Assembly (NCBI GenBank): GCA_035376985.1
Contig: DAOSSA010000004.1
Coordinates: 24-64,023, forward strand
Direction: 5' to 3'
Source of the DNA: Candidatus Brevefilum sp.
Lineage (GTDB): Bacteria > Chloroflexota > Anaerolineae > Anaerolineales > Anaerolineaceae
Length of the DNA: 64,000 nt
The notes under the pieces are model-generated. The model searched no databases, was not told the DNA's origin, and saw only the letters and a list, made by a program, of their open reading frames with translations. How positions within the stretch are numbered: the stretch's first letter is position 1; each line of letters starts with the position of its first letter. Positions 1 to 64,000 of this stretch are shown here, in pieces. Both the position numbers and the translations under genes were made by a program.

Positions 1-2
1 AC

Positions 3-239
3 GAAATTGCCCATGAGCTGATGCATAGAGATAAGGATAATTTTGAGAGTAGGGCAATAAAGGAATTAGAAGCGGAAAGTGTTGCTTATGTTGTCTGCAA
101 GCATTTTGGGTTCGAAAGCCTGAATAGCCCTAATTATCTGGCTTTCTTTGAGGTCTCCTCTAAAGAGCTGTTGTCTCACATGGATAAAATTATGAAAACT
201 GCGACCAGAATTATCACTGCGATAAAACCCGTGGCTTGA
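3..239 (+). CDS. 3' part of ArdC/ImmA-like zincin metallopeptidase-domain protein (5' end outside window)
   Basis: The frame is open from position 3: EIAHELMH (HExxH) followed by ELEAESVAYVVCKHFG...NYLA, the typical C-terminal motif of ArdC-type mobile-element proteins. Confidence 0.65.
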   Translation, partial: EIAHELMHRDKDNFESRAIKELEAESVAYVVCKHFGFESLNSPNYLAFFEVSSKELLSHMDKIMKTATRIITAIKPVA

Positions 240-411
240 CAATGTTATAATGGAGTTCTCCATGCGTGGTGAACTCCTATTAATATTTTTGTGCAATGGG
301 TAGTTAAATGAAGACAATCTTGATTTGTGAAATACCCCCTTCTGATATAATTCTTGTTGGTTTAATTAACTAATATTTCCTAATTTATAGAATTAACTAT
401 AATGAGGCATT

Positions 412-999
412 ATGATCTTTGACCTGCTAACTTCTGACAAGCTATTTGATGATGAATTGGAGAAAATTATTAATATCATTGATAATTATCTCAATAGATT
501 GATTAAAATAAAACCTGATGCGGTATTACGAGTTGAAATTGAAGAGGATAAAAATAAAAAGATATGGAAGGGTTATTTTGAGGAGCCCAAAGAACTGGGG
601 AAAGAGGATGTGGTTTATGGACGCATCGAAATTATTCCATTGTTTATTGATTGCGGTTTTCCACTGCAGGTCAAATTGTTCTGTAGTGAACCAAAATACC
701 TCACTTATTGGTCTGGTTTAGAAAATACCTTGTTGAAGAACCTCAATTTGTCTGATGGAAGCCCACCACTCACAAAAAAGCCATGGGATTTAATTCCTGA
801 CCATGCCGATGATCAGACAATCGTAAAATTGTGGCATAAGGGCTATAAAGCTGAAGAAATAGGCTACCGCATTGGAAAAGCTCGCCAAACGGTTTACAAT
901 CGTTTGGGGGAACTTCGAAAAAAGCATGGTGTGAAAATTATTCCTTATGGCAAAACGGTGAAGAACCTTAAAAAACCTCATATTTTTCATAAAAAGTAA
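412..999 (+). CDS. hypothetical protein with C-terminal helix-turn-helix (sigma70 r4/LuxR-like)
   Basis: 195 aa ORF; C-terminal IVKLWHKGYKAEEIGYRIGKARQTVYNRL is HTH-like. Confidence 0.55.
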   Translation: MIFDLLTSDKLFDDELEKIINIIDNYLNRLIKIKPDAVLRVEIEEDKNKKIWKGYFEEPKELGKEDVVYGRIEIIPLFIDCGFPLQVKLFCSEPKYLTYWSGLENTLLKNLNLSDGSPPLTKKPWDLIPDHADDQTIVKLWHKGYKAEEIGYRIGKARQTVYNRLGELRKKHGVKIIPYGKTVKNLKKPHIFHKK

Positions 1000-1084
1000 A
1001 TTCGGTAAATTGACAACGGTAAATTCTATAGATTATCATTGCGGTGTAATTTATTACACCGCTTTTTTATTAGATGAGGTTGGT

Positions 1085-1291
1085 ATGGTAAGACGAATTG
1101 ACGTGACACTCGAACAACATGAGTATTCTGCTTTACTAGAAATGGCAGTTGAAGATTTGCGCAATCCTTCTGACCAACTACGCCATATATTGCGAATGGA
1201 GATAGATAGACGAATGGATAAAATAGAACATCTCAATTTAGGGCAAGATGAAAATTCTGTAAAAAAGAAAAATGAAATTTCAAATGATTAA
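1085..1291 (+). CDS. small putative ribbon-helix-helix/CopG-like DNA-binding protein
   Basis: ATG at 1085 after GAGG; RRIDVTLEQHEYSALLEMAVEDLRNPSDQLRHIL fits a beta-alpha-alpha pattern. Confidence 0.45.
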   Translation: MVRRIDVTLEQHEYSALLEMAVEDLRNPSDQLRHILRMEIDRRMDKIEHLNLGQDENSVKKKNEISND

Positions 1292-1375
1292 ATTGGAAAT
1301 CAAAAAATTGCCGACTTTCTCCAGCCAAGGAATCTCATCGGCAATCTCAATAAACAGCCTACATAGGAGGCTCAT

Positions 1376-3531
1376 ATGAATTATAACACCAATTTACACA
1401 AAAATGAAGATCTCTTCAATGAGATAATTGAGAAATTGCGTCCTGAGCAAGGTCAATCTTGTAAATATCCTGATCATAAAGGTGAATATTGGGTACTTTG
1501 CCCATTTCATGACGATCAGGAGATTGGATCATTCTCGTTTAATACTGAAACATTTAATTGCTTTTCGTGTAACGCTCACGGAAGCCTTTCTGAACTCGGA
1601 AAAAAGTTGGGAATCAACAGCTATTCAAGAATAGAAAGAAAGCCATTTAATGGAATAACATTACAAGAATATTCCGAGGCTAAGAAACTGCCTCTGGATT
1701 TTTTACAGTCCATTCAGGTTTCCCAACGAAAACAGAACGATGTCCCCCAGGTGCACATGCCTTACTTTGATAAGAATGGTAATAAGGTTGGAAACCGTAA
1801 ACGGATATCTTTGGACGGATCACCCCGCTTTATTTGGTCAAAGGGAAGCAAGCCCACCCTCTATGGTCTATCATGGATAGATAAACCATTGCACGATTGC
1901 ATCAAAAATGGAGAGAATATCGACTTTATTATTCTAGTGGAGGGAGAAAGTGATGCTCAAACGCTTTGGTTTCATGATTTTCCAGCACTTGGTGTTCCCG
2001 GTGCAACAATGTGGAAGTCGGAATGGAAAGAATATTTAACCGGTAAAAAGGTATATGTCTGGCAAGAACCGGATGATGGAGGCACACAATTCGTACAGAG
2101 TATAGGTCAAGATATTCCAGAAATTTTGATTTTACGTCCCACTGATGGATTGAAGGATATCAGCGAATATCACGCTGCCGGAAGTAATGTTCCGGAATTA
2201 ATTCAAGCATTGCTGGAATCAGCAGAACCATATTCAAAAATCGTAAACGAAAGATACGTTGAAGAATCAAATGAGATAATCGGAAAGGCATCCCCCGTCT
2301 TTGAAAGTAATGTCTTAGATGAAGTTGTTAGATTATGTAGAGAATTAGGCGTTGTTGGTGAAGAAAGAAACATAAAACTACTTTATTTGGCATTGACATC
2401 AAGAATAACAGATAAGCCAATATCTATTGTTATAAAAGCTGCTTCGAGTGCTGGAAAGTCTTTCATTTTAAAACAGGTGCTAAGATTGTTTCCCCAATCC
2501 GCTTACTATGCGATTTCGTCGATGAGCGAGAAGGCGTTGTTTTATTCACAGGAATCCTTTGAACATCGATTCTTAATATTATTTGAGGAGGCAGGAATAT
2601 CCTCAGAATTCGTCGACTATATTGTTAGGTCACTGCTTAGCGAAGGTTACATAAAACACCTCACAGTTGAAAAAACCGAGTCTGGTATGCAAGACCGGCT
2701 TTTAGGAAAAGAAGGTCCAACAGGGTTCATTACAACGACCACAAAAATTAACTTACATCCAGAAAATGAAACTAGACTGTTATCAATTGATGTTACTGAT
2801 TCACCCGATCAAACAAAAAAAATAATGCTTAGGCATTTGCTACAAATGCTATGGGTAAAAAACCGATCTTGGATATACCAGATAGTATGGTTGCATTTCA
2901 ATTGTGGCTCGAGAGATTTGGAACCAAAGAAGTTATTATTCCATATGCAGAAATTCTCGCTGAAAACACGAATTCATCAGCTATTCGGATGCGTCGAGAT
3001 TTTTCTCTATTGATTAACTTGATAAGTATTCACGTAATAATTTATCAACATCAAAGGGAGAAAGATGAGAATGGCTTTATTATTGCTACGTTAGAGGATT
3101 ATCGAATTATCTATAATCTGACTTCAGATTCAATCAATCAGGCTGCTGAGGGCTCAATTAAACCTACAATTCGTCAGACTGTAAACGCCGTAAGGGAGTT
3201 ATTGCAGGAAGAAAGCAGTGATGAAACCGATCACTTAGGCGAAACAGAACAAAAACCTAAATGGGTTGATAACACCACCTTGGCCAAAAAACTTGGCTTG
3301 AGCACTTCTGCCACGAGTCGGAGGGTTGCAGAGGCTACTGCTTTGGGTTTTCTAGACAACCTGGAATCCAGAAATGGGAAGAGAAAAAGAATTATTCTGG
3401 GAAAAGCAGTTCCAGATGATGAATCTGTTCTTCCTACACCAGATGAGTTAGAAAATAAATGGTTAGCTCTTACCGAATTGCATGCAACAGTGCAACAGTC
3501 ACCAATATTTAGCGAGGACAATGATGAATAA
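1376..3531 (+). CDS. CHC2 zinc finger-Toprim primase fused to P-loop helicase and C-terminal winged helix, split by a -1 frameshift at about 2833-2863 (ORFs 1376-3013 and 2851-3531)
   Basis: CPFHDD...CFSC zinc finger; LVEGESDA and EPDDGG Toprim motifs; Walker A AASSAGKS and Walker B-like FEEAG; the second ORF continues in the -1 frame and ends in an HTH-like segment. Confidence 0.75.
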
Positions 3532-3739
3532 CGAAAATCTCAATTTTAACGGTACAGATATGCTACTTGACGCTCAGGACATTGCTGAGAGATTAAGGGT
3601 TAGCAAGCCTCAGGTTTATCTCATGATGCGCCGAGGTGATTTTCCAGTGGTCAAGATGGGGCGGCTGGTGCGTGCTCGCCAATCGGACATTGAAGAATTT
3701 ATTAATCGAAGCACGTTCTCAATGCGAAGTGGTCCTTAA
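3521..3739 (+). CDS. excisionase/AlpA-like HTH_17 DNA-binding protein
   Basis: LLDAQDIAERLRVSKPQVYLMMRRGDFPVVKMGRLVRARQSDIEEFI; lies directly upstream of the integrase. Confidence 0.8.
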   Translation: MMNNENLNFNGTDMLLDAQDIAERLRVSKPQVYLMMRRGDFPVVKMGRLVRARQSDIEEFINRSTFSMRSGP

Positions 3740-3840
3740 CAATGGGTAATCTCCCCAATGTTATTGGCCTTTTAGTGCTTTGTTTGTTGAGAAAAGAATA
3801 AAGCTAACAGTCAATATATTTTTAATTGAAAGGAGGAAAT

Positions 3841-5010
3841 ATGGCAAGAAAAAGTGGTCAAAATCAGGGTAGTGTCACAAAAAGAAAAAATGGATCTTAT
3901 ATGGTCCAGCTGACTGCAGATGGTAATAGGCTCACCAAGTACTTCAAGACTAAAAAAGAGGCTAATGCCTGGCGAATTGAAACACTGCAAAAAATCCAGA
4001 GCGGATTGTTTTATGCTGGTCCAAGATTGACCTTGTCAGAATATTTTGAGGAATGGCTGGTGGCGCGTAAGGACTCGATTAAACTGAAAACCCTTTACCA
4101 GTACCGACAAATTATCAAGCAACATATTAACCCTGTTCTTGGGAATATCAAGATCAATGAACTGCAGCCTGCAGAGATCCAGGCGTTGTATAATAAGAAA
4201 GTTGAGTCAGGCATTGGGGTGAGGACAGTGGGCTTAATCCATTCTGTCTTGCATTGTGCTTTAAACCATGCGCTTAGATTGGGGATTATTTTTCGCAATC
4301 CTTCTGATGCGGTGTATAAACCAAAAGCCCAAAAAAGAGAAATGGAAGTTCTTGATGAAAACCAGGCAAGGATGCTTCTTATTGCTGCGAAAGGGAAAAG
4401 ACATGAAGCCCTTTATAAACTTGCCATTACAACAGGTCTAAGAAAAGGGGAAATCCTTGGATTAAAATGGGGTGACCTGGATTGGGATACCCATCAACTT
4501 AATGTGCAACGTCAAATTCAAAGAGTGCCTCAAGAAGGCTTAGCCTATTCACAACCCAAAACCGCTGCTGGGCGTCGGATGATTATCTTAGGGTCGGATA
4601 CGATTTTGGCATTAAAGGATCACCAAAAAAGGCAGTGGGTTGAAAGAGAGTTTATGAGGGGTAAGTGGAAGGATCACGACCTGATATTTCCGTCTTCAAT
4701 CGGAACGCCTCTAAGTCAAAGCAACCTCAGTCGTGATTATAAACAACTATTACATGAAGCAAACCTACCGGATATTCGGTTTCATGACTTGCGGCATACA
4801 GCTGCTTCCTTGATGTTGAAACAGGGCATTTCTGTAAAGGTTGTTCAGGAGCGCCTTGGTCATAGTGATGCAGCCATGACCTTGAATGTTTACTCCCATG
4901 TGATCCCAGGTATGCAAAGGGAGGCAGCGGAGAAAATGGATGAAATAACCGCAGTGATTGATATCAGTGAGATGCTTGCTAAAGTGGAGAATCAAAATGG
5001 GTTGCAGTAA
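3841..5010 (+). CDS. int: tyrosine recombinase/integrase
   Basis: Catalytic motifs TGLRKGE, FHDLRH, LGHS and final Y (LNVYSH); N-terminal arm-binding domain; adjacent to a tRNA. Confidence 0.95.
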   Translation: MARKSGQNQGSVTKRKNGSYMVQLTADGNRLTKYFKTKKEANAWRIETLQKIQSGLFYAGPRLTLSEYFEEWLVARKDSIKLKTLYQYRQIIKQHINPVLGNIKINELQPAEIQALYNKKVESGIGVRTVGLIHSVLHCALNHALRLGIIFRNPSDAVYKPKAQKREMEVLDENQARMLLIAAKGKRHEALYKLAITTGLRKGEILGLKWGDLDWDTHQLNVQRQIQRVPQEGLAYSQPKTAAGRRMIILGSDTILALKDHQKRQWVEREFMRGKWKDHDLIFPSSIGTPLSQSNLSRDYKQLLHEANLPDIRFHDLRHTAASLMLKQGISVKVVQERLGHSDAAMTLNVYSHVIPGMQREAAEKMDEITAVIDISEMLAKVENQNGLQ

Positions 5011-5021
5011 GGTTGCAGTAA
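5000..5021. repeat. tandem 11-bp direct repeat GGTTGCAGTAA x2, probable integrase arm-type binding sites
   Basis: Exact repeat overlapping the int stop codon, about 80 bp from the tRNA end. Confidence 0.6.
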
Positions 5022-5099
5022 AAAAAGAGCCCTCATTCTATGAACACCCTTTTTACCCCTATATATGGGGATTTGCTTATCCTTTACCGCCATATCTAG

Positions 5100-5172
5100 C
5101 GCCCCCGGGGCGACTCGAACGCCCAACCAACTGATTCGAAGTCAGGTACTCTATCCATTGAGCTACGGGGGC
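5100..5172 (-). tRNA. tRNA-Arg, anticodon TCG (CCA not encoded)
   Basis: Reverse complement folds as a cloverleaf: acceptor GCCCCCG/CGGGGGC, D arm GCTC..GAGT, anticodon loop CTTCGAA, T arm GGGCG-TTCGAGT-CGCCC. Confidence 0.95.
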
Positions 5173-5346
5173 TAACAAGACTATTATACCGTAAAACTTA
5201 TCCAGGCGGGGCAATCATCTCGATGGAAGCGGTCGATTATTTGGTTTGTCTGTTTTACGATCACTCCCTGCGGTTTCTGTTTATGGTATTACCGCTTGTC
5301 GGAACGATCGTTGTCAACCTCAAGCTTTTTTGGACTTACGATATAT

Positions 5347-5420
5347 TGATATCACTCTTGACAAATCTTAAACATATGCTAAGATATCTTTAAGTAAATA
5401 TAAGTGCGATGCTGATATCT
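5347..5420 (+). promoter_or_regulatory. sigma70-type promoter (TTGACA 5358-5363; TGc-TAAGAT 5377-5385) overlapped by three GATATC palindromes
   Basis: TGATATCA 5347-5354, AAGATATCTT 5381-5390, TGATATCT 5413-5420. Confidence 0.5.
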
Positions 5421-5433
5421 TAATAAGGAAAGG

Positions 5434-6669
5434 ATGCAAACGATGACACACGTTCTTAACTTAACCAGAGATGACCCGGTGATTTATTTAAAAGCCTACG
5501 GTGGGGTACAGATCAAGGGGGTCGAGGGTATGGAAATCACCTGCAATATTGAATCACCCCAACTGGCAACCCTGGTAGAAGAAGACGGGAATGTTTATGT
5601 GACGGTCAATGCTTCCTGCCATTTAGAAGTACCGGTCAATTCATCGATCATAATTGAGCGCGCGATGGGATCTGCTTTGATAAAGCGTGTGAAAAATCCA
5701 ATCACTATTGATAAGGTGCTCGGCAATTTGGTCTTGATCGAGGTTGGACAGGCGGATGTGGACAAGGTCGGCGGCAACTTTTCAGCGCAGCATGTTGCGG
5801 GACACCTGCACATCAGCAAAATCGCTGGCCGGCTGACCGTCGATGACGCCCAATCTCTTGCGTGTGAGAAAGTGGGCGGCAACTGCGTCTTGCGTCAGAT
5901 CCACGCGGATGCCCTGGTAGACAAAGCCGGTGGGTCTTGCCTGGTTCAGAATATCGCAGGAGAAGCGCGCCTAGCAAATTTTGGCGGTTCGTTTAAGGCG
6001 CGCGGGATTAATTTGGGACATGGTGTGAAGGTCGGAGGCAGCATCGAGATTATTGAGTGCAAGTTTGTGCGTGATTTGCGATTGGCCGCTGGTGGAAATA
6101 TTGCCGTCGCGCTTAAAAAGGATCAGACAGACCTTTCACTCAACATCACCTCGGGCAGTGAAAAAATTAAGATTAAGGCTTTAGGTGAGGAGCTATCAAT
6201 TCGAGATTATGAATACCAGCAAAAATTTGGAGATGGCAACCTTTCCGTCGATCTTTCTGCTGGAGGATCGGTATCTATTGCAGAGGCCCCTGAGTCAGGC
6301 GAAGATTTTATCGGAGACCTTTCGGATCGATTCTCTTTCGAGGAATCGGCATTCAGCGAGATGATCCAGGAGCGGATTGAATCAGCCACCCGCCGGGCTG
6401 ACGCAAAAGTTAAAGCAGCCGAAATTCGTTTGGGACAAATTCAAGACCGGCTTGAAAAATTCCGTGGTTTTCCGATTGATATGGGCTTTGAAAATGAAGG
6501 CGTAGAGAAACCCGCGTCGGTACCCAAGCGACCTTCACCGCCTGTTACACGACCAGCAGGGAAAAAGGGCGCCACGGATGAAGAACGTTTGATGATCCTG
6601 AAAATGCTGCAAGAGGGCACAATCACAGTTGATGAAGCTGAAGCCCTCTTCAGGGCAATGGAAAAGTGA
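5434..6669 (+). CDS. DUF4097/YvlB-like beta-repeat protein with C-terminal SHOCT-like domain
   Basis: Repeated KVxGN/KxGGS beta-strand units; C-terminal EERLMILKMLQEGTITVDEAEALF. Confidence 0.6.
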   Translation: MQTMTHVLNLTRDDPVIYLKAYGGVQIKGVEGMEITCNIESPQLATLVEEDGNVYVTVNASCHLEVPVNSSIIIERAMGSALIKRVKNPITIDKVLGNLVLIEVGQADVDKVGGNFSAQHVAGHLHISKIAGRLTVDDAQSLACEKVGGNCVLRQIHADALVDKAGGSCLVQNIAGEARLANFGGSFKARGINLGHGVKVGGSIEIIECKFVRDLRLAAGGNIAVALKKDQTDLSLNITSGSEKIKIKALGEELSIRDYEYQQKFGDGNLSVDLSAGGSVSIAEAPESGEDFIGDLSDRFSFEESAFSEMIQERIESATRRADAKVKAAEIRLGQIQDRLEKFRGFPIDMGFENEGVEKPASVPKRPSPPVTRPAGKKGATDEERLMILKMLQEGTITVDEAEALFRAMEK

Positions 6670-6684
6670 GTGAGGATGTGAAAC

Positions 6685-7326
6685 ATGGATCAGGCTGAAA
6701 GAAAAATTCTGGATATGATTGAGCAAGGGGCGCTAACAGCTGAAGAAGGATTGCGGCTGATTGATGCGATGAATGTCAGCAATAGCGAAGACGATGATTT
6801 ATATAACCTTTCGCCGGAAGGGGTGACGGTTTCTGCTGATGACATCCTGGAACCCTCCGAACCCCGTATCTCTACTGAGGAACTGGAGCGAATGAAGCAG
6901 CTCAAGCGCTGGTGGGTTTTTCCCTTTGCGATAGGTCTGGTAATCACCACTCTGGGCGCCCTGTGGATGTTCGCAGGCTACAGCCGTTCTGGTTTTGGTT
7001 GGGGGTTTTGGCTTTCGTGGATACCATTTATCATTGGGATTTTCGTGTTGTCGCTTAGCTTTCAATCCAGTCGCAGCGTGTGGTTGCACGTGCGCATCAA
7101 ACAAAAGCGAGGTGAGTCACCGCCGCGCATTTCGATCAGCCTCCCGTTGCCACTTTCGCTGACGCAATGGCTCATTAACACCTTTGGCCACAAAATCCCG
7201 GGACTGGATGATCTGCCGCTGGGAGATATATCTGAGCTTCTTGATAGGATATCACCAGAAGAACCTTTTTATGTGCACGTCAACGATAAGGACAACGGAG
7301 AAATGGTAGAAGTATTTATCGGATAG
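6685..7326 (+). CDS. membrane protein with N-terminal SHOCT-like domain
   Basis: N-terminal ERKILDMIEQGALTAEEGLRLIDAM; two hydrophobic helices; 15 bp after the upstream gene. Confidence 0.6.
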   Translation: MDQAERKILDMIEQGALTAEEGLRLIDAMNVSNSEDDDLYNLSPEGVTVSADDILEPSEPRISTEELERMKQLKRWWVFPFAIGLVITTLGALWMFAGYSRSGFGWGFWLSWIPFIIGIFVLSLSFQSSRSVWLHVRIKQKRGESPPRISISLPLPLSLTQWLINTFGHKIPGLDDLPLGDISELLDRISPEEPFYVHVNDKDNGEMVEVFIG

Positions 7327-7390
7327 ACCAGTTTTAATCCGTTAGTGATGCCTCAATCAAATTGCTTACCCCGGGTGTTAATCACACGGA

Positions 7391-8869
7391 TTAGTTGTTG
7401 AAGAAGTTGTAGATCGCGCTGCTGATATTGGCAAATAAAATATTGACGGGGTCAAACACTGCCTGAACGGGGTGGTGGGCAAATATCGTTAAAACATAAT
7501 TACCGCCCGGCGAATAGATCAGCGCGGCATTCCCGTAGGTATGCACCAAGCCGTCGGTTTCTATTGCCCAGCCATGCTTATGGGCAATTCTGGTACCCGA
7601 AGGGACGCCAGCCTGGATCAATACGCCAATTTTGTTGAAAAGCATGATGTCGATCATCTGCTGGCATTTTCTTTGCGTGATCTCGTCAGGGAAGGCGGCA
7701 ATGAGTGATCCGCCCGCGCGCTCAGCACACAGGTAGATATCTTCCATTAACATTCCCATATCGGCTGCTGTGGTTTGGTTGTATCGGTCAGGTCGGGTGT
7801 CAACATCGGTGCGCTGGTTGGCTGGCGTTTCGAAGTCCTGCAATAAGGGCGCGCCAACATAAAAATGGCCAGCCCAAAAGGTGTTCTCCAAGCCTAGGCG
7901 ATGCATATCAGCAGTGACAATTAAAGGGGACAGGTTGGCGTCAATCACCATCATTGCGAGTTGATCAGTGCTGGTATTTTCAGATTGCTGGATCATCTCT
8001 TCCATCAGGGTAATTGCTTCCTCCGGATAAGGTTCTTCCATGGTGCGAAAGGCGGTGACCATCAGCGGAATTTTCACCAGGCTCCAGGATGAGAAAGCGA
8101 TATTGGGCACCAACTCTTCCCCATTACCCTGATGCGCGAGCAGCAGGTTACGGGTAGAGCCTAAATCCTGCATGTAGACTTCAACAACTCCATCGAAACC
8201 GGAGACCTCGATGATCTGTCGGACCATGACTTCTAAATCCGGTAAGGATGGCCTGGGAATGGATGTTTGGTTCAGGGCGAGATTGACCCGCCGGCTGGTT
8301 GGCGATTTAAGAGCATCAAGAGTCTGAAGTGTTGCCCGGTCGATATCGAGGTTGGTGCCAGAAATACCTTCGGCGAATTGAGCAGTACCAGCTATGGGCA
8401 TCGGGGGAATGGCTGGCGCATCATACCGCGCGCTGATCTCTGTGATCAAATAATCCCGTATACGTTTTTCCTCATAAGATGCACTGAGGGGAACCTTGAT
8501 AACTTTTATCTCCCTTTGCCAGAGGAAATTCCAAAAGCCTGCCCAGAAGGGTTCGGTCACGCGCTGGTTGTCAGCAACAGCCAGCATGTGATCGACCTGC
8601 GGCTCAAACCCCAAAACCGCCGGGCGGATTTGGATTGGGTGGCCATCATAGATGATTTCGATAGGTGAGCGATAAACCAAGTAAAGCCGTTCTGCAGCCT
8701 GGGCATAATTCAACCCGCCAATTGGAACATCGCCGACCTGCATGCCCTGAGGGAAATTATTTCGTAAACGACTGTATTCAACCAGTTGAATCGTCGCCAG
8801 AATCAGGGTGAGGAAACTGATCAGGATGGCAGCCCAACGAAAAAGGGGAAAGCGGTGTCTTTGCTTCAT
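7391..8869 (-). CDS. membrane-anchored serine hydrolase (class A beta-lactamase/PBP-like fold) with N-terminal peptidoglycan-binding-like region
   Basis: N-terminal TM helix; SxxK (SLVK), SxN (SEN) and KHG motifs in class A order. Confidence 0.75.
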   Translation of the reverse strand: MKQRHRFPLFRWAAILISFLTLILATIQLVEYSRLRNNFPQGMQVGDVPIGGLNYAQAAERLYLVYRSPIEIIYDGHPIQIRPAVLGFEPQVDHMLAVADNQRVTEPFWAGFWNFLWQREIKVIKVPLSASYEEKRIRDYLITEISARYDAPAIPPMPIAGTAQFAEGISGTNLDIDRATLQTLDALKSPTSRRVNLALNQTSIPRPSLPDLEVMVRQIIEVSGFDGVVEVYMQDLGSTRNLLLAHQGNGEELVPNIAFSSWSLVKIPLMVTAFRTMEEPYPEEAITLMEEMIQQSENTSTDQLAMMVIDANLSPLIVTADMHRLGLENTFWAGHFYVGAPLLQDFETPANQRTDVDTRPDRYNQTTAADMGMLMEDIYLCAERAGGSLIAAFPDEITQRKCQQMIDIMLFNKIGVLIQAGVPSGTRIAHKHGWAIETDGLVHTYGNAALIYSPGGNYVLTIFAHHPVQAVFDPVNILFANISSAIYNFFNN

Positions 8870-8981
8870 TTAGATTATTGTACTTAATTCGGATCGTTTT
8901 TTACAGAGCCAATCCGTCGCTTCACAGCTTGCCTGATCGGTGAAGACAAGAAAGGATGATAATCAGTGGGCGGTGACCAAT

Positions 8982-9452
8982 TTACAGGTCAGGTGTCATC
9001 GTTTCCAACACTGCCAGGGGTTCAAGGTTGTCGGGTTCTTCGATGAGGGAGTCTGCGTAGTGTGTAAATGCGATTTTCCCGCCTCTTCCGATCAGGATGA
9101 CCGTGGGTGTGCCCAGCGAGAAAAATTTTTGTTCCTGGAAATACATTTTTGCAACCCGTGAGCCCTTGTCGCTCAGGATGGTGTAGGGGGTCGGGTGTTT
9201 GGCAAGGTACCGGTTGATCATAACGGGCCCATTCGGTACCACAACCAAAATTTTTGTGTTTAGGCCAGCAAACTGTTCGTGATCATGGCGCAACTGCGCC
9301 ATATGGTTGGTGCAGTGTGGTCAGGCAAAGCCGATGTTGAAGACGAGCAAAACATGCTGGTCCTGGTACAGGTTTGAGAGGGTGATCGATCTTCCTTCGT
9401 GATCGGGAAGAGAAAAATCGGGGGCCTGGTCTCCAGGGGTGAGTTTTTCCAA
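8982..9452 (-). CDS. peroxiredoxin-like AhpC/TSA selenoprotein (UxxC), in-frame UGA at 9321-9323 read as Sec44
   Basis: TTG start at 9452 after GAGG gives LEKLTPGDQAPDFSLPDHEGRSITLSNLYQDQHVLLVFNIGFA-UGA-PHC, continuing in frame into ORF 8982-9302; downstream SECIS-like hairpin. Confidence 0.9.
9285..9302 (-). promoter_or_regulatory. bacterial SECIS-like hairpin
   Basis: mRNA AUGGCGC-AGUU-GCGCCAU: perfect 7-bp stem, G-containing 4-nt loop, starting 18 nt after the UGA. Confidence 0.75.
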
Positions 9453-9755
9453 AACATACCTCTAATCATTCTGCAGCCGTGTTGATACTGGCTAATAATC
9501 GCATTTGTGACTGGTAATCATACTTGATGATCGTGAAAAACGCCATTTGCTGTTTGCAATCCGCAGAGCCTGTGGAGTTCCCCTGCAGTATTTTGATCAC
9601 CTGGCCTCGGGTACAATCATACAGGCTTTCGTGGTGACAAATCAGAATATTTTAAATACGCGTTGCCCTGATTTAATTTGCATGAGTATTTGACTTGTCA
9701 TTAGGCCAGAGATATACTTTCAACTTGAGATAAGCAAGAAAAATTGGAGGTTGTT

Positions 9756-10826
9756 TTGAAAACTGCATTGATCACAGGCATCACCGGGCAGGATGGTTCC
9801 TACCTGGCTGAGTTGCTTTTACATAAGGGCTATGAAGTTCATGGGTTAATTCGTCGTTCCAGTACTTTCAATACTCGCCGAATTGACCATATCTATCGCG
9901 ATCCCCACGGCAATAACGGAAAGGTTAACCTGTTTTTGCATTATGGCGATGTCACCGCCGGTGACACGCTATTGGACGTGCTTTATAATGTGAAGCCCGA
10001 TGAAGTGTATCATTTAGCAGCCCAGAGCCATGTGCGGGTGAGCTTTGATATGCCCGAATATACCGGCGATGTGACGGGATTGGGTACCGTGCGCATCCTG
10101 GAAGCAATCCGCAAAGCCGGGATGAAATCCCGTTTCTACCAGGCCTCATCCAGTGAGCTTTTCGGCGATTCAAAGCCCCCACAGAGCGAAAACACCCCCT
10201 TCAGGCCGCGCAGCCCCTACGCGGCAGCAAAACTTTACGGTTACTGGATTGCCAACAACTACCGGGAAGGTTATGGTATGTACGCGGTCAATGGCATCCT
10301 GTTCAACCATGAATCGCCGCGCCGTGGCGAGACCTTTGTGACCCGGAAAATCACCCGCGGATTGGCGAATATCATGGCTGGCAACCAGAAGCATCTTTAC
10401 CTGGGCAACCTCGAATCCCGGCGGGATTGGGGGTATGCACCCGAGTATGTGGAGATGATGAACCTGATGCTGCAGCAGGAGCAGCCGGAGGATTTTGTGA
10501 TCGGCACCGGGGAGGCACACACGATTGCGGAGTTTCTGGATGAAGCCTTTGGTTATGTAGATTTGGACTGGCATGATTATGTGCGCATCGACCCGCGATA
10601 CTTGCGACCAACCGAGGTGGATTACCTGGAAGCGGACACAAAAAAGGCCAAAAAGCTGCTCAACTGGGAGCCGCGAGTGAAATTCCATGAGCTGGTGCGG
10701 ATCATGGTCGACGCCGACCTGGCACTGGTCGGTCTGGAAGCACCTGGCGATGGAAAGCGGATCATTGAAGAGAAGTTCTCTGGTTGGCACCGCTGGGAAG
10801 ACCAGGTCGTATCGATGGAACGTTGA
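9756..10826 (+). CDS. gmd: GDP-mannose 4,6-dehydratase
   Basis: [59 protein letters not shown]. Confidence 0.97.
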
Positions 10827-10881
10827 CCGTGAAAAAGGTTGAAATTACCTGCGATCTTTGCTATAATTTAATTGTGTAAAA

Positions 10882-11153
10882 AACCAGCGGAAGAGTAACG
10901 CATCACCGCCTGCCAGAGAAGGAACGCCACAGGCTGAAAGCGTCCACAGGAGTGGGATGGGTGAAGTCGCCGCAGGGAATTGCTGAAGAAAGTCCGCCGA
11001 TAACCCAATTCGTGGCGGGTGAGTAGAACGGCACGGGAACGCCCGTTATCGTGTGGCCGGATGATGGTCTGGCATGAGTGCGCTGGCTAAGGCTGGCGAA
11101 TTGAGGTGGTACCGCGGAAGCAACCTTTCGTCCTCTGGGATGAAAGGTTTTTT
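10882..11153 (+). promoter_or_regulatory. T-box riboswitch (valine) with intrinsic terminator
   Basis: AGAGA and GCTG distal-loop motifs, specifier GAA-GTC (Val, 10966-10968), T-box AATTGAGGTGGTACCGCG (11099-11116), terminator AACCTTTCGTCC/GGGATGAAAGGTT plus T tract. Confidence 0.92.
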
Positions 11154-11190
11154 TGTTAATCATATTGATTTTTATTGAGGAGTGTGTCTG

Positions 11191-13890
11191 ATGGCTAAAG
11201 AACTGCCGAAAACCTATGACTTCAACGAAACGGAAGGGCTTATTTACCAGTGGTGGTGGGAGCGTGGTTATTTTAAACCCAGTAATGACCCCCAAGAGAC
11301 GGGTTTTAATCCCGAGATTAAGCCCTTTGTGATCTCAATACCGCCGCCGAATGTAACCGGCAGCCTGCATCTGGGTCATGCCCTATTTGTTGCCATGGAA
11401 GATTTGATGATTCGCTATCACCGGATGAAGGGCGAGCCTGCTTTGTGGGTACCCGGGACGGATCACGCAGGCATTGCCACCCAATTGCAGGTTGAAATGA
11501 TGCTGCGGGAGCAGGGCACCAGCCGCGAGGAGGTTGGACGGGAGAAATTTCTTGAACACGCCTGGGCATGGAAGAAGAAATACGGCGGCATCATCACGCA
11601 GCAAATTCGGCGATTGGGTGCGTCTTGCGATTGGAGCCGAGAGCGCTTCACCCTTGATGAAGGATTAACGCATGCTGTGCGGGAGGCTTTTGTTTTACTG
11701 TACGAAAAAGGTTGGATCTATCGTGGTCCGCGAATGATCAACTGGTCGCCCGGACTGCAAACGGCAGTGTCTGATCTGGAGGTTGTATACTCCGAAGAAC
11801 CCGGCAAGCTGTACTACTTTAAATACCGCATCTCTGGCAGTGATGCCTTCATCCCGGTGGCAACCACTCGCCCCGAAACAATCCTGGGAGATACCGCGGT
11901 GGCAGTCCATCCCGAAGATGAGCGCTTCAAGCATCTGGTGGGAAAGACGGCGCTTGTTCCGATACTGGGACGAGAGATCCCGGTGATCGCTGATGCATAT
12001 GTCGACCGGGAATTTGGTACCGGTGCGCTCAAAATCACGCCTGCGCATGACCCCAACGACTATGTCATTGGAGAACGGCACAACCTGGAGTTTATCAATG
12101 TGATGAATAAAGATGCTACGATCAACGAGAACGGTGGCCCGTATGCCGGGTTAGACCGCATGGCATGTCGGCAGAAGCTGTGGGCGGACATGGAGGCGGA
12201 AGGCCTGGTGATTAAGGTAGAGCCTTATCAGATGAAGGTACCGCGCTCTCAGCGCGGGGGCGAGCTAATCGAGCCGATGATCTCCACGCAGTGGTTTGTG
12301 AACGTGAGCGCCATGGCACAATCTGCTCTGGACGCCGTCAAGGATGGCCGCATTGAGATCATCCCCGAGCGGTTTAAAAAGGTGTACTACAACTGGTTGG
12401 AGAACATTGAAGATTGGTGCATCAGCCGGCAGTTGTGGTGGGGGCACCGTATCCCTGTGTGGTATTGCGATGATTGTGGTGCGAAAATGGTGGCTCGATC
12501 AGAGCCCACGCATTGTCAGCAGTGTGGCAGCACCCATCTGCAGCAGGACCCAGATGTGCTGGATACCTGGTTCTCCTCAGCTCTGTGGCCATTCTCAACG
12601 CTTGGCTGGCCTGAGCAGACAGCGGATCTGGCTTATTTTTATCCCACGTCTGTGATGGAGACGGGATATGATATTTTATTTTTCTGGGTGGCGCGTATGA
12701 TCATGGCTGGCTTAGAGTTCACCGGGCAGGCACCTTTCCACACCGTCTATTTACACGGGATGATCAAGGATGAATACGGACAAATTATGAGCAAAACTAA
12801 GAACAATGTGATCGATCCGCTGATAGTCATGGATGAGCTTGGCACAGATGCGCTGCGATTTACCTTGCTGGTCGGCACAACACCCGGGAACGACCCGAAT
12901 ATTTCGCTGAAAAAGGTGGAAGCCAATCGAAATTTTGCCAACAAGTTGTGGAATGCCGGCCGCTACGTGATCCGCAACCTGGAAAACCTACCTGCTGCGC
13001 CGGACGATGAACCGAATTGGACCCTGGCGGATCACTGGATCCGGGCACGCATGAAGCAGCTCAGTGAAACGGTCAATCGTCTGTTTGAAAGTTACCAGTT
13101 TGGTGAAGCCGGACGCCAGGTTTACGATTTTTTCTGGGGAGAGTTCGCTGATTGGTATTTGGAAATCTCCAAAGATCAGATCGCTGAAGGTGGGGACCGG
13201 GCGTTTTATACGGTGCAGACGCTGGTCAGGATTTTTGATACCTGTCTGCGGTTTTTACACCCGTTCACGCCCTTTGTTACGGAAGCGTTGTGGGGTCACC
13301 TGCGAAGTACGTGTGTAGATGTGTCGGATGCGTTGGCGCCAGAAGGCGGATGGGAGGATGCATTGATTGTTGCCCGCTGGCCTGAACAAGAATCGGCGGA
13401 AGGCTGGGGGTTGGAAGCGATTGAGGATTTTGTCTTGATCCAGGAGATGGTGCGGGCGATTCGCAACATCCGCTCTGAATACAAGGTCGAACCGCAGCGA
13501 AAAATTTCCTGCACGATCGGCGCTGGCGGAAAATCCGCCATGCTCAGCACGCAACGTCAGATATTCGTGTCCCTGGCCGGGATTGACCCGCAGGGGCTGG
13601 AGATTGTTGAGACGCGATTAGAACCGGGGGATGATCGGGTTAATCTGGTGGTGGCGCCGGTGGAGATCAGCCTACCATTGGAGGGTTTGATTGATTTAGA
13701 TGCTGAGCGCGCTCGCCTGGAGAAAGAATTAGGAGAAACGCAAGCACAGATCCAGCGGTTGGAGAATTTACTGGCGAGTCCTTTTGCGCAGAAGGCGCCG
13801 GCGGAGGTGGTGGCGAAAGAGCGCGAGAAGTTGGCAACTTACCAGGAGACTGCCTCTCGTTTACTGCAGCAGTTGGGTGGTAGCTTGTAG
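11191..13890 (+). CDS. valS: valine--tRNA ligase
   Basis: PPPNVTGSLHLGH (HIGH), WCISRQLWWGHRIP, IMSKTKNN (KMSKS), C-terminal coiled coil. Confidence 0.98.
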   Translation: MAKELPKTYDFNETEGLIYQWWWERGYFKPSNDPQETGFNPEIKPFVISIPPPNVTGSLHLGHALFVAMEDLMIRYHRMKGEPALWVPGTDHAGIATQLQVEMMLREQGTSREEVGREKFLEHAWAWKKKYGGIITQQIRRLGASCDWSRERFTLDEGLTHAVREAFVLLYEKGWIYRGPRMINWSPGLQTAVSDLEVVYSEEPGKLYYFKYRISGSDAFIPVATTRPETILGDTAVAVHPEDERFKHLVGKTALVPILGREIPVIADAYVDREFGTGALKITPAHDPNDYVIGERHNLEFINVMNKDATINENGGPYAGLDRMACRQKLWADMEAEGLVIKVEPYQMKVPRSQRGGELIEPMISTQWFVNVSAMAQSALDAVKDGRIEIIPERFKKVYYNWLENIEDWCISRQLWWGHRIPVWYCDDCGAKMVARSEPTHCQQCGSTHLQQDPDVLDTWFSSALWPFSTLGWPEQTADLAYFYPTSVMETGYDILFFWVARMIMAGLEFTGQAPFHTVYLHGMIKDEYGQIMSKTKNNVIDPLIVMDELGTDALRFTLLVGTTPGNDPNISLKKVEANRNFANKLWNAGRYVIRNLENLPAAPDDEPNWTLADHWIRARMKQLSETVNRLFESYQFGEAGRQVYDFFWGEFADWYLEISKDQIAEGGDRAFYTVQTLVRIFDTCLRFLHPFTPFVTEALWGHLRSTCVDVSDALAPEGGWEDALIVARWPEQESAEGWGLEAIEDFVLIQEMVRAIRNIRSEYKVEPQRKISCTIGAGGKSAMLSTQRQIFVSLAGIDPQGLEIVETRLEPGDDRVNLVVAPVEISLPLEGLIDLDAERARLEKELGETQAQIQRLENLLASPFAQKAPAEVVAKEREKLATYQETASRLLQQLGGSL

Positions 13891-13946
13891 CTGGTAGTTG
13901 GTGGCTGGTAGCAGGTAGTTGGTAGTCGGTAGGTGGTAGGTGGTAG
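13877..13946. repeat. degenerate heptamer tandem array (NNGGTAG)x10
   Basis: gtggtag cttgtag ctggtag ttggtgg ctggtag caggtag ttggtag tcggtag gtggtag gtggtag. Confidence 0.85.
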
Positions 13947-14017
13947 CTTAAAAGCTGTATTCAAACCAAGGTATGTTTCCAGAGACCGCGGGACTTTTTA
14001 GCATAGCCGGTGAAGGT

Positions 14018-14205
14018 TTGTGGTAAACCCCGCGGGTCTTTGTTTAATGGTTACTTTAGATTGATGTCACAGAATGAAATAATTTTATTTCTTCAGACCC
14101 GCGGGGTATTGAGGACTTGTGATAAACCTCGCGGATCTCGGTTAATGGTTATTTTGGATTAATGTCGCAGTTGAATTAATTTTATTTCTTCAAACCCGCG
14201 GGGTT
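14018..14205. repeat. two tandem ~98-bp REP/MITE-like units, each bounded by inverted repeats
   Basis: Unit 1 has the perfect 13-bp IR ACCCCGCGGGTCT (14027-14039)/AGACCCGCGGGGT (14095-14107) around an AT-rich core; unit 2 (14117-14205) is a diverged copy. Confidence 0.8.
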
Positions 14206-14217
14206 CTCAGGCGCAGA

Positions 14218-15942
14218 TTACGGCACGCGAAGGTGTTCGCGCTGCATGAGGCGTCTGAGAATGGCCAGGGATGTGGCGTATGTGGAATCAACCCCAAAAT
14301 AAGACAGGGCGCCAGCGCCAAGGTTGCCGCCCTTGGTGAGGGGCGTATCCGAAGCGTAATGAAGAATGCCCAAATCAAAGGGCACGCCATACAGATTAAC
14401 GATTTCATTAACGGGGTGGCGCGTCGGGCGATACAGCTCAGACACAGCCGAAAGATACGGGCCGGCTTCCATTTCAATATCCGTATAGCCTTCGCGGTAA
14501 ATCACTTCCATGACCTGAGAATTTTGCAGATAAGTTCCTAAAACAGAGACTGATTTCTGGTTATCTAAAACCGTGCCATAAACGAGGTATGGTCTGACAT
14601 CGCTGGCAGAGAAACAGTTGTGAAACATGTAGGTGTTTTGTGAATGCTCATCATAGATTACGTTGGGGATCATCACATCCCCACGGCGCCCGTTGAGGGT
14701 CGCTGCCTTGCCCATGATGTAGATTCCCAGCAACGAATTGGCGTGTTCTGCAATTTTTACCAGCAGGTTGTATGCGGCAAATCCAAGTGGATAATCAATA
14801 TTCAGAATGAGGGCGTCGCTTGCTTTCAGAAATGACCAATCCGCATCCTGGGCAGAAAATCCGGTTGGTGAAAGGCGGGGATCGATGGTCTCGGGATTGA
14901 GGGCAGCCAGATCAATAATTTGCGCCTCAATGTCGAAGGCATGTTCGCTGGGTAAGCGGTAAACGCCGTTTGATCCCTCAAATTCTGCCTGTGCAGCAAC
15001 CAGGTCTTTACCCTGTGGCGTGGCCTGGTATTTCTTCAGGACATAGTAAAGAAAATTTTCAGGCCGCGAGGGGATTTCTTGCTGGTTGATATCGCGCCAT
15101 TCAGCCAGCAGATCTTCATCGCCGGCGGTGTGAAGGTAGTGGGCCAGGCGCTCTTTCTGGGTGAGGGCAAAGCCAGTCAGCAAATTGGGAATACTGTGAG
15201 TGTTGCTGGAAATGAAGTAGACCGGCCGGTGGTTGATCTGCGGAACACTTGTTGCGATATTATCCCACCAGTAACGGGTGGCCCGGCGATACTCATTGAG
15301 AGACCCGCTGAGAAGCTGCACCTCCAGATCTAATTTCTGTGACTGGATGCGGTTAAGCATGGGTTGAAATCCTTCGCCCCAGATAATTTGCAAACGCCGC
15401 AGCTCAATTGGCGAGATCCTGAGGTGATGGACTAAATTGTCAAAGCCTTCCATTTCGCTAAGCGAGGCGCTGGTCAGGATTTCACGTGGGGCATCGACCA
15501 AGAAACGATGGAGTTTGTTCCATTCGATCTGGTACGCAGTCAACAAGGGGATGACATCATCAATATCCGAGCGAGAGGCAATATAGCAAGCCAACAAGCT
15601 TTTGCCGTCAAAGAAACAACGGCGGCGGCGGGCGCGTGCGGTCGCCGCAGTCCAATTTTCAATAGCGTGGTAGCCGAATTGTTCAAACACAGTCCCGCTT
15701 TGCGCTAATAAGACGGCCTGGACATCCGGTATACAGTCTGGCAGGCGTAAATTCGCATAGATAAAAGCATAAATATCCGGTTGTTCCTGGCGCGCAAGCG
15801 GATGCAGGGAAGAGTTCATCCCCGCGTGAACTTCTTCAAGCGAGCGGATGCGCACCCGTTCTGTTGAGCGCAGCAATGAGTAGATTGTGCGAATGTAGAG
15901 GTCAATTTCATCAGAGGCTCGGGTTGGGACGGTTCTTTCCAT
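14218..15942 (-). CDS. conserved hypothetical protein (DUF6909-like) with C-terminal nucleoside phosphorylase-like motifs
   Basis: 574 aa; N-terminal EIDLYIRTIYSLLRS; C-terminal MGKAATLNG and DIEMEAGPY resemble PNP/UDP-family motifs. Confidence 0.55.
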   Translation of the reverse strand: MERTVPTRASDEIDLYIRTIYSLLRSTERVRIRSLEEVHAGMNSSLHPLARQEQPDIYAFIYANLRLPDCIPDVQAVLLAQSGTVFEQFGYHAIENWTAATARARRRRCFFDGKSLLACYIASRSDIDDVIPLLTAYQIEWNKLHRFLVDAPREILTSASLSEMEGFDNLVHHLRISPIELRRLQIIWGEGFQPMLNRIQSQKLDLEVQLLSGSLNEYRRATRYWWDNIATSVPQINHRPVYFISSNTHSIPNLLTGFALTQKERLAHYLHTAGDEDLLAEWRDINQQEIPSRPENFLYYVLKKYQATPQGKDLVAAQAEFEGSNGVYRLPSEHAFDIEAQIIDLAALNPETIDPRLSPTGFSAQDADWSFLKASDALILNIDYPLGFAAYNLLVKIAEHANSLLGIYIMGKAATLNGRRGDVMIPNVIYDEHSQNTYMFHNCFSASDVRPYLVYGTVLDNQKSVSVLGTYLQNSQVMEVIYREGYTDIEMEAGPYLSAVSELYRPTRHPVNEIVNLYGVPFDLGILHYASDTPLTKGGNLGAGALSYFGVDSTYATSLAILRRLMQREHLRVP

Positions 15943-16257
15943 GAAAACTCACTTATTCAGATGCTTGTGTTTGGCGTTGAAAAACTAATTCTTCTAAATT
16001 TCTAAGTCTTATTCTACCCTGATTAATGCCGTTTCAAACTTATTAACCGGCTGTGCTGATCAGCCTGCGTTTCTTTTCTGCAAAAAACCATGTGATTACG
16101 GTTTGCGTTGTGGAAAGAGAATTGATTAATCAAGCGATTTGCATTAAGTCGATAAGGAGTTTCTCCTGGCTGAGCTGGTTATCGTTGTTTGGTTAACGAA
16201 ACTTCATTCCTTCGGTACAATATAACCAATGTTTTTGATCTTGAATTTGAGAGCGTG

Positions 16258-16884
16258 ATGATGATAAAAACCATCTTCTTTGATTTTGGCGGTGTGATTC
16301 TGAAACAGCCCAATGAGCGCAAGTTGAAACTGTGGAAGAAAGCTCTGGGCGTCAAGGACCATCCTGAGGTTCTGGATATGCTGGAAAACCCGCATGACTC
16401 TCAACTGGTCAAGAACATCTGCCTGGGAAAATTGCCAGAGGATTATTTGTGGACCATGATGGCTGAGAAATGGCACCTGAGACCCGCGGTGATTCGGTTC
16501 TTAAAACGAAGGATGTCCTCGAAACGCCAGATAAACCAACCGATTGTCGATTTTTTGGCGGAACTGCATGGTCAATACCAAATTTCGATTTTAAGTAATG
16601 CGGGCGATCAAACCCGGAGGCTGCTGGAGGATACCTACCAGCTAAAGCGTTATGTGGACGATATCATCATTTCTGCAGAGGAGGGAGTGATTAAACCAGA
16701 TCGGCGCATTTTTGAAATCGCTATGTCACGTTTGGGCACAACGCCTGGGCGTTCACTTCTTTTAGATGACCATCTGCCCAATGTAATGGCCGCACGGGAA
16801 TTTGGCATGCATGCGGTGCATTTTATCAGCTCGCACCAGGCGATTGATACGGTGCGCGTCCACCTGGATGGAAGGCATTCCTGA
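16258..16884 (+). CDS. HAD-family phosphatase
   Basis: FFDFGGVI motif I, LSNA motif II, KPDRRIF motif III, LLDD motif IV. Confidence 0.9.
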
Positions 16885-17549
16885 TGCTGTACCTGGTTGC
16901 GACGCCGATTGGCAACCTGGGTGATATTACACTGCGGGCATTGGACGTGTTGCGTTGTGTAGATCTGATTGCCAGCGAAGATACGCGCAAAACCTCAATT
17001 TTGTTGGGACATTATGATATTCACAAGCCCCAAAAGAGCTATCACGCCTTCAACGAGGAGAAGGTTGTGCCAAAGCTGGTTGACCTGCTTCTGGAAGGGA
17101 AATCGATTGCGGTGGTCTCCAGCGCAGGGACGCCGGGCATCTCTGATCCCGGCTATTCGCTGGTGCAGGCTGCGATTGTGCATGAGATTCCGGTCACAGC
17201 GATACCGGGCCCCAACGCCCTGGTGCTTGCGTTGACCTTATCGGGCTTACCCGGGCACAGTTTTACATATAAGGGCTTCTCGCCACGCAAATCCGCAGCA
17301 CGTCGGCGGTTTATCAGCACTGAAGCGGAATCGCCCCATACTTTGATCTTCTATGAAAGCCCTCACAGGATCCAGGCGTTTCTGGCAGATGCGTTGGCTG
17401 TCCTGGGAGATCGACAGGCAGCGCTGGCTAACGATTTAACCAAGAAGTTTGAATCCCTTCAACGGGGTCGATTGAGCGAACTACTGGAAACATTTAATCA
17501 GGAAGCCCCCCGCGGCGAATACACGGTGGTGATTGAAGGTGCGCGGTAG
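16884..17549 (+). CDS. rsmI: 16S rRNA (cytidine1402-2'-O)-methyltransferase, copy 1
   Basis: [45 protein letters not shown]. Confidence 0.92.
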
Positions 17550-17557
17550 GCGCTTTC

Positions 17558-18313
17558 TCAGAACTTGAAGGGCGAAAAGTTGGTTTCATCGTCGAAAACG
17601 TCGATACCTTCTGTGTGTTTTAACCTGTTAACAACCCGGTAGGTGAGGGGTGTTACGACGATTTCGATACCAAGTTTAAAGATATAATTAGTAATGGTCA
17701 GACTCCAGAACAAGCTCCATGGGAACACACCCAGGGCACTGGCAATTAAGATGAAGGTAAAGGTGTCAAAAGCCTGTCCGATGACACTGCTGCCGATCGT
17801 GCGAGCCCACAGGAATTTCCCTTTGGTACGGATTTTCATCGAAGCCATGACAATGGCATTGGAAAAAGATCCAGCCAGATAGCCTGCCAGGCTAGCCACA
17901 ACGATGGCACCCGAGCTCATGCTCCCCAGTATCTTGTTGAAGTTTTCCTGGCCGACCCTGGTCTGCCAGGTGACCTCTCCGGGAAGCACCTGGACAAACC
18001 AGAACACCAGCGCACTGAAGGCCAGGGCGCCAAAGCCGAGCCAGATAATGCGCCTTGAGCGTTTGAAACCGTAAACTTCGGTCAGAACATCACCAACGAT
18101 ATAGCTGATTGGGAACAGGATTGTCCCGGCGTCAAAGCTGAGAGACAAGTTCCCCAGGCGGGCTCCCCAATCGATGATCTTGGCAGAGGAGGCAATATTG
18201 CTGAGTACCAGTGTAAGGACAAAGATCGTTGTGAGGATGTCCAGATAATGAAAGGATTGTGTTTCGGAGAGAGTGTTTTGTTTTTTCACAGTAGGCTCCG
18301 TTTGAATACTCAA
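17558..18313 (-). CDS. yhhQ: queuosine precursor transporter (YhhQ/VUT family)
   Basis: LFPISYIVGDVLTEVYGFKRSRRIIWLGF and ARTIGSSVIGQAFDT motifs; multiple TM helices. Confidence 0.88.
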   Translation of the reverse strand: MSIQTEPTVKKQNTLSETQSFHYLDILTTIFVLTLVLSNIASSAKIIDWGARLGNLSLSFDAGTILFPISYIVGDVLTEVYGFKRSRRIIWLGFGALAFSALVFWFVQVLPGEVTWQTRVGQENFNKILGSMSSGAIVVASLAGYLAGSFSNAIVMASMKIRTKGKFLWARTIGSSVIGQAFDTFTFILIASALGVFPWSLFWSLTITNYIFKLGIEIVVTPLTYRVVNRLKHTEGIDVFDDETNFSPFKF

Positions 18314-18330
18314 GTTAAGTATACCTTGCT

Positions 18331-19074
18331 ATGCATCATTTCTTTTTAAGCCCGGATGACATCCACGATTTACAGGTCATCTTCCCTGCCCAGGTTTCTC
18401 ACCAAATCAAGCATGTCTTACGCCTGGCGACAGGCGATCGTGTCGCTGTGCTGGACAATTGTGGGTCAATCTACACTGTAGTTCTGCGGAATGAAACTGC
18501 AGGAGGTCAACGCGTTGGTGATATTGTTAGTACTCAAATGGCTACATCCGAACCCCAGGTGCAGATTTCGCTTTTCATTGGACTGTCCAGCCGTGAAAAG
18601 ATGGAGTGGATTTTCCAGAAGGGCACTGAAATTGGTGTGTCTGCTTTTTGCCCTTTTGTTTCTACACGGACATTGGTGAGCAATACCGGATTGACTGAGG
18701 GAAAAATGTCTCGCTGGAAGCGGATCATCCAGGAAGCAGCAGAACAATCCGGGCGTGGAAAGCTGCCGGTGCTGAATGCACCGGAGAAATTGGCTGATTG
18801 CTTGCGTAATGCAACCCAAACGAATGGGCTGTGCCTGCTGGCTTGGGAAGGCTTGCCTGAGGATGGGGCTAACTTAAAGGAAGCACTGCGAGGTTTCACA
18901 GGAGACAAGCTGGCGTTGTTCGTGGGACCAGAAGGCGGCTTTTCTGATGCTGAAGTGGCTTCAGCGCAGGGTGCTGGATGCCAGGTGGTTACCCTGGGCG
19001 CCCGGATTTTTCGAATGGAAACAGCAGCGATTGTTTTTCCGGCCCTGGCTCTTCATGAGCTTGGTCATGTATAA
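18331..19074 (+). CDS. rsmE: 16S rRNA (uracil1498-N3)-methyltransferase
   Basis: HQIKHVLRL, QKGTEIGV, EAAEQSGR, VGPEGGFS, LGARIFRMETAA. Confidence 0.95.
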   Translation: MHHFFLSPDDIHDLQVIFPAQVSHQIKHVLRLATGDRVAVLDNCGSIYTVVLRNETAGGQRVGDIVSTQMATSEPQVQISLFIGLSSREKMEWIFQKGTEIGVSAFCPFVSTRTLVSNTGLTEGKMSRWKRIIQEAAEQSGRGKLPVLNAPEKLADCLRNATQTNGLCLLAWEGLPEDGANLKEALRGFTGDKLALFVGPEGGFSDAEVASAQGAGCQVVTLGARIFRMETAAIVFPALALHELGHV

Positions 19075-19158
19075 TTTTCGGTAATGTGATATGATTTGGT
19101 AACTTTAGTCTTTATTCAGAGTTAAACAGTGTAATCATCTTTAGAATAGGAATTCAAC

Positions 19159-20082
19159 TTGAAACAGATCTGTATTATTGTTAATCCGACTGCGGGTAAG
19201 GGTGCAGCAAAAAAATTGCTGCCTGAAATTAAACTGGTTATCGATGGGCTCGGTCTGGACTATGAAATTAAATTTACAGACCACCCCGGGCATGGCATCC
19301 AATTGACAGAAGAAGCTTGTTTTGAAGCATACAAGACTCTGGTGGCGGTTGGGGGAGATGGGACGGTTAACGAAGTCATCAACGGGATGATGCGTGCAAA
19401 ACAGAAGAACACATTGCTGCCAAACCTGGCGGTTTTACCTGTAGGGCGTGGAAATGATTTTTCTTTTGGTATGGGTATTCCCCAGGATCTTGTCGCAGCT
19501 TGCCAGTTGTTAGCAAACGGAAATTCCAGGGAGATTGATATTGGTTTTGTGAAAGGTGGCGACTATCCTGAGGGCCGTTATTTTGGAAATGGCGTTGGCA
19601 TCGGATTTGATACAGTTGTTGGATTTGAAGCAGCGAAACTTCCGCCTTATATCAGCGGCGTTCCGGCATACCTGTACGCAGCACTAAAGACCATCTTTTT
19701 ATTCTTCAATGCACCGCTTATTCGGTTAGATATTGATGGCGAAATCATCGAACAACCCTGTATTTTGGTGTCGATGATGAATGGGCGGCGGATGGGGGGT
19801 TCTTTCATGTTTGCGCCCGAGTCCGAATCTGATGATGGTATGTTAAACCTGTGCATTGCCGGGCAGGTAACCCGGTGGCAGGTTTTAGGCTTGATTCCGC
19901 AGGTAATGTCCGGCACACAGGAGGAAAATCCAGCGATTAAGATGCCCACAGGAAAGGCGATCAAGATCAGCGCAATTGAGGGCACATTGCCTGTGCATGC
20001 TGACGGCGAAACGATTTGTGTCGCCGGTGAAGCCCTTGAAGTTGATATTCTCCCACGAGCTTTGAGGTTGGTGTCTCCATGA
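19159..20082 (+). CDS. diacylglycerol kinase family lipid kinase
   Basis: IVNPTAGKG, VGGDGTVNEV, PVGRGNDF, HADGE. Confidence 0.92.
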   Translation: MKQICIIVNPTAGKGAAKKLLPEIKLVIDGLGLDYEIKFTDHPGHGIQLTEEACFEAYKTLVAVGGDGTVNEVINGMMRAKQKNTLLPNLAVLPVGRGNDFSFGMGIPQDLVAACQLLANGNSREIDIGFVKGGDYPEGRYFGNGVGIGFDTVVGFEAAKLPPYISGVPAYLYAALKTIFLFFNAPLIRLDIDGEIIEQPCILVSMMNGRRMGGSFMFAPESESDDGMLNLCIAGQVTRWQVLGLIPQVMSGTQEENPAIKMPTGKAIKISAIEGTLPVHADGETICVAGEALEVDILPRALRLVSP

Positions 20083-20813
20083 AAACCCCACTGACCTGGG
20101 TGGTCAATACAATCATTCGGACCATCCTGTATTGCCTGCTTAAAATTGACATATCAGAGATAAAAAAGGTGCCCAAACGTGGTCCGCTGATTCTTGCTGT
20201 TAATCATGTTAATTTTTTGGATGCGCCTGTGCTGATCACCCACATGGGATCACGGGCATTTACAGGGTTTGCCAAACGCGAAACCTGGGATAACCCATTG
20301 ACGGCATTTTTGTTTACCCTGTGGGGCGGAATTCCGATTGATCGTGGGATTGCTGATTTCAATGCTTTCAAAGCGGCTAAAGATGCGTTACTGGTCAAAA
20401 AGCAACTTTTAGCCATCGCTCCGGAAGGTACACGTTCAGGCGACGGTCGTTTGCATCAAGGAAAACCCGGTATCGCCATCCTGGCGAGCAAGGCTGATGT
20501 ACCAATCCTCCCGATGGTCTATTATGGGCACGAAGATATCTTACAAAATCTTCGCCGATTAAAACGGACACCATTTCATGTAAGAGTTGGTAAACCCTTT
20601 CGGTGTAAGTTCTCTGGTCAGGAGAAAAACAAAGAGGTTATGCAAGCCGTAACCGACGCCATCATGCTGGAAATTGCTGACCTGCTGCCTGAGAAATACC
20701 ACGGAGAATATCGGGGAGTTACGATTGACCGTCGAAAGTACCTTGAATATAACGATTCAACTTCGGGGGAGGAGATTCCGCAGGCGCTTGGAGAGCAATT
20801 TTCCCACGCCTAA
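20079..20813 (+). CDS. plsC: 1-acyl-sn-glycerol-3-phosphate acyltransferase
   Basis: NHVNFLD (HxxxxD) and APEGTRS motifs. Confidence 0.88.
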   Translation: MKTPLTWVVNTIIRTILYCLLKIDISEIKKVPKRGPLILAVNHVNFLDAPVLITHMGSRAFTGFAKRETWDNPLTAFLFTLWGGIPIDRGIADFNAFKAAKDALLVKKQLLAIAPEGTRSGDGRLHQGKPGIAILASKADVPILPMVYYGHEDILQNLRRLKRTPFHVRVGKPFRCKFSGQEKNKEVMQAVTDAIMLEIADLLPEKYHGEYRGVTIDRRKYLEYNDSTSGEEIPQALGEQFSHA

Positions 20814-22214
20814 ATTGCGACCGCTTTTATCTTCCACCAGCAGATACTGACCTTGAGGGTGCAGATCTATTTTAGGATTGCGAATATCCCGCCGATCGAT
20901 CCATTGGGCGAGTTGTGAATCATCAAGCTGGGCTTTTCCCCGGATAAATAAGTGACCGAAACGGCTGGCAAATTCATAAGAAGGGTGGAAATTTTCTGAA
21001 ATCCACTGACCGATTTGCATGCCAATCAACTCAAAGGGGAGCGTTTGGAACCTTTCGAGGTAGACCAGAGGAATGAGAAAGATGCCTTCGTGTCGCTTAA
21101 AAAGCTGGAGGTGATACCCGGCGAGGATTTCATCAAGGGCAAATCCATAAGCATCCCAAATCTGTTCACAAATCGCAGACTGAAGATTGAGCGTTGCTGC
21201 TTCAAGCTGGGTGCGAGAAAAGTCGCGGGTGGGGGGCGCCTGAGGTGTTACAGGGATTACGCCTGTTTTTCGTAAACGTGCGCAAAAGAAGCCCGACATG
21301 CCGGTCTGATGCGGCCAGAGTCGCAGAGTATTCTGTAGTGAGGGATGGAAAACCTGGTCTGCATAGGCGGTCAGCCCGGGGACATGGAAGGGTACCCTGC
21401 TGGCGAGATCTTCAACAATCAGGGCGCCGGGGTACAACTTGAGAACCTGGTCAATCACAGCCTCGTTCTCCTCGGGAGCCAGTGAGCAGGTGGCGTAAAC
21501 GATCTGTCCGCCAATCTTAAGGGCGCTCAACCCGCTGATGAGAAGCCGGATTTGCATTTCTTGCAGACGAAGCCGTTCTGAATCGGTGGTTTCCCTGAGG
21601 GGGTGGCTGGGTGTCGGGCGGAGGTTCTCCATGCTGCAGGGGGCATCCAGCAAGATGCTATCAAAAGTCTCGGGATACCACCTGCCAAAGGATTCTCCGG
21701 GAAAATGGGTTACAGCCTGGTTGATGGCGCCCCAATTAGCGATGACGGAGCGTAAAGCGGGGATGCGTCTCTGGCTGGCATCATTGGCGATGATAAAACC
21801 CATATCCTGTGTGCGGTCAACCAGGTGGGTTGTTTTTCCACCGGGTGAGGCGGCTATGTCGAGGATCAACGGTCGCTGTGCCTCAAAATCCAGCAGGCTG
21901 ACCGGAACCATTGAGGCTGCATCCTGCAGGTAATATCCGCCCATGCTGTGTTCTATCGTCATGCCGGGCGAGGTGCTGGCGGATTCGATCAGCCAGGCGT
22001 TGTCACAGAAGGTGATAGGTTTAATTTCCCAGCCGTAACGTTCTGCCAGGGCATGGATCGATGTTGCTGGGTGCGCTTTGAGTGAATTGAGCCGAATACC
22101 GGTGGACAGGGGGGCATCCTGAATTGCCCGGATCTTCTGGAGTTCTTCCTCGCTGAGGATCTCTGAAAAACGTGCCAGGCTTTGGACTAGTTTACTCGCG
22201 CCGGGATCAGCCAT
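20757..22214 (-). CDS. rsmF: RsmF/NOP2-family rRNA cytosine-C5 methyltransferase
   Basis: QDAASM, DIAASPGGKTT, DAPCS (motif IV), YATCSLAPEENE (motif VI), C-terminal RsmF-like domain. Confidence 0.85.
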   Translation of the reverse strand: MADPGASKLVQSLARFSEILSEEELQKIRAIQDAPLSTGIRLNSLKAHPATSIHALAERYGWEIKPITFCDNAWLIESASTSPGMTIEHSMGGYYLQDAASMVPVSLLDFEAQRPLILDIAASPGGKTTHLVDRTQDMGFIIANDASQRRIPALRSVIANWGAINQAVTHFPGESFGRWYPETFDSILLDAPCSMENLRPTPSHPLRETTDSERLRLQEMQIRLLISGLSALKIGGQIVYATCSLAPEENEAVIDQVLKLYPGALIVEDLASRVPFHVPGLTAYADQVFHPSLQNTLRLWPHQTGMSGFFCARLRKTGVIPVTPQAPPTRDFSRTQLEAATLNLQSAICEQIWDAYGFALDEILAGYHLQLFKRHEGIFLIPLVYLERFQTLPFELIGMQIGQWISENFHPSYEFASRFGHLFIRGKAQLDDSQLAQWIDRRDIRNPKIDLHPQGQYLLVEDKSGRNLGVGKLLSKRLRNLLPRS

Positions 22215-23040
22215 TGTGAGCTCCCAGGCTTTTATCAATCAGAAAGACAATCTCGTTTTCGATCTTTATTTCCTGAATGGGCAGGCCTTCAGGCAGGTTG
22301 GAAAAGACCAAATCTCGATGCCTTTGTTGCAGGCTGTGGGTGCCGGAGAGGTCAGTAGCAGGTAAGGAGACAGCCAGTGTTTTAACGTTCAGAGCACTCC
22401 AGAAGGCACGGTTGCATCCGGGTTGACGCTTTTCGAAACGATGCGCCTCTTTGAAGAAAAACGCGAGATCAGCGGCGCCTTCTGGTGGGTTTACGAGGAT
22501 GTCCCTGTTTTCAGCCAGGGGTGTTAATCCGATTTTTGATAGAAAAAGGTTGATAAAGTCCACCCTGGGTTGGATGATATCAAAGGCATGGTAGCGGACT
22601 GAAGCAGGTAGCCCCATCCAGGGGAACGCCAGGGGATGCAAGCCGCAAGCCAGGTCGAAGATCACCTGCGGTTTTCCAGGCGCATGGAAAAGTTGTGGGT
22701 AAAACTCGTCCATAATTGGGATGCGTTCTGCTGTGGAAGCATGCTGAGAGAGCACTTTGAGGCAAAAATTCTTCAACTGCGGTGAATCGAGGGCTAAATC
22801 TTCGATTTTAAACAGTTCTTTTGTCAGGGCAGGATAATCGGGCTGACCCAGGTAGGGTGCGACGATGTTGTGTAATTTCCGCCGAACGGCTTTGAGGGTC
22901 GCTTTTTGTGACCCCTGCTGAAGCGTTTCTTGTCGGACCAGGTCTTCAACGGTGGCCTGATTTAGCCCCAGATGACGGTATTTCTTTGTGCTGAGGATCT
23001 GACCCACAAGCCCCTGGACGAGCTGGTTTTCAACCTTCAT
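22207..23040 (-). CDS. ArmA/Rmt-family 16S rRNA m7G1405-type methyltransferase, divergent paralogue
   Basis: HASTAER, DLACGLHPLAF, YHAFDI, LAFFFK motifs; C-terminal motifs deviate from the family. Confidence 0.8.
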   Translation of the reverse strand: MKVENQLVQGLVGQILSTKKYRHLGLNQATVEDLVRQETLQQGSQKATLKAVRRKLHNIVAPYLGQPDYPALTKELFKIEDLALDSPQLKNFCLKVLSQHASTAERIPIMDEFYPQLFHAPGKPQVIFDLACGLHPLAFPWMGLPASVRYHAFDIIQPRVDFINLFLSKIGLTPLAENRDILVNPPEGAADLAFFFKEAHRFEKRQPGCNRAFWSALNVKTLAVSLPATDLSGTHSLQQRHRDLVFSNLPEGLPIQEIKIENEIVFLIDKSLGAHNG

Positions 23041-23843
23041 TTTGTCACCAAAAAAGCCAGTTCGGTTTGGAAAAGAAACTCCTGGATACCCCAGGGTTTT
23101 TCACTGACCAGCTTTAAAAAATGCTCTTTGTAGAATGAGGACATGCCTTTTTTGCGCCCAGCCAGGCTATGAATAGGAAAGCTGACCAGGATGTGATCCG
23201 CAGGTATGCTCTCCAGCAAACGGTCACCGATAGATTTTTCCATTTGTTCCAAACAGGGGATCGATTTAAGTAAAAAGGCTACCTGGGCTCTTTCGGCGGG
23301 AACCTCAGCTACCAAATCGCAGGACTCAGCCGCGCCGTTGATGTTGAATTGACCAAAAAAAGCATTGACCAATTCCAGCAGATCCAGGTAGATGTCGCAG
23401 GCAAAATACTGTACATGGTCTGCAACGGGCATCCAGGGGAGCGCCAGGGGGTTCATCCCACACGCCAAATCGTTGATGCTGGTGACCGGGGCGATCGGCG
23501 CCAGGCAGGTTTGGAAAAAAGTTTCAATAATGGGCAGGCGTTCTTCAGTGGAGGCATGGGATTGCAGCATCCGCCGGCAGAAATCCTGGGTTTCAGCCGC
23601 ATTGAGCTCTCTGGGGAGATCTTCCAACTGTTGGGTGGCAGCGGCGTAACCTGCTTTATGTTTGAGATAGGCACCGCCAACCTGGTGGAGTTTGTTGCGC
23701 ACAAACTTGACAGCAGCTTTACCTGTCAAACCAGCAGTGATTGCTTCCTGGCTGAGACGCCGAACCAGGCTCGAGGTGATGTGCTTGTATTTAGCCCCCG
23801 AGAGCACTTGGATGACTAACTGCTCGAGCTGTGGGTTACCCAT
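23037..23843 (-). CDS. ArmA/Rmt-family 16S rRNA (guanine1405-N7)-methyltransferase
   Basis: HASTEERL, DLACGMNPLAL, ACDI, FLLKSIPCLEQ, VSFPIHSLAGRKKGM all match RmtB/ArmA/Sgm signatures. Confidence 0.9.
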   Translation of the reverse strand: MGNPQLEQLVIQVLSGAKYKHITSSLVRRLSQEAITAGLTGKAAVKFVRNKLHQVGGAYLKHKAGYAAATQQLEDLPRELNAAETQDFCRRMLQSHASTEERLPIIETFFQTCLAPIAPVTSINDLACGMNPLALPWMPVADHVQYFACDIYLDLLELVNAFFGQFNINGAAESCDLVAEVPAERAQVAFLLKSIPCLEQMEKSIGDRLLESIPADHILVSFPIHSLAGRKKGMSSFYKEHFLKLVSEKPWGIQEFLFQTELAFLVTK

Positions 23844-24933
23844 GGTCGTTCTGCAGCCTTTCTGTGAGCTGGGTCATGAAGCGCAGGTTGTGCAGGGTCG
23901 CCAGGCGGTGATAAAGCCAGTCTCCGGTTTTGAAAAGGTGGTGCAGATAACCCAGGCTGTAGTGCTGGCACACGGGGCAATCGCAATCATCTGATATTGG
24001 TCGATTGACTTTGATGTGTTTTTTATCCTGGAGATAGATATATTCCAGCCAGTCTTCACCCTGCAGGGGCTGACCCGGTGGAATGTTGTAACGCATCAAA
24101 CGGCCGTGTCGGGCATCACGGGTGGGCAAGGCGCAATCAAAGAGGTCATAGCCGAGGCGAAAAGTTTTAACCAGGTTGAGCGGATGCCCGATCCCCAGCG
24201 CGTGCATGGGATAAGTGGAAGGCACCAGCTCTCGAGTCAGTCCGACAATGTCTGTGAGCAATTGTCCCTGGGAATCCAACGGCCAACCGCCATAGCCAAA
24301 GGCGTCAAAGCCGATCTCCAACAAGCCATCTGCGCATTCCTGGCGCAGGTCGGTGTAACCACCGCCTTGAATCACGCCGAAGATCAGGGGGCGGTCTGCA
24401 CCGGAAATTTTACGCTGATCGAGTTGGAGATTGTATTCCTGCTTGCAGCGCTTCGCCCAATCCAGAGTGCGCTTGACACTGATTTCTTGCTCTGCGCGAG
24501 ACGCGTCCACGTGGGTACAGTCATCGAGGCAGATGACCACATCACTGCCGTAACTGATCTGTAATTGGATGCTCTTCTCTGGCGAGAGGAGCAGTTTTCT
24601 GCCCTTGCCTTCGGGACGGAAGAGGATGCCGCGGTCGGTGAGGGTGCCGAACTGGTCGGATTGGTGGATCAGCGAGTATGCCTGGAATCCGCCCGAATCG
24701 GTCACAATCACTTTGTGCCAGTCGGCAAAGTTGTGCAAGCCAGAAAAGGATTGAATGGTACTCGAACCGGGTTTCTGCATCAGGTGAAAGGTGTTCATAA
24801 CCAGGCCTTGAATGCCAATGCTCTCCAAGTCGCGTGAATCCACTGCGCGCACATACCCCAGGGTTGCATCGGGGAGAAAAGCTGGTAAGGCGAGAGCTTT
24901 ATCCCGAATTTGCATTTTTTGTGATGTCTGCAT
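23836..24933 (-). CDS. tgt: tRNA-guanine transglycosylase
   Basis: TDSGGFQ, QGG, FDCALPTRDARHG, zinc site CDCPVC...H. Confidence 0.9.
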   Translation of the reverse strand: MQTSQKMQIRDKALALPAFLPDATLGYVRAVDSRDLESIGIQGLVMNTFHLMQKPGSSTIQSFSGLHNFADWHKVIVTDSGGFQAYSLIHQSDQFGTLTDRGILFRPEGKGRKLLLSPEKSIQLQISYGSDVVICLDDCTHVDASRAEQEISVKRTLDWAKRCKQEYNLQLDQRKISGADRPLIFGVIQGGGYTDLRQECADGLLEIGFDAFGYGGWPLDSQGQLLTDIVGLTRELVPSTYPMHALGIGHPLNLVKTFRLGYDLFDCALPTRDARHGRLMRYNIPPGQPLQGEDWLEYIYLQDKKHIKVNRPISDDCDCPVCQHYSLGYLHHLFKTGDWLYHRLATLHNLRFMTQLTERLQNDHG

Positions 24934-24934
24934 T

Positions 24935-25636
24935 TTAGCGTTTCCTTTGCAGCTTGTTGAGGTTGAGGATCAGGACAAACTCACGCTTCTGACCAGTGAC
25001 CTTTGGCAGGATGTCTGCGATGTGCCCCCGGTAGATCGTTTCTTGCTTGAGGGTCAGGTCGCATGCCAGGAGGATATCCTGGTTCTTCCCAAACACAGAC
25101 TGAACTTCCGTCAGAAGTTTGGTCAGACGGTAAGGCGTGTCCATCAGAATCACCGGGACGGATTCGGATTTATATTTGGCAAGAAAACTTTCGCGATGCT
25201 CGCTTTTTACAGGTGGGAACCCTGCAAATATGAAGCGATCGATGGGAAAATTACTAAGTGAAAGAGCACCCATCAAAGAGGAAGGCCCCGGAACCGGTGA
25301 AATCGAGATGCCCGCCTGGTAGCACAGGTCGAGCAGGTGCCGCCCCGGGTCGGCAAAAACAGGCGTGCCGGCATCTGAGATAATGGCCATAGATTCGCCC
25401 TGGGCCAGGCGCAGGACGATGTGATCCGATTCCTCGGATTCATTGTGTTCGTTTAAGGTGAGCAGTTCGTTTTCTACACCCAGTTGACGGAGCAGGCGGC
25501 TCCCCTGGCGGACTTCTTCACAAATGATGGCATCGACCTGCTTGAGGATATCCAGAGCGCGCAACGTAATGTCACGGGGGTTGCCAATGGGCGTTGCAAT
25601 GATGTACAAAATGCCCAATTTTTCTGTGTGTGTCAT
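24935..25636 (-). CDS. rsmI: RsmI-family methyltransferase, copy 2
   Basis: LYIIATPIGNPRDITLRAL, SDAGTPVFADPG, PVPGPSS, MDTPYRL. Confidence 0.88.
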   Translation of the reverse strand: MTHTEKLGILYIIATPIGNPRDITLRALDILKQVDAIICEEVRQGSRLLRQLGVENELLTLNEHNESEESDHIVLRLAQGESMAIISDAGTPVFADPGRHLLDLCYQAGISISPVPGPSSLMGALSLSNFPIDRFIFAGFPPVKSEHRESFLAKYKSESVPVILMDTPYRLTKLLTEVQSVFGKNQDILLACDLTLKQETIYRGHIADILPKVTGQKREFVLILNLNKLQRKR

Positions 25637-25753
25637 GGGTTTAATTGTAGCATTACTCCCAGTGTGTTGAGAAGTTGATCTTTTAGAAACTGGTCAAGGG
25701 GTTGGTAATATGGCATAATCTAAGCAGGTTTGTTGTCAAGGAATTGGAGAATC

Positions 25754-27295
25754 ATGAAAAAGACCAGCCGGCTCAGCCGGATTTCTCTGCTTTTATTTAT
25801 CTTTTTTGGGCTGGGTAAATTGGTGGCGATCGTGCGGACCGTCATCATTGGCAGGCAATTTGGCTTATCCGCAGAACTGGATGTTTTCAATGCCGCTAAT
25901 AATTTACCCGATCTATTGTTTGCACTTATTTCAGGTGGTGCGCTGGCGATTGCATTTATCCCTGTTCTCTCGGAGACACTGGCAAAAGAAGGGCGGGAAT
26001 CGGCATGGAAATTGTTTTCACGGATTGCGAACCTGGCATTTCTCGTCACAGCAGTTTTGGCGTTGGTAATTGCGGTGTTTGCAAAACCGCTGGTTGGCTG
26101 GGAGTTAGGGATTGCTCCCGGGTTTTCAACTGAACAACAGGTTCTGGCAGTTCAATTAATGCGCTTGAACCTGGTTGCCACTCTTATCTTTTCGATCAGC
26201 GGTCTGGTGATCGCTGGATTGCATGCCAATCAACATTTCCTTCTACCGGCAATGGCGCCGCTGGTCTATGACGGAGGGCGGATTTTTGGGGCTATCATAT
26301 TAGCACCGAGTGTTGGGTACAAGATTGCCGGGATTCAATTGCCTGCTTTCGGTATGGGAATTCATGGCTTGGTCTACGGTGTGATTATTGGCGCAGCGCT
26401 ACACTTATTAATTCAGGTGCCGGGCTTGATCAAGCATAAATTTAAATGGTTTGCCAGCCTGAACCTGAAGGATCAATCGGTCCAAAATGTATTAAGGTTG
26501 ATGGGGCCGCGTTTGGTAAATATGGTCTTCATTCAATTGTTTTTCCTGGCACAGGACAACCTGGCCTCACGATTACCAGAAGGTTCTTTGACAGCCTTGA
26601 GTTTTGGCTGGTGGATTCAACAAGTGCCTCAAACAATGATCGGCACCGCGATTGCGACCGCGTTGCTGCCGACCCTGTCAGATCATATTGCAGCGGGTGA
26701 GCAAGCAGCATTCAAAGACACGATCGAGCGATCGTTAAAGGTGATGATTGCCGTATCTTTGCCGATTGCGGTGATCCTGTCACTGACCAGTTTGCCGCTG
26801 ATCCAGGTGGCCTTTAATTATAGTTTGGGTGAATCACAAATGATTCTGAGGGCTACGCAGGCCTTTCTGGTCGGATTGCTGGGACACAATATTGTGGACC
26901 TGTGTGTGCGCTCGTTTTTTGCCCGTCAACGCCCACGCGAGCCGCTGGCAATTTCAGCCCTGGGATTCTTGATCAACCTTGGATTGGCGATCGTGATGAT
27001 GGGGTGGCTGTCCTTTGGGGGAATCGCGCTGGCTAACTCACTTTCGTATAGCATTCAAGGTTTGTTGTTAATTATCATGCTCAACCGTCAACTACCTGAC
27101 AATTTTCGATTGGGAGCTGCGCTATTGCGGGGAGGATTGAGCGCGTGCCTGGCTGGATTAAGCATCTGGTTGGTGATGAATGTGATTCCAATACCGGTTT
27201 CAGCACTGGGATTGGCATTAGCAGCGATTGTTATCGGTGCACTGGCAGGCGCAATCCCGATCTGGAAAGATATCCGTATGCTTGTCCACCTGTAG
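25754..27295 (+). CDS. murJ: lipid II flippase MurJ/MviN
   Basis: DVFNAANNLPDLL, AFIPV, TALLPTLS; about 13 TM helices. Confidence 0.9.
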   Translation: MKKTSRLSRISLLLFIFFGLGKLVAIVRTVIIGRQFGLSAELDVFNAANNLPDLLFALISGGALAIAFIPVLSETLAKEGRESAWKLFSRIANLAFLVTAVLALVIAVFAKPLVGWELGIAPGFSTEQQVLAVQLMRLNLVATLIFSISGLVIAGLHANQHFLLPAMAPLVYDGGRIFGAIILAPSVGYKIAGIQLPAFGMGIHGLVYGVIIGAALHLLIQVPGLIKHKFKWFASLNLKDQSVQNVLRLMGPRLVNMVFIQLFFLAQDNLASRLPEGSLTALSFGWWIQQVPQTMIGTAIATALLPTLSDHIAAGEQAAFKDTIERSLKVMIAVSLPIAVILSLTSLPLIQVAFNYSLGESQMILRATQAFLVGLLGHNIVDLCVRSFFARQRPREPLAISALGFLINLGLAIVMMGWLSFGGIALANSLSYSIQGLLLIIMLNRQLPDNFRLGAALLRGGLSACLAGLSIWLVMNVIPIPVSALGLALAAIVIGALAGAIPIWKDIRMLVHL

Positions 27296-27319
27296 GTTAA
27301 CTGAGGTATAATCCTGCCG

Positions 27320-28429
27320 ATGGATCAAACAGAGAAGACCAATCAAACTGAGCAACCAGCCAATGATCGAGAAAGAGAAAAGAAGAAGTTTCTCGAACGT
27401 CGGTCAGCCTGGTATTTGATTGCTGCTGCGCTGGTCCTGGTTTTTTTAGCCATCGGTACCCTTGCCGGGGGAGCACGCGCGATTAATGACCGGATATCAC
27501 TGGCTGAAAACCAGGCTGAATCCAGGGTCAAATCGCAAATTGACGGCGCCCGCCTGGATATCGAAGAAGGGCGATATGAGGTTGCCTTGGATCGCCTGGA
27601 CTGGATATTGGATGAGATGGCTGACTTTCTCACAGAAGCAGAACTCGCTGAAATTGGCGAACTTTACAGTCAAAGCCTGGTACTGATCAACTCAAGGACA
27701 ACCGCTACACCGCAACCCTCGCCTATGCCAACCCAGTTGGCGTTCACACCCACACCTGATTTACGGGGTGTCCAGGAATTATTCGAAAATACGCTTCAAT
27801 TGTATGCCAGCGGACAGTGGGATGAAGTCATCCGCTCTTTACAGGCGTTGAGGGAAAATGATTTACATTTTCGCGCAATCGAGGTGGACGGTTTGTTATA
27901 TGGCGCTTTACGCAACCGGGGAATCCAAAAGATATTGGCAGAAAACAGTTTAGAACCGGGAATATATGACCTGACACTGGCTGAACGCTTTGCGCCCTTA
28001 GATTCAAGCGCTGAAGGCTTGCGTACCTGGACCCGATTGTATATCACAGGTGCCAGTTACTGGGATGTGGATTGGTACCAGGTTGTCTTTTATTTTGAAC
28101 AGGTTTACCCTCACCTGCCAAACTTGATGGACGGGACGTTCATGACCGCCACAGAGCGTTTTCGCATCGGTGCCATTGAATATGCAAAGCAGCTTTTCGA
28201 AGCTGGAGATTATTGTTTAGCCCAGGAATACCTGGAAAAAGCGCTGATGATCAGCGAAGACGCGGATGCCAGATTGCTATCTCAGGATGCAGCAGAAGCT
28301 TGCCTGGGAGGTTATCCCCCGCCTGGAGAGGAGCAAAATGGCGAATCAACGCCCACGCCGATTGAGGAGCCAACATCAGTGCCGACAGAAGAAACAACAC
28401 CTGAACCAACCGAAACACCGGGTGGGTGA
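27320..28429 (+). CDS. membrane-anchored helical-repeat (TPR-like) protein with PT-rich linkers
   Basis: Single N-terminal TM helix, helical repeats, PTP/TEE-rich C-terminus. Confidence 0.55.
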   Translation: MDQTEKTNQTEQPANDREREKKKFLERRSAWYLIAAALVLVFLAIGTLAGGARAINDRISLAENQAESRVKSQIDGARLDIEEGRYEVALDRLDWILDEMADFLTEAELAEIGELYSQSLVLINSRTTATPQPSPMPTQLAFTPTPDLRGVQELFENTLQLYASGQWDEVIRSLQALRENDLHFRAIEVDGLLYGALRNRGIQKILAENSLEPGIYDLTLAERFAPLDSSAEGLRTWTRLYITGASYWDVDWYQVVFYFEQVYPHLPNLMDGTFMTATERFRIGAIEYAKQLFEAGDYCLAQEYLEKALMISEDADARLLSQDAAEACLGGYPPPGEEQNGESTPTPIEEPTSVPTEETTPEPTETPGG

Positions 28430-28456
28430 GTTATAAAATATTATCAAAAAAGGATT

Positions 28457-28486
28457 GCCATCCCAGATCATCAGGATGGCTTTTTT
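28457..28486 (+). terminator. intrinsic terminator, possibly bidirectional
   Basis: GCCATCC/GGATGGC stem followed by T6 and preceded by an A-run, between convergent genes. Confidence 0.65.
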
Positions 28487-28501
28487 GTTGGATTGTTGGG
28501 G

Positions 28502-29836
28502 TCAGACGAGTTTGCCGATCAGGTCGTAGGTGATTGCACCATGGATCTTCACTGCCACTATTTCGCCAATCGGGGCAATTCCTTCAACTAAAACCAGGCC
28601 GTCAATTTCGGGCGCATCCCGGTAGGATCGTCCAATTGAGATTTGGTTTTCATCGTCAATGCCTTCAATAATGACATCCAGCACCTTATCGATGAAGGAT
28701 TGATTGCGCGCCAAAGAGATCTCAGCTTGAATTTGCATGAGTTGTTCAACCCGTTTGGCTTTGGCATCTTCTGAGATCGGGTCGTCCAGGGGCTCGGCAG
28801 GAGCACCAGGTTCAAAGGAATAGGCAAACGTTCCCAGGTGATCAAAACGCTGGGCTTGGACGAAGTCCACCAACCTTTGGAAGGCAAGGTCATCCTCACC
28901 GGGAAAACCGACGATCATCGTTGTTCTCAGGGCAATATCTTCGATTTCAGCACGGATGCGGGCAAGTGCCTGCGAAACAGCTTCAATATCAGATGGGCGG
29001 CGCATCGCACGCAGGACGGCCGGGTCAGCGTGCTGGAGGGGGATATCCAGGTAGGAAAGGATTTGTGCTTCAGTTTTCATCAACTGGATTAGATTGTCTG
29101 TCACATAACCTGGAAAGGCATATAACAAACGGATCCAGGGAATGTGGGGGACTGCCCTGAGCAGAGCTTCTAACAACCGGGTTAACCCGTCCTGCATCCC
29201 CAAATCGTGCCCATAATCTGTGGTGTCCTGGGCGATGAGAATGATCTCCTTGATTCCACGATCCTGTAAAGCTTTTGCGTCCTTAATAATTTCATCGATT
29301 GGGCGGCTGATCAGATTGCCTTTGATCAATGGAATCAAGCAATAGGAACACGATCTACGGCAGCCATCAGCGATTTTTAGATAGGCGCTGCCACCCTGGA
29401 TAGCTACTCGGTGTGTTTCAACTGGACCTGAAGTTATTTGAGAGAGATGTAAATAAGGTTTCTTCCTGTCATGCCGATTGACTTGATCAACGACATCCAG
29501 GATGTCCATCCAGTGCCTGGTGCCCAGGATCCCGTCCAAGCCGGGCACAGAATCGAGTAATTCCTGACGGTGCAGTTCGGGCATGCACCCGGCAGCGATC
29601 AATTTCTGCCAGGGCTGTTTTTCAGTGGCCAGGCTCCTGAGTATTGAGATAGCTTCCCGGCGGGCTGCTGTCAAAAATCCGCAGGTGTTGACAATCAGGT
29701 ATTCCGATTTTTGAGGGATACTGGAAGCGACCAATCCACGCTGATTCAACAACCGGGACATCGATTCTGAATCCACCAAGTTTTTGGGACAGCCCAGGGA
29801 AACCAGGTGATAAGTCCCTTTAGCCTGTTTAGTCAT
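28502..29836 (-). CDS. rimO: ribosomal protein S12 methylthiotransferase
   Basis: SLGCPKNLVDSE, NTCGF, radical SAM CRRSCSYC, C-terminal TRAM domain (GRSYRDAPEIDG). Confidence 0.95.
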   Translation of the reverse strand: MTKQAKGTYHLVSLGCPKNLVDSESMSRLLNQRGLVASSIPQKSEYLIVNTCGFLTAARREAISILRSLATEKQPWQKLIAAGCMPELHRQELLDSVPGLDGILGTRHWMDILDVVDQVNRHDRKKPYLHLSQITSGPVETHRVAIQGGSAYLKIADGCRRSCSYCLIPLIKGNLISRPIDEIIKDAKALQDRGIKEIILIAQDTTDYGHDLGMQDGLTRLLEALLRAVPHIPWIRLLYAFPGYVTDNLIQLMKTEAQILSYLDIPLQHADPAVLRAMRRPSDIEAVSQALARIRAEIEDIALRTTMIVGFPGEDDLAFQRLVDFVQAQRFDHLGTFAYSFEPGAPAEPLDDPISEDAKAKRVEQLMQIQAEISLARNQSFIDKVLDVIIEGIDDENQISIGRSYRDAPEIDGLVLVEGIAPIGEIVAVKIHGAITYDLIGKLV

Positions 29837-31196
29837 CGCTCTCCAGCGGGTTGGGCGTCGCTTGAGGTGTTGGGGTGATGGTGGGTGTGCTGGTGGGGGG
29901 AGGTAAAACTAGGCCTTTGACATTGAAGATCAGATTGGCAATCTGACCCGGCAACCCTTGTGAGCCTATATCTTGATTGTTGAAAAGGATTTGCAGGGCG
30001 CCGATATTGCCGGTGAGAATGTCAATCTGAACCTGCCCGGAGTACTCATAAGCATTTCCGGGGATCAAACGCCCCTGAAATACCTGTTTGTCGTCGACGG
30101 TCACCTGCACCCATAACCGTTGCCGGGGGATCAGGATGATATTGATGGGATCTGAACTGGCAATTAGTGTAAATAAGGGTTCTATGTCCTCAGGTTCCGG
30201 GTTCTCGGAGTTAAAGTCCTGATCTTCGATGATGACCGTTGTCTCATTCTCAGTGTTAAGCACAGGTGTGGGCGCCTCGGTTGCCAGGAGAACATCAGAA
30301 ACACCGGGAATGTCACTTCCAATACGGTCAGGCATCTCGTTGTCGAGGATGCGGTTGACACCCCAGATCACGAAAGTCGCAAATGCCAGGAACAGACCTG
30401 CGATGACGAGCAGATCGAGGGTGAAGAAATTCTTGAGCCGCAAAGCTGTCGGCGAGATTTCGCGGGCTGAACGCTTGCCTTTTTTCGCCAACGCATCCTG
30501 CCTTTCAATGCGACGCAATTGGAGGGCTTCAGCGTAATTGGTGAGCAGGGTTTCGGAATCCAGGTTTAGAAAATCAATATAGTTTACCAGCAAGCCCTTT
30601 GCCTGGACCGGTGAAGGTAATTGATCAAATTGCCCTGCTTCAATTGCCACAATGTGTTGCGGTGAAATGTGGAGGTTATCATGAACCTCATCGATTGATA
30701 AGCTGAGTAATTCACGCTGTCTCTTGATTTGATTTCCTATGGCTTTGAACAACTTCTCGGAGACTTTTGCCTCAGGCTTTGCCTGGTTGGTCTCGAAATC
30801 GAGATCTGTTGGCGAGGGCAACGGTGGTTGTTCCTGATCAGGAGCTGATTCTGGAGCAGGTGTGAGATCGGGTTCTGGCAGGTCAATGGATGGTTCAACC
30901 ACGGCTGGCTGGTCTTCCTCTTGCGATCCGGGTTCTTCTGTCAAAGCAATTAACTGTTTGCCTCCCGCCAGGTGATATCCGCCAACGGTCAAATCTTCCA
31001 GTTGGAGGCCCAATTCACTGGCGTACAGGCGTAAAAAACCGCGCAATTGAACGGTTGAGGGCAAGGAATCCACATCATTCTCCTCCAGTGCTCGAAGGTA
31101 AGCCAGGGAGATGTGGGTTTTTAAGGCAATCGTTTCTAAAGAGATCCCCCGGGATTCCCGGATTTGTTTTAATTGTGCTCCGATAGAAGATTGCAT
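29829..31196 (-). CDS. rodZ: RodZ-like protein with two HTH_25 domains, TM helix and DUF4115
   Basis: Two copies of the xxIxxxYLxAxExxxxxxLP...RGFLxxYA motif; TM helix; C-terminal GNIGAL domain. Confidence 0.75.
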   Translation of the reverse strand: MQSSIGAQLKQIRESRGISLETIALKTHISLAYLRALEENDVDSLPSTVQLRGFLRLYASELGLQLEDLTVGGYHLAGGKQLIALTEEPGSQEEDQPAVVEPSIDLPEPDLTPAPESAPDQEQPPLPSPTDLDFETNQAKPEAKVSEKLFKAIGNQIKRQRELLSLSIDEVHDNLHISPQHIVAIEAGQFDQLPSPVQAKGLLVNYIDFLNLDSETLLTNYAEALQLRRIERQDALAKKGKRSAREISPTALRLKNFFTLDLLVIAGLFLAFATFVIWGVNRILDNEMPDRIGSDIPGVSDVLLATEAPTPVLNTENETTVIIEDQDFNSENPEPEDIEPLFTLIASSDPINIILIPRQRLWVQVTVDDKQVFQGRLIPGNAYEYSGQVQIDILTGNIGALQILFNNQDIGSQGLPGQIANLIFNVKGLVLPPPTSTPTITPTPQATPNPLESDD

Positions 31197-31212
31197 ATCA
31201 GTATTATATTCT

Positions 31213-31255
31213 AAAAAGAAACCGGCCTGTTGTGCGATTCATCAACAGGCCGGTT
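31213..31255 (-). terminator. intrinsic terminator of rplI
   Basis: 13-bp stem AACCGGCCTGTTG/CAACAGGCCGGTT with TTCTTTTT tail on the minus strand. Confidence 0.8.
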
Positions 31256-31276
31256 GAACCATGTTCGGGCGAAAAA

Positions 31277-31870
31277 TTATGCTTCAGATTGTTCCGCTTC
31301 GTCTTCAACCTCATCTGGCAGGATTTCTTCGAGGTCAACCGGTTCCTCTTCGTCCTCAAGCGCTGGTTCTGCTTCGCCGTGAACTTCTTCTTCCTCTGAG
31401 GTCGGTGTTTTCGGAACCGGCAGTTCGCCTTCACGATGAACGATCACGGTGATTTCGGGGACGAGGTCCATGGTCAAATGAATCGGAATGGTGTAAGCAC
31501 CAATTTGGCGGATGGGTTCTGTCTCGACCTGGCGCCGTTCCAGTTCAATTTGGAAGTTGGCGAAAATGGCTTTGACAATCTCATCGTTGCTTACAGAACC
31601 GTAGAGCCGCCCGGTTTCACTGGCTTTTACGGGGAAAGCGAGGGTCTTACCGCTAAGGACTTCAGAAACTGCACTTAATTCCTCATTGAGCGCTGCGCGC
31701 CGTTCAGTGGCTTTAACTCTGATGCGTTCTGCTTGCTGCAACGCGCCTTTTGATGCTGGAATGGCCAAACCCTGGGGGATCAGGTAATTGCGCCCATAAC
31801 CTGCGGCGACTTTTTTAATCTCACCTGCCCGTCCTAATTTATAAACGTCTTTGATCAATACAACTTTCAT
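31277..31870 (-). CDS. rplI: 50S ribosomal protein L9 with acidic C-terminal extension
   Basis: MKVVLIKDVYKLGRAGEIKKVAAGYGRNYLIPQG; GRLYGSV; Glu-rich tail. Confidence 0.97.
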   Translation of the reverse strand: MKVVLIKDVYKLGRAGEIKKVAAGYGRNYLIPQGLAIPASKGALQQAERIRVKATERRAALNEELSAVSEVLSGKTLAFPVKASETGRLYGSVSNDEIVKAIFANFQIELERRQVETEPIRQIGAYTIPIHLTMDLVPEITVIVHREGELPVPKTPTSEEEEVHGEAEPALEDEEEPVDLEEILPDEVEDEAEQSEA

Positions 31871-32052
31871 TTTATGCAAGCCCTTTCGTTTATCTAAATG
31901 ATGTCTTGCTCGAAGGGTACAACGAACAAGCCAAGGAATTTTACTCGAAATACAAATTAACAGCAACAGGTTGATGAGTAAAAACAGACAAAATTCAGCA
32001 CATGGTTTCGGGTATACTAGTGAAAAGCTACAATTACTGGCATGAGGTGCGT

Positions 32053-33705
32053 ATGGCAATCGAACAAGAGAAACAACGATGGGAAAATGAAGTGTATCAT
32101 CCGCTGATCAAACGCTTCCCCGAACGAAAGGAAGGCTTCACAACATCCTCCGGCATTGAAATACCGCCAATCCTGTTGCCGCCTGAAAAACAGGAGTATA
32201 TGGAAGATTTGGGCTTTCCTGGTGAGTATCCGTATACGCGCGGCGTCCAGCCGACGATGTATCGTGGTCGATACTGGACCATGCGGCAATACGCGGGATA
32301 TGCCACCGCTGAGGAATCGAATCAACGTTACCGCTATTTGTTGGACCAGGGACAGACCGGCCTGTCTGTGGCTTTTGACCTTCCGACACAAATTGGCTAT
32401 GATGCCGATGATGCGATGGCGCTGGGCGAGGTAGGGAAAGTGGGCGTTTCGATTTCATCGGTGCGGGACATGGAGACCCTGTTCAAGGACATCCCTTTGG
32501 ATAAGGTTTCAACCAGTATGACGATTAATGCGCCTGCTTCTATTTTGCTGGCCTTTTATATCGCCGTGGCAAAAAAGCAGGGTGTTGCGTTGAATACATT
32601 AAGGGGAACGATTCAAAACGACATCCTCAAGGAATATGTGGCGCGGGGGACGTATATCTTTCCACCCGAGCCTTCGATGCGTTTGATCACAGATGTGTTT
32701 CGGTTCTGCAAAGATCAGATTCCGTCCTGGAATACCATCAGCATTTCGGGTTACCATATTCGGGAAGCGGGGTCCACCGCAGCACAAGAGGTCGCATTCA
32801 CGCTGGCAAATGCTATCGCTTATATCCAGGCAGCGATTGATGCGGGATTAGAGGTCGATGAATTCGGCAACCAGCTCTCATTTTTCTTTAACGCACACAA
32901 TGATTTTTTTGAAGAAATTGCAAAATTCCGGGCTGCCCGGCGGCTGTATGCCCGAATCATGAGAGAACGATTTCACGCGCAAGATGATAAAACCTGCCGA
33001 ATGCGGTTCCACACCCAAACCGCAGGCTCAACATTAACGGCTCATCAGCCTGAAAACAACGTGGTCAGAGTGACATTGCAAGCGCTGGCGGCTGTGTTGG
33101 GCGGGACGCAATCGCTGCATACGAACAGCATGGACGAGGCGCTGTGGCTGCCAACAGAAAAATCAGTCCGGGTTGCGCTGCGAACCCAGCAGATCATCGC
33201 CAACGAATCGGGCGTTGCCGACAGTGTGGACCCAATGGCAGGATCTTATTTAATTGAAGCATTGACAGACCAGATAGAGGCGATTGCCCGTGACTACATC
33301 GAAAAAATTGATGCCCTGGGCGGTGCGCTGCAGTCCATCAATTCTGGCTTCATGCAAAATGAAATCCTGGATGCAGCCTACCGGGCTCAACGTGCGATTG
33401 AAACAGGCGAACAGATCGTGGTGGGCGTGAATGAGTTTCAGGTCGATGAGGTGATCGAACTAGAGGCATTGTCCGTGGACCCGAAAGTTGAAGAAAATCA
33501 AAAGAGGCAACTGGCTGAGTTACGGGCTTCTCGGGACAACGAAACCGTCAGCGCTCTGTTGGGAAAGCTGGAATCTGCTGCCCGCAGTGATGAACCACTG
33601 ATGCCTGTATTTATTGAGTGCGCGGAAAATGAAGTCACCCTGGGCGAGATTTGCAGTATATTGCGCGCGGTGTGGGGACAGTACCAACCGCCGACTTTTA
33701 TCTGA
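32053..33705 (+). CDS. methylmalonyl-CoA mutase, large (substrate-binding) subunit
   Basis: [42 protein letters not shown]; no B12-binding domain. Confidence 0.93.
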
Positions 33706-33719
33706 AAGAGAGAAAAACC

Positions 33720-34127
33720 ATGGCAAAAATAATAAAGATCAATCATGTTGCCATTGTTGTAAGAGATATCGAAGAATCACTGATGTTTTGGCGCGATCAG
33801 CTCGGCTTAAAGCTGGATCATGTGGAAGACGTGCCTTCACAGGCATCGATGGTGGCCTTTATTCCGGTGGGCGAAGGTGAAATCGAATTGGTCCAGCCTA
33901 CGGATATGGACACCGGGTTGGGAAAATACCTTGAAAAGCGGGGCGAGGGCATGCATCACCTGTGCATCGAGGTTGATGATATCGATGAGATGCTTGCCGA
34001 CCTCAAGGCTAAGGGTGTGCAGTTAATTGATGAAGTCGCCCGAGACTTGCCAGGTCGCCGAATGGCATTTATTCATCCCAAGGCCGCCAATGGCGTTCTG
34101 GTTGAACTTTATGAAATTGTAGAATAA
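33720..34127 (+). CDS. mce: methylmalonyl-CoA epimerase
   Basis: [37 protein letters not shown]. Confidence 0.92.
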
Positions 34128-34156
34128 ACCATATAATACGAGAAAAGGAATACTCT

Positions 34157-34684
34157 ATGTCACAAGCCCAAAAACGTTGGTCCAACCCGCCTGGGATGAT
34201 CTTGAATGAGGAGAAAATTTACCACGCTGTGCTGCACACCGATAAAGGTGATCTGATGATCAAATTATTCAGTGACCTCACCCCACATACAGTGAACAAT
34301 TTTGTGTTTCTCTCAAAAGCCGGGTATTACAACGGCGTGATCTTTCACCGCGTGATTGATGACTTTATGGCTCAGACGGGCGACCCGACGGGTACAGGCA
34401 GGGGCGGTCCTGGTTACAGCTTTGAGGATGAGTTTCACCCAGACCTGATACACGATCGACCCGGGATTGTGTCCATGGCTAATGCCGGTCAGAACACCAA
34501 CGGTTCCCAATTTTTCATCACCCATGTGCCGACACCCTGGCTGGATGGGAAACACAGCGTCTTTGGGGAGCTTGTGGAGGGCCTGGACGTGCTGTTTTCT
34601 ATCCCACAACGTGACCCCATGCGTCCGGAATATCCAGGTGTAAAAATTAATACGATTGAAATCATTGAGTCAGACCGCGAATAA
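34157..34684 (+). CDS. cyclophilin-type peptidyl-prolyl isomerase
   Basis: [43 protein letters not shown]. Confidence 0.96.
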
Positions 34685-34694
34685 CCTGCCCGAA

Positions 34695-35306
34695 TCAGGT
34701 GTGCAGGATGATTGTGTCTATGATCAGCAGCGCTGCCCTGGTGAAGTAATCCAGCGGCAACGAAGGCATTGATCCGGGTGACCTGGCTGCCTGTTCAGGC
34801 AAAGCAGGCAGGTGAATAAAACCTGCGCTGATGCGCTTGTTCTGAGCAGCAACCCAATGCATCAGGGCATAAAAAACCTGGTTGCATAAATACGCGCCCG
34901 CGCTGAGAGAAATTTCTGTGGGAATCTCCTCGTCAACCAGTGTAGATAAAAGCTGCTCAACAGGAAGGGTGCTGAAATAAGCAGCCGGACCGTTGGGATC
35001 GATGGGCTGATTGGTGACGGTCACCCCGGCGTTATCTGCGATTGAAAAATCCATCAGGTTGATAGCCACCCGCTCCAGCGAGATTTTTGTTCTGTTGGCA
35101 GCTAAACCAAAGGCCAGTATGGCGTCCGGCTGGTTGTCTGCAAGCAGCGATAGCAATCTCTCGGGCCCCAGGAGATGGTGAACTGGCAAAATCCCTTTTA
35201 CAAGCTGAACATCAAGGTATTGGGCAGGCAAGCTTTCAACCAGCAGTTGGCTGGGGTTAACGGGGTGTTCATGAAAGGGTTCAAACCCTGTGATCAGAAA
35301 TTTCAT
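34695..35306 (-). CDS. pcp: pyroglutamyl-peptidase I
   Basis: LITGFEPF, NPS, ERVAIN, SAGAYLCN, GFIHLP. Confidence 0.93.
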   Translation of the reverse strand: MKFLITGFEPFHEHPVNPSQLLVESLPAQYLDVQLVKGILPVHHLLGPERLLSLLADNQPDAILAFGLAANRTKISLERVAINLMDFSIADNAGVTVTNQPIDPNGPAAYFSTLPVEQLLSTLVDEEIPTEISLSAGAYLCNQVFYALMHWVAAQNKRISAGFIHLPALPEQAARSPGSMPSLPLDYFTRAALLIIDTIILHT

Positions 35307-35348
35307 ATTACGCCTCCTGGCTTGATCATCTTCTTGCCTTATGCGGAA

Positions 35349-35436
35349 GGGTCGCGATCTCGCGAGCTCATTGCCGGGGAATGAGCGAGAAATTCCCAGC
35401 CAGCTTTGTCCGGCGAGGTTACCCTGATGACGACCC
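35349..35436 (-). ncRNA. candidate structured RNA in the pcp 5' leader
   Basis: Between TG-c-TATAAT (35454-35462, minus strand) and the pcp SD: closing stem GGGUCG/CGACCC, AGG-GUAA-CCU, GCCGG/CUGGC, and a long CUCGC-UCAUU/AAUGA-GCGAG arm. Confidence 0.45.
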
Positions 35437-35541
35437 GGTTTTGTTTTGGGTTGATTATAGCACTCATTTTTCCAGGCAAGCTTTACAGGGCTTTTCTAAG
35501 GTGAATAACAGGGTGATTTTCTTATCTTCATGGCTTGCCTG

Positions 35542-35550
35542 TGATATAAT
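35542..35550 (+). promoter_or_regulatory. extended -10 promoter (TGaTATAAT) of the ssnA-cof-xdh operon
   Basis: Consensus TGnTATAAT 47 bp upstream of the ssnA ATG. Confidence 0.6.
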
Positions 35551-35597
35551 TTTTTTGTAAATTAATCGTTTGTGATATTCTGACAGGAGAAAATGAT

Positions 35598-36953
35598 ATG
35601 CTGATCACCAATGGGAAACTGATACCATGGGGTTCTGAATATCAGGTCATGCCCGAGGGCTGGGGTCTTCTGATCCGCGATGGTGTGATTCAGAAGATTG
35701 CACCTCAAAATGAACTGATTAAGGATTATCCCGAAGAAGAAATTTTAGATGCCGGGGGTCAATACGTGATGCCGGGAAATATCTGCGCCCACACCCATTT
35801 TTACGGCGCTTTTTCACGCGGTTTGGGCATTCCTGGGGAGCCCGCCAGCACCTTTACGGAGATTCTGGAAAAACTCTGGTGGAATCTCGATAAAGCTCTG
35901 GATGAAGATGGCGTCCGCTATTCAGCACTGGTGTGTCTGGTGGATGCGATTAAGCACGGTACCACAACGTTAATTGACCACCATGCCTCACCCACTGCGA
36001 TTGATGGCTCATTGGATATCATCGCTGAGACGATAAACCAGGCTGGTCTGCGGGCATCCCTGTGTTACGAGGTCACCGATCGGGATGGGGCTGAAAAATC
36101 CGAGCAAGGTTTGCAAGAAAACCTGCGCTTTGTTAAGCGAATCCAGAATAGGGACCCGCAGGATTCGCTGCTGCGGGCGCATTTTGGCCTACACGCCAGC
36201 CTGACCCTGTCGGATGAAACCCTGTCTCGCGCGGAAGAACTTTGCCCTGCGGGGATTGGATTCCACATCCATGCTGCTGAGGGAATGGCAGACCAGGTCT
36301 TTAGCCTTGAAACCTCGGGAAAGCGGGTTGTCCATCGCCTGGATCAATTTGGGATATTGCGGCCCGAATCAATTTTGGCGCATGGCGTGCATCTGGACCA
36401 GGGTGAAATTGAACGCCTGGCAGAAACGCAAACCTGGCTGACGCACCAACCCCGTTCGAATATGAACAATGCCGTTGGCGTGGCTCCGATTGAAGATATG
36501 CTGGACGCGGGCATGCGAGTTGGTATGGGAAATGATGGTTTTTCTAATACGATGTGGTTGGAATGGAAAGAGGCGTACCTGCTGCACAAACTGTACCATC
36601 GCGATCCACAGCGGATGGGCGGTTACACCGTAACCAGGATCGCTGTTGACAACAACGCTGCGCTGGTGACTGAGCTGTTTGACGGCTTGCTGGTAGGCTG
36701 TATATCTGAGGGTGCCGCGGCTGATTTAATCTTCGTTGATTATCACCCCTTTACACCATTGACAGGCGGAAACCTGCCCTGGCATATCCTGTTTGGTTTC
36801 CAGGAAAGCATGGTCACAGCCACCATCGTCGCCGGTAAACCCCTGATGTACCAGCGACAGTTGATGACTCTTGATGAGGACGCGATCGCGGCCAGGGCGT
36901 TAGAAATTGCATCAGAGACCTGGAAACGGTTCGAAGAGATTGCTACCCAATAA
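35598..36953 (+). CDS. ssnA: SsnA-like amidohydrolase
   Basis: PGNICAHTHFY, GTTTLIDHHAS, HFGLHASLTLSD, FHIHAAE, HQPRSNMNNAVG, GNDG. Confidence 0.88.
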   Translation: MLITNGKLIPWGSEYQVMPEGWGLLIRDGVIQKIAPQNELIKDYPEEEILDAGGQYVMPGNICAHTHFYGAFSRGLGIPGEPASTFTEILEKLWWNLDKALDEDGVRYSALVCLVDAIKHGTTTLIDHHASPTAIDGSLDIIAETINQAGLRASLCYEVTDRDGAEKSEQGLQENLRFVKRIQNRDPQDSLLRAHFGLHASLTLSDETLSRAEELCPAGIGFHIHAAEGMADQVFSLETSGKRVVHRLDQFGILRPESILAHGVHLDQGEIERLAETQTWLTHQPRSNMNNAVGVAPIEDMLDAGMRVGMGNDGFSNTMWLEWKEAYLLHKLYHRDPQRMGGYTVTRIAVDNNAALVTELFDGLLVGCISEGAAADLIFVDYHPFTPLTGGNLPWHILFGFQESMVTATIVAGKPLMYQRQLMTLDEDAIAARALEIASETWKRFEEIATQ

Positions 36954-36991
36954 GCCTTTACCGGTTGAAAACAGAAGATAAGGAATACAGC

Positions 36992-37678
36992 ATGGTTGAT
37001 GAGACAAAACAATTGTATACACTCGGCATCGTTGGCGGGACAGGGAAAGAAGGCAAAGGTTTAGCTTACCGCTGGTTAAAAGCTGGGCATAAAGTCATTA
37101 TCGGCTCACGCAACTTTGAAAAAGCTCAGAAAGCAGTCGTAGAGCTGACTGAATTCATGGGCTATACCCCAGAAGGACTGAGCGGTATGGATAACAGGGC
37201 TGCCGTAGAAGCCTGTGACATTGCAGTGATAACCGTACCCTATGCCGGGCACAAATCTACCCTGGAAGATTTAAAAGATGCCTTGCAGGGCAAAATTGTG
37301 ATGGACGTTGTTGTCCCGCTTGTACCGCCGAAAGTTTCTAAGGTGCAAATGCCTGAATCGGGTTCTGCAGCGCAGGAAGCCCAGGCAATCTTAGGAGACG
37401 CGTGCCAGGTTGTGGATGCTTTTCAAAATATTTCTCATGAAAGGCTGTTGGGAGAGGGCGATACGGATTGTGATGTTTTGGTGTGCGGAAAAAGTAAGGC
37501 CGCGCGCGAGGTCGTGATCGGGTTGGTGGCTGATACCGGATTGAAGGGGTGGGACGCCGGACCGATTGAAAATGCGGTTGTTGTGGAAGGATTAACCTCG
37601 GTATTGATCGGTCTTAACCAGCAATACAAGGTGCATGTTGCCGGCATTCGCATCACCGGAATTTCTGATCAAACATAA
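36992..37678 (+). CDS. npdG: NADPH-dependent F420 reductase (F420H2:NADP+ oxidoreductase)
   Basis: GIVGGTGKEGKGLA, IIGSR, TVPY, DVVVPL, AFQNIS, DVLVCG, DAGPIENA. Confidence 0.92.
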   Translation: MVDETKQLYTLGIVGGTGKEGKGLAYRWLKAGHKVIIGSRNFEKAQKAVVELTEFMGYTPEGLSGMDNRAAVEACDIAVITVPYAGHKSTLEDLKDALQGKIVMDVVVPLVPPKVSKVQMPESGSAAQEAQAILGDACQVVDAFQNISHERLLGEGDTDCDVLVCGKSKAAREVVIGLVADTGLKGWDAGPIENAVVVEGLTSVLIGLNQQYKVHVAGIRITGISDQT

Positions 37679-37679
37679 G

Positions 37680-38447
37680 ATGGGACTGAACCTGATCCCA
37701 TTAGAAGGCTTTCCCCTGGTCAAGCCCGGGGATGACCTGGCGAGTCTGGTTGTAGAAGTTTTGGCAAAGAACGGCTTTTCGCTGCAAGACGGTGACATCG
37801 TGGTACTTGCGCAGAAGATTGTTTCCAAGGCAGAGGGCCGCCTGGTCAACCTGACAACAGTCGATCCCTCAGAAGCTGCGCTGGATTATGCACACATCAC
37901 TGGAAAAGACCCGCGTTTGGTCGAGTTGATTCTGTCGGAATGCCGGGAGGTCGTACGTGTCCGCCAGGGATTGATGATTGTCGAGCATCGCCTGGGTTTC
38001 ATCAGCGCCAATGCGGGCATTGATCATTCGAATGTTTCCGGTCCCTGGGGTGAGCCCAAAGATTGGGTTCTATTATTGCCTGAAGACCCGGATGCTTCAG
38101 CAGCGCACCTTCGGGCGCAATTGCAGGCTCGCTATGCTTGCCGCCTGGGCGTCTTGATCATTGATTCGCACGGGCGCGCCTGGCGTAATGGAACCATCGG
38201 GATGACGATTGGATTATCCGGGCTGCCGGGCCTGATCGATTTGCGCGGACAAGAGGACTTGTTTGATTTCCGCTTGCGGGTTACGCAGGTGGCTGCCAGT
38301 GATGAATTAGCAGCAGGCGCATCGCTGATGATGGGGCAGGCTCGGGAGGGGACTCCGGTAGTGCTGGCGAGAGGATTCCCATACCCGCTGCGTGAGGCAT
38401 CGCTGTCTGAGTTGATCCGGAACAAGGAATTCGACCTGTTTAGATGA
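37680..38447 (+). CDS. cofE: coenzyme F420-0:L-glutamate ligase (single domain)
   Basis: AQKIVSKAEGR, ANAGIDHSN, LLPEDPDASA, DSHGRAWRNG, DELAAGA. Confidence 0.93.
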   Translation: MGLNLIPLEGFPLVKPGDDLASLVVEVLAKNGFSLQDGDIVVLAQKIVSKAEGRLVNLTTVDPSEAALDYAHITGKDPRLVELILSECREVVRVRQGLMIVEHRLGFISANAGIDHSNVSGPWGEPKDWVLLLPEDPDASAAHLRAQLQARYACRLGVLIIDSHGRAWRNGTIGMTIGLSGLPGLIDLRGQEDLFDFRLRVTQVAASDELAAGASLMMGQAREGTPVVLARGFPYPLREASLSELIRNKEFDLFR

Positions 38448-38454
38448 GGCTTTG

Positions 38455-39009
38455 ATGTACGCCATAATCAGCGAGTTAGATCAAGAATCTTCGGTCGTCG
38501 TCAAAGACCTGTGGGGCAGGTTGCGGGAGGCTTGCGGACTGATGGCAATTTATGAGCTCCCGACGCCGCACTTTACCTGGTTTGTTGCTGAAAACCTGGA
38601 TGTTCCTGCCATTGAGGACATTCTGGCTGAACTTTCCGCCAGCACCTGTCTGTTAACCAGCTATGTATTTGGCTTCGGTATTTTTTCTGGAGAAAGGCCG
38701 GTTTTTTATCTACCTTTGGTCAAATCGCAGGCGATGATAGATCTTCACAATGAAATTTGGCGCCGATCGATTGAGCATAGTGAGCAACCCAATCCATACC
38801 TTTCACCTTCTTTCTGGATGCCGCATATCACCCTGGCAATTAATGATATAACTCGGGAAAGCCTGGCATGTGCTCTTGAATCGGTTGCCTTTGACGCGGT
38901 GGAAATGGAAGTTTCTGGGAGTAACTTGATCGTTGTATCACAGAGCGATGCCTCATCAACGATGACTTATAAACGATTTTATTTTAAGAGTTACGGGAGC
39001 GTATTTTGA
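38455..39009 (+). CDS. 2H phosphoesterase (2'-5' RNA ligase/cyclic phosphodiesterase superfamily)
   Basis: Two intact HxT motifs: PHFTW and PHITLA. Confidence 0.8.
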
Positions 39010-39950
39010 AAGTTGTCGCATTGACCGGTGGGGTGGGCGGCGCAAAGCTGGTCAATGGACTGGCAGCGCTGCTATCACCGGAAGAGCTGAGTGTGATCGT
39101 CAATACTGGCGATGATTTTGACTGCTGGGGGTTGAGGGTCTGCCCTGACCTTGACACGGTGTGTTATACCCTGGCTGGTCTGGCCAACCCGAAGACGGGA
39201 TGGGGACAGAAAGATGAAACCTGGGAAATTCTTGAAAAGGTTAGAAACTTGGGCGGGTCGACCTGGTTTAAAATCGGCGATAATGATTTGATAACCCACC
39301 TGAGGCGAACAGAGCTGCTCTCGGAAGGGAAAGCGCTTTCATCCGTGACACAGAATTTGTGCTCAACCTGGGGCGTAAAACTCCAGGTTCTTCCAATGAG
39401 CGACGATCCTGTTCGGACCATTGTCCATACTGCAGAACACGGTGCGCTGGCATTTCAACGCTATTTTGTTCAGTTGGCCTGTCAACCGGTCGTGCGTGCA
39501 TTTGAATTTTGTGGGGCTGAGGTTGCGTCTCCCGCACCCGGCGCTCTTGCTTTGATTGATGAGGCTGATGTGGTCATCTTCACGCCCTCCAACCCCTTTG
39601 TCAGTATTGACCCGATCCTGGCAATTCCCGGGTATCGTCAAGCGATCAAAAAGAAGCCCGTCATCGCTATTTCGCCCCTGGTGGGCGGAAAAGCAATAAA
39701 AGGCCCTACTGCGAAAATGTACCACGAGCTGGGAATTGTGCCTTCAGCCTCAGCAGTTGCCGGGCACTATCAGGGTTTACTGTGGGGGTTTGTTTTTGAC
39801 ACGCAGGACCGAACTGAATTGGAAAAAATTGAGCGTTGGCGTATAATTCCATTACTTACAAATACCTTTATGAAAGATATTCAGGACCGCATTCGCTTGG
39901 CTGAAGAAGTGATAAAATTTTGCGAGTCGATCCTCACCAGGAGTTTTTAA
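39006..39950 (+). CDS. cofD: 2-phospho-L-lactate transferase
   Basis: [44 protein letters not shown]. Confidence 0.95.
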
Positions 39951-39954
39951 ATCC

Positions 39955-40569
39955 ATGAGTTTATGGACAATCGTTCCAGTTAAACCTTTACGACGCGGAA
40001 AATCGCGACTTTCGGAGATTCTCTCCGAAGATGAACGTTACCGACTTAATCATTACCTGTTATCCCATACCATTGACATATTATTACAGGTAGAAACAAT
40101 CTCAGAGATCCTGGTAGTCAGTCGAGATTCCGATGTGCTGACAATTTCTCGAGAAAAGGGTGTGCGCACGGTGACAGAGAATGGCACACCAGAATTGAAT
40201 AATGCATTGCGAAGAGCCTCTTTATTTTCAAAGCTGTTTGCAAATGAGGGTGTCCTCATTGTCCCGGCGGACTTACCCCTGATAACCTCTAAGGATGTTA
40301 GCGACTTTCTTGCACAGCGCAAAGAACCGCCGACCATGGTGATCAACCCTGATCGCCACCGGTTGGGTACAAATATGTTGTTCTTAAATCCGGCAGGTCT
40401 GATCAACTTTTCTTTCGGCACCGATTCTTTTGAATGCCATTGCAGATTGGCCAGGCAACAAGGTGCAGAGGTGATTGTTCATGAAAATCCACGCATCGCT
40501 TTAGACTTGGATGTTCCGGAGGATTATGAAATCCTCCAATCGAGCAATGTTTTACCAGTGCGACAGTAA
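39955..40569 (+). CDS. cofC: 2-phospho-L-lactate/PEP guanylyltransferase
   Basis: IVPVKPLRRGKSRLS, LNNAL, PADLP, GTN, SF..H, DLDVPED. Confidence 0.93.
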   Translation: MSLWTIVPVKPLRRGKSRLSEILSEDERYRLNHYLLSHTIDILLQVETISEILVVSRDSDVLTISREKGVRTVTENGTPELNNALRRASLFSKLFANEGVLIVPADLPLITSKDVSDFLAQRKEPPTMVINPDRHRLGTNMLFLNPAGLINFSFGTDSFECHCRLARQQGAEVIVHENPRIALDLDVPEDYEILQSSNVLPVRQ

Positions 40570-40600
40570 ATGGTTAATAAATTAGTGGAAAAGGAAAAAA

Positions 40601-41602
40601 ATGACAATAGAAAGAGTAGCCCTGTATTTACAAGATGCCCATGACCTGCGAGATGGATTGGATTTTGTAAAATATGCTGAAGAGCGAGGTTTTGAGGCGG
40701 TTTGGCAGGCTGAAAGCCGCCTGGTTCGAGATGCCATTGTGCCAATGGCTGCCTATGCTGCAGTTACCGATAAAATCAAGGTTGGGTCTGGCGTCATCAA
40801 CAACTGGACCCGTAATATCGGTTTGCTGGCATCGACATTTCTCACGCTGGACGACCTGGCGCCAAACCGGATTATTTGCGGCATTGGCGCCTGGTGGGAT
40901 CCACTGGCAAAGAATGTGGGCATCGTCCGTAAAAGCCCAATGACGGCGATGGAAGAGACCATCACCGTCTTGCGTCGCCTGTTGAACATGGAACGGGTGT
41001 CGTTTGACGGCGAATATGTACATGTCACCGGGATTGAACTGGATGTGGTGCATGGTCGTCGTGAACCCCGGAATGTCCCGATTATGATCGGGGCAACTGG
41101 TCCAAAGATGATGGAGTTGACTGGAAAAATTGCAGATGGCGCTGTTTTAAATTACTGTGTTCCGCCAGAATATAATGAACAGGCGATTGATGAGCTGAAG
41201 AAGGGCTTGAAAGCATCTGGACGGACTTTGGATGATCTGGATCGCCCACAACTGGTTGTGTGCTCTGTCGACGAGGATGGCGAGAAAGCCAAAGACACCA
41301 GCCGTGAACTGCTGACGCAATACCTGGCACAACAGCCACATATTGCGAAGGCTTCCGGTGTTTCGATGGATATTGTGCACGAGATCCAGTCGATTCTTGG
41401 CTGGCCTGCCACGCATGAGCAAATCCAGCAAGCCAAGCACCTGGTACCGGATGAGTTGATCCATCGCATTACAGCCAGCGGCACCCCTGATGAGGCACGC
41501 GTCAAGGTGCAGGAATATATTAATAACGGTGCAACCTGCCCGATCCTCTACCCTGTTGGCGGCAATGTGAAGGTTTTGATTGATACTTTTGCTACAAAAT
41601 GA
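40601..41602 (+). CDS. luciferase-like (LLM) oxidoreductase, Mer-like, probably F420-dependent
   Basis: [34 protein letters not shown]...G..ADG; immediately follows the cof genes. Confidence 0.85.
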
Positions 41603-42078
41603 AATTAACTGAGAAACAACCTGGTTCGAAAACTTGTTTTGTGTGCGGCAGGGAAAACCTGGCTGGACTCAAACTTGAGTTTTATGTGATTGAACCCGGG
41701 AAGGTTTGTTCGTATTTTAACTTGCCTGAGCATTATGAGGGCTATCCCGGGACCATCCACGGCGGTATCATCGCTGCCATACTGGATGAATGTGGCGGTC
41801 GGGCTCAAATGACCGAGCCAAACCGATTTATGGTTACCGCTCAATTATGTATCCGTTATCGCCGACCGGTTCCATCGCGAACAGACCTGGTCGTCTACGG
41901 AGAAGCAGGTGAACGCCGAGGACGGGTATCCTTTGCCCGCAGCGAAATCCAGAGTGTAGATGGAAAGATTCTGGCTGATGCTGAATTGGTGCTGATGGAC
42001 ATTCCTGAATCTCAGTTTGCGGATGTGGATCTGGAAGCAATGGGTTGGCGGGTTTATCTTGATGAGGAGGCTGGATGA
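41599..42078 (+). CDS. PaaI-family hot-dog thioesterase
   Basis: [37 protein letters not shown]. Confidence 0.88.
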
Positions 42079-42848
42079 TTGGTGAATATTTCAGACCAAA
42101 GACAGTAGAAGAGGCGTTGTTATTATTAACCGAAAAGGGAAAGATTCGGAAACCTCTGGGTGGCGGAACCAGCTTGAGCCGGCAGGTATCACGACATTTC
42201 GACGTGGTCGACTTGCAAAACGTTGGTTTGGATCGCATTGAGGAAAGCGGTCAAAACTTAGTGGCAGGGAGCACGCTTCGTTTTGATTTGCTTTTAGCAC
42301 ACCCCGGGGTTCACCCTGAGATCAAGCGAGCAATCCGCATTGATGCTTCAGAAAACAACCGAAACATGGCTACCCTGGGCGGATGGATGGTGAACAGCGA
42401 TGGTCGTTCGCTGACGACAACCGCATTGCTGGCAATGGATGCAAATTTAACCTGGGAGCCAGAGGCTGTTCAGATACGGCTTGGCGATTGGCTGCCCCTG
42501 CGCAGTCAGAATCAACCCGGCGTGTTGATGACAGAGGTAGCCTGGACCACGGGCGCAAGGCTTGTTTTTGAGTATGTGGCGCGCTCTCCGAAGGACCGCC
42601 CAACCATGATTGTGGCTATGGCTCAGTGGGGTTCAGGCAGGACACGTGTGGCCTTGGGTGGCTTTGGCGATGCGCCCATCATCGCTGTAGATGGCATAGG
42701 AGCCGATGGGGTGGATATCGCCAGTCGGTATGCCTGTTTAGAGGCTGGAGATCAATGGGCGTCTGCGGAGTACCGGCGTGAGGTCGCTGCAAAACTTGCC
42801 TTGCGTTGTGCGGCGCGTGTGGATGCCATCAAAGGAAGTGGTGCCTGA
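42075..42848 (+). CDS. molybdenum hydroxylase FAD-binding subunit, YgfM-like
   Basis: EYFRPKTVEEAL, LGGGT, RNMATLGG; short (257 aa). Confidence 0.75.
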   Translation: MIGEYFRPKTVEEALLLLTEKGKIRKPLGGGTSLSRQVSRHFDVVDLQNVGLDRIEESGQNLVAGSTLRFDLLLAHPGVHPEIKRAIRIDASENNRNMATLGGWMVNSDGRSLTTTALLAMDANLTWEPEAVQIRLGDWLPLRSQNQPGVLMTEVAWTTGARLVFEYVARSPKDRPTMIVAMAQWGSGRTRVALGGFGDAPIIAVDGIGADGVDIASRYACLEAGDQWASAEYRREVAAKLALRCAARVDAIKGSGA

Positions 42849-42849
42849 G

Positions 42850-45846
42850 ATGAAAATCATACTGAATATTAACAATCAAGACTATCCCCTTAATGTTCCT
42901 GTTGGCGAGCGTTTACTGGAAACCCTGCGAAGGCTTGGTTTTTTCAGTGTCAAGTACGGCGGATGTGAAAAAGGAGAATGCGGCGCATGTGCTGTGCTTT
43001 TTGACGGTCGCCCGGTAAATAGCTGCACAATGTTTACAGCCCAGGCTGAAGGTCACAAAATCCAGACCGTGGAAAGCCTGGGTGAACACCCGGAACAGGG
43101 TTGGAAACGGACGCAGGGTTTGCATATTATTCAGCAAGCCTTTGTCGATACGGGTGCGATCCAGTGCGGTTACTGTACGCCAGCCATGGTATTGGTGAGC
43201 AAAGCCCTGTTAAATAAAAACCCTTCGCCCTCGGAAGAGGAAATTCGTGATGCCCTTTCTGGCGTCCTGTGCCGCTGCACCGGTTATGTGAAGCCGGTAC
43301 AGGCCGTTATGCGAGCTGCGGCGACCATGAGGGGTGAAAAGGTTCCTCCCATTGGTGAGCCAATTGATATTGGTGATTTATTAGATTTTGATCGGGGTCT
43401 CCCGGAGGACGGTGCGCCGATGACCTCTGACGGCGGAACAATGACTGAAACGCTGGTCTTCCCGAAGATAAAGGTCGTTGATGCGCGTTCACCATTGAAA
43501 ACGGTGGGTCACGGTGAACCTAAGGTGGATGCGGTCAAACTTGTGCAGGGCAAACCAGCCTTTGCTGCAGATTTTGAAAGGCGGGACATGCTGGTAGCCA
43601 AGGTGCTGCGAAGTCCCCATGCCCACGCGAACATCAAGCACATTGATACCTCGGAAGCAGAGGCGCTTCCTGGTGTGGCAGCCATTCTTACCTGGAAGGA
43701 TATTCCCAGGGTTGTCTATTCTACGGCTGGACAATCGCATCCCATTCCGGGACCGTTAGACATGTTTTCACTGGACAAAAAGGTCCGCTTTGTAGGCGAC
43801 AAGGTGGCGTTTGTGGCTGCTGAAACAGCTGAGATCGCAGAAGCCGCGTTGAAACTGATCAAGGTGGAATATGAAGTCTTGCCTGCCATTATTGATCCCA
43901 CCAAAGCGATGGATGAAGGCGCTGTGGTCATTCATGATGAAGAAGAATACGTCAATTTTGATGAATCTGACCCCTCGCGCAACCTGGCTGCTGAGATCCG
44001 CGTGGATATCGGCGATGTTGAACAGGGTTTTGCCGAGGCAGAGCGCATCTTTGAAGCTGAATACGTTGTACCCAAGGTGCAGCAGGCGCATATCGAACCG
44101 CACGTGGTGGTGACATACTGGGATGAGGACGACCGCCTGGTGATTATCACCAGCACCCAGGTGCCCTTCCACGTCCGGCGCCAGATTGCTCCGGTGTTAG
44201 ATTTGCCGGTCAAGCGTATCCGGGTGATCAAACCCCGCATCGGTGGCGGTTTTGGCGGCAAGCAAGAAGTTCAGATCGAAGATGTTCCGGCACATCTGAC
44301 GATTGCGACGGGACGCCCTGTTATTTATGAAATGACCCGTGAGGAGGAATTTATTGGCTCCCGGGCACGCCATCCCATGCGCATTCGGTTGAAAACCGGG
44401 GTCAAGCAGGACGGCACGATAACTGCGAATGAAATGTACTGCCTGAGCGATACCGGCGCTTATGGGTGCCATGCTCTGACCGTGGCAGGAAATACCGGGC
44501 ATAAGGCGATGGCGCTGTATGTCGGTGACGGACCCTACCGCCAACAGCCCAATATCCGGTTTTATTCCGATGTTGTCTATACCAATACGCCGCCTTCAGG
44601 CGCCTTCCGTGGTTACGGTGTTCCACAAGGATTCTGGCCTGTTGAACGGCACATGGAGACAATTTCAAAAGCTCTAGGCATCGATCCGATTGAATTCAGG
44701 TTGATGAATGCCCTCAGACCAGGCGAGTTACACCCCTTCAGTACAGCCTGGAGCGAGGGACGAGAACCCAAGCCTGAAAAAGTGTACACGATTGGCCTGG
44801 AAGAGTGCGTCTATCAGGGCAGGATGGCCATTGATTGGGACCATAAGTTTGGTAACGCGGCATGGCACACCATCCCTGGCAGCGAGCATTTGCGCAAGGG
44901 AATTGGGGTTGCTATGGTGATGCAGGGGACTGCTATCCCCTACCTGGATATGGGCGGCGCCAGTATTAAAATGAATGATGACGGGTCATTTAACCTGCTG
45001 GTCGGCGCTACAGACCTGGGGACCGGTTCGGACACGGTATTGGGTCAGATGGCAGCCGAAACCCTGGGCGTTCGTTTGGACGATATCCTGGTGTATTCAT
45101 CGGACACGGATTTCACACCCTTTGATGTGGGTGCTTACGCATCCAGCACAACGTACATCTCCGGTACAGCAGTGGTCAAAGCAGCAGAGAAGGTCGCTGA
45201 GCAGATTCGCGAGCGGGCAGCCTTGATGTTTGCTGAAAATGGCGATGAGGTGGACCATAACGAGATACTGCTGGAAGACCGGAAGGCAATTGCACCTTCA
45301 GGCAATTCCTTCAGTATGGAAGAGATTGCCCTGCACGCGCTGCACGCATCCGATCAGAGGCAAATTATGGGAGTTGCTTCGCATGTGTCCCCGGTTGCTC
45401 CACCGCCTTTTGCAGCGCAATTTGCTGAGGTGACCGTTGATATTGAAACCGGTATGGTTACAGTGGATAAACTGGTTATGGCCGTTGATGGCGGTGTGAT
45501 CATCAACCCTGTCACAGCATCAGGTCAGGTTGAAGGCGGGATGGCCCAGGCCCTGGGTTACGCGGTGACCGAAGAAATGGTATACGATGATTTAGGACGG
45601 GCGAGGGAGCGTGACCTTGTGGACTATCACATTTTCCGCTCGGATGAAATGCCTGAACTGACGACTATTTTCGTGGAAACCTACGAACATTCACATCCTT
45701 ATGGCGCAAAAGCTGTTGCGGAAATCCCGCTGGATGGAGTTGCACCTGCTGTTGGTAATGCGATATTAGATGCGTGCGGAGTTTCACTGCACGAAATCCC
45801 TGCCTTGCCCGAGAAAATCTGGAAAGCTTTAACAACCTCGGAATAA
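42850..45846 (+). CDS. molybdopterin-dependent oxidoreductase with fused N-terminal 2x[2Fe-2S] domain, XdhD-like
   Basis: GCEKGECGAC, QCGYC, CRCTGY, IGGGFGGK, GAFRGYG, ASSTT, GQVEGG, AKAVAE. Confidence 0.9.
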   Translation: MKIILNINNQDYPLNVPVGERLLETLRRLGFFSVKYGGCEKGECGACAVLFDGRPVNSCTMFTAQAEGHKIQTVESLGEHPEQGWKRTQGLHIIQQAFVDTGAIQCGYCTPAMVLVSKALLNKNPSPSEEEIRDALSGVLCRCTGYVKPVQAVMRAAATMRGEKVPPIGEPIDIGDLLDFDRGLPEDGAPMTSDGGTMTETLVFPKIKVVDARSPLKTVGHGEPKVDAVKLVQGKPAFAADFERRDMLVAKVLRSPHAHANIKHIDTSEAEALPGVAAILTWKDIPRVVYSTAGQSHPIPGPLDMFSLDKKVRFVGDKVAFVAAETAEIAEAALKLIKVEYEVLPAIIDPTKAMDEGAVVIHDEEEYVNFDESDPSRNLAAEIRVDIGDVEQGFAEAERIFEAEYVVPKVQQAHIEPHVVVTYWDEDDRLVIITSTQVPFHVRRQIAPVLDLPVKRIRVIKPRIGGGFGGKQEVQIEDVPAHLTIATGRPVIYEMTREEEFIGSRARHPMRIRLKTGVKQDGTITANEMYCLSDTGAYGCHALTVAGNTGHKAMALYVGDGPYRQQPNIRFYSDVVYTNTPPSGAFRGYGVPQGFWPVERHMETISKALGIDPIEFRLMNALRPGELHPFSTAWSEGREPKPEKVYTIGLEECVYQGRMAIDWDHKFGNAAWHTIPGSEHLRKGIGVAMVMQGTAIPYLDMGGASIKMNDDGSFNLLVGATDLGTGSDTVLGQMAAETLGVRLDDILVYSSDTDFTPFDVGAYASSTTYISGTAVVKAAEKVAEQIRERAALMFAENGDEVDHNEILLEDRKAIAPSGNSFSMEEIALHALHASDQRQIMGVASHVSPVAPPPFAAQFAEVTVDIETGMVTVDKLVMAVDGGVIINPVTASGQVEGGMAQALGYAVTEEMVYDDLGRARERDLVDYHIFRSDEMPELTTIFVETYEHSHPYGAKAVAEIPLDGVAPAVGNAILDACGVSLHEIPALPEKIWKALTTSE

Positions 45847-45855
45847 AGATGAGCT

Positions 45856-45899
45856 AACCTTCCGCCGATTGTTTGAATGGACACATTTGGCGGAAGGTT
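45856..45899. other. 11-bp intercistronic hairpin
   Basis: AACCTTCCGCC/GGCGGAAGGTT with a 22-nt loop and no long U tract. Confidence 0.55.
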
Positions 45900-45955
45900 T
45901 AACCTCGAGGAATAATATTTGTTCCTGGAGTTTTGAGTTTGATTGAGGATTTGTG

Positions 45956-46744
45956 ATGAACATTGTCGAGCTGTTGAATGAAGCTTTAGCAGAGGGAAAG
46001 CCTGTTGTGATGTGCACGATTGTGAACACAAAAGGTTCTGTGCCGAGGCACGCAGGCACCAAAATGCTGGTTTACAGTGAAGGGCATTTTGAAGGCACGG
46101 TTGGCGGGGGTGAGGTGGAAAACCGGATTCTTGCTGAAGCAATGGCAGCATTTAAAGATGGAAAAACCCGTTTTTTAACCTACGATATGATCGATCCTGA
46201 ACGCGGTGATGCAGGCATTTGCGGCGGGATTGTGACCGTCTTCGTGGAGCCGTTTCTGACATTGCCAACTGTCGTTGTCGTTGGCGCCGGGCATGTCGGG
46301 CGGCCGATTGTGCACCTGGCAAAGTGGCTTGGGTTTCGTGTGGTCGTGAGCGATGATCGCGAGGAACTGTGCACCCCGGAGGAAACACCAGGCGCAGACC
46401 TGTACCTGCCAGCCCTGATAAGCCAGATACCAGAAAAATTACCCCTGGATTCACGCACATTCCTGGTGCTGGTTACCAGGGGCTCGGATATTGATGTGGA
46501 AGGTTTGCCAGCCCTTTTAGAAACGGATGTGCCGTATATCGGCTTGATTGGTTCTAAACGGCGTTGGGCGCATACACAAGAGAAACTGATTGAAAAAGGG
46601 GTCTCGAAGGAAGCCTTGGCAAGGGTGAAATCACCGATCGGGTTATTTATTCATGCAGAAACGCCCAATGAAATCGCCATCAGCATTATGGCTGAGATCA
46701 TCGATCATTACAACCAGATGAAAAAACATTTTCAAAGAGCATAA
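45956..46744 (+). CDS. xdhC: XdhC/CoxF-family molybdenum cofactor insertion protein
   Basis: GSVPRHAGTKM, GTVGGG.VE, CGG, GAGHV, YIGLIGS, PIG, ETPNEIA. Confidence 0.9.
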   Translation: MNIVELLNEALAEGKPVVMCTIVNTKGSVPRHAGTKMLVYSEGHFEGTVGGGEVENRILAEAMAAFKDGKTRFLTYDMIDPERGDAGICGGIVTVFVEPFLTLPTVVVVGAGHVGRPIVHLAKWLGFRVVVSDDREELCTPEETPGADLYLPALISQIPEKLPLDSRTFLVLVTRGSDIDVEGLPALLETDVPYIGLIGSKRRWAHTQEKLIEKGVSKEALARVKSPIGLFIHAETPNEIAISIMAEIIDHYNQMKKHFQRA

Positions 46745-46761
46745 ATTGGAGTTAACGGCGT

Positions 46762-48180
46762 ATGTGGAAAAAATACATTTTAGCAGATTCAATTGAGGCA
46801 GCGGTTGCGGCTTTGACCGAAGCGGAAGAAACCGCGCGGATTATCGCTGGCGGTACCGATCTGATTCTTGAGCTGGAGCGTGGTACTCGTCAGGGCATCA
46901 GCACTCTGATTGATATCACCCAAATACCGGGTTTGGATGAAATTTGGGAAGACAGCGACGGCTTGATCCACATCGGTCCATTGGTGACTCATAATCACGT
47001 GCTGGCCTCACCGTTGATCCGTGAGAAAGCCTTTGCTCTCCTGCAAGCCTGTTGGGAGGTTGGCTCACCTCAAATCCGCAATCGAGGGACGGTCGTTGGC
47101 AATTTAGTAACAGCATCCCCGGCGAATGATACCATCAGCCCTTTGATGGCCCTTAAGGCAAAGCTCAGGCTGGTGTCAACTCGGGGAGAACGCATCGTCT
47201 CCCTGGAGGATTTTTACACTGGTGTACGCAAAACTGTGATGAAAAACGATGAAATCATTACGGAAGTATTCTTCCCAGCGCCTGGAACTCACCAGGTATC
47301 CTATTTTATTAAAACAGCCCTGCGCAAAGCCCAGGCAATCTCAGTCATTAATATCAGCCTTCTGCTGTCGATACAGGGAGATGTGATCGATGATGCCAGG
47401 ATTACCCTGGGTGCAGCTGCGCCAACGATCATCCATGCTGAGGCAGCGGAAGCCTTTCTTTCCGGAAAGCAGTTAAGCGACACAGTGATTGAACAGGCGG
47501 CTGAATTGGTGGCTGAGGCTGCATCACCGATTTCGGATTTGCGCGGCTCCGCCGATTATCGGGCGTACATGATGGGCGTAATCGCACGACGAGCTTTGAC
47601 CGCCATTGCCAACGGTGTCGATAAAACCCAAATTCCGAGTGAACCGATTTTGCTGATGGGGTCGGGCTTGCATGTAAAAGCACCCCAATTGCCCTGGACG
47701 GGCGAGGAGATCCACACCTGGATCAACGGGAAGGAATATCGTTTTAGAACAGGATTTTCAAAGACATTATTAAATTTGATCCGTGATGAGGCGGGGTTAA
47801 CCGGCACGAAAGAAGGTTGCGCTGAAGGTGAGTGCGGCGCCTGTACGGTTTACTTGGATGGCAGGGCAGTGATGAGCTGCCTGGTACCGGCGCCCCGGGC
47901 GCATGGCGCAGAGATTGTAACGATCGAGGGCATGCGCGCTGGTGAAAAATTGCACCCGGTTCAGGAAGCTTTCATCGAACACGGCGCAGTTCAATGCGGT
48001 TTTTGTACTCCCGGGTTTGTGATGTCAGCGGTCAAGTTGCTTGAAGAGCGCGAAACCCCTTCACAGGCTGAGATCCGGCAGGCAATTACCGGGAACCTGT
48101 GCCGCTGTACAGGCTATTATAAGATCATTGAAGCGATTGAGAGCGCCAGCCAGCGGATGCATGCTGGTGACCAGGTATAA
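46762..48180 (+). CDS. xanthine dehydrogenase FAD-binding subunit fused to a C-terminal [2Fe-2S] subunit
   Basis: IAGGTD, SPQIRNRGT, then GTKEGCAEGECGAC, QCGFC, GNLCRCTGY. Confidence 0.9.
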   Translation: MWKKYILADSIEAAVAALTEAEETARIIAGGTDLILELERGTRQGISTLIDITQIPGLDEIWEDSDGLIHIGPLVTHNHVLASPLIREKAFALLQACWEVGSPQIRNRGTVVGNLVTASPANDTISPLMALKAKLRLVSTRGERIVSLEDFYTGVRKTVMKNDEIITEVFFPAPGTHQVSYFIKTALRKAQAISVINISLLLSIQGDVIDDARITLGAAAPTIIHAEAAEAFLSGKQLSDTVIEQAAELVAEAASPISDLRGSADYRAYMMGVIARRALTAIANGVDKTQIPSEPILLMGSGLHVKAPQLPWTGEEIHTWINGKEYRFRTGFSKTLLNLIRDEAGLTGTKEGCAEGECGACTVYLDGRAVMSCLVPAPRAHGAEIVTIEGMRAGEKLHPVQEAFIEHGAVQCGFCTPGFVMSAVKLLEERETPSQAEIRQAITGNLCRCTGYYKIIEAIESASQRMHAGDQV

Positions 48181-48198
48181 AGCAGAACAGGAGTTAGC

Positions 48199-50409
48199 AT
48201 GGCATATATTGGTAAATCTGTAACACGGATTGATGTCAGAGACAAAGTTACGGGAGAAGCACTTTACCCCGCTGACTTTTCGCTGCCAGACCAGGCATAT
48301 ATGAAAATTCTATTTGCAGGGAGACCTCACGCAGTGGTCAAAGCGATCGACACAACTGCGGCAGAAGCCATGCCCGGCGTTCTGGCTGTATTGACGGCAA
48401 AGGATGTGCCGGTGAACGAATACGGGCTAGGAACGAACGATCAGCCTGTTTTGTGTGGACCGGGGTCATCCAAACCCTTCGCGGATCGGGTACGGTTTGT
48501 GGGAGACCAGGTGGCGCTGGTTCTGGCTGACACTGAGCAGATTGCAGCTGAAGCTTGCAAGAAGATCGTCGTTGACTATGAAGATCTGCCGGTGTTTGAT
48601 TCGCCAGAGGCTGCCATGGTGGATGATGCCGTCTTGCTGCATCCGGATCATGGGTCAAATGTTATTCTTGAATATCAAATCTTGCATGGTGATGTGGAAT
48701 CCGCATTTGGCGATTGCGATGTAATTGTAGAATGCGAGTATCACACACCAATGCAGGAGCATGCATATCTGCAGCCTGAAGCCGGGGTCAGTTATTTCGA
48801 CGAGGAAGGACGGGTCACGGTTGTTGTGGCCGGTCAATGGACACATGAAGATCGAAACCAAATTGCCCATTCGCTGGACCTTCCCCTTGACCGGGTGCGG
48901 GTGATATACCCGGCGATTGGCGGCGCATTTGGCGGTCGTGAGGATATGTCGGTGCAGATTGTACTGGCGTTAGCTGCTAAATATTTACATGACCGGGGGA
49001 TCAACCGTCCGGTAAAAGTCGTCTGGAGCCGAGAAGAATCGATCATTGGTCATCACAAGCGCCACGCCTACAAACTGGTTGCTAAATGGGGTGCCACAAA
49101 AGATGGGAAGATCATCGCTGCCCAGGTGGATGTGACGGCTGATGGCGGCGCGTATGTGTACACATCGAACAAAGTGCTTGGCAACGCTACATTGATGAGC
49201 ATCGGCCCCTATGAGATTCCCAACGTGCAGGTGAATTCGAGGGCAGTGTATACGAACAACGTTCCAGGGGGCGCATTTCGCGGATTTGGCGGACCGCAAG
49301 GGGTGTTTGAGGCGGAAATGCAGGTCAATCGCCTGGCAGAAGCTTTGGGTATGGACCCGGTTGAGTTGAGAATGCGCAATTTGATTGAAGACGATTCGAT
49401 TTTGTGCACCAATACCAAGCCACCCAAGGGCGTGACGATTAAACCCGTGTTGGAAGTTTGTGCAACCAGGGCTGGCTGGGCTAACACGGACACAGGCTGG
49501 AACGCGCCGGCGAAAATGGGTTCCACAGATGCCCTGAAACGCGGCCGCGGCTTGGCGGTTGCTTTCAAGAATATTGGTTTTTCATTTGGTGCAAAGGAAA
49601 ATTGCCATGCAAAAATTGAATTGCATGGAAAAACAGAGATTGAGCGCGTTGTGTTATATCACGCTGGTGCAGAGGTGGGCCAGGGTGCGCACACAATTTT
49701 CAAGCAGTTCGCTGCTGAAGCTCTGAATGTTCCGCTGGAGAAAATCGAAACGGAGTATTCAGATACAGCTTTTACCGGAGATGCAGGCAGTGTTTCAGCA
49801 TCACGAATGACCTTTATGGCGGGTAACGCGATTAAGGGAGCGGCAGATTTAGCTCTGGAGAAATGGGCAGCAGAAGAACGGCCTGCAATCGGTGATTATG
49901 TCTATTTTGCACCTCCAACCTCACGTTATGCACCTGTTACCGGGGAGTGTTATCCAAATATTTCTTATGGTTATGTGACAGAAGTGGTTGAGCTGGAAGT
50001 GGATACAGAATCTGGCAATGTCCGGATATTGAAGATCTATTGTGCGGACGATGTCGGTAAGGCGATTAACCCGATGCAAGTTGTCGGTCAGATTGAAGGT
50101 GCACTGGTCCAGGCGGTGGGATATGCAGTCCTGGAAAACTTCATCCACAAGGGTGGATACGTCCAAACCAATTTGTTGTCGAATTATTTAATTCCCACGG
50201 TGTTGGATATCCCGGATGAAATTGAATCAATCGTCCTGGAATACGCTGAACCCAACGGCCCATATGGTGCACGGGGTATGGCTGAGATGCCTTTTCTGCC
50301 ATTAGCACCAGCGGTGATGCATGCGATGTATGATGCGACCGGTGTGTGGTTCCACGAATTTCCCCTCACGCCGGAACGGGTGCTGCGGGGTTTGGGAAAA
50401 ATAAAATGA
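48199..50409 (+). CDS. xanthine dehydrogenase/purine hydroxylase molybdopterin-binding subunit
   Basis: QEHAYLQPE, IGGAFGGR, GAFRGFG, SASRMT, GQIEGA, GARGMAE. Confidence 0.92.
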   Translation: MAYIGKSVTRIDVRDKVTGEALYPADFSLPDQAYMKILFAGRPHAVVKAIDTTAAEAMPGVLAVLTAKDVPVNEYGLGTNDQPVLCGPGSSKPFADRVRFVGDQVALVLADTEQIAAEACKKIVVDYEDLPVFDSPEAAMVDDAVLLHPDHGSNVILEYQILHGDVESAFGDCDVIVECEYHTPMQEHAYLQPEAGVSYFDEEGRVTVVVAGQWTHEDRNQIAHSLDLPLDRVRVIYPAIGGAFGGREDMSVQIVLALAAKYLHDRGINRPVKVVWSREESIIGHHKRHAYKLVAKWGATKDGKIIAAQVDVTADGGAYVYTSNKVLGNATLMSIGPYEIPNVQVNSRAVYTNNVPGGAFRGFGGPQGVFEAEMQVNRLAEALGMDPVELRMRNLIEDDSILCTNTKPPKGVTIKPVLEVCATRAGWANTDTGWNAPAKMGSTDALKRGRGLAVAFKNIGFSFGAKENCHAKIELHGKTEIERVVLYHAGAEVGQGAHTIFKQFAAEALNVPLEKIETEYSDTAFTGDAGSVSASRMTFMAGNAIKGAADLALEKWAAEERPAIGDYVYFAPPTSRYAPVTGECYPNISYGYVTEVVELEVDTESGNVRILKIYCADDVGKAINPMQVVGQIEGALVQAVGYAVLENFIHKGGYVQTNLLSNYLIPTVLDIPDEIESIVLEYAEPNGPYGARGMAEMPFLPLAPAVMHAMYDATGVWFHEFPLTPERVLRGLGKIK

Positions 50410-51227
50410 AACCGTTTGTGCTCATCCGGGGCGGCGGCGACCTGGCAAGCGGGGTTGCGATTCGATTGCATCGGGTGGGCATTCCTGTTTTAATTGTTGA
50501 AACCAACCAACCAACGGCCGTGCGGCGTTCAGTTGCCTTTGCACAGGCAGTTTATGATGGTGAAGCATTGATCGAAGGCACAGCCGGACGATTGATCGGA
50601 TATCCAGAAGAGATGCTGTCTTGCTGGAACGAGGGCACGGTGCCGGTCATGGTTGACCCCGAACTGGAATTGATTTCAGTTTTCAAACCATTGGTGATTG
50701 TTGATGGGCGGATGCGAAAAACCAGCCAGGTTCTTTCCCTGGATATGGCGCAACTGGTGGTTGGGTTGGGACCGGGATTTACAGCGGGTGAGAACTGCCA
50801 TGCAGCGATTGAAACTAATCGAGGACATTTTCTGGGACGGGTTTACTGGCAGGGCAGTCCGCAAGCAAATACCGGCATCCCAGGGGAGGTTGAGGGTTAT
50901 ACTCGGGAGCGGGTGTTGTATGCCCCGACTGATGGAATTGTTCAGACCCTGGTTGATTTTAGCGACCATGTGCAGCCAGGTGACCCGGTGATTACTATCG
51001 GAAATCAGACCATAAAGGCGTCTCTTGCGGGCCTTGTGCGTGGGCTGATCCACCCGGGTATTTGGGTTAAGCAAGGCACAAAGGTAGCCGATATTGATCC
51101 GCGAACTGAAGATTTTCGCTGCTGGACAGTTTCAGAAAAAGCCCTGGCGATAGGCGGTGGGGTTTTGGAGGCAATTTTGACCCAACCTGAAATTCGTGCT
51201 TCCCTGTGGAATGAACTGGACCAATGA
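50406..51227 (+). CDS. yqeB: selenium-dependent molybdenum hydroxylase system protein YqeB (EF2563 family)
   Basis: VLIRGGGDLASGVA, AVRRSVAF, LGPGF, ETNRGH.LG, GTKVADIDPR, SEKALAIGGGVLEA. Confidence 0.92.
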   Translation: MKPFVLIRGGGDLASGVAIRLHRVGIPVLIVETNQPTAVRRSVAFAQAVYDGEALIEGTAGRLIGYPEEMLSCWNEGTVPVMVDPELELISVFKPLVIVDGRMRKTSQVLSLDMAQLVVGLGPGFTAGENCHAAIETNRGHFLGRVYWQGSPQANTGIPGEVEGYTRERVLYAPTDGIVQTLVDFSDHVQPGDPVITIGNQTIKASLAGLVRGLIHPGIWVKQGTKVADIDPRTEDFRCWTVSEKALAIGGGVLEAILTQPEIRASLWNELDQ

Positions 51228-52570
51228 ACCTGAGGCTGGCGCTCGGATTAACTGGTGTTGAGACGATTGCCTTTACAGGCGCTGGCGGGAAGACCAGCGC
51301 CATGGCAACCCTGGCTATGGAACTGCCACCGCCTGTTGTGATGATCACTACCACGCACCTGGGAAAGTGGCAAGAAGGCATCGCCCAGCAGCATATCATT
51401 ATCACATCGCCTGATGCTTTGAAGAAAAGTGACTTGTTGGGCTTGAAGACGATCCTGGTCACCGGACCTCCCGGTAAAGATGAACGCTGGGGAAGCCTTA
51501 ACCCGGAATCGCTTGAGAAACTATCCCGGATATGCCGTGAAAACGAGGTGCCCTTGCTGATTGAAGCGGATGGCGCTCGTCAATGCCCGCTTAAAGCGCC
51601 TGCAGATTACGAACCGGTGATTCCATCCTGGGTTGACCGGGTGGTGGTTATGGCCGGGCTGGGCGGCCTAAGAAGACGATTGAGTGCGGATACGGTACAC
51701 AGGCCGGAGTTGTTTTCGCAAATAGCCGGTCTGGCGATGGGGGAGGAAATCAAAGTTGAGCATGTGGAACGAGTGTTGCGCTCAACTTCGGGTGGCTTAA
51801 AAGGGACACCGGTTGGGGCGCGCCGAATTTTGTTCTTGAACCAGGCAGAGGATTCGGTTCGGAAAGCCCAGGGGAACAGGCTGGCTAATGCACTTGAGGA
51901 TGTTTACCAGCGGGTGCTGATTGGTTCGCTGGCACAGCCAGAAGCGGACGGACCGGTGTTCAGTGCGCACAGCCAAACGGCTGGTATTATCCTCGCTGCT
52001 GGTGGAAGTGAGCGATTGGGAGTTCCCAAACAGTTTTTAGATTGGTGCGGAAAACCGTTTATCGTCCAGGTGGCGCAAACTGCGCTAACGGCTGGATTAT
52101 CCCCGATGGTCGTGGTTACCGGTGCCCGCCAGACTGAAATAGAGACAGGTTTGGCAAATCTACCGGTCAGGTGTGTGTATAACCCTGAATGGGCGTCGGG
52201 GCAAGCATCATCGCTGAAGGTTGGCTTGAAATCCCTGCCCGACCATTGTGATTGCGCCATGTTTTTGCTCAGCGATCAGCCACAAATTACATCGCACCTG
52301 GTCCGTCAGTTAATTGAGCGGCATCATGCGGTGCGTGCACCGATTACCGCTCCGATGATCCGCGAGCGTCGGGGAAACCCGGTGCTGTTTGCCAGGCAAA
52401 CTTTTGGCGCGTTACGGGAAGTCAGCGGCGATCAGGGCGGGCGAGCCATATTTAACGCTTTTAAAGTTGACTATCTCCCCTGGGTTGATGAGCGTGCCCA
52501 GCTGGATGTTGACCAGGACAGCGACCTGAATAACCTGATCGAGCAGTATTTTGGTGGGCAAGCAAATTAA
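51224..52570 (+). CDS. yqeC: YqeC fused to a MocA-like molybdenum cofactor cytidylyltransferase
   Basis: GAGGKT, LIEADGA...PLKAP (YqeC), then ILAAGGSERLG..K, GQASS, LSDQP, DVD (NTP_transf_3). Confidence 0.9.
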   Translation: MNLRLALGLTGVETIAFTGAGGKTSAMATLAMELPPPVVMITTTHLGKWQEGIAQQHIIITSPDALKKSDLLGLKTILVTGPPGKDERWGSLNPESLEKLSRICRENEVPLLIEADGARQCPLKAPADYEPVIPSWVDRVVVMAGLGGLRRRLSADTVHRPELFSQIAGLAMGEEIKVEHVERVLRSTSGGLKGTPVGARRILFLNQAEDSVRKAQGNRLANALEDVYQRVLIGSLAQPEADGPVFSAHSQTAGIILAAGGSERLGVPKQFLDWCGKPFIVQVAQTALTAGLSPMVVVTGARQTEIETGLANLPVRCVYNPEWASGQASSLKVGLKSLPDHCDCAMFLLSDQPQITSHLVRQLIERHHAVRAPITAPMIRERRGNPVLFARQTFGALREVSGDQGGRAIFNAFKVDYLPWVDERAQLDVDQDSDLNNLIEQYFGGQAN

Positions 52571-52760
52571 TCAATCAAAGGCGCAGACCTTTTAAATCTT
52601 AATAGCTGTTTGGTGTTATTACTCACGAACGGGTAAAATGGAGCAGGTGGATGATCTGGAGAATTGTTTTTGATTGAACAGGGCTAAGGTTGCTGTTTGT
52701 TCTTCCTGATCTCGCCAGATGATAAAAAAATTATAAAGACTTTTGAGAGGATGCATATCG

Positions 52761-53798
52761 ATGTCAATTGCGACCGAAAAAGATGTTTTGAAGGCACTCA
52801 GCCAGGTGCAGGACCCGGAATTACGGCGAGACCTGGTTTCTTTAAATATGATTAAAGATATCAAAATCACCGGCAGCAAGGTAGCGCTAACCGTAGAACT
52901 GACCACGCCTGCCTGCCCATTGAAGAACCAAATCCAAAGAGATGTTGAAAACGCGGTTTTAGCGCTGGAGGGTGTTGAATCGGTCGAGGTCAACATGGGA
53001 GCACGGGTGCCTGAGGATAAAAAGATTACTGATTTGGCGATCAAAAATATTATCGCGGTTGGCTCGGGCAAGGGAGGGGTCGGCAAGTCTACCGTGGCGG
53101 TGAACATGGCTGTTGCCCTGGTGCAATGCGGCGCAAAGGTTGGTTTACTGGATGCTGATATTTACGGGCCGAATGTTCCCAAAATGATGGGTGTGCATAC
53201 CCTTCCGCCCACACCGCAGGACAAGAAGATTCAACCGGCAGAGGCGTTTGGTGTTAAGGTGATGTCGATTGGCTTCATGGTCGGCGAGGGTCAACCGCTA
53301 ATCTGGCGCGGACCGCTGCTGCACTCGGCAATCAAGCAATTTTTGCAGGATGTGGATTGGGGCGAGCTGGACTACCTGATCGTTGATCTGCCGCCGGGAA
53401 CCGGTGATGTTCAACTCTCGTTGGTGCAGACCGTGCCATTAAGTGGCGGTGTGATTGTCACCACGCCTCAGCAGGTTTCTCTCGATGATGCTGCCCGAGC
53501 AGTATCGATGTTTAATAAAATGGAGGTGCCGATTTTGGGCATCGTTGAGAATATGAGCTACTTGCAAATGGAGGATGGCTCTGTGCGGCGCTTGTTTGGC
53601 GAAGGCGGCGGAGAACAACTGGCTGGATGGGCAAAGGCACCCCTTTTAGCCAACATTCCCATCGAGGAAAGCGTACGTGAAGGCGGCGATACGGGCGTAC
53701 CAGTGGTCGTCCGAGATCCGAATTCAGCCAGTGCAAAGGTGCTGATGGGTTTGGCGATGTCGGCTGCTGCGCGAATGAGCATGGTTGTGCTCGGTTAA
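52761..53798 (+). CDS. mrp: Mrp/NBP35 iron-sulfur cluster carrier ATPase with N-terminal DUF59 domain
   Basis: DPEL, LTTPACP, GSGKGGVGKST, DADIYGP, WRGP, DLPPGTGD. Confidence 0.95.
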   Translation: MSIATEKDVLKALSQVQDPELRRDLVSLNMIKDIKITGSKVALTVELTTPACPLKNQIQRDVENAVLALEGVESVEVNMGARVPEDKKITDLAIKNIIAVGSGKGGVGKSTVAVNMAVALVQCGAKVGLLDADIYGPNVPKMMGVHTLPPTPQDKKIQPAEAFGVKVMSIGFMVGEGQPLIWRGPLLHSAIKQFLQDVDWGELDYLIVDLPPGTGDVQLSLVQTVPLSGGVIVTTPQQVSLDDAARAVSMFNKMEVPILGIVENMSYLQMEDGSVRRLFGEGGGEQLAGWAKAPLLANIPIEESVREGGDTGVPVVVRDPNSASAKVLMGLAMSAAARMSMVVLG

Positions 53799-53841
53799 CG
53801 CTTTTTTTGGTCAAGACCTTGCTGTGCTATAATTTTAAATC

Positions 53842-54849
53842 ATGAGTGAACCGTTTATTATTAGCGTTCAATTCGAATCAGTCGGGAAAAATTATTATTT
53901 TGATGCTTCCCGCTATCCGGATCTTCAACCTGGCGACCCGATTGTGGTCCGAACCAGCCGGGGTCTCCAGCTGGCAAATATCACCCAAATCAATTTGGCA
54001 GTCGATGACCTTGAACTTAATGGCTTTAAAGCCATTGAACGACCAGCCACCCCGCAGGACCTATTGCAAAGCAAGACTCTGGCAATCCGAGAACAGGAAA
54101 TCGTTGAAGAAATACGCGCTCATCTGGCTGGACAAGGATTGAGCGCGGTCAAGGTTCTCTCTGCAGAATTTACACTGGATGGTGACCGTTTGTACGTGCT
54201 TATCAATATCGAACCAGCGGTGACTGTGAACGCAAAAAGGCTGCAGCAGGACATCAAACAAATGGTCAAAGGTGTTGAAGTTGACTTGCGCCAGATTGGC
54301 CCGCGCGACGCAGCAAAACTGATCGGGGGTTTAGGGGCTTGCGGCCTGGAATTGCGCTGCTGTTCGAAATTCTTAACAGAATTTGCGTCGATCTCAATTC
54401 GGATGTCCAAAGCACAGGATATCTCGCTGACCCCCTCTGAGATTACTGGAATGTGTGGCCGACTGCGATGCTGTTTGATTTATGAATATGATCAGTACGT
54501 CGAAGCGATTAAGACTCTGCCGAAACGAAAACGGAAGGTGATCACACCTGTGGGCGAGGGAAAAGTTGTGCAGATCTTACCCTTACGGCAGTCGGTCATT
54601 GTGGATATTCCCCAAATTGGGCCGCGTGAATTCTCGAAGGAGGCGCTTGATCGCGCCCAGCGGATCGCAGATGGTCAAGAGGTTGAACCGCTGCCTGAGG
54701 AATTACCACAGGAGGAGCCGGTTTCCATTTGGCTTGAGGACCAGGCTGTGGAGAACGAAGCGCCAGAAACTAAAAGATCAGACATTAAATCAGGTTCAAG
54801 GCAACGGCGAGGTCGAAAAGCCCGCCGAGTGGGGGGCCAGAAGAAGTAA
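53842..54849 (+). CDS. PSP1-domain protein (RicT/YaaT family)
   Basis: RQIGPRD, GACGLELRCC, GMCGRLRCCL.YE. Confidence 0.88.
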   Translation: MSEPFIISVQFESVGKNYYFDASRYPDLQPGDPIVVRTSRGLQLANITQINLAVDDLELNGFKAIERPATPQDLLQSKTLAIREQEIVEEIRAHLAGQGLSAVKVLSAEFTLDGDRLYVLINIEPAVTVNAKRLQQDIKQMVKGVEVDLRQIGPRDAAKLIGGLGACGLELRCCSKFLTEFASISIRMSKAQDISLTPSEITGMCGRLRCCLIYEYDQYVEAIKTLPKRKRKVITPVGEGKVVQILPLRQSVIVDIPQIGPREFSKEALDRAQRIADGQEVEPLPEELPQEEPVSIWLEDQAVENEAPETKRSDIKSGSRQRRGRKARRVGGQKK

Positions 54850-54881
54850 GCCCCTTTCCTGTTCAAAAGGGATATGATCTT

Positions 54882-55610
54882 GTGGAAACGAATGAAAACT
54901 GGCACACAACCAAAAATATCCTCGTCGTTTTAGCACATCCGGATGATCCGGAATTTTTTCTGGCTGGATCGATTGCCCGGTGGATTAAAGCCGGGCACCG
55001 CGTGCGCTATGTTTTGTTGACCAGAGGCGACAAGGGCTCCAATGACCCGCAGCTAACCGCGGGGCAAATTGCCAAAATTCGCATCGATGAACAGAGAGCA
55101 GCAGCTAAATTTTTAGGTGTGATCTCAGTTGACTTCCTGGATTATGAGGATGGTTACCTGATTCCTGACCTTGAGATGCGAGAAGCCATTGTGCGTTTCA
55201 TCCGTAAGTACCGCCCGCAAATTCTCGTAAGCTGTGATCCCGAAAACCTCTTTCCCAGCCAGCAGTATGTTAACCATCCCGATCATCGCGCAGTAGGGCA
55301 GGTCGTGGTGGATGCGGTTTTTCCAGCAGCAGGCAACCGGTTTTTCTTCCCGGAGCTGCTGGAGGAAGGCTATGAACCCCACGAAGTCGAAGAGCTGTGG
55401 ATGAGCCTGACGGGTAAACCGGATGTCAAGCTGGATGTCACTGCGCATTGGAATGATAAACTGCAGGCTTTGAAATTGCACGCCTCGCAGATTGGTGACC
55501 CGCGGGCCTTTGAAAAACGGATGCTCGAACGGGCGAATAACCATCAGGGCAAAGATTTTTATGTCGAAGAGGGGTTTCGGCGAATTATTTTCAGGAGGAC
55601 GTCAGGATGA
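54882..55610 (+). CDS. PIG-L family deacetylase
   Basis: AHPDD, HPDH, HASQ motifs. Confidence 0.9.
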   Translation: METNENWHTTKNILVVLAHPDDPEFFLAGSIARWIKAGHRVRYVLLTRGDKGSNDPQLTAGQIAKIRIDEQRAAAKFLGVISVDFLDYEDGYLIPDLEMREAIVRFIRKYRPQILVSCDPENLFPSQQYVNHPDHRAVGQVVVDAVFPAAGNRFFFPELLEEGYEPHEVEELWMSLTGKPDVKLDVTAHWNDKLQALKLHASQIGDPRAFEKRMLERANNHQGKDFYVEEGFRRIIFRRTSG

Positions 55611-56788
55611 CCATTTTGGACAAGGCTTTCAATCTGCGCGAGGAAACGATCGCCAGGCGGCGTGATTTTCATCAAAACCCGGAACTGGCGTTCAATGAAG
55701 TTCGCACAGCTCAAATTGTAGCCCAAGAGCTGCGGGATTTGGGATTGGAGGTGACCACCGGGATTGCCAAAACCGGCGTGATTGGACTGCTGCACGGTAC
55801 TGCCGAGGCGCCTGTGCTGGGATTGCGCTTTGATATGGACGCGTTGCCAATCCAGGAAGAGACCGGAGCGCCTTACGCCTCTCTGGTGCCGGGGAAGATG
55901 CATGCCTGCGGGCACGACTGTCACACCGCTGTGGGCTTAAGCGTAGCTAAGCTTCTGGCTGCTCATAAGGATGAGCTGCAGGGGACGATCAAGTTTATAT
56001 TCCAACCGGCGGAGGAGATGGATGGTGGGGCGGCGCACATGATTGCAGAAGGCGCCCTGGAAAACCCGAGCCTGGATTACATCATGGGCTTTCATGTATG
56101 GAACGAGCTACCAATCGGTTCATATGGGCTCGTCCCGGGCCCGATGATGGCAGCATCTGAGATCTTTAATGTGAAGATCAGCGGGAAGGGCGGTCACGGC
56201 GCGCAGCCACATGTTACGCGAGACCCGATACTGGCTGCGGCTCACATCATCACTGCGCTGCAATCGATTGTTTCCCGCAATGTCAACCCGCTGGATACGG
56301 CAGTAGTATCCGTCTGCCAGGTTGAAGCGGGTACAGCCAATAATATCATCCCGCAAGAAGCGCTATTAACCGGAACATTGCGCGCCTTCAAACCTGAGGT
56401 GATGGCGAATGTAAAAGAACGCTTCAGGACGATTATCATCGAAATAGCGGGCACGATGGGCTGCCAGGCCGAGATTGAATTAATCACGGTCACTGAACCG
56501 GTGATCAACGACGCGGCGTTAGTAGCACTGATGACCGAGATTGCCCTGGAAATTCACCCGGATGCAAAGATTGTGACGAACATGCAAACCATGGGAGGCG
56601 AAGATTTCTCGCTGATGATGAAAAAGGCTCCCGGCTGTTTTATGATGGTGGGATCAGCTAACCCCGAGCTCGGTTTGAATTATGGGCATCATCACCCAAA
56701 ATTTGATGTGGATGAGTCGTGCCTGCCTTATGCTGTGGCAATCATGGCGCAGGGCGCAATAAAGGTTTTAGAGCGCCGTCCAGGTTAA
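55607..56788 (+). CDS. M20D-family amidohydrolase
   Basis: RRDFHQNPELAFNE, DMDALP, MHACGHD, FQPAEE, EDFS, HHPKF. Confidence 0.93.
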   Translation: MTILDKAFNLREETIARRRDFHQNPELAFNEVRTAQIVAQELRDLGLEVTTGIAKTGVIGLLHGTAEAPVLGLRFDMDALPIQEETGAPYASLVPGKMHACGHDCHTAVGLSVAKLLAAHKDELQGTIKFIFQPAEEMDGGAAHMIAEGALENPSLDYIMGFHVWNELPIGSYGLVPGPMMAASEIFNVKISGKGGHGAQPHVTRDPILAAAHIITALQSIVSRNVNPLDTAVVSVCQVEAGTANNIIPQEALLTGTLRAFKPEVMANVKERFRTIIIEIAGTMGCQAEIELITVTEPVINDAALVALMTEIALEIHPDAKIVTNMQTMGGEDFSLMMKKAPGCFMMVGSANPELGLNYGHHHPKFDVDESCLPYAVAIMAQGAIKVLERRPG

Positions 56789-57079
56789 GATTGCCCTGGC
56801 AGACAGATGCTGGAAGAACATGAGAGGGTGATTTGCTGATTATTTGGAGAATGATCCTGAATCCCCTGTGATAAACCGGAGACTGTGGAGGTAGCTTGGG
56901 GAATATAATATAATGATTGTCCCCTATTTGATCAAATTGCAATATAATTAAGCAGGTATGCAGGTTTCGTCAACTCCATAGATAATCTATGGAAGGTTGG
57001 CAGCCACTTTAGTATACTATGAGTAAGTGACTGCGTTGGTCACACATGATTGGTCTACAATGTAGAAACAGGAGGAACA

Positions 57080-57601
57080 ATGAGTGATATTTTAAGTCAG
57101 GTAACCGGGCAGCAAGATTTTTTGAAAAAGATCCTGGCGAAGATCCCGGGCTTTAAAGGCTATATCGAGCGCGGCGACAGGCGGATGTCGGATAAGCTGT
57201 TGCGCGAGAAGATCGCTGATGAGTTTGACACCCTCAACCAGCGTGTGTCGAGCCTTCAGCGCGAAATGGTCGACCAGGGCGAGCTTGCAGCAGTAGGCAG
57301 CCTGGAGAACGCGGCGATCAAACTGCGCCAGTTTACCGACAGGATACGAACTGCGTCCTACGGCTATGCCGGCATCTTTGATGCGATCAAGATCAAGGAA
57401 GAACAGCTCGACCAAGTCTATCAATACGATTACGCTCTGCTGGAACTTTCTGAAAGCGTGGGGTCGGCCATTGACAATGTGGAAACCTCTATCGGAACGG
57501 AAGGCCAGGATGCAGCCATCCGCCACCTGGTCACCGTCAGCCAGCAGTGTGTGGATGCCTTTAACAAGCGGACCGAAGTGATGCAAGGCATCGCAGATTA
57601 G
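57080..57601 (+). CDS. conserved hypothetical helical protein
   Basis: Strong SD (AGGAGG); KIPGFKGY..R..RR..DKLLR pattern; co-transcribed with the SPFH gene. Confidence 0.6.
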   Translation: MSDILSQVTGQQDFLKKILAKIPGFKGYIERGDRRMSDKLLREKIADEFDTLNQRVSSLQREMVDQGELAAVGSLENAAIKLRQFTDRIRTASYGYAGIFDAIKIKEEQLDQVYQYDYALLELSESVGSAIDNVETSIGTEGQDAAIRHLVTVSQQCVDAFNKRTEVMQGIAD

Positions 57602-57654
57602 CCGACGCAGGCTAGATTGTTATTTGTCTGGATAAAGGATTGGAGTGAATAAAT

Positions 57655-58704
57655 ATGGCTAGAATTTTTGATGTTGTTGAATATCCAAAAGAGATGATGG
57701 ATGAGATCGTGCATCGCTTCCCGGAGACCGGCGTTGCTGATCTGCGGATTGGATCGCAGGTGATCGTCCGTGAATCGCAAAACGTGGTCTTCATGCGTGA
57801 CGGACGTGCTTTAGATGTGTTTGGTCCCGGTCGGCACACGATCACCACTGCTAATATCCCCGGGCTGGTCGGATTGATCGGAAAAGCCTTCGGTGATCGG
57901 ACGCCGTTTACCGCCGAGGTGTTTTACGTCTCGATGCGTGAATTTGCCGATCAAAAGTGGGGCACCCCGCAACCGATTATCGTGCGCAACCCCGGTGTGG
58001 GCCTGGGCGTGGCTTTGCTACAGGGCTTTGGCACTTACAGCTTCCAGGTGGCGGATCCACAGCAATTTGTGACCCAGATCGTCGGTGCACAGGGCTTCTA
58101 CCGCACCAGCGATATCGAGAACCGCCTGCGGATGATGCTGCTGGCGAAATTGACCGATCTGCTGGGCGAGACTACTGCCAAGAGCAACGTGCTAGAGCTG
58201 ATCGGGTTGACCAATGAGCTATCAGCCGGTGTGCGCGCCAAGGCACAGGATGATTTCCGAGCGATTGGTTTGGATTTGAAATCCTTCTACATCGGCAACT
58301 TGAAACCTTCTGAAAAATCTGCAGAGGAACTGCGGGCGATGGGTATGCTCGATATGCAGACCTATACCCAGCTCCAGGCTGCGGATGCGATGCGTGACGC
58401 AGCTCAGAACCCTGCTGGCGGCGCAGGCCTGACCGCTGGCATCGGCGCCGGGATGGGAATCGGGAACGTGTTGACAGACGCTCTAAGCAGCGCCAGCCGG
58501 CCGGCTGCTGCAGCACCTGCTGCAGGCGGCGCAGGGGCAGGCGTGATGCCCGATATCATGACCCCCGTCGAAGCAGCCGAGTTCCTAAAGGTCTCGGCTG
58601 AGGACGTGGTGGCTGCCATCGAAGCCGGTGACTTGCAGGCGCGCAAAATCGGCACGGCATACCGCATCAGCAAGGAAGCACTGCAGGAATTCCTTAAGGG
58701 ATAG
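57655..58704 (+). CDS. SPFH/band-7 (YdjI-like) protein with C-terminal excisionase-type HTH
   Basis: SQVIVRESQ, FGPGRHT, QKWGTP SPFH signatures; C-terminal MTPVEAAEFLKVS...GDLQARKIGTAYRISKEAL. Confidence 0.8.
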   Translation: MARIFDVVEYPKEMMDEIVHRFPETGVADLRIGSQVIVRESQNVVFMRDGRALDVFGPGRHTITTANIPGLVGLIGKAFGDRTPFTAEVFYVSMREFADQKWGTPQPIIVRNPGVGLGVALLQGFGTYSFQVADPQQFVTQIVGAQGFYRTSDIENRLRMMLLAKLTDLLGETTAKSNVLELIGLTNELSAGVRAKAQDDFRAIGLDLKSFYIGNLKPSEKSAEELRAMGMLDMQTYTQLQAADAMRDAAQNPAGGAGLTAGIGAGMGIGNVLTDALSSASRPAAAAPAAGGAGAGVMPDIMTPVEAAEFLKVSAEDVVAAIEAGDLQARKIGTAYRISKEALQEFLKG

Positions 58705-58729
58705 TCGGAGTAAAATTTTTAAATAAAGG

Positions 58730-58753
58730 GATACCCCGCCCGCGCGGGGTATC
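58730..58753 (+). terminator. GC-rich hairpin after the SPFH gene (terminator or REP-like)
   Basis: GATACCCCGC-CCGC-GCGGGGTATC; perfect 10-bp stem. Confidence 0.55.
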
Positions 58754-58760
58754 TGGATTT

Positions 58761-58837
58761 AAATGGATAATGGGGAATAAGAAATAGGAATTAGGTGTTA
58801 GGTGTTAGGTATTAGGAATTAGGAATTAGGAATTAGA
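58761..58837. repeat. degenerate heptamer tandem array, consensus AATTAGG/TGTTAGG
   Basis: aaatgga taatggg gaataag aaatagg aattagg tgttagg tgttagg tattagg aattagg aattagg aattaga. Confidence 0.8.
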
Positions 58838-58866
58838 TGATAGAGCTTGGTTTTACCAGCTAAAAA

Positions 58867-58916
58867 GTCCCTGAAGCGCAGTGAAGGGAGCTGACGCGCA
58901 GCGAGTGGGATCAGCT
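58867..58916. repeat. left copy of the palindromic repeat flanking sucCD
   Basis: Its reverse complement AGCTGATCCCACTCGCTGCGCGTCAGCTCCCTTCACTGCGCTTCAGGGAC aligns to 61019-61086. Confidence 0.8.
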
Positions 58917-59004
58917 TTTCAACTGTCAGCGATGAACGATGAGCTACCCACCACTCGTTTATGGTATAATTTCCTCGACAATTTGTTAGACTTGAATTGA
59001 GCCC

Positions 59005-60147
59005 ATGCGACTTCACGAGTACCAATCTAAAGAAATTTTCTCTGAACATAACATTCCCATACCCCAGGGGCGGCTGGCCGCCACTCCCGAAGAAGCCCGG
59101 CTGATCGCTGATGAACTGCACGGTCCGGTTGTGCTGAAAGCCCAGGTGCTGGTGGGCGGACGCGGCAGGGCTGGCGGCATCAGCCTGGTCAACTCGTCGG
59201 ACGATGCCGAAGAAGAGGCTTCCAGGATCCTGGGGGCGCGCATTAAGGGCATCCCTGTGGGGCGCCTGCTGGTGGAGGAGGCGATCAACATCCAGCAGGA
59301 GCTTTACTTAGGGATGACTGTCGACCGTGAGCGCGGTGAAACCCTGGTGATTGCCAGTGCAGAGGGCGGAGTCAACATTGAACAGGTGGCGCAGGCATCG
59401 CCCGAGAAGATCGCCCGGTTGGGGGTCAACCCCCTGCTGGGATTGCGGGAGTTCCAGGCGCGCAACCTGGCAGCCGAGATCGAGCTGCCGCGACCACTCT
59501 GGCGAGCCTTTGTGATCCTGGCGCTGAACCTGTATAAGGCCTACCAGGATCTGGACGCCACCCTGGCCGAGATCAACCCCCTGGTGATCACCAGCGAGGG
59601 GCGCCTGGTGGCGCTGGACGGCAAGATCATTATCGATGATAACGCGCTGTTTCGACATCCCGCCTTTTTTGATAAGCGGGATACTTCCGCCGAGGCGCCT
59701 GAAGAGGCTGAGGCGCGCAAATTCGGGCTGGCTTATATCAAGATGGACGGCGACATCGGCTGTATGGTCAACGGCGCCGGGCTGGCGATGGCGACCATGG
59801 ACATCATCCAGCTTAAGGGCGGGCAAGCCGCTAACTTCCTGGATATCGGCGGCGGCGCCAGCGCAGAAAAGGTGACCGCGGCCATGCGCATTCTGCTGGC
59901 AGACCCCCAGGTAAAGGCGGTGTTGGTTAACATTTTCGGCGGCATCACCCGCTGTGACGAGGTAGCCCACGGTATCCGCATTGCGCTGGAGGAGATCGAG
60001 ACGCAGGTGCCGTTTGTGATCCGCCTGGCGGGGACCAACGAGGTCAAGGGAACCCGCATTTTGGCGGACGCCAACCTGGAGACAGCGCATACCCTCAGCG
60101 AGGCGGCTGAAATTGCGATTGCACTGGCGGGGAGGGAGACGGCATGA
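59005..60147 (+). CDS. sucC: succinate--CoA ligase (ADP-forming) beta subunit
   Basis: [61 protein letters not shown]. Confidence 0.97.
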
Positions 60148-61013
60148 GCATTTTGGTGAATGGCAACACACGCCTGGTGGTGCAGGGCATTACCGGGCAC
60201 GAAGGCAACTTCCACGCCCAGGCGATGCTGGATTACGGCACGGATATCGTCGCCGGGGTGACCCCCGGCAAGGGCGGCGAATGGGTGCTGGGCGGCAAGG
60301 TGCCCGTGTTCGACTCGGTGCACACCGCAGTGGAGATGACCGGCGCCAACGCCAGCGTGATTTTTGTGCCGGCGCGGGCAGCTGCGGATTCCATCCTGGA
60401 GGCGGCGGATGCCGGCATCGGGCTGATCGTGTGCATCACCGAGGGCGTGCCGGTGAAAGAGATGCTGACGGTAAAGCACATGCTGACGCGCCAGAACGTG
60501 ATTCTGCTGGGGCCCAATACACCGGGAATCATCTCGCCGCCCGTTACGCGTGTGGGTATCATCCCCGGAGAGATCACTTTAGCGGGGAGTGTGGGCGTGG
60601 TGTCGCGATCGGGCACGCTGACCTACGAGGTGATGCACGCACTGATGATGGCGGGGATCGGCACCAGCAGTTGTGTGGGCGTGGGGGGCGACCCGATCAT
60701 CGGGGCAAATTTTGTGGACATCCTGTCGTATTTTGAGGGGGATTCAGCGACTGAAACCGTGGTGCTGATCGGCGAGATCGGCGGACGCGATGAGGAGCGG
60801 GCTGCGAAATATATTGCCGAAGAGATGACGAAGCCGGTGGTGGGTTTTATTGCCGGCCTGGCAGCGCCCGAGGAGACGCGCATGGGGCACGCCGGGGCGA
60901 TCGTGGAGGGGGGCGTGGGCGGCGCCAAGGACAAGGTGGCTGCGCTGGAGGCGGCTGGCGTGCGCATCGCGCGCACCCCGGAAGAGATCCCCGGGTTGAT
61001 GCGGGGGAGGTAG
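60144..61013 (+). CDS. sucD: succinate--CoA ligase alpha subunit
   Basis: [44 protein letters not shown]. Confidence 0.97.
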
Positions 61014-61018
61014 TAGGG

Positions 61019-61086
61019 AGCTGATCCCGCTCGCTGCGCTCAGCCCCTTTCGCTTCGCTACAAGGGTTCCGCTGCGCTTCAGGGAC
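61019..61086. repeat. right, inverted copy of the palindromic repeat flanking sucCD
   Basis: AGCTGATCCCGCTCGCTGCGCTCAGCCCCTTTCGCTTCGCTACAAGGGTTCCGCTGCGCTTCAGGGAC. Confidence 0.8.
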
Positions 61087-61167
61087 GTTGAAGGGGACGG
61101 GGGGGTGAGGAATTGTTGTTTTCAATTATAATCAAACTATAGTCTTACCGGGAGGATTAATACATCT

Positions 61168-61281
61168 ATGGTCAGCAACTTTATCACAAACGATGGTGGG
61201 AGAGATCTTCGGACCCTAGAGCAATACGCTGGCGGAAAATGCTGCTGGGTACGGTTGATACAGGTGAGGAGGGCTACATAG
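61168..61281 (+). pseudogene. short ORF, possible 5' remnant of a PLD/SNF2-helicase-type defence gene
   Basis: Strong SD GGAGGA, then MVSNFITNDGGRDLRT; the FITN start resembles, from memory, N-termini of such helicases; stops after 37 codons. Confidence 0.3.
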
Positions 61282-61353
61282 CGTAGGATTCATCGCGGAG
61301 AGTGTGGAAAATTACTGAAGAAAGTCGGGCGATGATAGAAGGGAGAACTTGAG

Positions 61354-61944
61354 ATGCACAAGGATGTGATCGACATAAATTTTGAGGGCCCTTTTTACTG
61401 GGTCTCTGAACCCGATAAAACCTCGATACTTGAATCTAAGTCTTGTCGTCAATCTGGTGTCTATTTTTGGTCTATTAATTACCAGGAAAAAGAACTGGTA
61501 TATTATATTGGTCAAACAGGACGCTGGTTTTCTTCTCGGCTGGCAGAACATTTCTGTCAGCACGCATCTGGGGGGTATCATCTCTATGAACCAATTGCAT
61601 TTCTGAGTGGTGAAAAAATCCAGGTTTGGCCTGGTCGTTTTGATGCCAACCAAAGGACAACGATCCCAGATTTTTTAGTCCATTTTGATGTATTGGCGCC
61701 TGTCATAAAACAGCTGGCAGGTATTTATCGTTTTTGGGTTGCACCAATGGAAAGTGATAAGCGGCTAAGGGAACGGTTTGAAGCAGCGTTGAGCATTCAT
61801 TTATACAATCAGCCGGGAATTGTAGGCGCTTTTCAGGATCAAGGCATTCGTTATACACCACGCTGGGAGAGTGAAGTTCCGCTGAAAGCTAAAATTATTA
61901 ACTATGACAAATTCCATGGGTTGCCAGACATTCTTGACTTTTAA
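61354..61944 (+). CDS. putative GIY-YIG nuclease
   Basis: SGVYFW...YYIGQTGR...RLAEH. Confidence 0.6.
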   Translation: MHKDVIDINFEGPFYWVSEPDKTSILESKSCRQSGVYFWSINYQEKELVYYIGQTGRWFSSRLAEHFCQHASGGYHLYEPIAFLSGEKIQVWPGRFDANQRTTIPDFLVHFDVLAPVIKQLAGIYRFWVAPMESDKRLRERFEAALSIHLYNQPGIVGAFQDQGIRYTPRWESEVPLKAKIINYDKFHGLPDILDF

Positions 61945-62252
61945 CTCCTTGTTTGATTACCACGTTTGGAGTAATACGATCTAAAGAGTGGCTGAATGAT
62001 AACAAAGGGTTCAAGGACAAAACATGACCCATTACGAGATTATCTGAAAATAATATCACCCTCAAGGTGTAAAGGTGTGTTTTCATTTCTCCTAACAAAT
62101 AAGTTTCTTATATCATAACCGTGATTTTTAACTTATTGCATACTCCGCTTGATGCCATACAGTGAACCTGGTGCAAAGCGTGTACTTACGAGTTGAATCC
62201 AGGTCATAAAATAATGTTTCTCTAATTTTGTTGTGATACAATTAATGCAATT

Positions 62253-63200
62253 ATGAATACAAAGAATGAGAACCAATATCAATCAGATGGTGGTCGCTTG
62301 CCAATAATTATTAAAGAATCAAGTTTGATGTATCAAACTAAAGTTGCGATTGGTCATGAAAAAACCTGTGATTGCAAACCCAATCATCTAAATTGTATGA
62401 CGGGTAAGGAATGGATTAAAAGCCAACTTGGCGTGTGGCAGTTTTATTACGAGGGACGAGACATTCGAGATAAAAACCTTCATCCGGCTACATTTCCAAT
62501 TTCTCTATCAAAAAGAGTAATTGAACTGTTTTCTCATGAAGGAGAATTGGTGCTTGACCCATTTGTGGGAAGTGGAACCACGTTATTGGCAGCACAAGAT
62601 TTAAACCGAAATGCTGTTGGGTTTGATTTGCAAGACGATTACCTTGAACTTTGCCAGAAAAGGTTGGTCAATAATAATTTATTCAATAATTCTCAGCAGA
62701 TTGCCATTCAAGATGACGCCATGAATATTGATCAATACTTTGATCAAGAAACAATAAAATTAATTTGGACGTCACCCCCATATTCGAATTTATTAAATCG
62801 AAAACGAAAAAACAAATCACGCCGGGGTGATGAGAGAAACAATGAGCAATTTGGAAAGGTAGAACAATATTCGCAGGATCCACGTGACTTAGGAACAATG
62901 CCATTAAAACAATACACTCAAAAGATGGGTGATATATTCGAGAGATTGTTACCATTGCTTAAACCAAAAGGGCATTGTGTCATCAATGTTCCTGACATGT
63001 GGTGGGAAAACGAGAGAATCACGATCCATATTGCGCTGGTCGAAGAGTTGCGAAGACGAGGTTTTGAATTACGAAATACTATCATCTGGGATAGAACAAA
63101 TATTGTAAACCGAATCGGGATTTTTGGTTGGCCATCCAATTATATAACCATGGGAACAACCTTTGAATATTTGCTCGATTTTTGGCGCCCTCCTAATTAA
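62253..63200 (+). CDS. site-specific DNA methyltransferase, probably N4-cytosine
   Basis: HPATFP, LDPFVGSGTT (motif I) preceding WTSPPY (motif IV). Confidence 0.88.
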   Translation: MNTKNENQYQSDGGRLPIIIKESSLMYQTKVAIGHEKTCDCKPNHLNCMTGKEWIKSQLGVWQFYYEGRDIRDKNLHPATFPISLSKRVIELFSHEGELVLDPFVGSGTTLLAAQDLNRNAVGFDLQDDYLELCQKRLVNNNLFNNSQQIAIQDDAMNIDQYFDQETIKLIWTSPPYSNLLNRKRKNKSRRGDERNNEQFGKVEQYSQDPRDLGTMPLKQYTQKMGDIFERLLPLLKPKGHCVINVPDMWWENERITIHIALVEELRRRGFELRNTIIWDRTNIVNRIGIFGWPSNYITMGTTFEYLLDFWRPPN

Positions 63201-63303
63201 TCCATTGATTATGGTGATAAATGATTAATGAAGATGAATTCCCGGTTATTTTTTTGTTGATCAAAAAGTATTCTATCAAGCTGAACCTGCCTGGGGTAAT
63301 TTG

Positions 63304-64000
63304 ATGAAAATCTATTCGAAAGAAACGCTTATCGAAGAATTAGTAAACATCCGAAACATGGGTTGGATACCCAATGCGAGATGGGGCAATGTGGGCGGCA
63401 TCGGCAACACGCTTGAAGATCTGTTGGGGATTGAGGAAAATAATCTACCGATTCCTAACGCCGCTGAATGGGAGTTGAAATGTCAGAGAGCAAAATCAAC
63501 GGCATTAATGACTCTTTTTCACATGGAACCATCTCCCAGGGTGTTTAAGTTTGTTCCACAAGTTCTATTGCCAAATTATGGTTGGGAGCATCAGGAAGCC
63601 GGAAAAAAACATAGTAAAGATGAGATGAGTTTTAGACAAACCATAAGCGGTCATCAAAGAAGTGATCGAGGCTTTTCTATTAAAGTTGACCGAGAAAAAC
63701 GAAAGATCAGTGTTTCATTTGATAGTAACAGCGTTGATGGGCGCCATGGAGATTGGTTAAAATCTGTTGGTGATCGAATTGGTTTCGGTGAATTGAACCC
63801 TCAACCTTATTGGGGGTTTGATGATTTAAGAAACAAGGCAGGGACGAAGTTATTAAATTGTTTCTTTATCCGGGCTGAGACGAAAAAGATAAAAAACCAG
63901 GAATATTTCTATTATTCAACAATTATGGTGTTAGAAGAATTTGATGTCGATGGCTTGATTACTGGCTTAGAACAGGGATTTGTTTACGTTGATTTTGATG
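63304..64000 (+). CDS. MvaI/BcnI-family type II restriction endonuclease (3' end outside window; absent from the ORF track)
   Basis: MKIYSKETLIEEL..., GGIGNTLEDLLGIEENNLPIPNAAEWELK, LMTLFHMEP, SFRQTI, YWGFDDL.NK...KL.NCF. Confidence 0.85.
   Translation, partial: MKIYSKETLIEELVNIRNMGWIPNARWGNVGGIGNTLEDLLGIEENNLPIPNAAEWELKCQRAKSTALMTLFHMEPSPRVFKFVPQVLLPNYGWEHQEAGKKHSKDEMSFRQTISGHQRSDRGFSIKVDREKRKISVSFDSNSVDGRHGDWLKSVGDRIGFGELNPQPYWGFDDLRNKAGTKLLNCFFIRAETKKIKNQEYFYYSTIMVLEEFDVDGLITGLEQGFVYVDFD

What the first reader, a model, noticed from the sequence alone, without database searches (positions are those of the whole stretch)
36992..40569. F420 side-chain genes without FO synthase: possible deazaflavin salvage
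Seen: cofC, cofD and cofE are present, but no cofG/cofH/fbiC radical-SAM gene is in the cassette or window, and CofE lacks the FbiB-type nitroreductase domain. Known: radical-SAM FO synthase makes the chromophore. Inference: the organism may scavenge FO or F420 fragments from co-occurring methanogens, which would be cofactor cross-feeding.
Basis: partly seen in the sequence, partly recalled or inferred. Interest (0 to 1): 0.6.

Follow-up and report, generated by a model that had tools for sequence, protein, structure and literature searches.

The report
F420 genes without deazaflavin core synthesis
This digester bacterium (Brevefilum, Chloroflexota) keeps intact genes that finish, recharge and use the redox cofactor F420, but has none for making its light-absorbing core (FO) or the riboflavin precursor of that core, so it most likely takes FO up from neighbours such as methanogens.

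Summary
npdG(Fno)-cofE-[2H phosphoesterase]-cofD-cofC-LLM all score over their curated cut-offs, and CofE is single-domain.

The stated refutation test was run and failed to refute:
- No CofG, CofH or FbiC in the 98%-complete genome, by HMM, by tblastn with a relative's CofG/CofH, and by sorting all 19 radical-SAM proteins.
- None in the closed genome of Ca. Brevefilum fermentans either.
- RibA, RibD and RibH are also missing, so the pyrimidine precursor of FO cannot be made. RibF, an FMN-riboswitch ABC importer and an ECF riboflavin importer are present.

The cof genes are under purifying selection (dN/dS 0.07-0.19).

The pattern is wide:

| Sample | CofD-positive | With CofH |
|---|---|---|
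| Family | 105/151 | 1 |
| Class | 101 | 12 |
| Phylum | 193 | 33 |

CofD sequences from genomes with and without FO synthase interleave on a tree (at least 7 switches) and show no group-specific residues.

Best reading (0.65): obligate FO salvage feeding one Mer-like F420 enzyme in an SsnA/XdhD-type operon. Methanogens as the source and the importer's identity are inferred.

I found no paper that describes this. The same scan had already reached this reading on another Anaerolineales genome (e1-4751064) and on actinobacteria.

The parts
36965..37678 (+). npdG/Fno, NADPH-dependent F420 reductase. It recharges F420H2.
   Evidence: TIGR01915, 201 bits, over the cut-off. PF03807. Nearest solved structure is T. 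fusca Fno 5N2I, 152 bits. dN/dS 0.07 against B. fermentans.
37635..38447 (+). cofE, F420-0:L-glutamate ligase. Single domain, 270 aa, no FbiB-type nitroreductase domain.
   Evidence: TIGR01916, 263 bits; PF01996 only. dN/dS 0.10.
38452..39009 (+). 2H-phosphoesterase-like ORF between cofE and cofD. Role unknown; present in only some relatives.
   Evidence: PF13563, 34 bits. Found in 7 of 15 family loci checked. A sister family has a nitroreductase in the same slot.
39006..39950 (+). cofD, 2-phospho-L-lactate (or enolpyruvyl) transferase. It attaches the linker to FO.
   Evidence: TIGR01819, 321 bits. M. mazei CofD 3C3D at E 1.7e-62, with the metal-binding Asp motifs GDD and PDLD kept. 45 columns conserved in genomes with and without FO synthase, and none specific to either group. 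dN/dS 0.19.
39955..40569 (+). cofC, guanylyltransferase that activates 2-PL or PEP.
   Evidence: TIGR03552, 155 bits. Gly at the position where 3-PG enzymes have Ser162 (PMC8764529). dN/dS 0.14.
40601..41602 (+). Mer-like LLM oxidoreductase. It is the only LLM-family gene in the genome and the predicted user of F420H2.
   Evidence: PF00296, 212 bits, and the single genome-wide hit. The best NCBIfam and PDB matches are all F420-dependent: Mer 153 bits, then Fgd and Adf. 79-98% identical across genera. dN/dS 0.06.
35598..36953 (+). ssnA-type aminohydrolase, the first gene of the conserved operon.
   Evidence: NF005540, 490 bits. Syntenic in 14 of 15 family loci.
41599..52570 (+). Downstream operon: hotdog thioesterase, a YgfM-like FAD subunit, an XdhD-like Mo/2Fe-2S subunit, XdhC, a second hydroxylase pair, an unknown 293-aa ORF, and YqeC-MocA.
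   Evidence: Pfam and NCBIfam. Order conserved in relatives.
28502..29836 (-). The only radical-SAM gene in the window. It is RimO, not FO synthase.
   Evidence: TIGR01125, 443 bits, over the cut-off.

Best explanation
The window belongs to a Brevefilum species (Anaerolineaceae, Chloroflexota). It carries a self-contained module for finishing, recharging and using F420.

Proposed mechanism:
1. FO, the deazaflavin core, is taken up from outside.
2. CofC activates 2-phospholactate or PEP with GTP.
3. CofD transfers the activated group to the 5'-OH of FO.
4. CofE adds glutamates.
5. Fno reduces the cofactor with NADPH.
6. The single Mer-like LLM enzyme spends F420H2 in the surrounding SsnA/XdhD-type N-heterocycle (purine-like) catabolic operon.

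The cell cannot make FO. It lacks FO synthase and also lacks the riboflavin pathway that supplies the substrate of FO synthase, so it is auxotrophic for both flavin and deazaflavin.

Shown:
- Gene content and gene absences.
- Conservation, purifying selection and synteny.
- The width of the pattern across the family, class and phylum.

Inferred:
- That FO is imported at all.
- The route of import. The candidates are the FMN-riboswitch RibXY-type ABC importer, the ECF RibU system, or diffusion.
- That methanogens are the main donors.
- What the LLM enzyme reduces.
For: Absences:
- No CofG or CofH by HMM or by tblastn.
- All 19 radical-SAM proteins are assigned elsewhere or are generic.
- The closed sister genome G045 is also negative.
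- The FO precursor cannot be made. RibD, RibH and GTP cyclohydrolase II (also absent from three closed relatives) are all missing. RibD is over its cut-off in 0 of 151 family genomes.

Flavin salvage is in place:
- RibF is present.
- An FMN riboswitch (81.5 bits) precedes an ABC permease, binding protein and ATPase.
- An ECF riboflavin S-component scores 194 bits against a cut-off of 99.

The genes are functional:
- dN/dS is 0.07-0.19, like a housekeeping mutase at 0.10.
- The operon order is kept in 14 of 15 family loci.

The module is built for a deazaflavin:
- Fno and the LLM enzyme are closest to solved F420 enzymes.
- Only one LLM gene and no FrhB are found in the genome.

CofD has not shifted substrate:
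- CofD sequences from genomes with and without FO synthase interleave on the tree, with 13 changes of which at least 7 are forced by supported branches.
- 45 columns are shared between the two groups and none is specific to either.

Breadth of the pattern (CofD-positive genomes, and how many of them have CofH):
- Family: 105 of 151, with 1 CofH-positive.
- Class: 101 of 251, with 12.
- Phylum: 193 of 301, with 33.

In the class, CofH tracks RibD: 9 of the 13 CofH-positive genomes have RibD, and the two genes are adjacent in three of them.

From papers:
- FO is secreted and can complement an FO-less strain (PMC11104420).
- FO is taken up by cells and probably shares riboflavin transport (PMC8859854).
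Against: - No transporter sits in or beside the cassette in this genome.
- The ECF RibU gene does not track CofD across the family. It is in 33 of 151 genomes, both CofD-positive and CofD-negative.
- No experiment shows that this organism contains F420.
- FO synthase is also missing from CofD-positive Chloroflexota that do have RibD (G595 and G476). This leaves room for an unrecognised FO-forming enzyme in the phylum.
- The own genome is a scaffolded draft with about 33 internal gaps. The closed sister genome answers this objection.
- The environment is inferred only from names attached to near-identical proteins.
Confidence: 0.65

Rival explanations
1. An unrecognised FO synthase, not homologous to CofG/CofH, or another route to a deazaflavin exists in Chloroflexota. 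On this reading the organisms are not auxotrophs.
For: 160 of the 193 CofD-positive Chloroflexota sampled lack CofH. They include closed genomes that do have RibD (G595, G476). Such a wide gap could point to a missing enzyme rather than to salvage everywhere. Two radical-SAM proteins in this genome remain unclassified (L014 and L015).
Against: This genome and its closed relatives lack RibA, RibD and RibH, so the known FO precursor is not available. L014 and L015 show no similarity to CofG or CofH. No candidate gene is conserved inside the cassette.
Confidence: 0.1
2. CofC, CofD and CofE here decorate a different head group, for example imported riboflavin or another flavin analogue. The product would be a flavin-headed F420-like cofactor.
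For: The cell imports riboflavin through two systems and cannot make FO. LLM-family enzymes as a class can use flavins.
Against: CofD shows no group-specific substitutions against CofD from FO-making genomes, and the two groups interleave on the tree. The nearest characterised relatives of Fno and the LLM enzyme are all deazaflavin enzymes.
Confidence: 0.07
3. Assembly or binning artefact: the FO synthase and riboflavin genes lie in unassembled or unbinned parts of the genome.
For: The genome is a 35-scaffold draft with internal N gaps.
Against: Completeness is 98.15%. The closed same-genus genome and two other closed family genomes lack the same genes. 150 of the 151 family genomes lack CofH.
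Confidence: 0.03
4. Finished F420 or F420-0 is imported instead of FO, or the cassette is a decaying relic.
For: Databases hold predicted 'F420-0 ABC transporter' families in actinobacteria (TIGR03868, TIGR03869, TIGR03873). This lead comes from earlier scan notes e1-5272937 and e1-5451250.
Against: Import of F420 or F420-0 would make CofC and CofD unnecessary, yet both are kept under purifying selection. None of the ABC systems I tested matches those families. A relic is excluded by the dN/dS values and by intact ORFs in more than 100 genomes.
Confidence: 0.05

Closest known systems
Canonical F420 biosynthesis (CofG/CofH or FbiC, then CofC, CofD, CofE), including the Chloroflexota/Thermomicrobia form with stand-alone CofE
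   Same: CofC, CofD and CofE are orthologous and over their equivalog cut-offs. CofE is single-domain, as in archaea and Thermomicrobia. CofC has Gly at the diagnostic position, so it is of the 2-PL/PEP type.
   Different: There is no FO synthase and no riboflavin pathway to feed one. There is no nitroreductase in the cassette, although a sister family has one between cofE and cofD. The review PMC8498797 states that in all studied producers FO comes from the two radical-SAM domains.
Riboflavin salvage in auxotrophs (ECF RibU or RibXY-type ABC importer plus RibF, under an FMN riboswitch)
   Same: This genome has exactly that equipment. FO is a close structural analogue of riboflavin and is thought to share its uptake routes (PMC8859854).
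   Different: No importer has been shown to carry FO. The salvaged core is then built up by CofC, CofD and CofE rather than by RibF.
Predicted F420-0 ABC transporter cassette of actinobacteria (TIGR03868, TIGR03869, TIGR03873)
   Same: The logic is the same: late F420 genes without FO synthase imply uptake.
   Different: That cassette has a dedicated transporter next to the cof genes. None is linked here, and the ABC systems tested in this genome do not match those families.
FO exchange between organisms (Mycetohabitans to Rhizopus, PMC11104420) and FO feeding of engineered yeast or E. coli (PMC8859854)
   Same: FO leaves producer cells, enters other cells and is used there.
   Different: Those cases are a signalling role or an engineered system. 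Neither is a natural bacterium that turns scavenged FO into F420.

Membership tests
Complete F420 biosynthesis pathway | CofC/FbiD guanylyltransferase | tested here: met
   TIGR03552, 155 bits against a cut-off of 105.
Complete F420 biosynthesis pathway | CofD/FbiA transferase with its catalytic Asp residues | tested here: met
   TIGR01819, 321 bits against 257. The GDD and PDLD motifs align with FbiA Asp45 and Asp57.
Complete F420 biosynthesis pathway | CofE/FbiB glutamate ligase | tested here: met
   TIGR01916, 263 bits against 181.
Complete F420 biosynthesis pathway | FO synthase (CofG and CofH, or FbiC) | tested here: not met
   No hit at E<=1e-3 genome-wide. tblastn negative. All radical-SAM proteins sorted elsewhere. 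The closed relative is negative.
Complete F420 biosynthesis pathway | Supply of 5-amino-6-ribitylaminouracil (RibA and RibD) | tested here: not met
   TIGR00326, PF00885 and PF00925 are all absent.
Mycobacterial PEP/dehydro-F420 route | FbiB C-terminal nitroreductase domain, or a cassette-linked stand-alone nitroreductase | tested here: not met
   CofE has no such domain. TIGR03553 reaches at most 28 bits against a cut-off of 250. Four generic, unlinked nitroreductases exist, so reduction by one of them is not excluded.
3PG-F420 route (Mycetohabitans type) | Ser or Thr at the CofC position equivalent to S162 | tested here: not met
   The alignment to 7P97 shows Gly there: FGTDSF in the window protein against FSGPSF in 7P97 (criterion from PMC8764529).
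Transporter-linked F420/FO salvage cassette (TIGR03868, TIGR03869, TIGR03873) | A dedicated ABC transporter of these families, next to the cof genes | tested here: inconclusive
   There is no transporter in the cassette. Three ABC systems and two ECF S-components tested do not match these families.
F420-dependent LLM oxidoreductases | Closest similarity to characterised F420-dependent members rather than FMN-dependent ones | tested here: met
   The top 17 NCBIfam hits are F420 LLM families. In the PDB, Mer scores 153 bits while FMN-dependent enzymes score at most 37. No curated equivalog cut-off is reached, so the substrate is unknown.

The most novel reading that the evidence does not exclude
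These Chloroflexota do not scavenge FO. Either they make a deazaflavin by an unknown route that does not use radical-SAM enzymes, or they build a new F420-like cofactor on an imported flavin head group using CofC, CofD and CofE.
Probability: 0.08. Interest if true: 0.9.

Novelty: new variant of a known kind. Interest (0 to 1): 0.66.

Why it matters
F420 is treated as a cofactor that its users make for themselves, and the main review says FO always comes from CofG/CofH or FbiC. Here a whole abundant lineage of anaerobic-digester bacteria keeps only the late steps, and in my sample so do most CofD-bearing Chloroflexota.

If FO is scavenged, three things follow:
- The deazaflavin behaves as a shared vitamin, lost repeatedly in the way other leaky public goods are.
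- An F420-dependent catabolic operon in fermenters would depend on FO producers such as methanogens.
- F420 fluorescence or gene surveys in digesters would not report methanogens alone.

The idea can be tested directly with FO feeding, with expression of three genes, and with cultured relatives.

Tried and rejected
Tests that ruled something out or gave no signal:
- I sorted every radical-SAM protein to look for a hidden FO synthase and found none. Two (L014, L015) stay generic.
- I looked for cofG/cofH remnants by tblastn and found none.
- I profiled the ECF RibU gene against CofD across the family, hoping for a dedicated FO importer. There was no correlation.
- I looked for cassette-linked transporters in other families. 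There were only single cases: an EamA/DMT gene in G161, and a TetR plus NMT1-type ABC system in G221. Homologues in this genome are weak or absent.
- I tested ABC systems for the F420-0 transporter families, with no match.
- G049, the one family genome with cofGH, has a different layout and a higher GC content. It tells little about this genome.

- Literature searches on salvage, scavenging, cross-feeding, Anaerolineae and Brevefilum found no description of natural FO salvage.
- Ney 2017 and Greening 2016 are not held.
- A dN value of 2.99 for cofE against L052 is an alignment or coordinate artefact and I ignored it.
Full report
**Observation.** The stretch 36965-41602 holds six tightly packed + strand genes:
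- npdG/Fno (TIGR01915, 201 bits)
- cofE (TIGR01916, 263 bits; 270 aa, F420_ligase domain only)
- a 2H-phosphoesterase-like ORF
- cofD (TIGR01819, 321 bits)
- cofC (TIGR03552, 155 bits)
- a Mer-like LLM oxidoreductase

All four named F420 genes exceed their curated equivalog cut-offs. The block lies inside a longer operon: ssnA in front, then behind it a hotdog thioesterase, a YgfM-like FAD subunit, an XdhD-like molybdenum subunit, XdhC, a second hydroxylase pair and YqeC-MocA. No transporter lies in or next to it.

**FO synthase is absent.** The window is G000:C4:24-64023. The genome is 2.35 Mb in 35 scaffolds, 98.15% complete and 0.26% contaminated.
- The CofG and CofH models give no hit at E<=1e-3, while the control genomes respond.
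- Pfam Radical_SAM finds 19 proteins.
- NCBIfam names 14 of these 19: MoaA, MiaB, MtaB, RimO (the one in the window), AmmeMemoRadiSam, HemW, RlmN, a B12-binding protein, LipA, lysine aminomutase, Elp3, a DNA-repair type and a glycyl-radical activase.
- Four of them are SPASM-type maturases. Two stay generic, with no CofG/CofH similarity.
- A CofG/CofH pair from the one family genome that has them was confirmed by NCBIfam. Used as a tblastn query it finds nothing in this genome.
- Protein names place the organism in Brevefilum. G045, a closed 2,574,431-bp genome, is Ca. Brevefilum fermentans. It too has CofD and no CofH.

**The precursor pathway is absent too.** FO synthase condenses tyrosine with 5-amino-6-ribitylaminouracil, an intermediate of the riboflavin pathway (PMC8498797).
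- This genome has no RibD, no lumazine synthase and no GTP cyclohydrolase II.
- Three closed family genomes also lack GTP cyclohydrolase II.
- RibD is over its cut-off in none of the 151 family genomes.
- RibF is present.
- An FMN riboswitch at C26:473-623 precedes an ABC permease, an NMT1/SsuA-type binding protein and an ATPase.
- C23 encodes a clear ECF riboflavin S-component (NF010182, 194 bits).

The organism is therefore a flavin auxotroph with importers. Even an unrecognised FO synthase of the known chemistry would have no substrate.

**The genes are in use.**
- Against B. fermentans, dN/dS is 0.07 for npdG, 0.10 for cofE, 0.19 for cofD, 0.14 for cofC and 0.06 for the LLM gene. A housekeeping mutase gives 0.10.
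- The order ssnA-npdG-cofE-(2H)-cofD-cofC-LLM-(hotdog)-xdh is kept in 14 of 15 family loci from many genera. The LLM protein is 79-98% identical while CofD is 44-90%.
- The LLM gene is the only one of its family in the genome, and no FrhB is found.
- The nearest solved relatives are F420-dependent: Mer, Fgd and Adf for the LLM enzyme, and Fno for NpdG.

F420 here seems to serve one enzyme in one operon.

**Which side chain.**
- CofC aligns best with the 3-PG enzyme 7P97, but it has Gly where that enzyme has the diagnostic Ser162 (PMC8764529). The 3PG-F420 route is therefore unlikely.
- There is no FbiB-type nitroreductase. Four generic nitroreductases lie elsewhere in the genome.
- In a sister family a nitroreductase sits between cofE and cofD, in the slot the 2H gene occupies here.
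- Whether this species uses 2-PL, or PEP with an unlinked reductase, remains open.

**How wide the pattern is.**

| Sample | Genomes | CofD over cut-off | True CofH | CofH-positive genomes that also have CofD |
|---|---|---|---|---|
| Family | 151 | 105 | 1 | 1 |
| Class (>=90% complete) | 251 | 101 | 13 | 12 |
| Phylum (>=90% complete) | 301 | 193 | 33 | 33 |

- In the class sample, weaker CofH-model hits are MqnC/MqnE-like. RibD is present in 23 genomes, including 9 of the 13 with CofH. cofH and ribD are neighbours in G326, G304 and G363.
- In the phylum sample, about 160 CofD-positive genomes lack CofH.
- Five closed or near-closed CofD-positive genomes from other families have no CofG at E<=1e-5. 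Two of them do have RibD.
- The phylum tallies include four genomes flagged as unpublished (G642, G546, G544, G423). No other claim rests on them.
- Related genomes are not independent, so these counts describe the samples and are not a statistical test.

**Has CofD changed its job?** I built a tree of 70 CofD sequences, 26 from genomes with CofH and 44 from genomes without.
- The two kinds interleave. The tree needs 13 changes of state, and supported branches force at least 7.
- 45 alignment columns are at least 92% identical in both groups, and no column separates them.
- This argues against a new substrate for CofD. It fits repeated loss of FO synthesis.

**Mechanism proposed.** FO enters the cell. 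CofC and CofD add the phospho-acid linker and CofE adds glutamates. Fno loads the cofactor with hydride from NADPH, and the LLM enzyme uses it.
- CofC and CofD would be pointless if finished F420 were imported, so FO is the likely unit.
- Papers show that producers release FO, that synthetic FO complements an FO-less strain (PMC11104420), and that FO enters cells, probably by riboflavin routes (PMC8859854).
- Candidate routes here are the riboswitch-controlled ABC importer, ECF RibU, or diffusion.
- RibU does not track CofD across the family.
- Transporters inside the cassette appear only in single relatives.
- The importer is therefore unknown.
- The digester setting, and hence methanogens as donors, rests on names and on my background knowledge.

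**Rivals.**
- An unknown FO-forming enzyme: 0.10. Support comes from the width of the gap in the phylum, including riboflavin prototrophs.
- A flavin-headed analogue: 0.07.
- Import of F420 itself, or a relic cassette: 0.05.
- Assembly artefact: 0.03.

**Novelty.**
- The main review does not mention salvage, scavenging or uptake. It states that FO comes from the radical-SAM enzymes in all studied producers.
- My ten literature searches found no paper that describes natural FO salvage to F420.
- The idea does exist as database annotation for an actinobacterial transporter cassette.
- This scan had already reached the same reading on another Anaerolineales genome (e1-4751064) and on actinobacteria (e1-5272937, e1-5451250). 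I saw those notes after I had formed my own conclusion.
- I class this as a new variant of a known kind.

**Limits.**
- There is no biochemical evidence.
- Two key papers were not held.

Noticed in passing
window 38452-39009; L059:10891-11688; L075:10905-11705; L064:10906-11607: The slot between cofE and cofD holds a 2H-phosphoesterase-like gene here and in 7 of 15 family loci. It is empty in the other family loci. In a sister family and in G161 it holds a stand-alone nitroreductase, a likely dehydro-F420 reductase.
   Followed up: partly
window 40601-41602: The Mer-like LLM protein is far more conserved across genera (79-98% identity) than the cof genes beside it (CofD 44-90%). It is also the only LLM gene in the genome. 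Its substrate is unknown.
   Followed up: partly
G000 C26:473-3261 (L081): An FMN riboswitch (81.5 bits) stands in front of an ABC permease, an NMT1/SsuA-type binding protein and an ATPase. This is a RibXY-type flavin importer in a genome with no riboflavin pathway.
   Followed up: partly
G000 C23:14499-14948 (L041): The ECF riboflavin S-component is patchy in the family (33 of 151 genomes) yet 74-93% identical across most genera. That is more conserved than the neighbouring core genes and suggests lateral spread.
   Followed up: no
L064:12719-13651 (G161); L075:4145-7399 (G221): In single relatives a transporter sits in or beside the F420 cassette: an EamA/DMT gene between cofE and cofD in G161, and a TetR regulator plus an NMT1-type ABC importer after the LLM gene in G221. 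Both are candidate FO importers.
   Followed up: partly
G326 C105:10149-13572; G304 C227:98-3499; G363 C146:13553-17262: In the Anaerolineae that do have FO synthase, cofH lies within 1-2 kb of ribD. A single deletion could therefore remove both.
   Followed up: no
L107 (G595), L109 (G655): Two closed CofD-positive genomes without CofG have chromosome lengths of 5,258,541 and 5,801,598 bp. From memory these equal Chloroflexus aurantiacus J-10-fl and Roseiflexus sp. RS-1, which I have not verified. If correct, cultured phototrophs share the gap and could be tested at once.
   Followed up: no
window 1-5010: This low-GC stretch (0.38 against about 0.50) carries two ORFs with no family match, a primase-like CHC2 zinc-finger protein and a phage-type integrase. 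It is probably the end of an integrated mobile element.
   Followed up: partly
window 14218-15942 (-): A 574-aa protein matches DUF6909 over its full length (757 bits). Its function is unknown.
   Followed up: no
L055:8262-10702 (G049): The only family genome with cofG-cofH has a higher GC content (0.58-0.61). It keeps only cofD-cofC together, without the ssnA/LLM/xdh operon.
   Followed up: partly

Follow-up and report, generated by a model that had tools for sequence, protein, structure and literature searches.

A protein of the luciferase-like monooxygenase superfamily (LLM), encoded inside a purine-catabolism operon of Candidatus Brevefilum sp., is probably an F420H2-dependent 2,8-dioxopurine (isoxanthine/yanthine) reductase and would thus take the place of two enzymes to which it is not homologous, YgfK (DOPOR) and the clostridial UacX. 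The observations behind this reading are the gene content of the operon and of the genome, the fold and the conserved motifs of the protein, the genome-wide absence of YgfK and UacX, a complementary distribution of the three reductases among related genomes, and gene linkage. The operon lies within the 64,000-nucleotide stretch of DNA that was analysed (the window).

The anaerobic pathway of uric acid degradation has been established by two studies published in 2025. In this pathway, XdhD-YgfM (DOPDH) reduces urate to 2,8-dioxopurine, which is dearomatised by the NADPH-dependent YgfK (DOPOR); SsnA then opens the ring to yield ureidomethyl-hydantoin, and HyuA, YgeW/YqeA or UacY, YgeY and YgeX account for the remaining steps. 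The role that the first-pass annotation of this DNA gave to YgfK, i.e. reductive dearomatisation of the urate-derived dioxopurine ahead of SsnA, is correct according to these studies. In C. difficile, UacX, a PydA-like FMN/Fe-S enzyme, is found in place of YgfK, and this replacement is experimentally established. The involvement of an F420 enzyme is likewise in print: Li et al. 2025 (Life Metab 4:loaf031, PMC12507026) predicted, as a bioinformatic remark, an F420-dependent luciferase-family reductase beside SsnA in Chloroflexota. The idea that the LLM replaces YgfK is an independent rediscovery of this published prediction and is not new. No study that assays the F420 enzyme came up in our literature search.

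Organisation of the operon

The operon spans 17 kb, with all genes on the + strand and with 4-nt overlaps or short gaps at the junctions. The gene order is SsnA-Fno-CofE-2H-CofD-CofC-LLM-hotdog-YgfM-XdhD-XdhC-second XDH-YqeB-YqeC/MocA, and the individual features are as follows.

35598..36953, + strand: SsnA, ring-opening amidohydrolase of the 2,8-dioxopurine pathway (NF005540 490 bits, cut-off 444; 36% identity to E. coli SsnA)
36965..37678, + strand: Fno/NpdG, NADPH:F420 oxidoreductase (TIGR01915 201 bits, cut-off 150; PF03807)
37635..38447, + strand: CofE, F420-0:gamma-glutamyl ligase (TIGR01916 263 bits, above cut-off)
38452..39009, + strand: 2H phosphoesterase-like open reading frame (PF13563 34 bits)
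39006..39950, + strand: CofD, 2-phospho-L-lactate transferase (TIGR01819 321 bits, above cut-off)
39955..40569, + strand: CofC, guanylyltransferase of F420 synthesis (TIGR03552 155 bits, above cut-off)
40601..41602, + strand: Mer-like F420-type LLM, candidate F420H2:2,8-dioxopurine reductase (PF00296 212 bits)
41599..42078, + strand: hotdog (4HBT) fold protein (PF03061 38 bits)
42075..42848, + strand: YgfM-like FAD-binding subunit of a Mo hydroxylase (PF00941 64 bits; weak match to TIGR03312, 43 bits, below cut-off)
42778..45846, + strand: XdhD-like fused 2Fe-2S/Mo subunit (37% identity to E. coli XdhD, 547 bits, versus 431 bits to XdhA)
45953..46744, + strand: XdhC-family Mo-cofactor insertion factor (NF045664, TIGR02964)
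46762..48180, + strand: FAD + 2Fe-2S subunit of a second xanthine-dehydrogenase-type enzyme (TIGR02963, XdhB/XdhC models)
48199..50409, + strand: Mo subunit of the second XDH-type enzyme, PucD-like (TIGR03196 555 bits, below cut-off)
50346..51227, + strand: YqeB, selenium-dependent Mo-cofactor maturation protein (TIGR03309 342 bits, above cut-off)
51224..52570, + strand: YqeC-MocA fusion, selenium cofactor biosynthesis and MoCo cytidylyltransferase (TIGR03172 157 bits, above cut-off; TIGR03310)

The profile matches of all neighbours bear out the first-pass annotation, which had placed an F420 cassette with Fno, together with the LLM, between ssnA and ygfM. The true start of Fno is probably a little downstream of position 36965. 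Translation of the hotdog open reading frame is coupled to that of the LLM and to that of YgfM, and the order LLM-hotdog-FAD subunit recurs in other loci. At the position of the 2H-like open reading frame, the loci of other lineages carry a nitroreductase gene (PF00881). The XdhD-like subunit is likely, judged from its similarity to E. coli XdhD, the urate 6-dehydroxylase (2,8-dioxopurine dehydrogenase); it has an XdhD-specific loop without counterpart in XdhA, and its E660 aligns with E606 of E. coli XdhD, a residue that has been proposed to orient urate for 6-dehydroxylation. An Rfam scan of the window revealed no riboswitch near the operon. A sequencing run labelled as RNA-Seq covered the operon at even depth and contained contigs of up to 72 kb; these data were indistinguishable from DNA and were not taken as expression.

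A single pathway step appears to lack a known enzyme

The genome comprises 2.35 Mb and is 98% complete. As stated in the first-pass annotation for the operon, no ygfK-like gene is present there, and none was found in the rest of the genome: the best genomic match to the YgfK model TIGR03315 reached 267 bits against a cut-off of 835. This match, on contig C6, is partial and was rejected as YgfK, being an NfnAB/GltD-like fusion without the FMN barrel. No UacX orthologue was found in the genome. Its sole PF01180 protein (50 bits) is a DHO_dh-like protein of 341 amino acids on contig C3, encoded downstream of pyruvate:ferredoxin oxidoreductase (PFOR); this candidate was rejected as UacX on account of an identity of only about 25% to the SsnA-linked type, its position beside PFOR and its co-occurrence with YgfK and UacX in other genomes.

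A second pathway cluster is located on contig C3 and encodes 8-oxoguanine deaminase, YgeY, a GntR regulator, a carbamoyltransferase, carbamate kinase, two PLP enzymes and D-hydantoinase. The D-hydantoinase (HyuA, 492 bits), YgeY (466 bits) and carbamate kinase all score above their cut-offs, and the carbamoyltransferase falls below that for YgeW. The two PLP enzymes are ThrC-like and CysK-like and match the YgeX model weakly. A reductase was looked for in this cluster and none was found. The first-pass annotation had named a ygfK orthologue linked to the remaining pathway genes as evidence that would speak against its proposal; neither YgfK nor UacX is encoded in the genome, be it on C3 or elsewhere.

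Of the gene set of the reductive uric acid pathway, the genome contains SsnA, an XdhD-type protein with the XdhD-specific Glu together with YgfM, and HyuA, YgeY, carbamoyltransferase and carbamate kinase. Given that SsnA, XdhD and the downstream genes are present and that YgfK and UacX are absent, the dearomatising step appears to be the only one without a known enzyme. It is here that the LLM is proposed to act.

The LLM has the fold of Mer and a different active site

The LLM open reading frame (40601-41602) encodes 333 amino acids from an ATG start codon, which an AAGGA ribosome-binding motif precedes by about 8 nt, and it is the single LLM-family gene of the genome. A score of 212 bits against PF00296 (gathering score 27.9) places the protein in the luciferase-like monooxygenase superfamily. 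Its 17 best NCBIfam matches are all F420 LLM families, with Mer (NF002619) ranking first and all of them below their own cut-offs, while SsuD-type families reach at most 38 bits. The protein scores below the cut-offs of both Mer equivalogs (NF002619, 179 vs 276; TIGR03555, 173 vs 348.7). A sequence search against the PDB returned Mer matches to E 9e-44.

For structure prediction, an AF2 input alignment of 37 orthologues with identities down to 60% yielded a model with a pLDDT of 89.2; a shallower input (15 sequences, 83-94% identity) gave a pLDDT of 64 and was unusable. The model has the (beta/alpha)8 barrel fold and superposes best on Mer (PDB 8QPL, 1Z69, 1F07, 1EZW; TM 0.86-0.88), the closest solved fold, at about 31% sequence identity. 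Foldseek ranked Mer first, followed by FGD1, Adf and FGD2, with the FMN-dependent LLMs lower. By profiles and by Foldseek, the LLM is nearer to the F420-using than to the FMN-using members of the superfamily.

Alignment to jMer, whose functional residues have been defined by mutagenesis, was used to locate the corresponding positions. In jMer, G61-V62 forms a non-prolyl cis-peptide that serves as a backstop under F420 after beta-3. The LLM carries G64-V65 at this place, invariant in the 37 orthologues, a motif read here in the sequence and not as a conformation. N184 is likewise invariant and matches the jMer carboxamide after beta-6, a pterin-site position. The other residues differ: the catalytic Glu6, at the end of beta-1, is replaced by an invariant Y9-L-Q-D12 motif, and of the pterin-site residues Asp96 corresponds to W99, within an invariant GAWWDP motif (W98-W99), and Phe233 to the clade-invariant Q240. 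The catalytic Glu6 and the pterin-site Asp96 and Phe233 of Mer are thus not conserved in this alignment. Moreover, the genome encodes two canonical MetF genes. As the pterin-site residues are replaced and MetF is present, an assignment of the LLM as Mer, i.e. as a methylene-pterin reductase, was rejected, in line with the missed cut-offs. Together, the retained backstop motif, the changed pterin residues and the presence of MetF suggest that the LLM probably binds a deazaflavin as Mer does and has another substrate, probably a flat aromatic one.

The LLM does not occur together with YgfK or UacX in SsnA-positive genomes

The first-pass annotation had called for a comparison of the occurrence of this LLM and of ygfK among ssnA/xdhD genomes. 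We carried it out on an even draw of 201 Anaerolineae genomes. LLM orthologues, 63-80% identical, are present in 80 of the 201 and are clearly set apart from the paralogues, whose identity does not exceed 52%. SsnA occurs in 158 genomes, among them 77 of the 80 with the LLM, and YgfK in 36, of which 35 are SsnA-positive. At the SsnA loci of genomes with neither LLM nor YgfK, a UacX-type gene (PF01180 plus two 4Fe-4S) adjoins SsnA in 12 of 20 sampled cases; an orthologue of this type is found in approximately 40 of the 201 genomes.

The 158 SsnA-positive genomes divide into 77 with the LLM, 35 with YgfK, 36 with the UacX-type gene and 11 with none, one genome having both YgfK and UacX. The LLM does not overlap with YgfK or UacX in any of the 158 (Fisher p 1.7e-33, a value that ignores shared ancestry). 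A maximum-likelihood tree built from 73 SsnA sequences shows the reductase types interleaved, with some sister SsnA proteins paired with different reductases. The LLM label changes 7 times on this tree, with at least 6 of the changes forced by well-supported branches. The reductase has therefore been swapped repeatedly. Such a pattern is the expected outcome of repeated non-orthologous displacement at one step, and it supports, on comparative grounds, the proposal of the first-pass annotation that the LLM may be a non-homologous substitute for YgfK.

Homologues of the LLM at 78-94% identity come only from Anaerolineae (Pelolinea submarina and Bellilinea, Levilinea, Leptolinea, Longilinea and Anaerolinea MAGs), and the sequence is present in metagenomes from activated sludge, digesters and bioreactors.

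Linkage of the LLM to SsnA and to the F420 genes

At GC-rich loci genes were called with weighting by conservation, as naive longest-ORF calling lost true genes. Among the 80 nearest species, the operon is as a rule colinear. Upstream of the LLM, SsnA is found in 52 and Fno in 51 of the 55 loci with enough flanking sequence, and a Mo hydroxylase follows downstream in 46 of 56 loci. Outside Anaerolineaceae-like families, the LLM and SsnA are mostly on separate contigs, so that tight linkage between the two is limited to genomes in and near Anaerolineaceae. Where the LLM lies elsewhere than SsnA, SsnA still adjoins Fno(-CofE) in 12 of 20 genomes. The loss of LLM-SsnA linkage is not evidence against a role at this step, because YgfK itself is found no farther than 10 kb from SsnA in just about 17 of 31 Anaerolineae genomes. 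Among 21 diverse loci, the gene found most often beside the LLM is that of the YgfM-like FAD subunit (12 loci), either directly or with the hotdog gene in between. In other Chloroflexota classes, LLM orthologues at 60-72% identity adjoin Fno in 5 of 12 loci and lie near a three-subunit Xdh in 3 of 12.

The F420 genes follow the LLM in a similar manner. CofD was detected in 63 of the 201 genomes, 59 with the LLM and 4 with a divergent LLM-like gene, which adjoins CofD in two of those; true CofH was detected in 12, every one with the LLM. Since CofD and CofH track the LLM, and the LLM is the sole gene of its family, the deazaflavin system and the LLM appear to form one module that is wired to SsnA. 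The presence of Fno, CofC, CofD and CofE in the same operon indirectly backs the use of F420 by the LLM.

Cofactor supply is the weak point. No FO synthase, i.e. neither CofG nor CofH, is encoded in the genome studied here, and it is absent from 68 of the 80 LLM genomes; CofD is missing in 21 of the 80, which keep SsnA-Fno-CofE. Most carriers of the LLM, including this sludge/digester organism, thus retain Fno and tail-building genes and have no FO synthase. The obvious candidate reading is that they salvage FO or F420 made by methanogens living alongside them.

Discussion

From the pathway gap and the gene patterns we infer that 2,8-dioxopurine is the substrate of the LLM, and a mechanism can be outlined on this basis. 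XdhD-YgfM would dehydroxylate urate at C6 to give 2,8-dioxopurine, and Fno would charge F420 (or FO) with hydride from NADPH. The LLM would bind the reduced deazaflavin in the manner of Mer and deliver the hydride to C6, an electrophilic carbon of the pyrimidine ring, with a proton going to C5, and aromaticity would be broken. The dihydro product would be hydrolysed to ureidomethyl-hydantoin by SsnA, encoded at the head of the operon, and HyuA, YgeY, carbamoyltransferase and carbamate kinase, encoded on another contig, would finish the pathway. Hydride delivery to C6 of 2,8-dioxopurine would be chemically analogous to the attack of Mer on an iminium carbon, that is, to hydride transfer to a C=N-type carbon; both the site of attack and F420 as the donor are presumed here by this analogy and from the operon.

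In its proposed reaction, its step before SsnA and its gene position beside ssnA-ygfM-xdhD, the LLM matches YgfK/DOPOR of E. coli and C. sporogenes, and NADPH would be the ultimate reductant in both cases, here via Fno. The two proteins are not homologous, however. YgfK has about 1030 amino acids and combines an FMN barrel, a GltD-like FAD/NADPH domain and 4Fe-4S clusters, whereas the LLM is a 333-residue TIM barrel predicted to have no Fe-S cluster and no flavin of its own and to rely on a diffusible deazaflavin, which makes it a candidate functional analogue only. UacX of C. difficile is another non-homologous replacement for YgfK at the same step, but it is unrelated to the LLM, with a PF01180 fold, FMN and two 4Fe-4S clusters, and probably receives its electrons from ferredoxin. 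Mer shares with the LLM the fold, the G-V sequence motif after beta-3 and the carboxamide residue after beta-6; it differs in that the LLM belongs to a bacterium with MetF and stands in the context of purine catabolism.

The protein family (PF00296), the neighbourhood of SsnA and Xdh, the phylum and the proposed role as a 2,8-dioxopurine/yanthine reductase with F420 are the same in the system described by Li et al. (PMC12507026), and the window is therefore an instance of their prediction. Their paper presents it through a genome-neighbourhood colouring and two sentences, with no assay. Li et al. stated that Chloroflexota lack YgfK and UacX, whereas 35 and 36, respectively, of the 158 SsnA-positive Anaerolineae examined here carry them, always instead of the LLM; the distribution of the three types corrects the published statement. 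Their report does not include the embedded Fno-CofE-CofD-CofC cassette, the missing FO synthase or the altered active site. The present analysis adds the exclusivity of the LLM with YgfK and UacX, the linkage of SsnA to Fno, the changes in the active site and the problem of cofactor salvage, and these make a sharper, testable case for a concept that was already in print.

The LLM might instead act in purine catabolism at a different point, either by reducing another heterocycle (xanthine, urate or the product of the second XDH) or by passing the reducing power of F420H2 to YgfM-XdhD. The most constant neighbour of the LLM is indeed the YgfM-like FAD subunit and not SsnA, even where the locus has neither XdhD nor SsnA, and another role could follow from this; the proximity to three-subunit Xdh in other classes and the finding that clostridial XdhAC does not use NAD(P)H as donor point in the same direction. 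We nevertheless regard such a role as unlikely. Strict exclusivity with YgfK and UacX is what would be expected of enzymes at the same step and not at another, genomes with YgfK or UacX also need a reduced XdhD and yet do without the LLM, and this genome offers no other gene for the missing reductase. Known F420-type LLMs are direct hydride-transfer enzymes and not electron-relay subunits, which counts against a relay to YgfM-XdhD.

Two further explanations would leave the LLM without a part in the purine pathway. In one, the distant DHO_dh-like protein on contig C3 would be the missing dioxopurine reductase and the LLM would have an unrelated F420-dependent job. This protein, alone of its family in the genome, is remotely similar to the FMN domains of DHODH and dihydropyrimidine dehydrogenase, and its gene also correlates with the LLM, with orthologues in 67 of the 80 LLM genomes. 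However, it is missing from the other 13 and is found with YgfK (9 genomes), with UacX (3) and in 14 genomes without SsnA. Considering also its low identity to the SsnA-adjacent UacX type, its position next to PFOR and not to purine genes, and that the F420 cassette inside the purine operon would be left unexplained, we judge this explanation to be very improbable. Least credible to us is that the LLM and the F420 cassette are a hitch-hiking module without a purine role, the LLM acting either in C1 metabolism, like Mer, or as a dehydrogenase that supplies F420H2 for other purposes. No characterised protein is closer to the LLM than Mer, and some loci (L015, L018, L020, L175-L179) have no purine gene within 10 kb of it. 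Such a module is at odds with the missed Mer cut-offs and the loss of Glu6, Asp96 and Phe233, with the canonical MetF, with the presence of SsnA in nearly all LLM genomes and the zero overlap with YgfK or UacX, and with the recurrence of the SsnA-Fno adjacency and of the colinear operon across many genera. The reading of the LLM as a dioxopurine reductase accounts for the exclusivity and for the gap in the pathway, and it is the one that we retain.

If confirmed, the LLM would be a third non-homologous solution for the dearomatising step and would extend F420 chemistry to purine rings. A small Fe-S-free reductase might be easier than YgfK to move into uricolytic probiotics, if only with a host that is supplied with F420. 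More tentatively, the reductase may operate on a salvaged cofactor, such that fermentation of urate and purines would depend on FO or F420 from neighbouring methanogens; we consider this possible, though doubtful. If true, purine catabolism would gain its first F420 enzyme, cofactor cross-feeding would link Anaerolineae to methanogens, and the abundant Anaerolineae of wastewater and digesters would ferment purines with a cofactor whose complete synthesis is beyond most of them.

Gene neighbourhood of the candidate reductase

The order LLM (the Mer-like candidate F420H2:2,8-dioxopurine reductase), hotdog protein where present, YgfM-like protein, found at window positions 41599-42848 and at four further loci (L016, L022, L024 and L028), was kept even where neither XdhD nor SsnA was encoded nearby. 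At L028, a single ORF of 486 aa covers both adjoining matches, hotdog and FAD-subunit, and may represent a fusion of the two. At L102, L109, L114 and L023, a second amidohydrolase gene lies immediately 5' of the LLM gene in addition to the main SsnA gene; its product is an SsnA paralogue of 44-45% identity (28% in L023).

A second purine cluster of the same organism's genome (G000; contig C3:82000-98200, locus L031) encodes ThrC-like and CysK-like PLP enzymes in the position that YgeX occupies in E. coli. The two genes again adjoin SsnA in further LLM-carrying genomes (L138, L147, L148, L150 and L153), and their products may replace diaminopropionate ammonia-lyase.

Other candidate reductases

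The same contig encodes a divergent DHO_dh-like protein:

C3:55891-56913 (locus L032:5889-6914), minus strand, divergent DHO_dh-like protein, 341 aa

In G000 a pyruvate:ferredoxin oxidoreductase gene lies directly 5' of it. As this is the sole PF01180 gene in G000, no canonical PyrD was detected among the PF01180 genes of the whole genome. Orthologues of the DHO_dh-like protein were found in 92 of the 201 Anaerolineae genomes. Two reductase types overlapped in one genome of this class sample only, G187, where YgfK and split UacX-like genes both adjoin SsnA (contig C6:718324-725368).

Base composition and contig coverage

GC content was 0.37-0.39 at both window ends (1-4000 and 62001-64000) versus approximately 0.50 elsewhere, and these ends may be foreign DNA. 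Contigs from X18, a biogas-fermenter run labelled RNA-Seq, covered the whole operon (within window positions 34500-53500) at even depth, one of them running from ssnA into the start of the LLM gene. Given that X18 also contains contigs of up to 72 kb, this coverage may reflect DNA carry-over.

Supply of the F420 cofactor

Fno, CofC, CofD and CofE are all encoded in G000 (window 36965-40569), with an additional ORF among them:

38452-39009, 2H-phosphoesterase-like ORF between cofE and cofD, 185 aa

At five loci of other lineages (L011, L012, L014, L017 and L025), a standalone nitroreductase-family gene resembling the FbiB C-domain replaces this ORF in the same position; the nitroreductase homologues of G000 are distant ones only (contigs C18 and C27). 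CofD was undetected in 21 of the 80 LLM-carrying genomes of the class sample (e.g. L136, L143, L147, L148 and L150). These 21 genomes keep the SsnA-Fno-CofE adjacency, and there is no obvious source of F420-0 for CofE in genomes lacking CofD.

A search of the 98%-complete G000 revealed no FO synthase (CofG/CofH/FbiC), and true CofH was restricted to 12 of the 201 Anaerolineae genomes, all of them LLM carriers. The lack of FO synthase in G000, together with the rarity of CofH in the class sample, points to FO or F420 being salvaged, with methanogens in sludge and digesters as a possible source.
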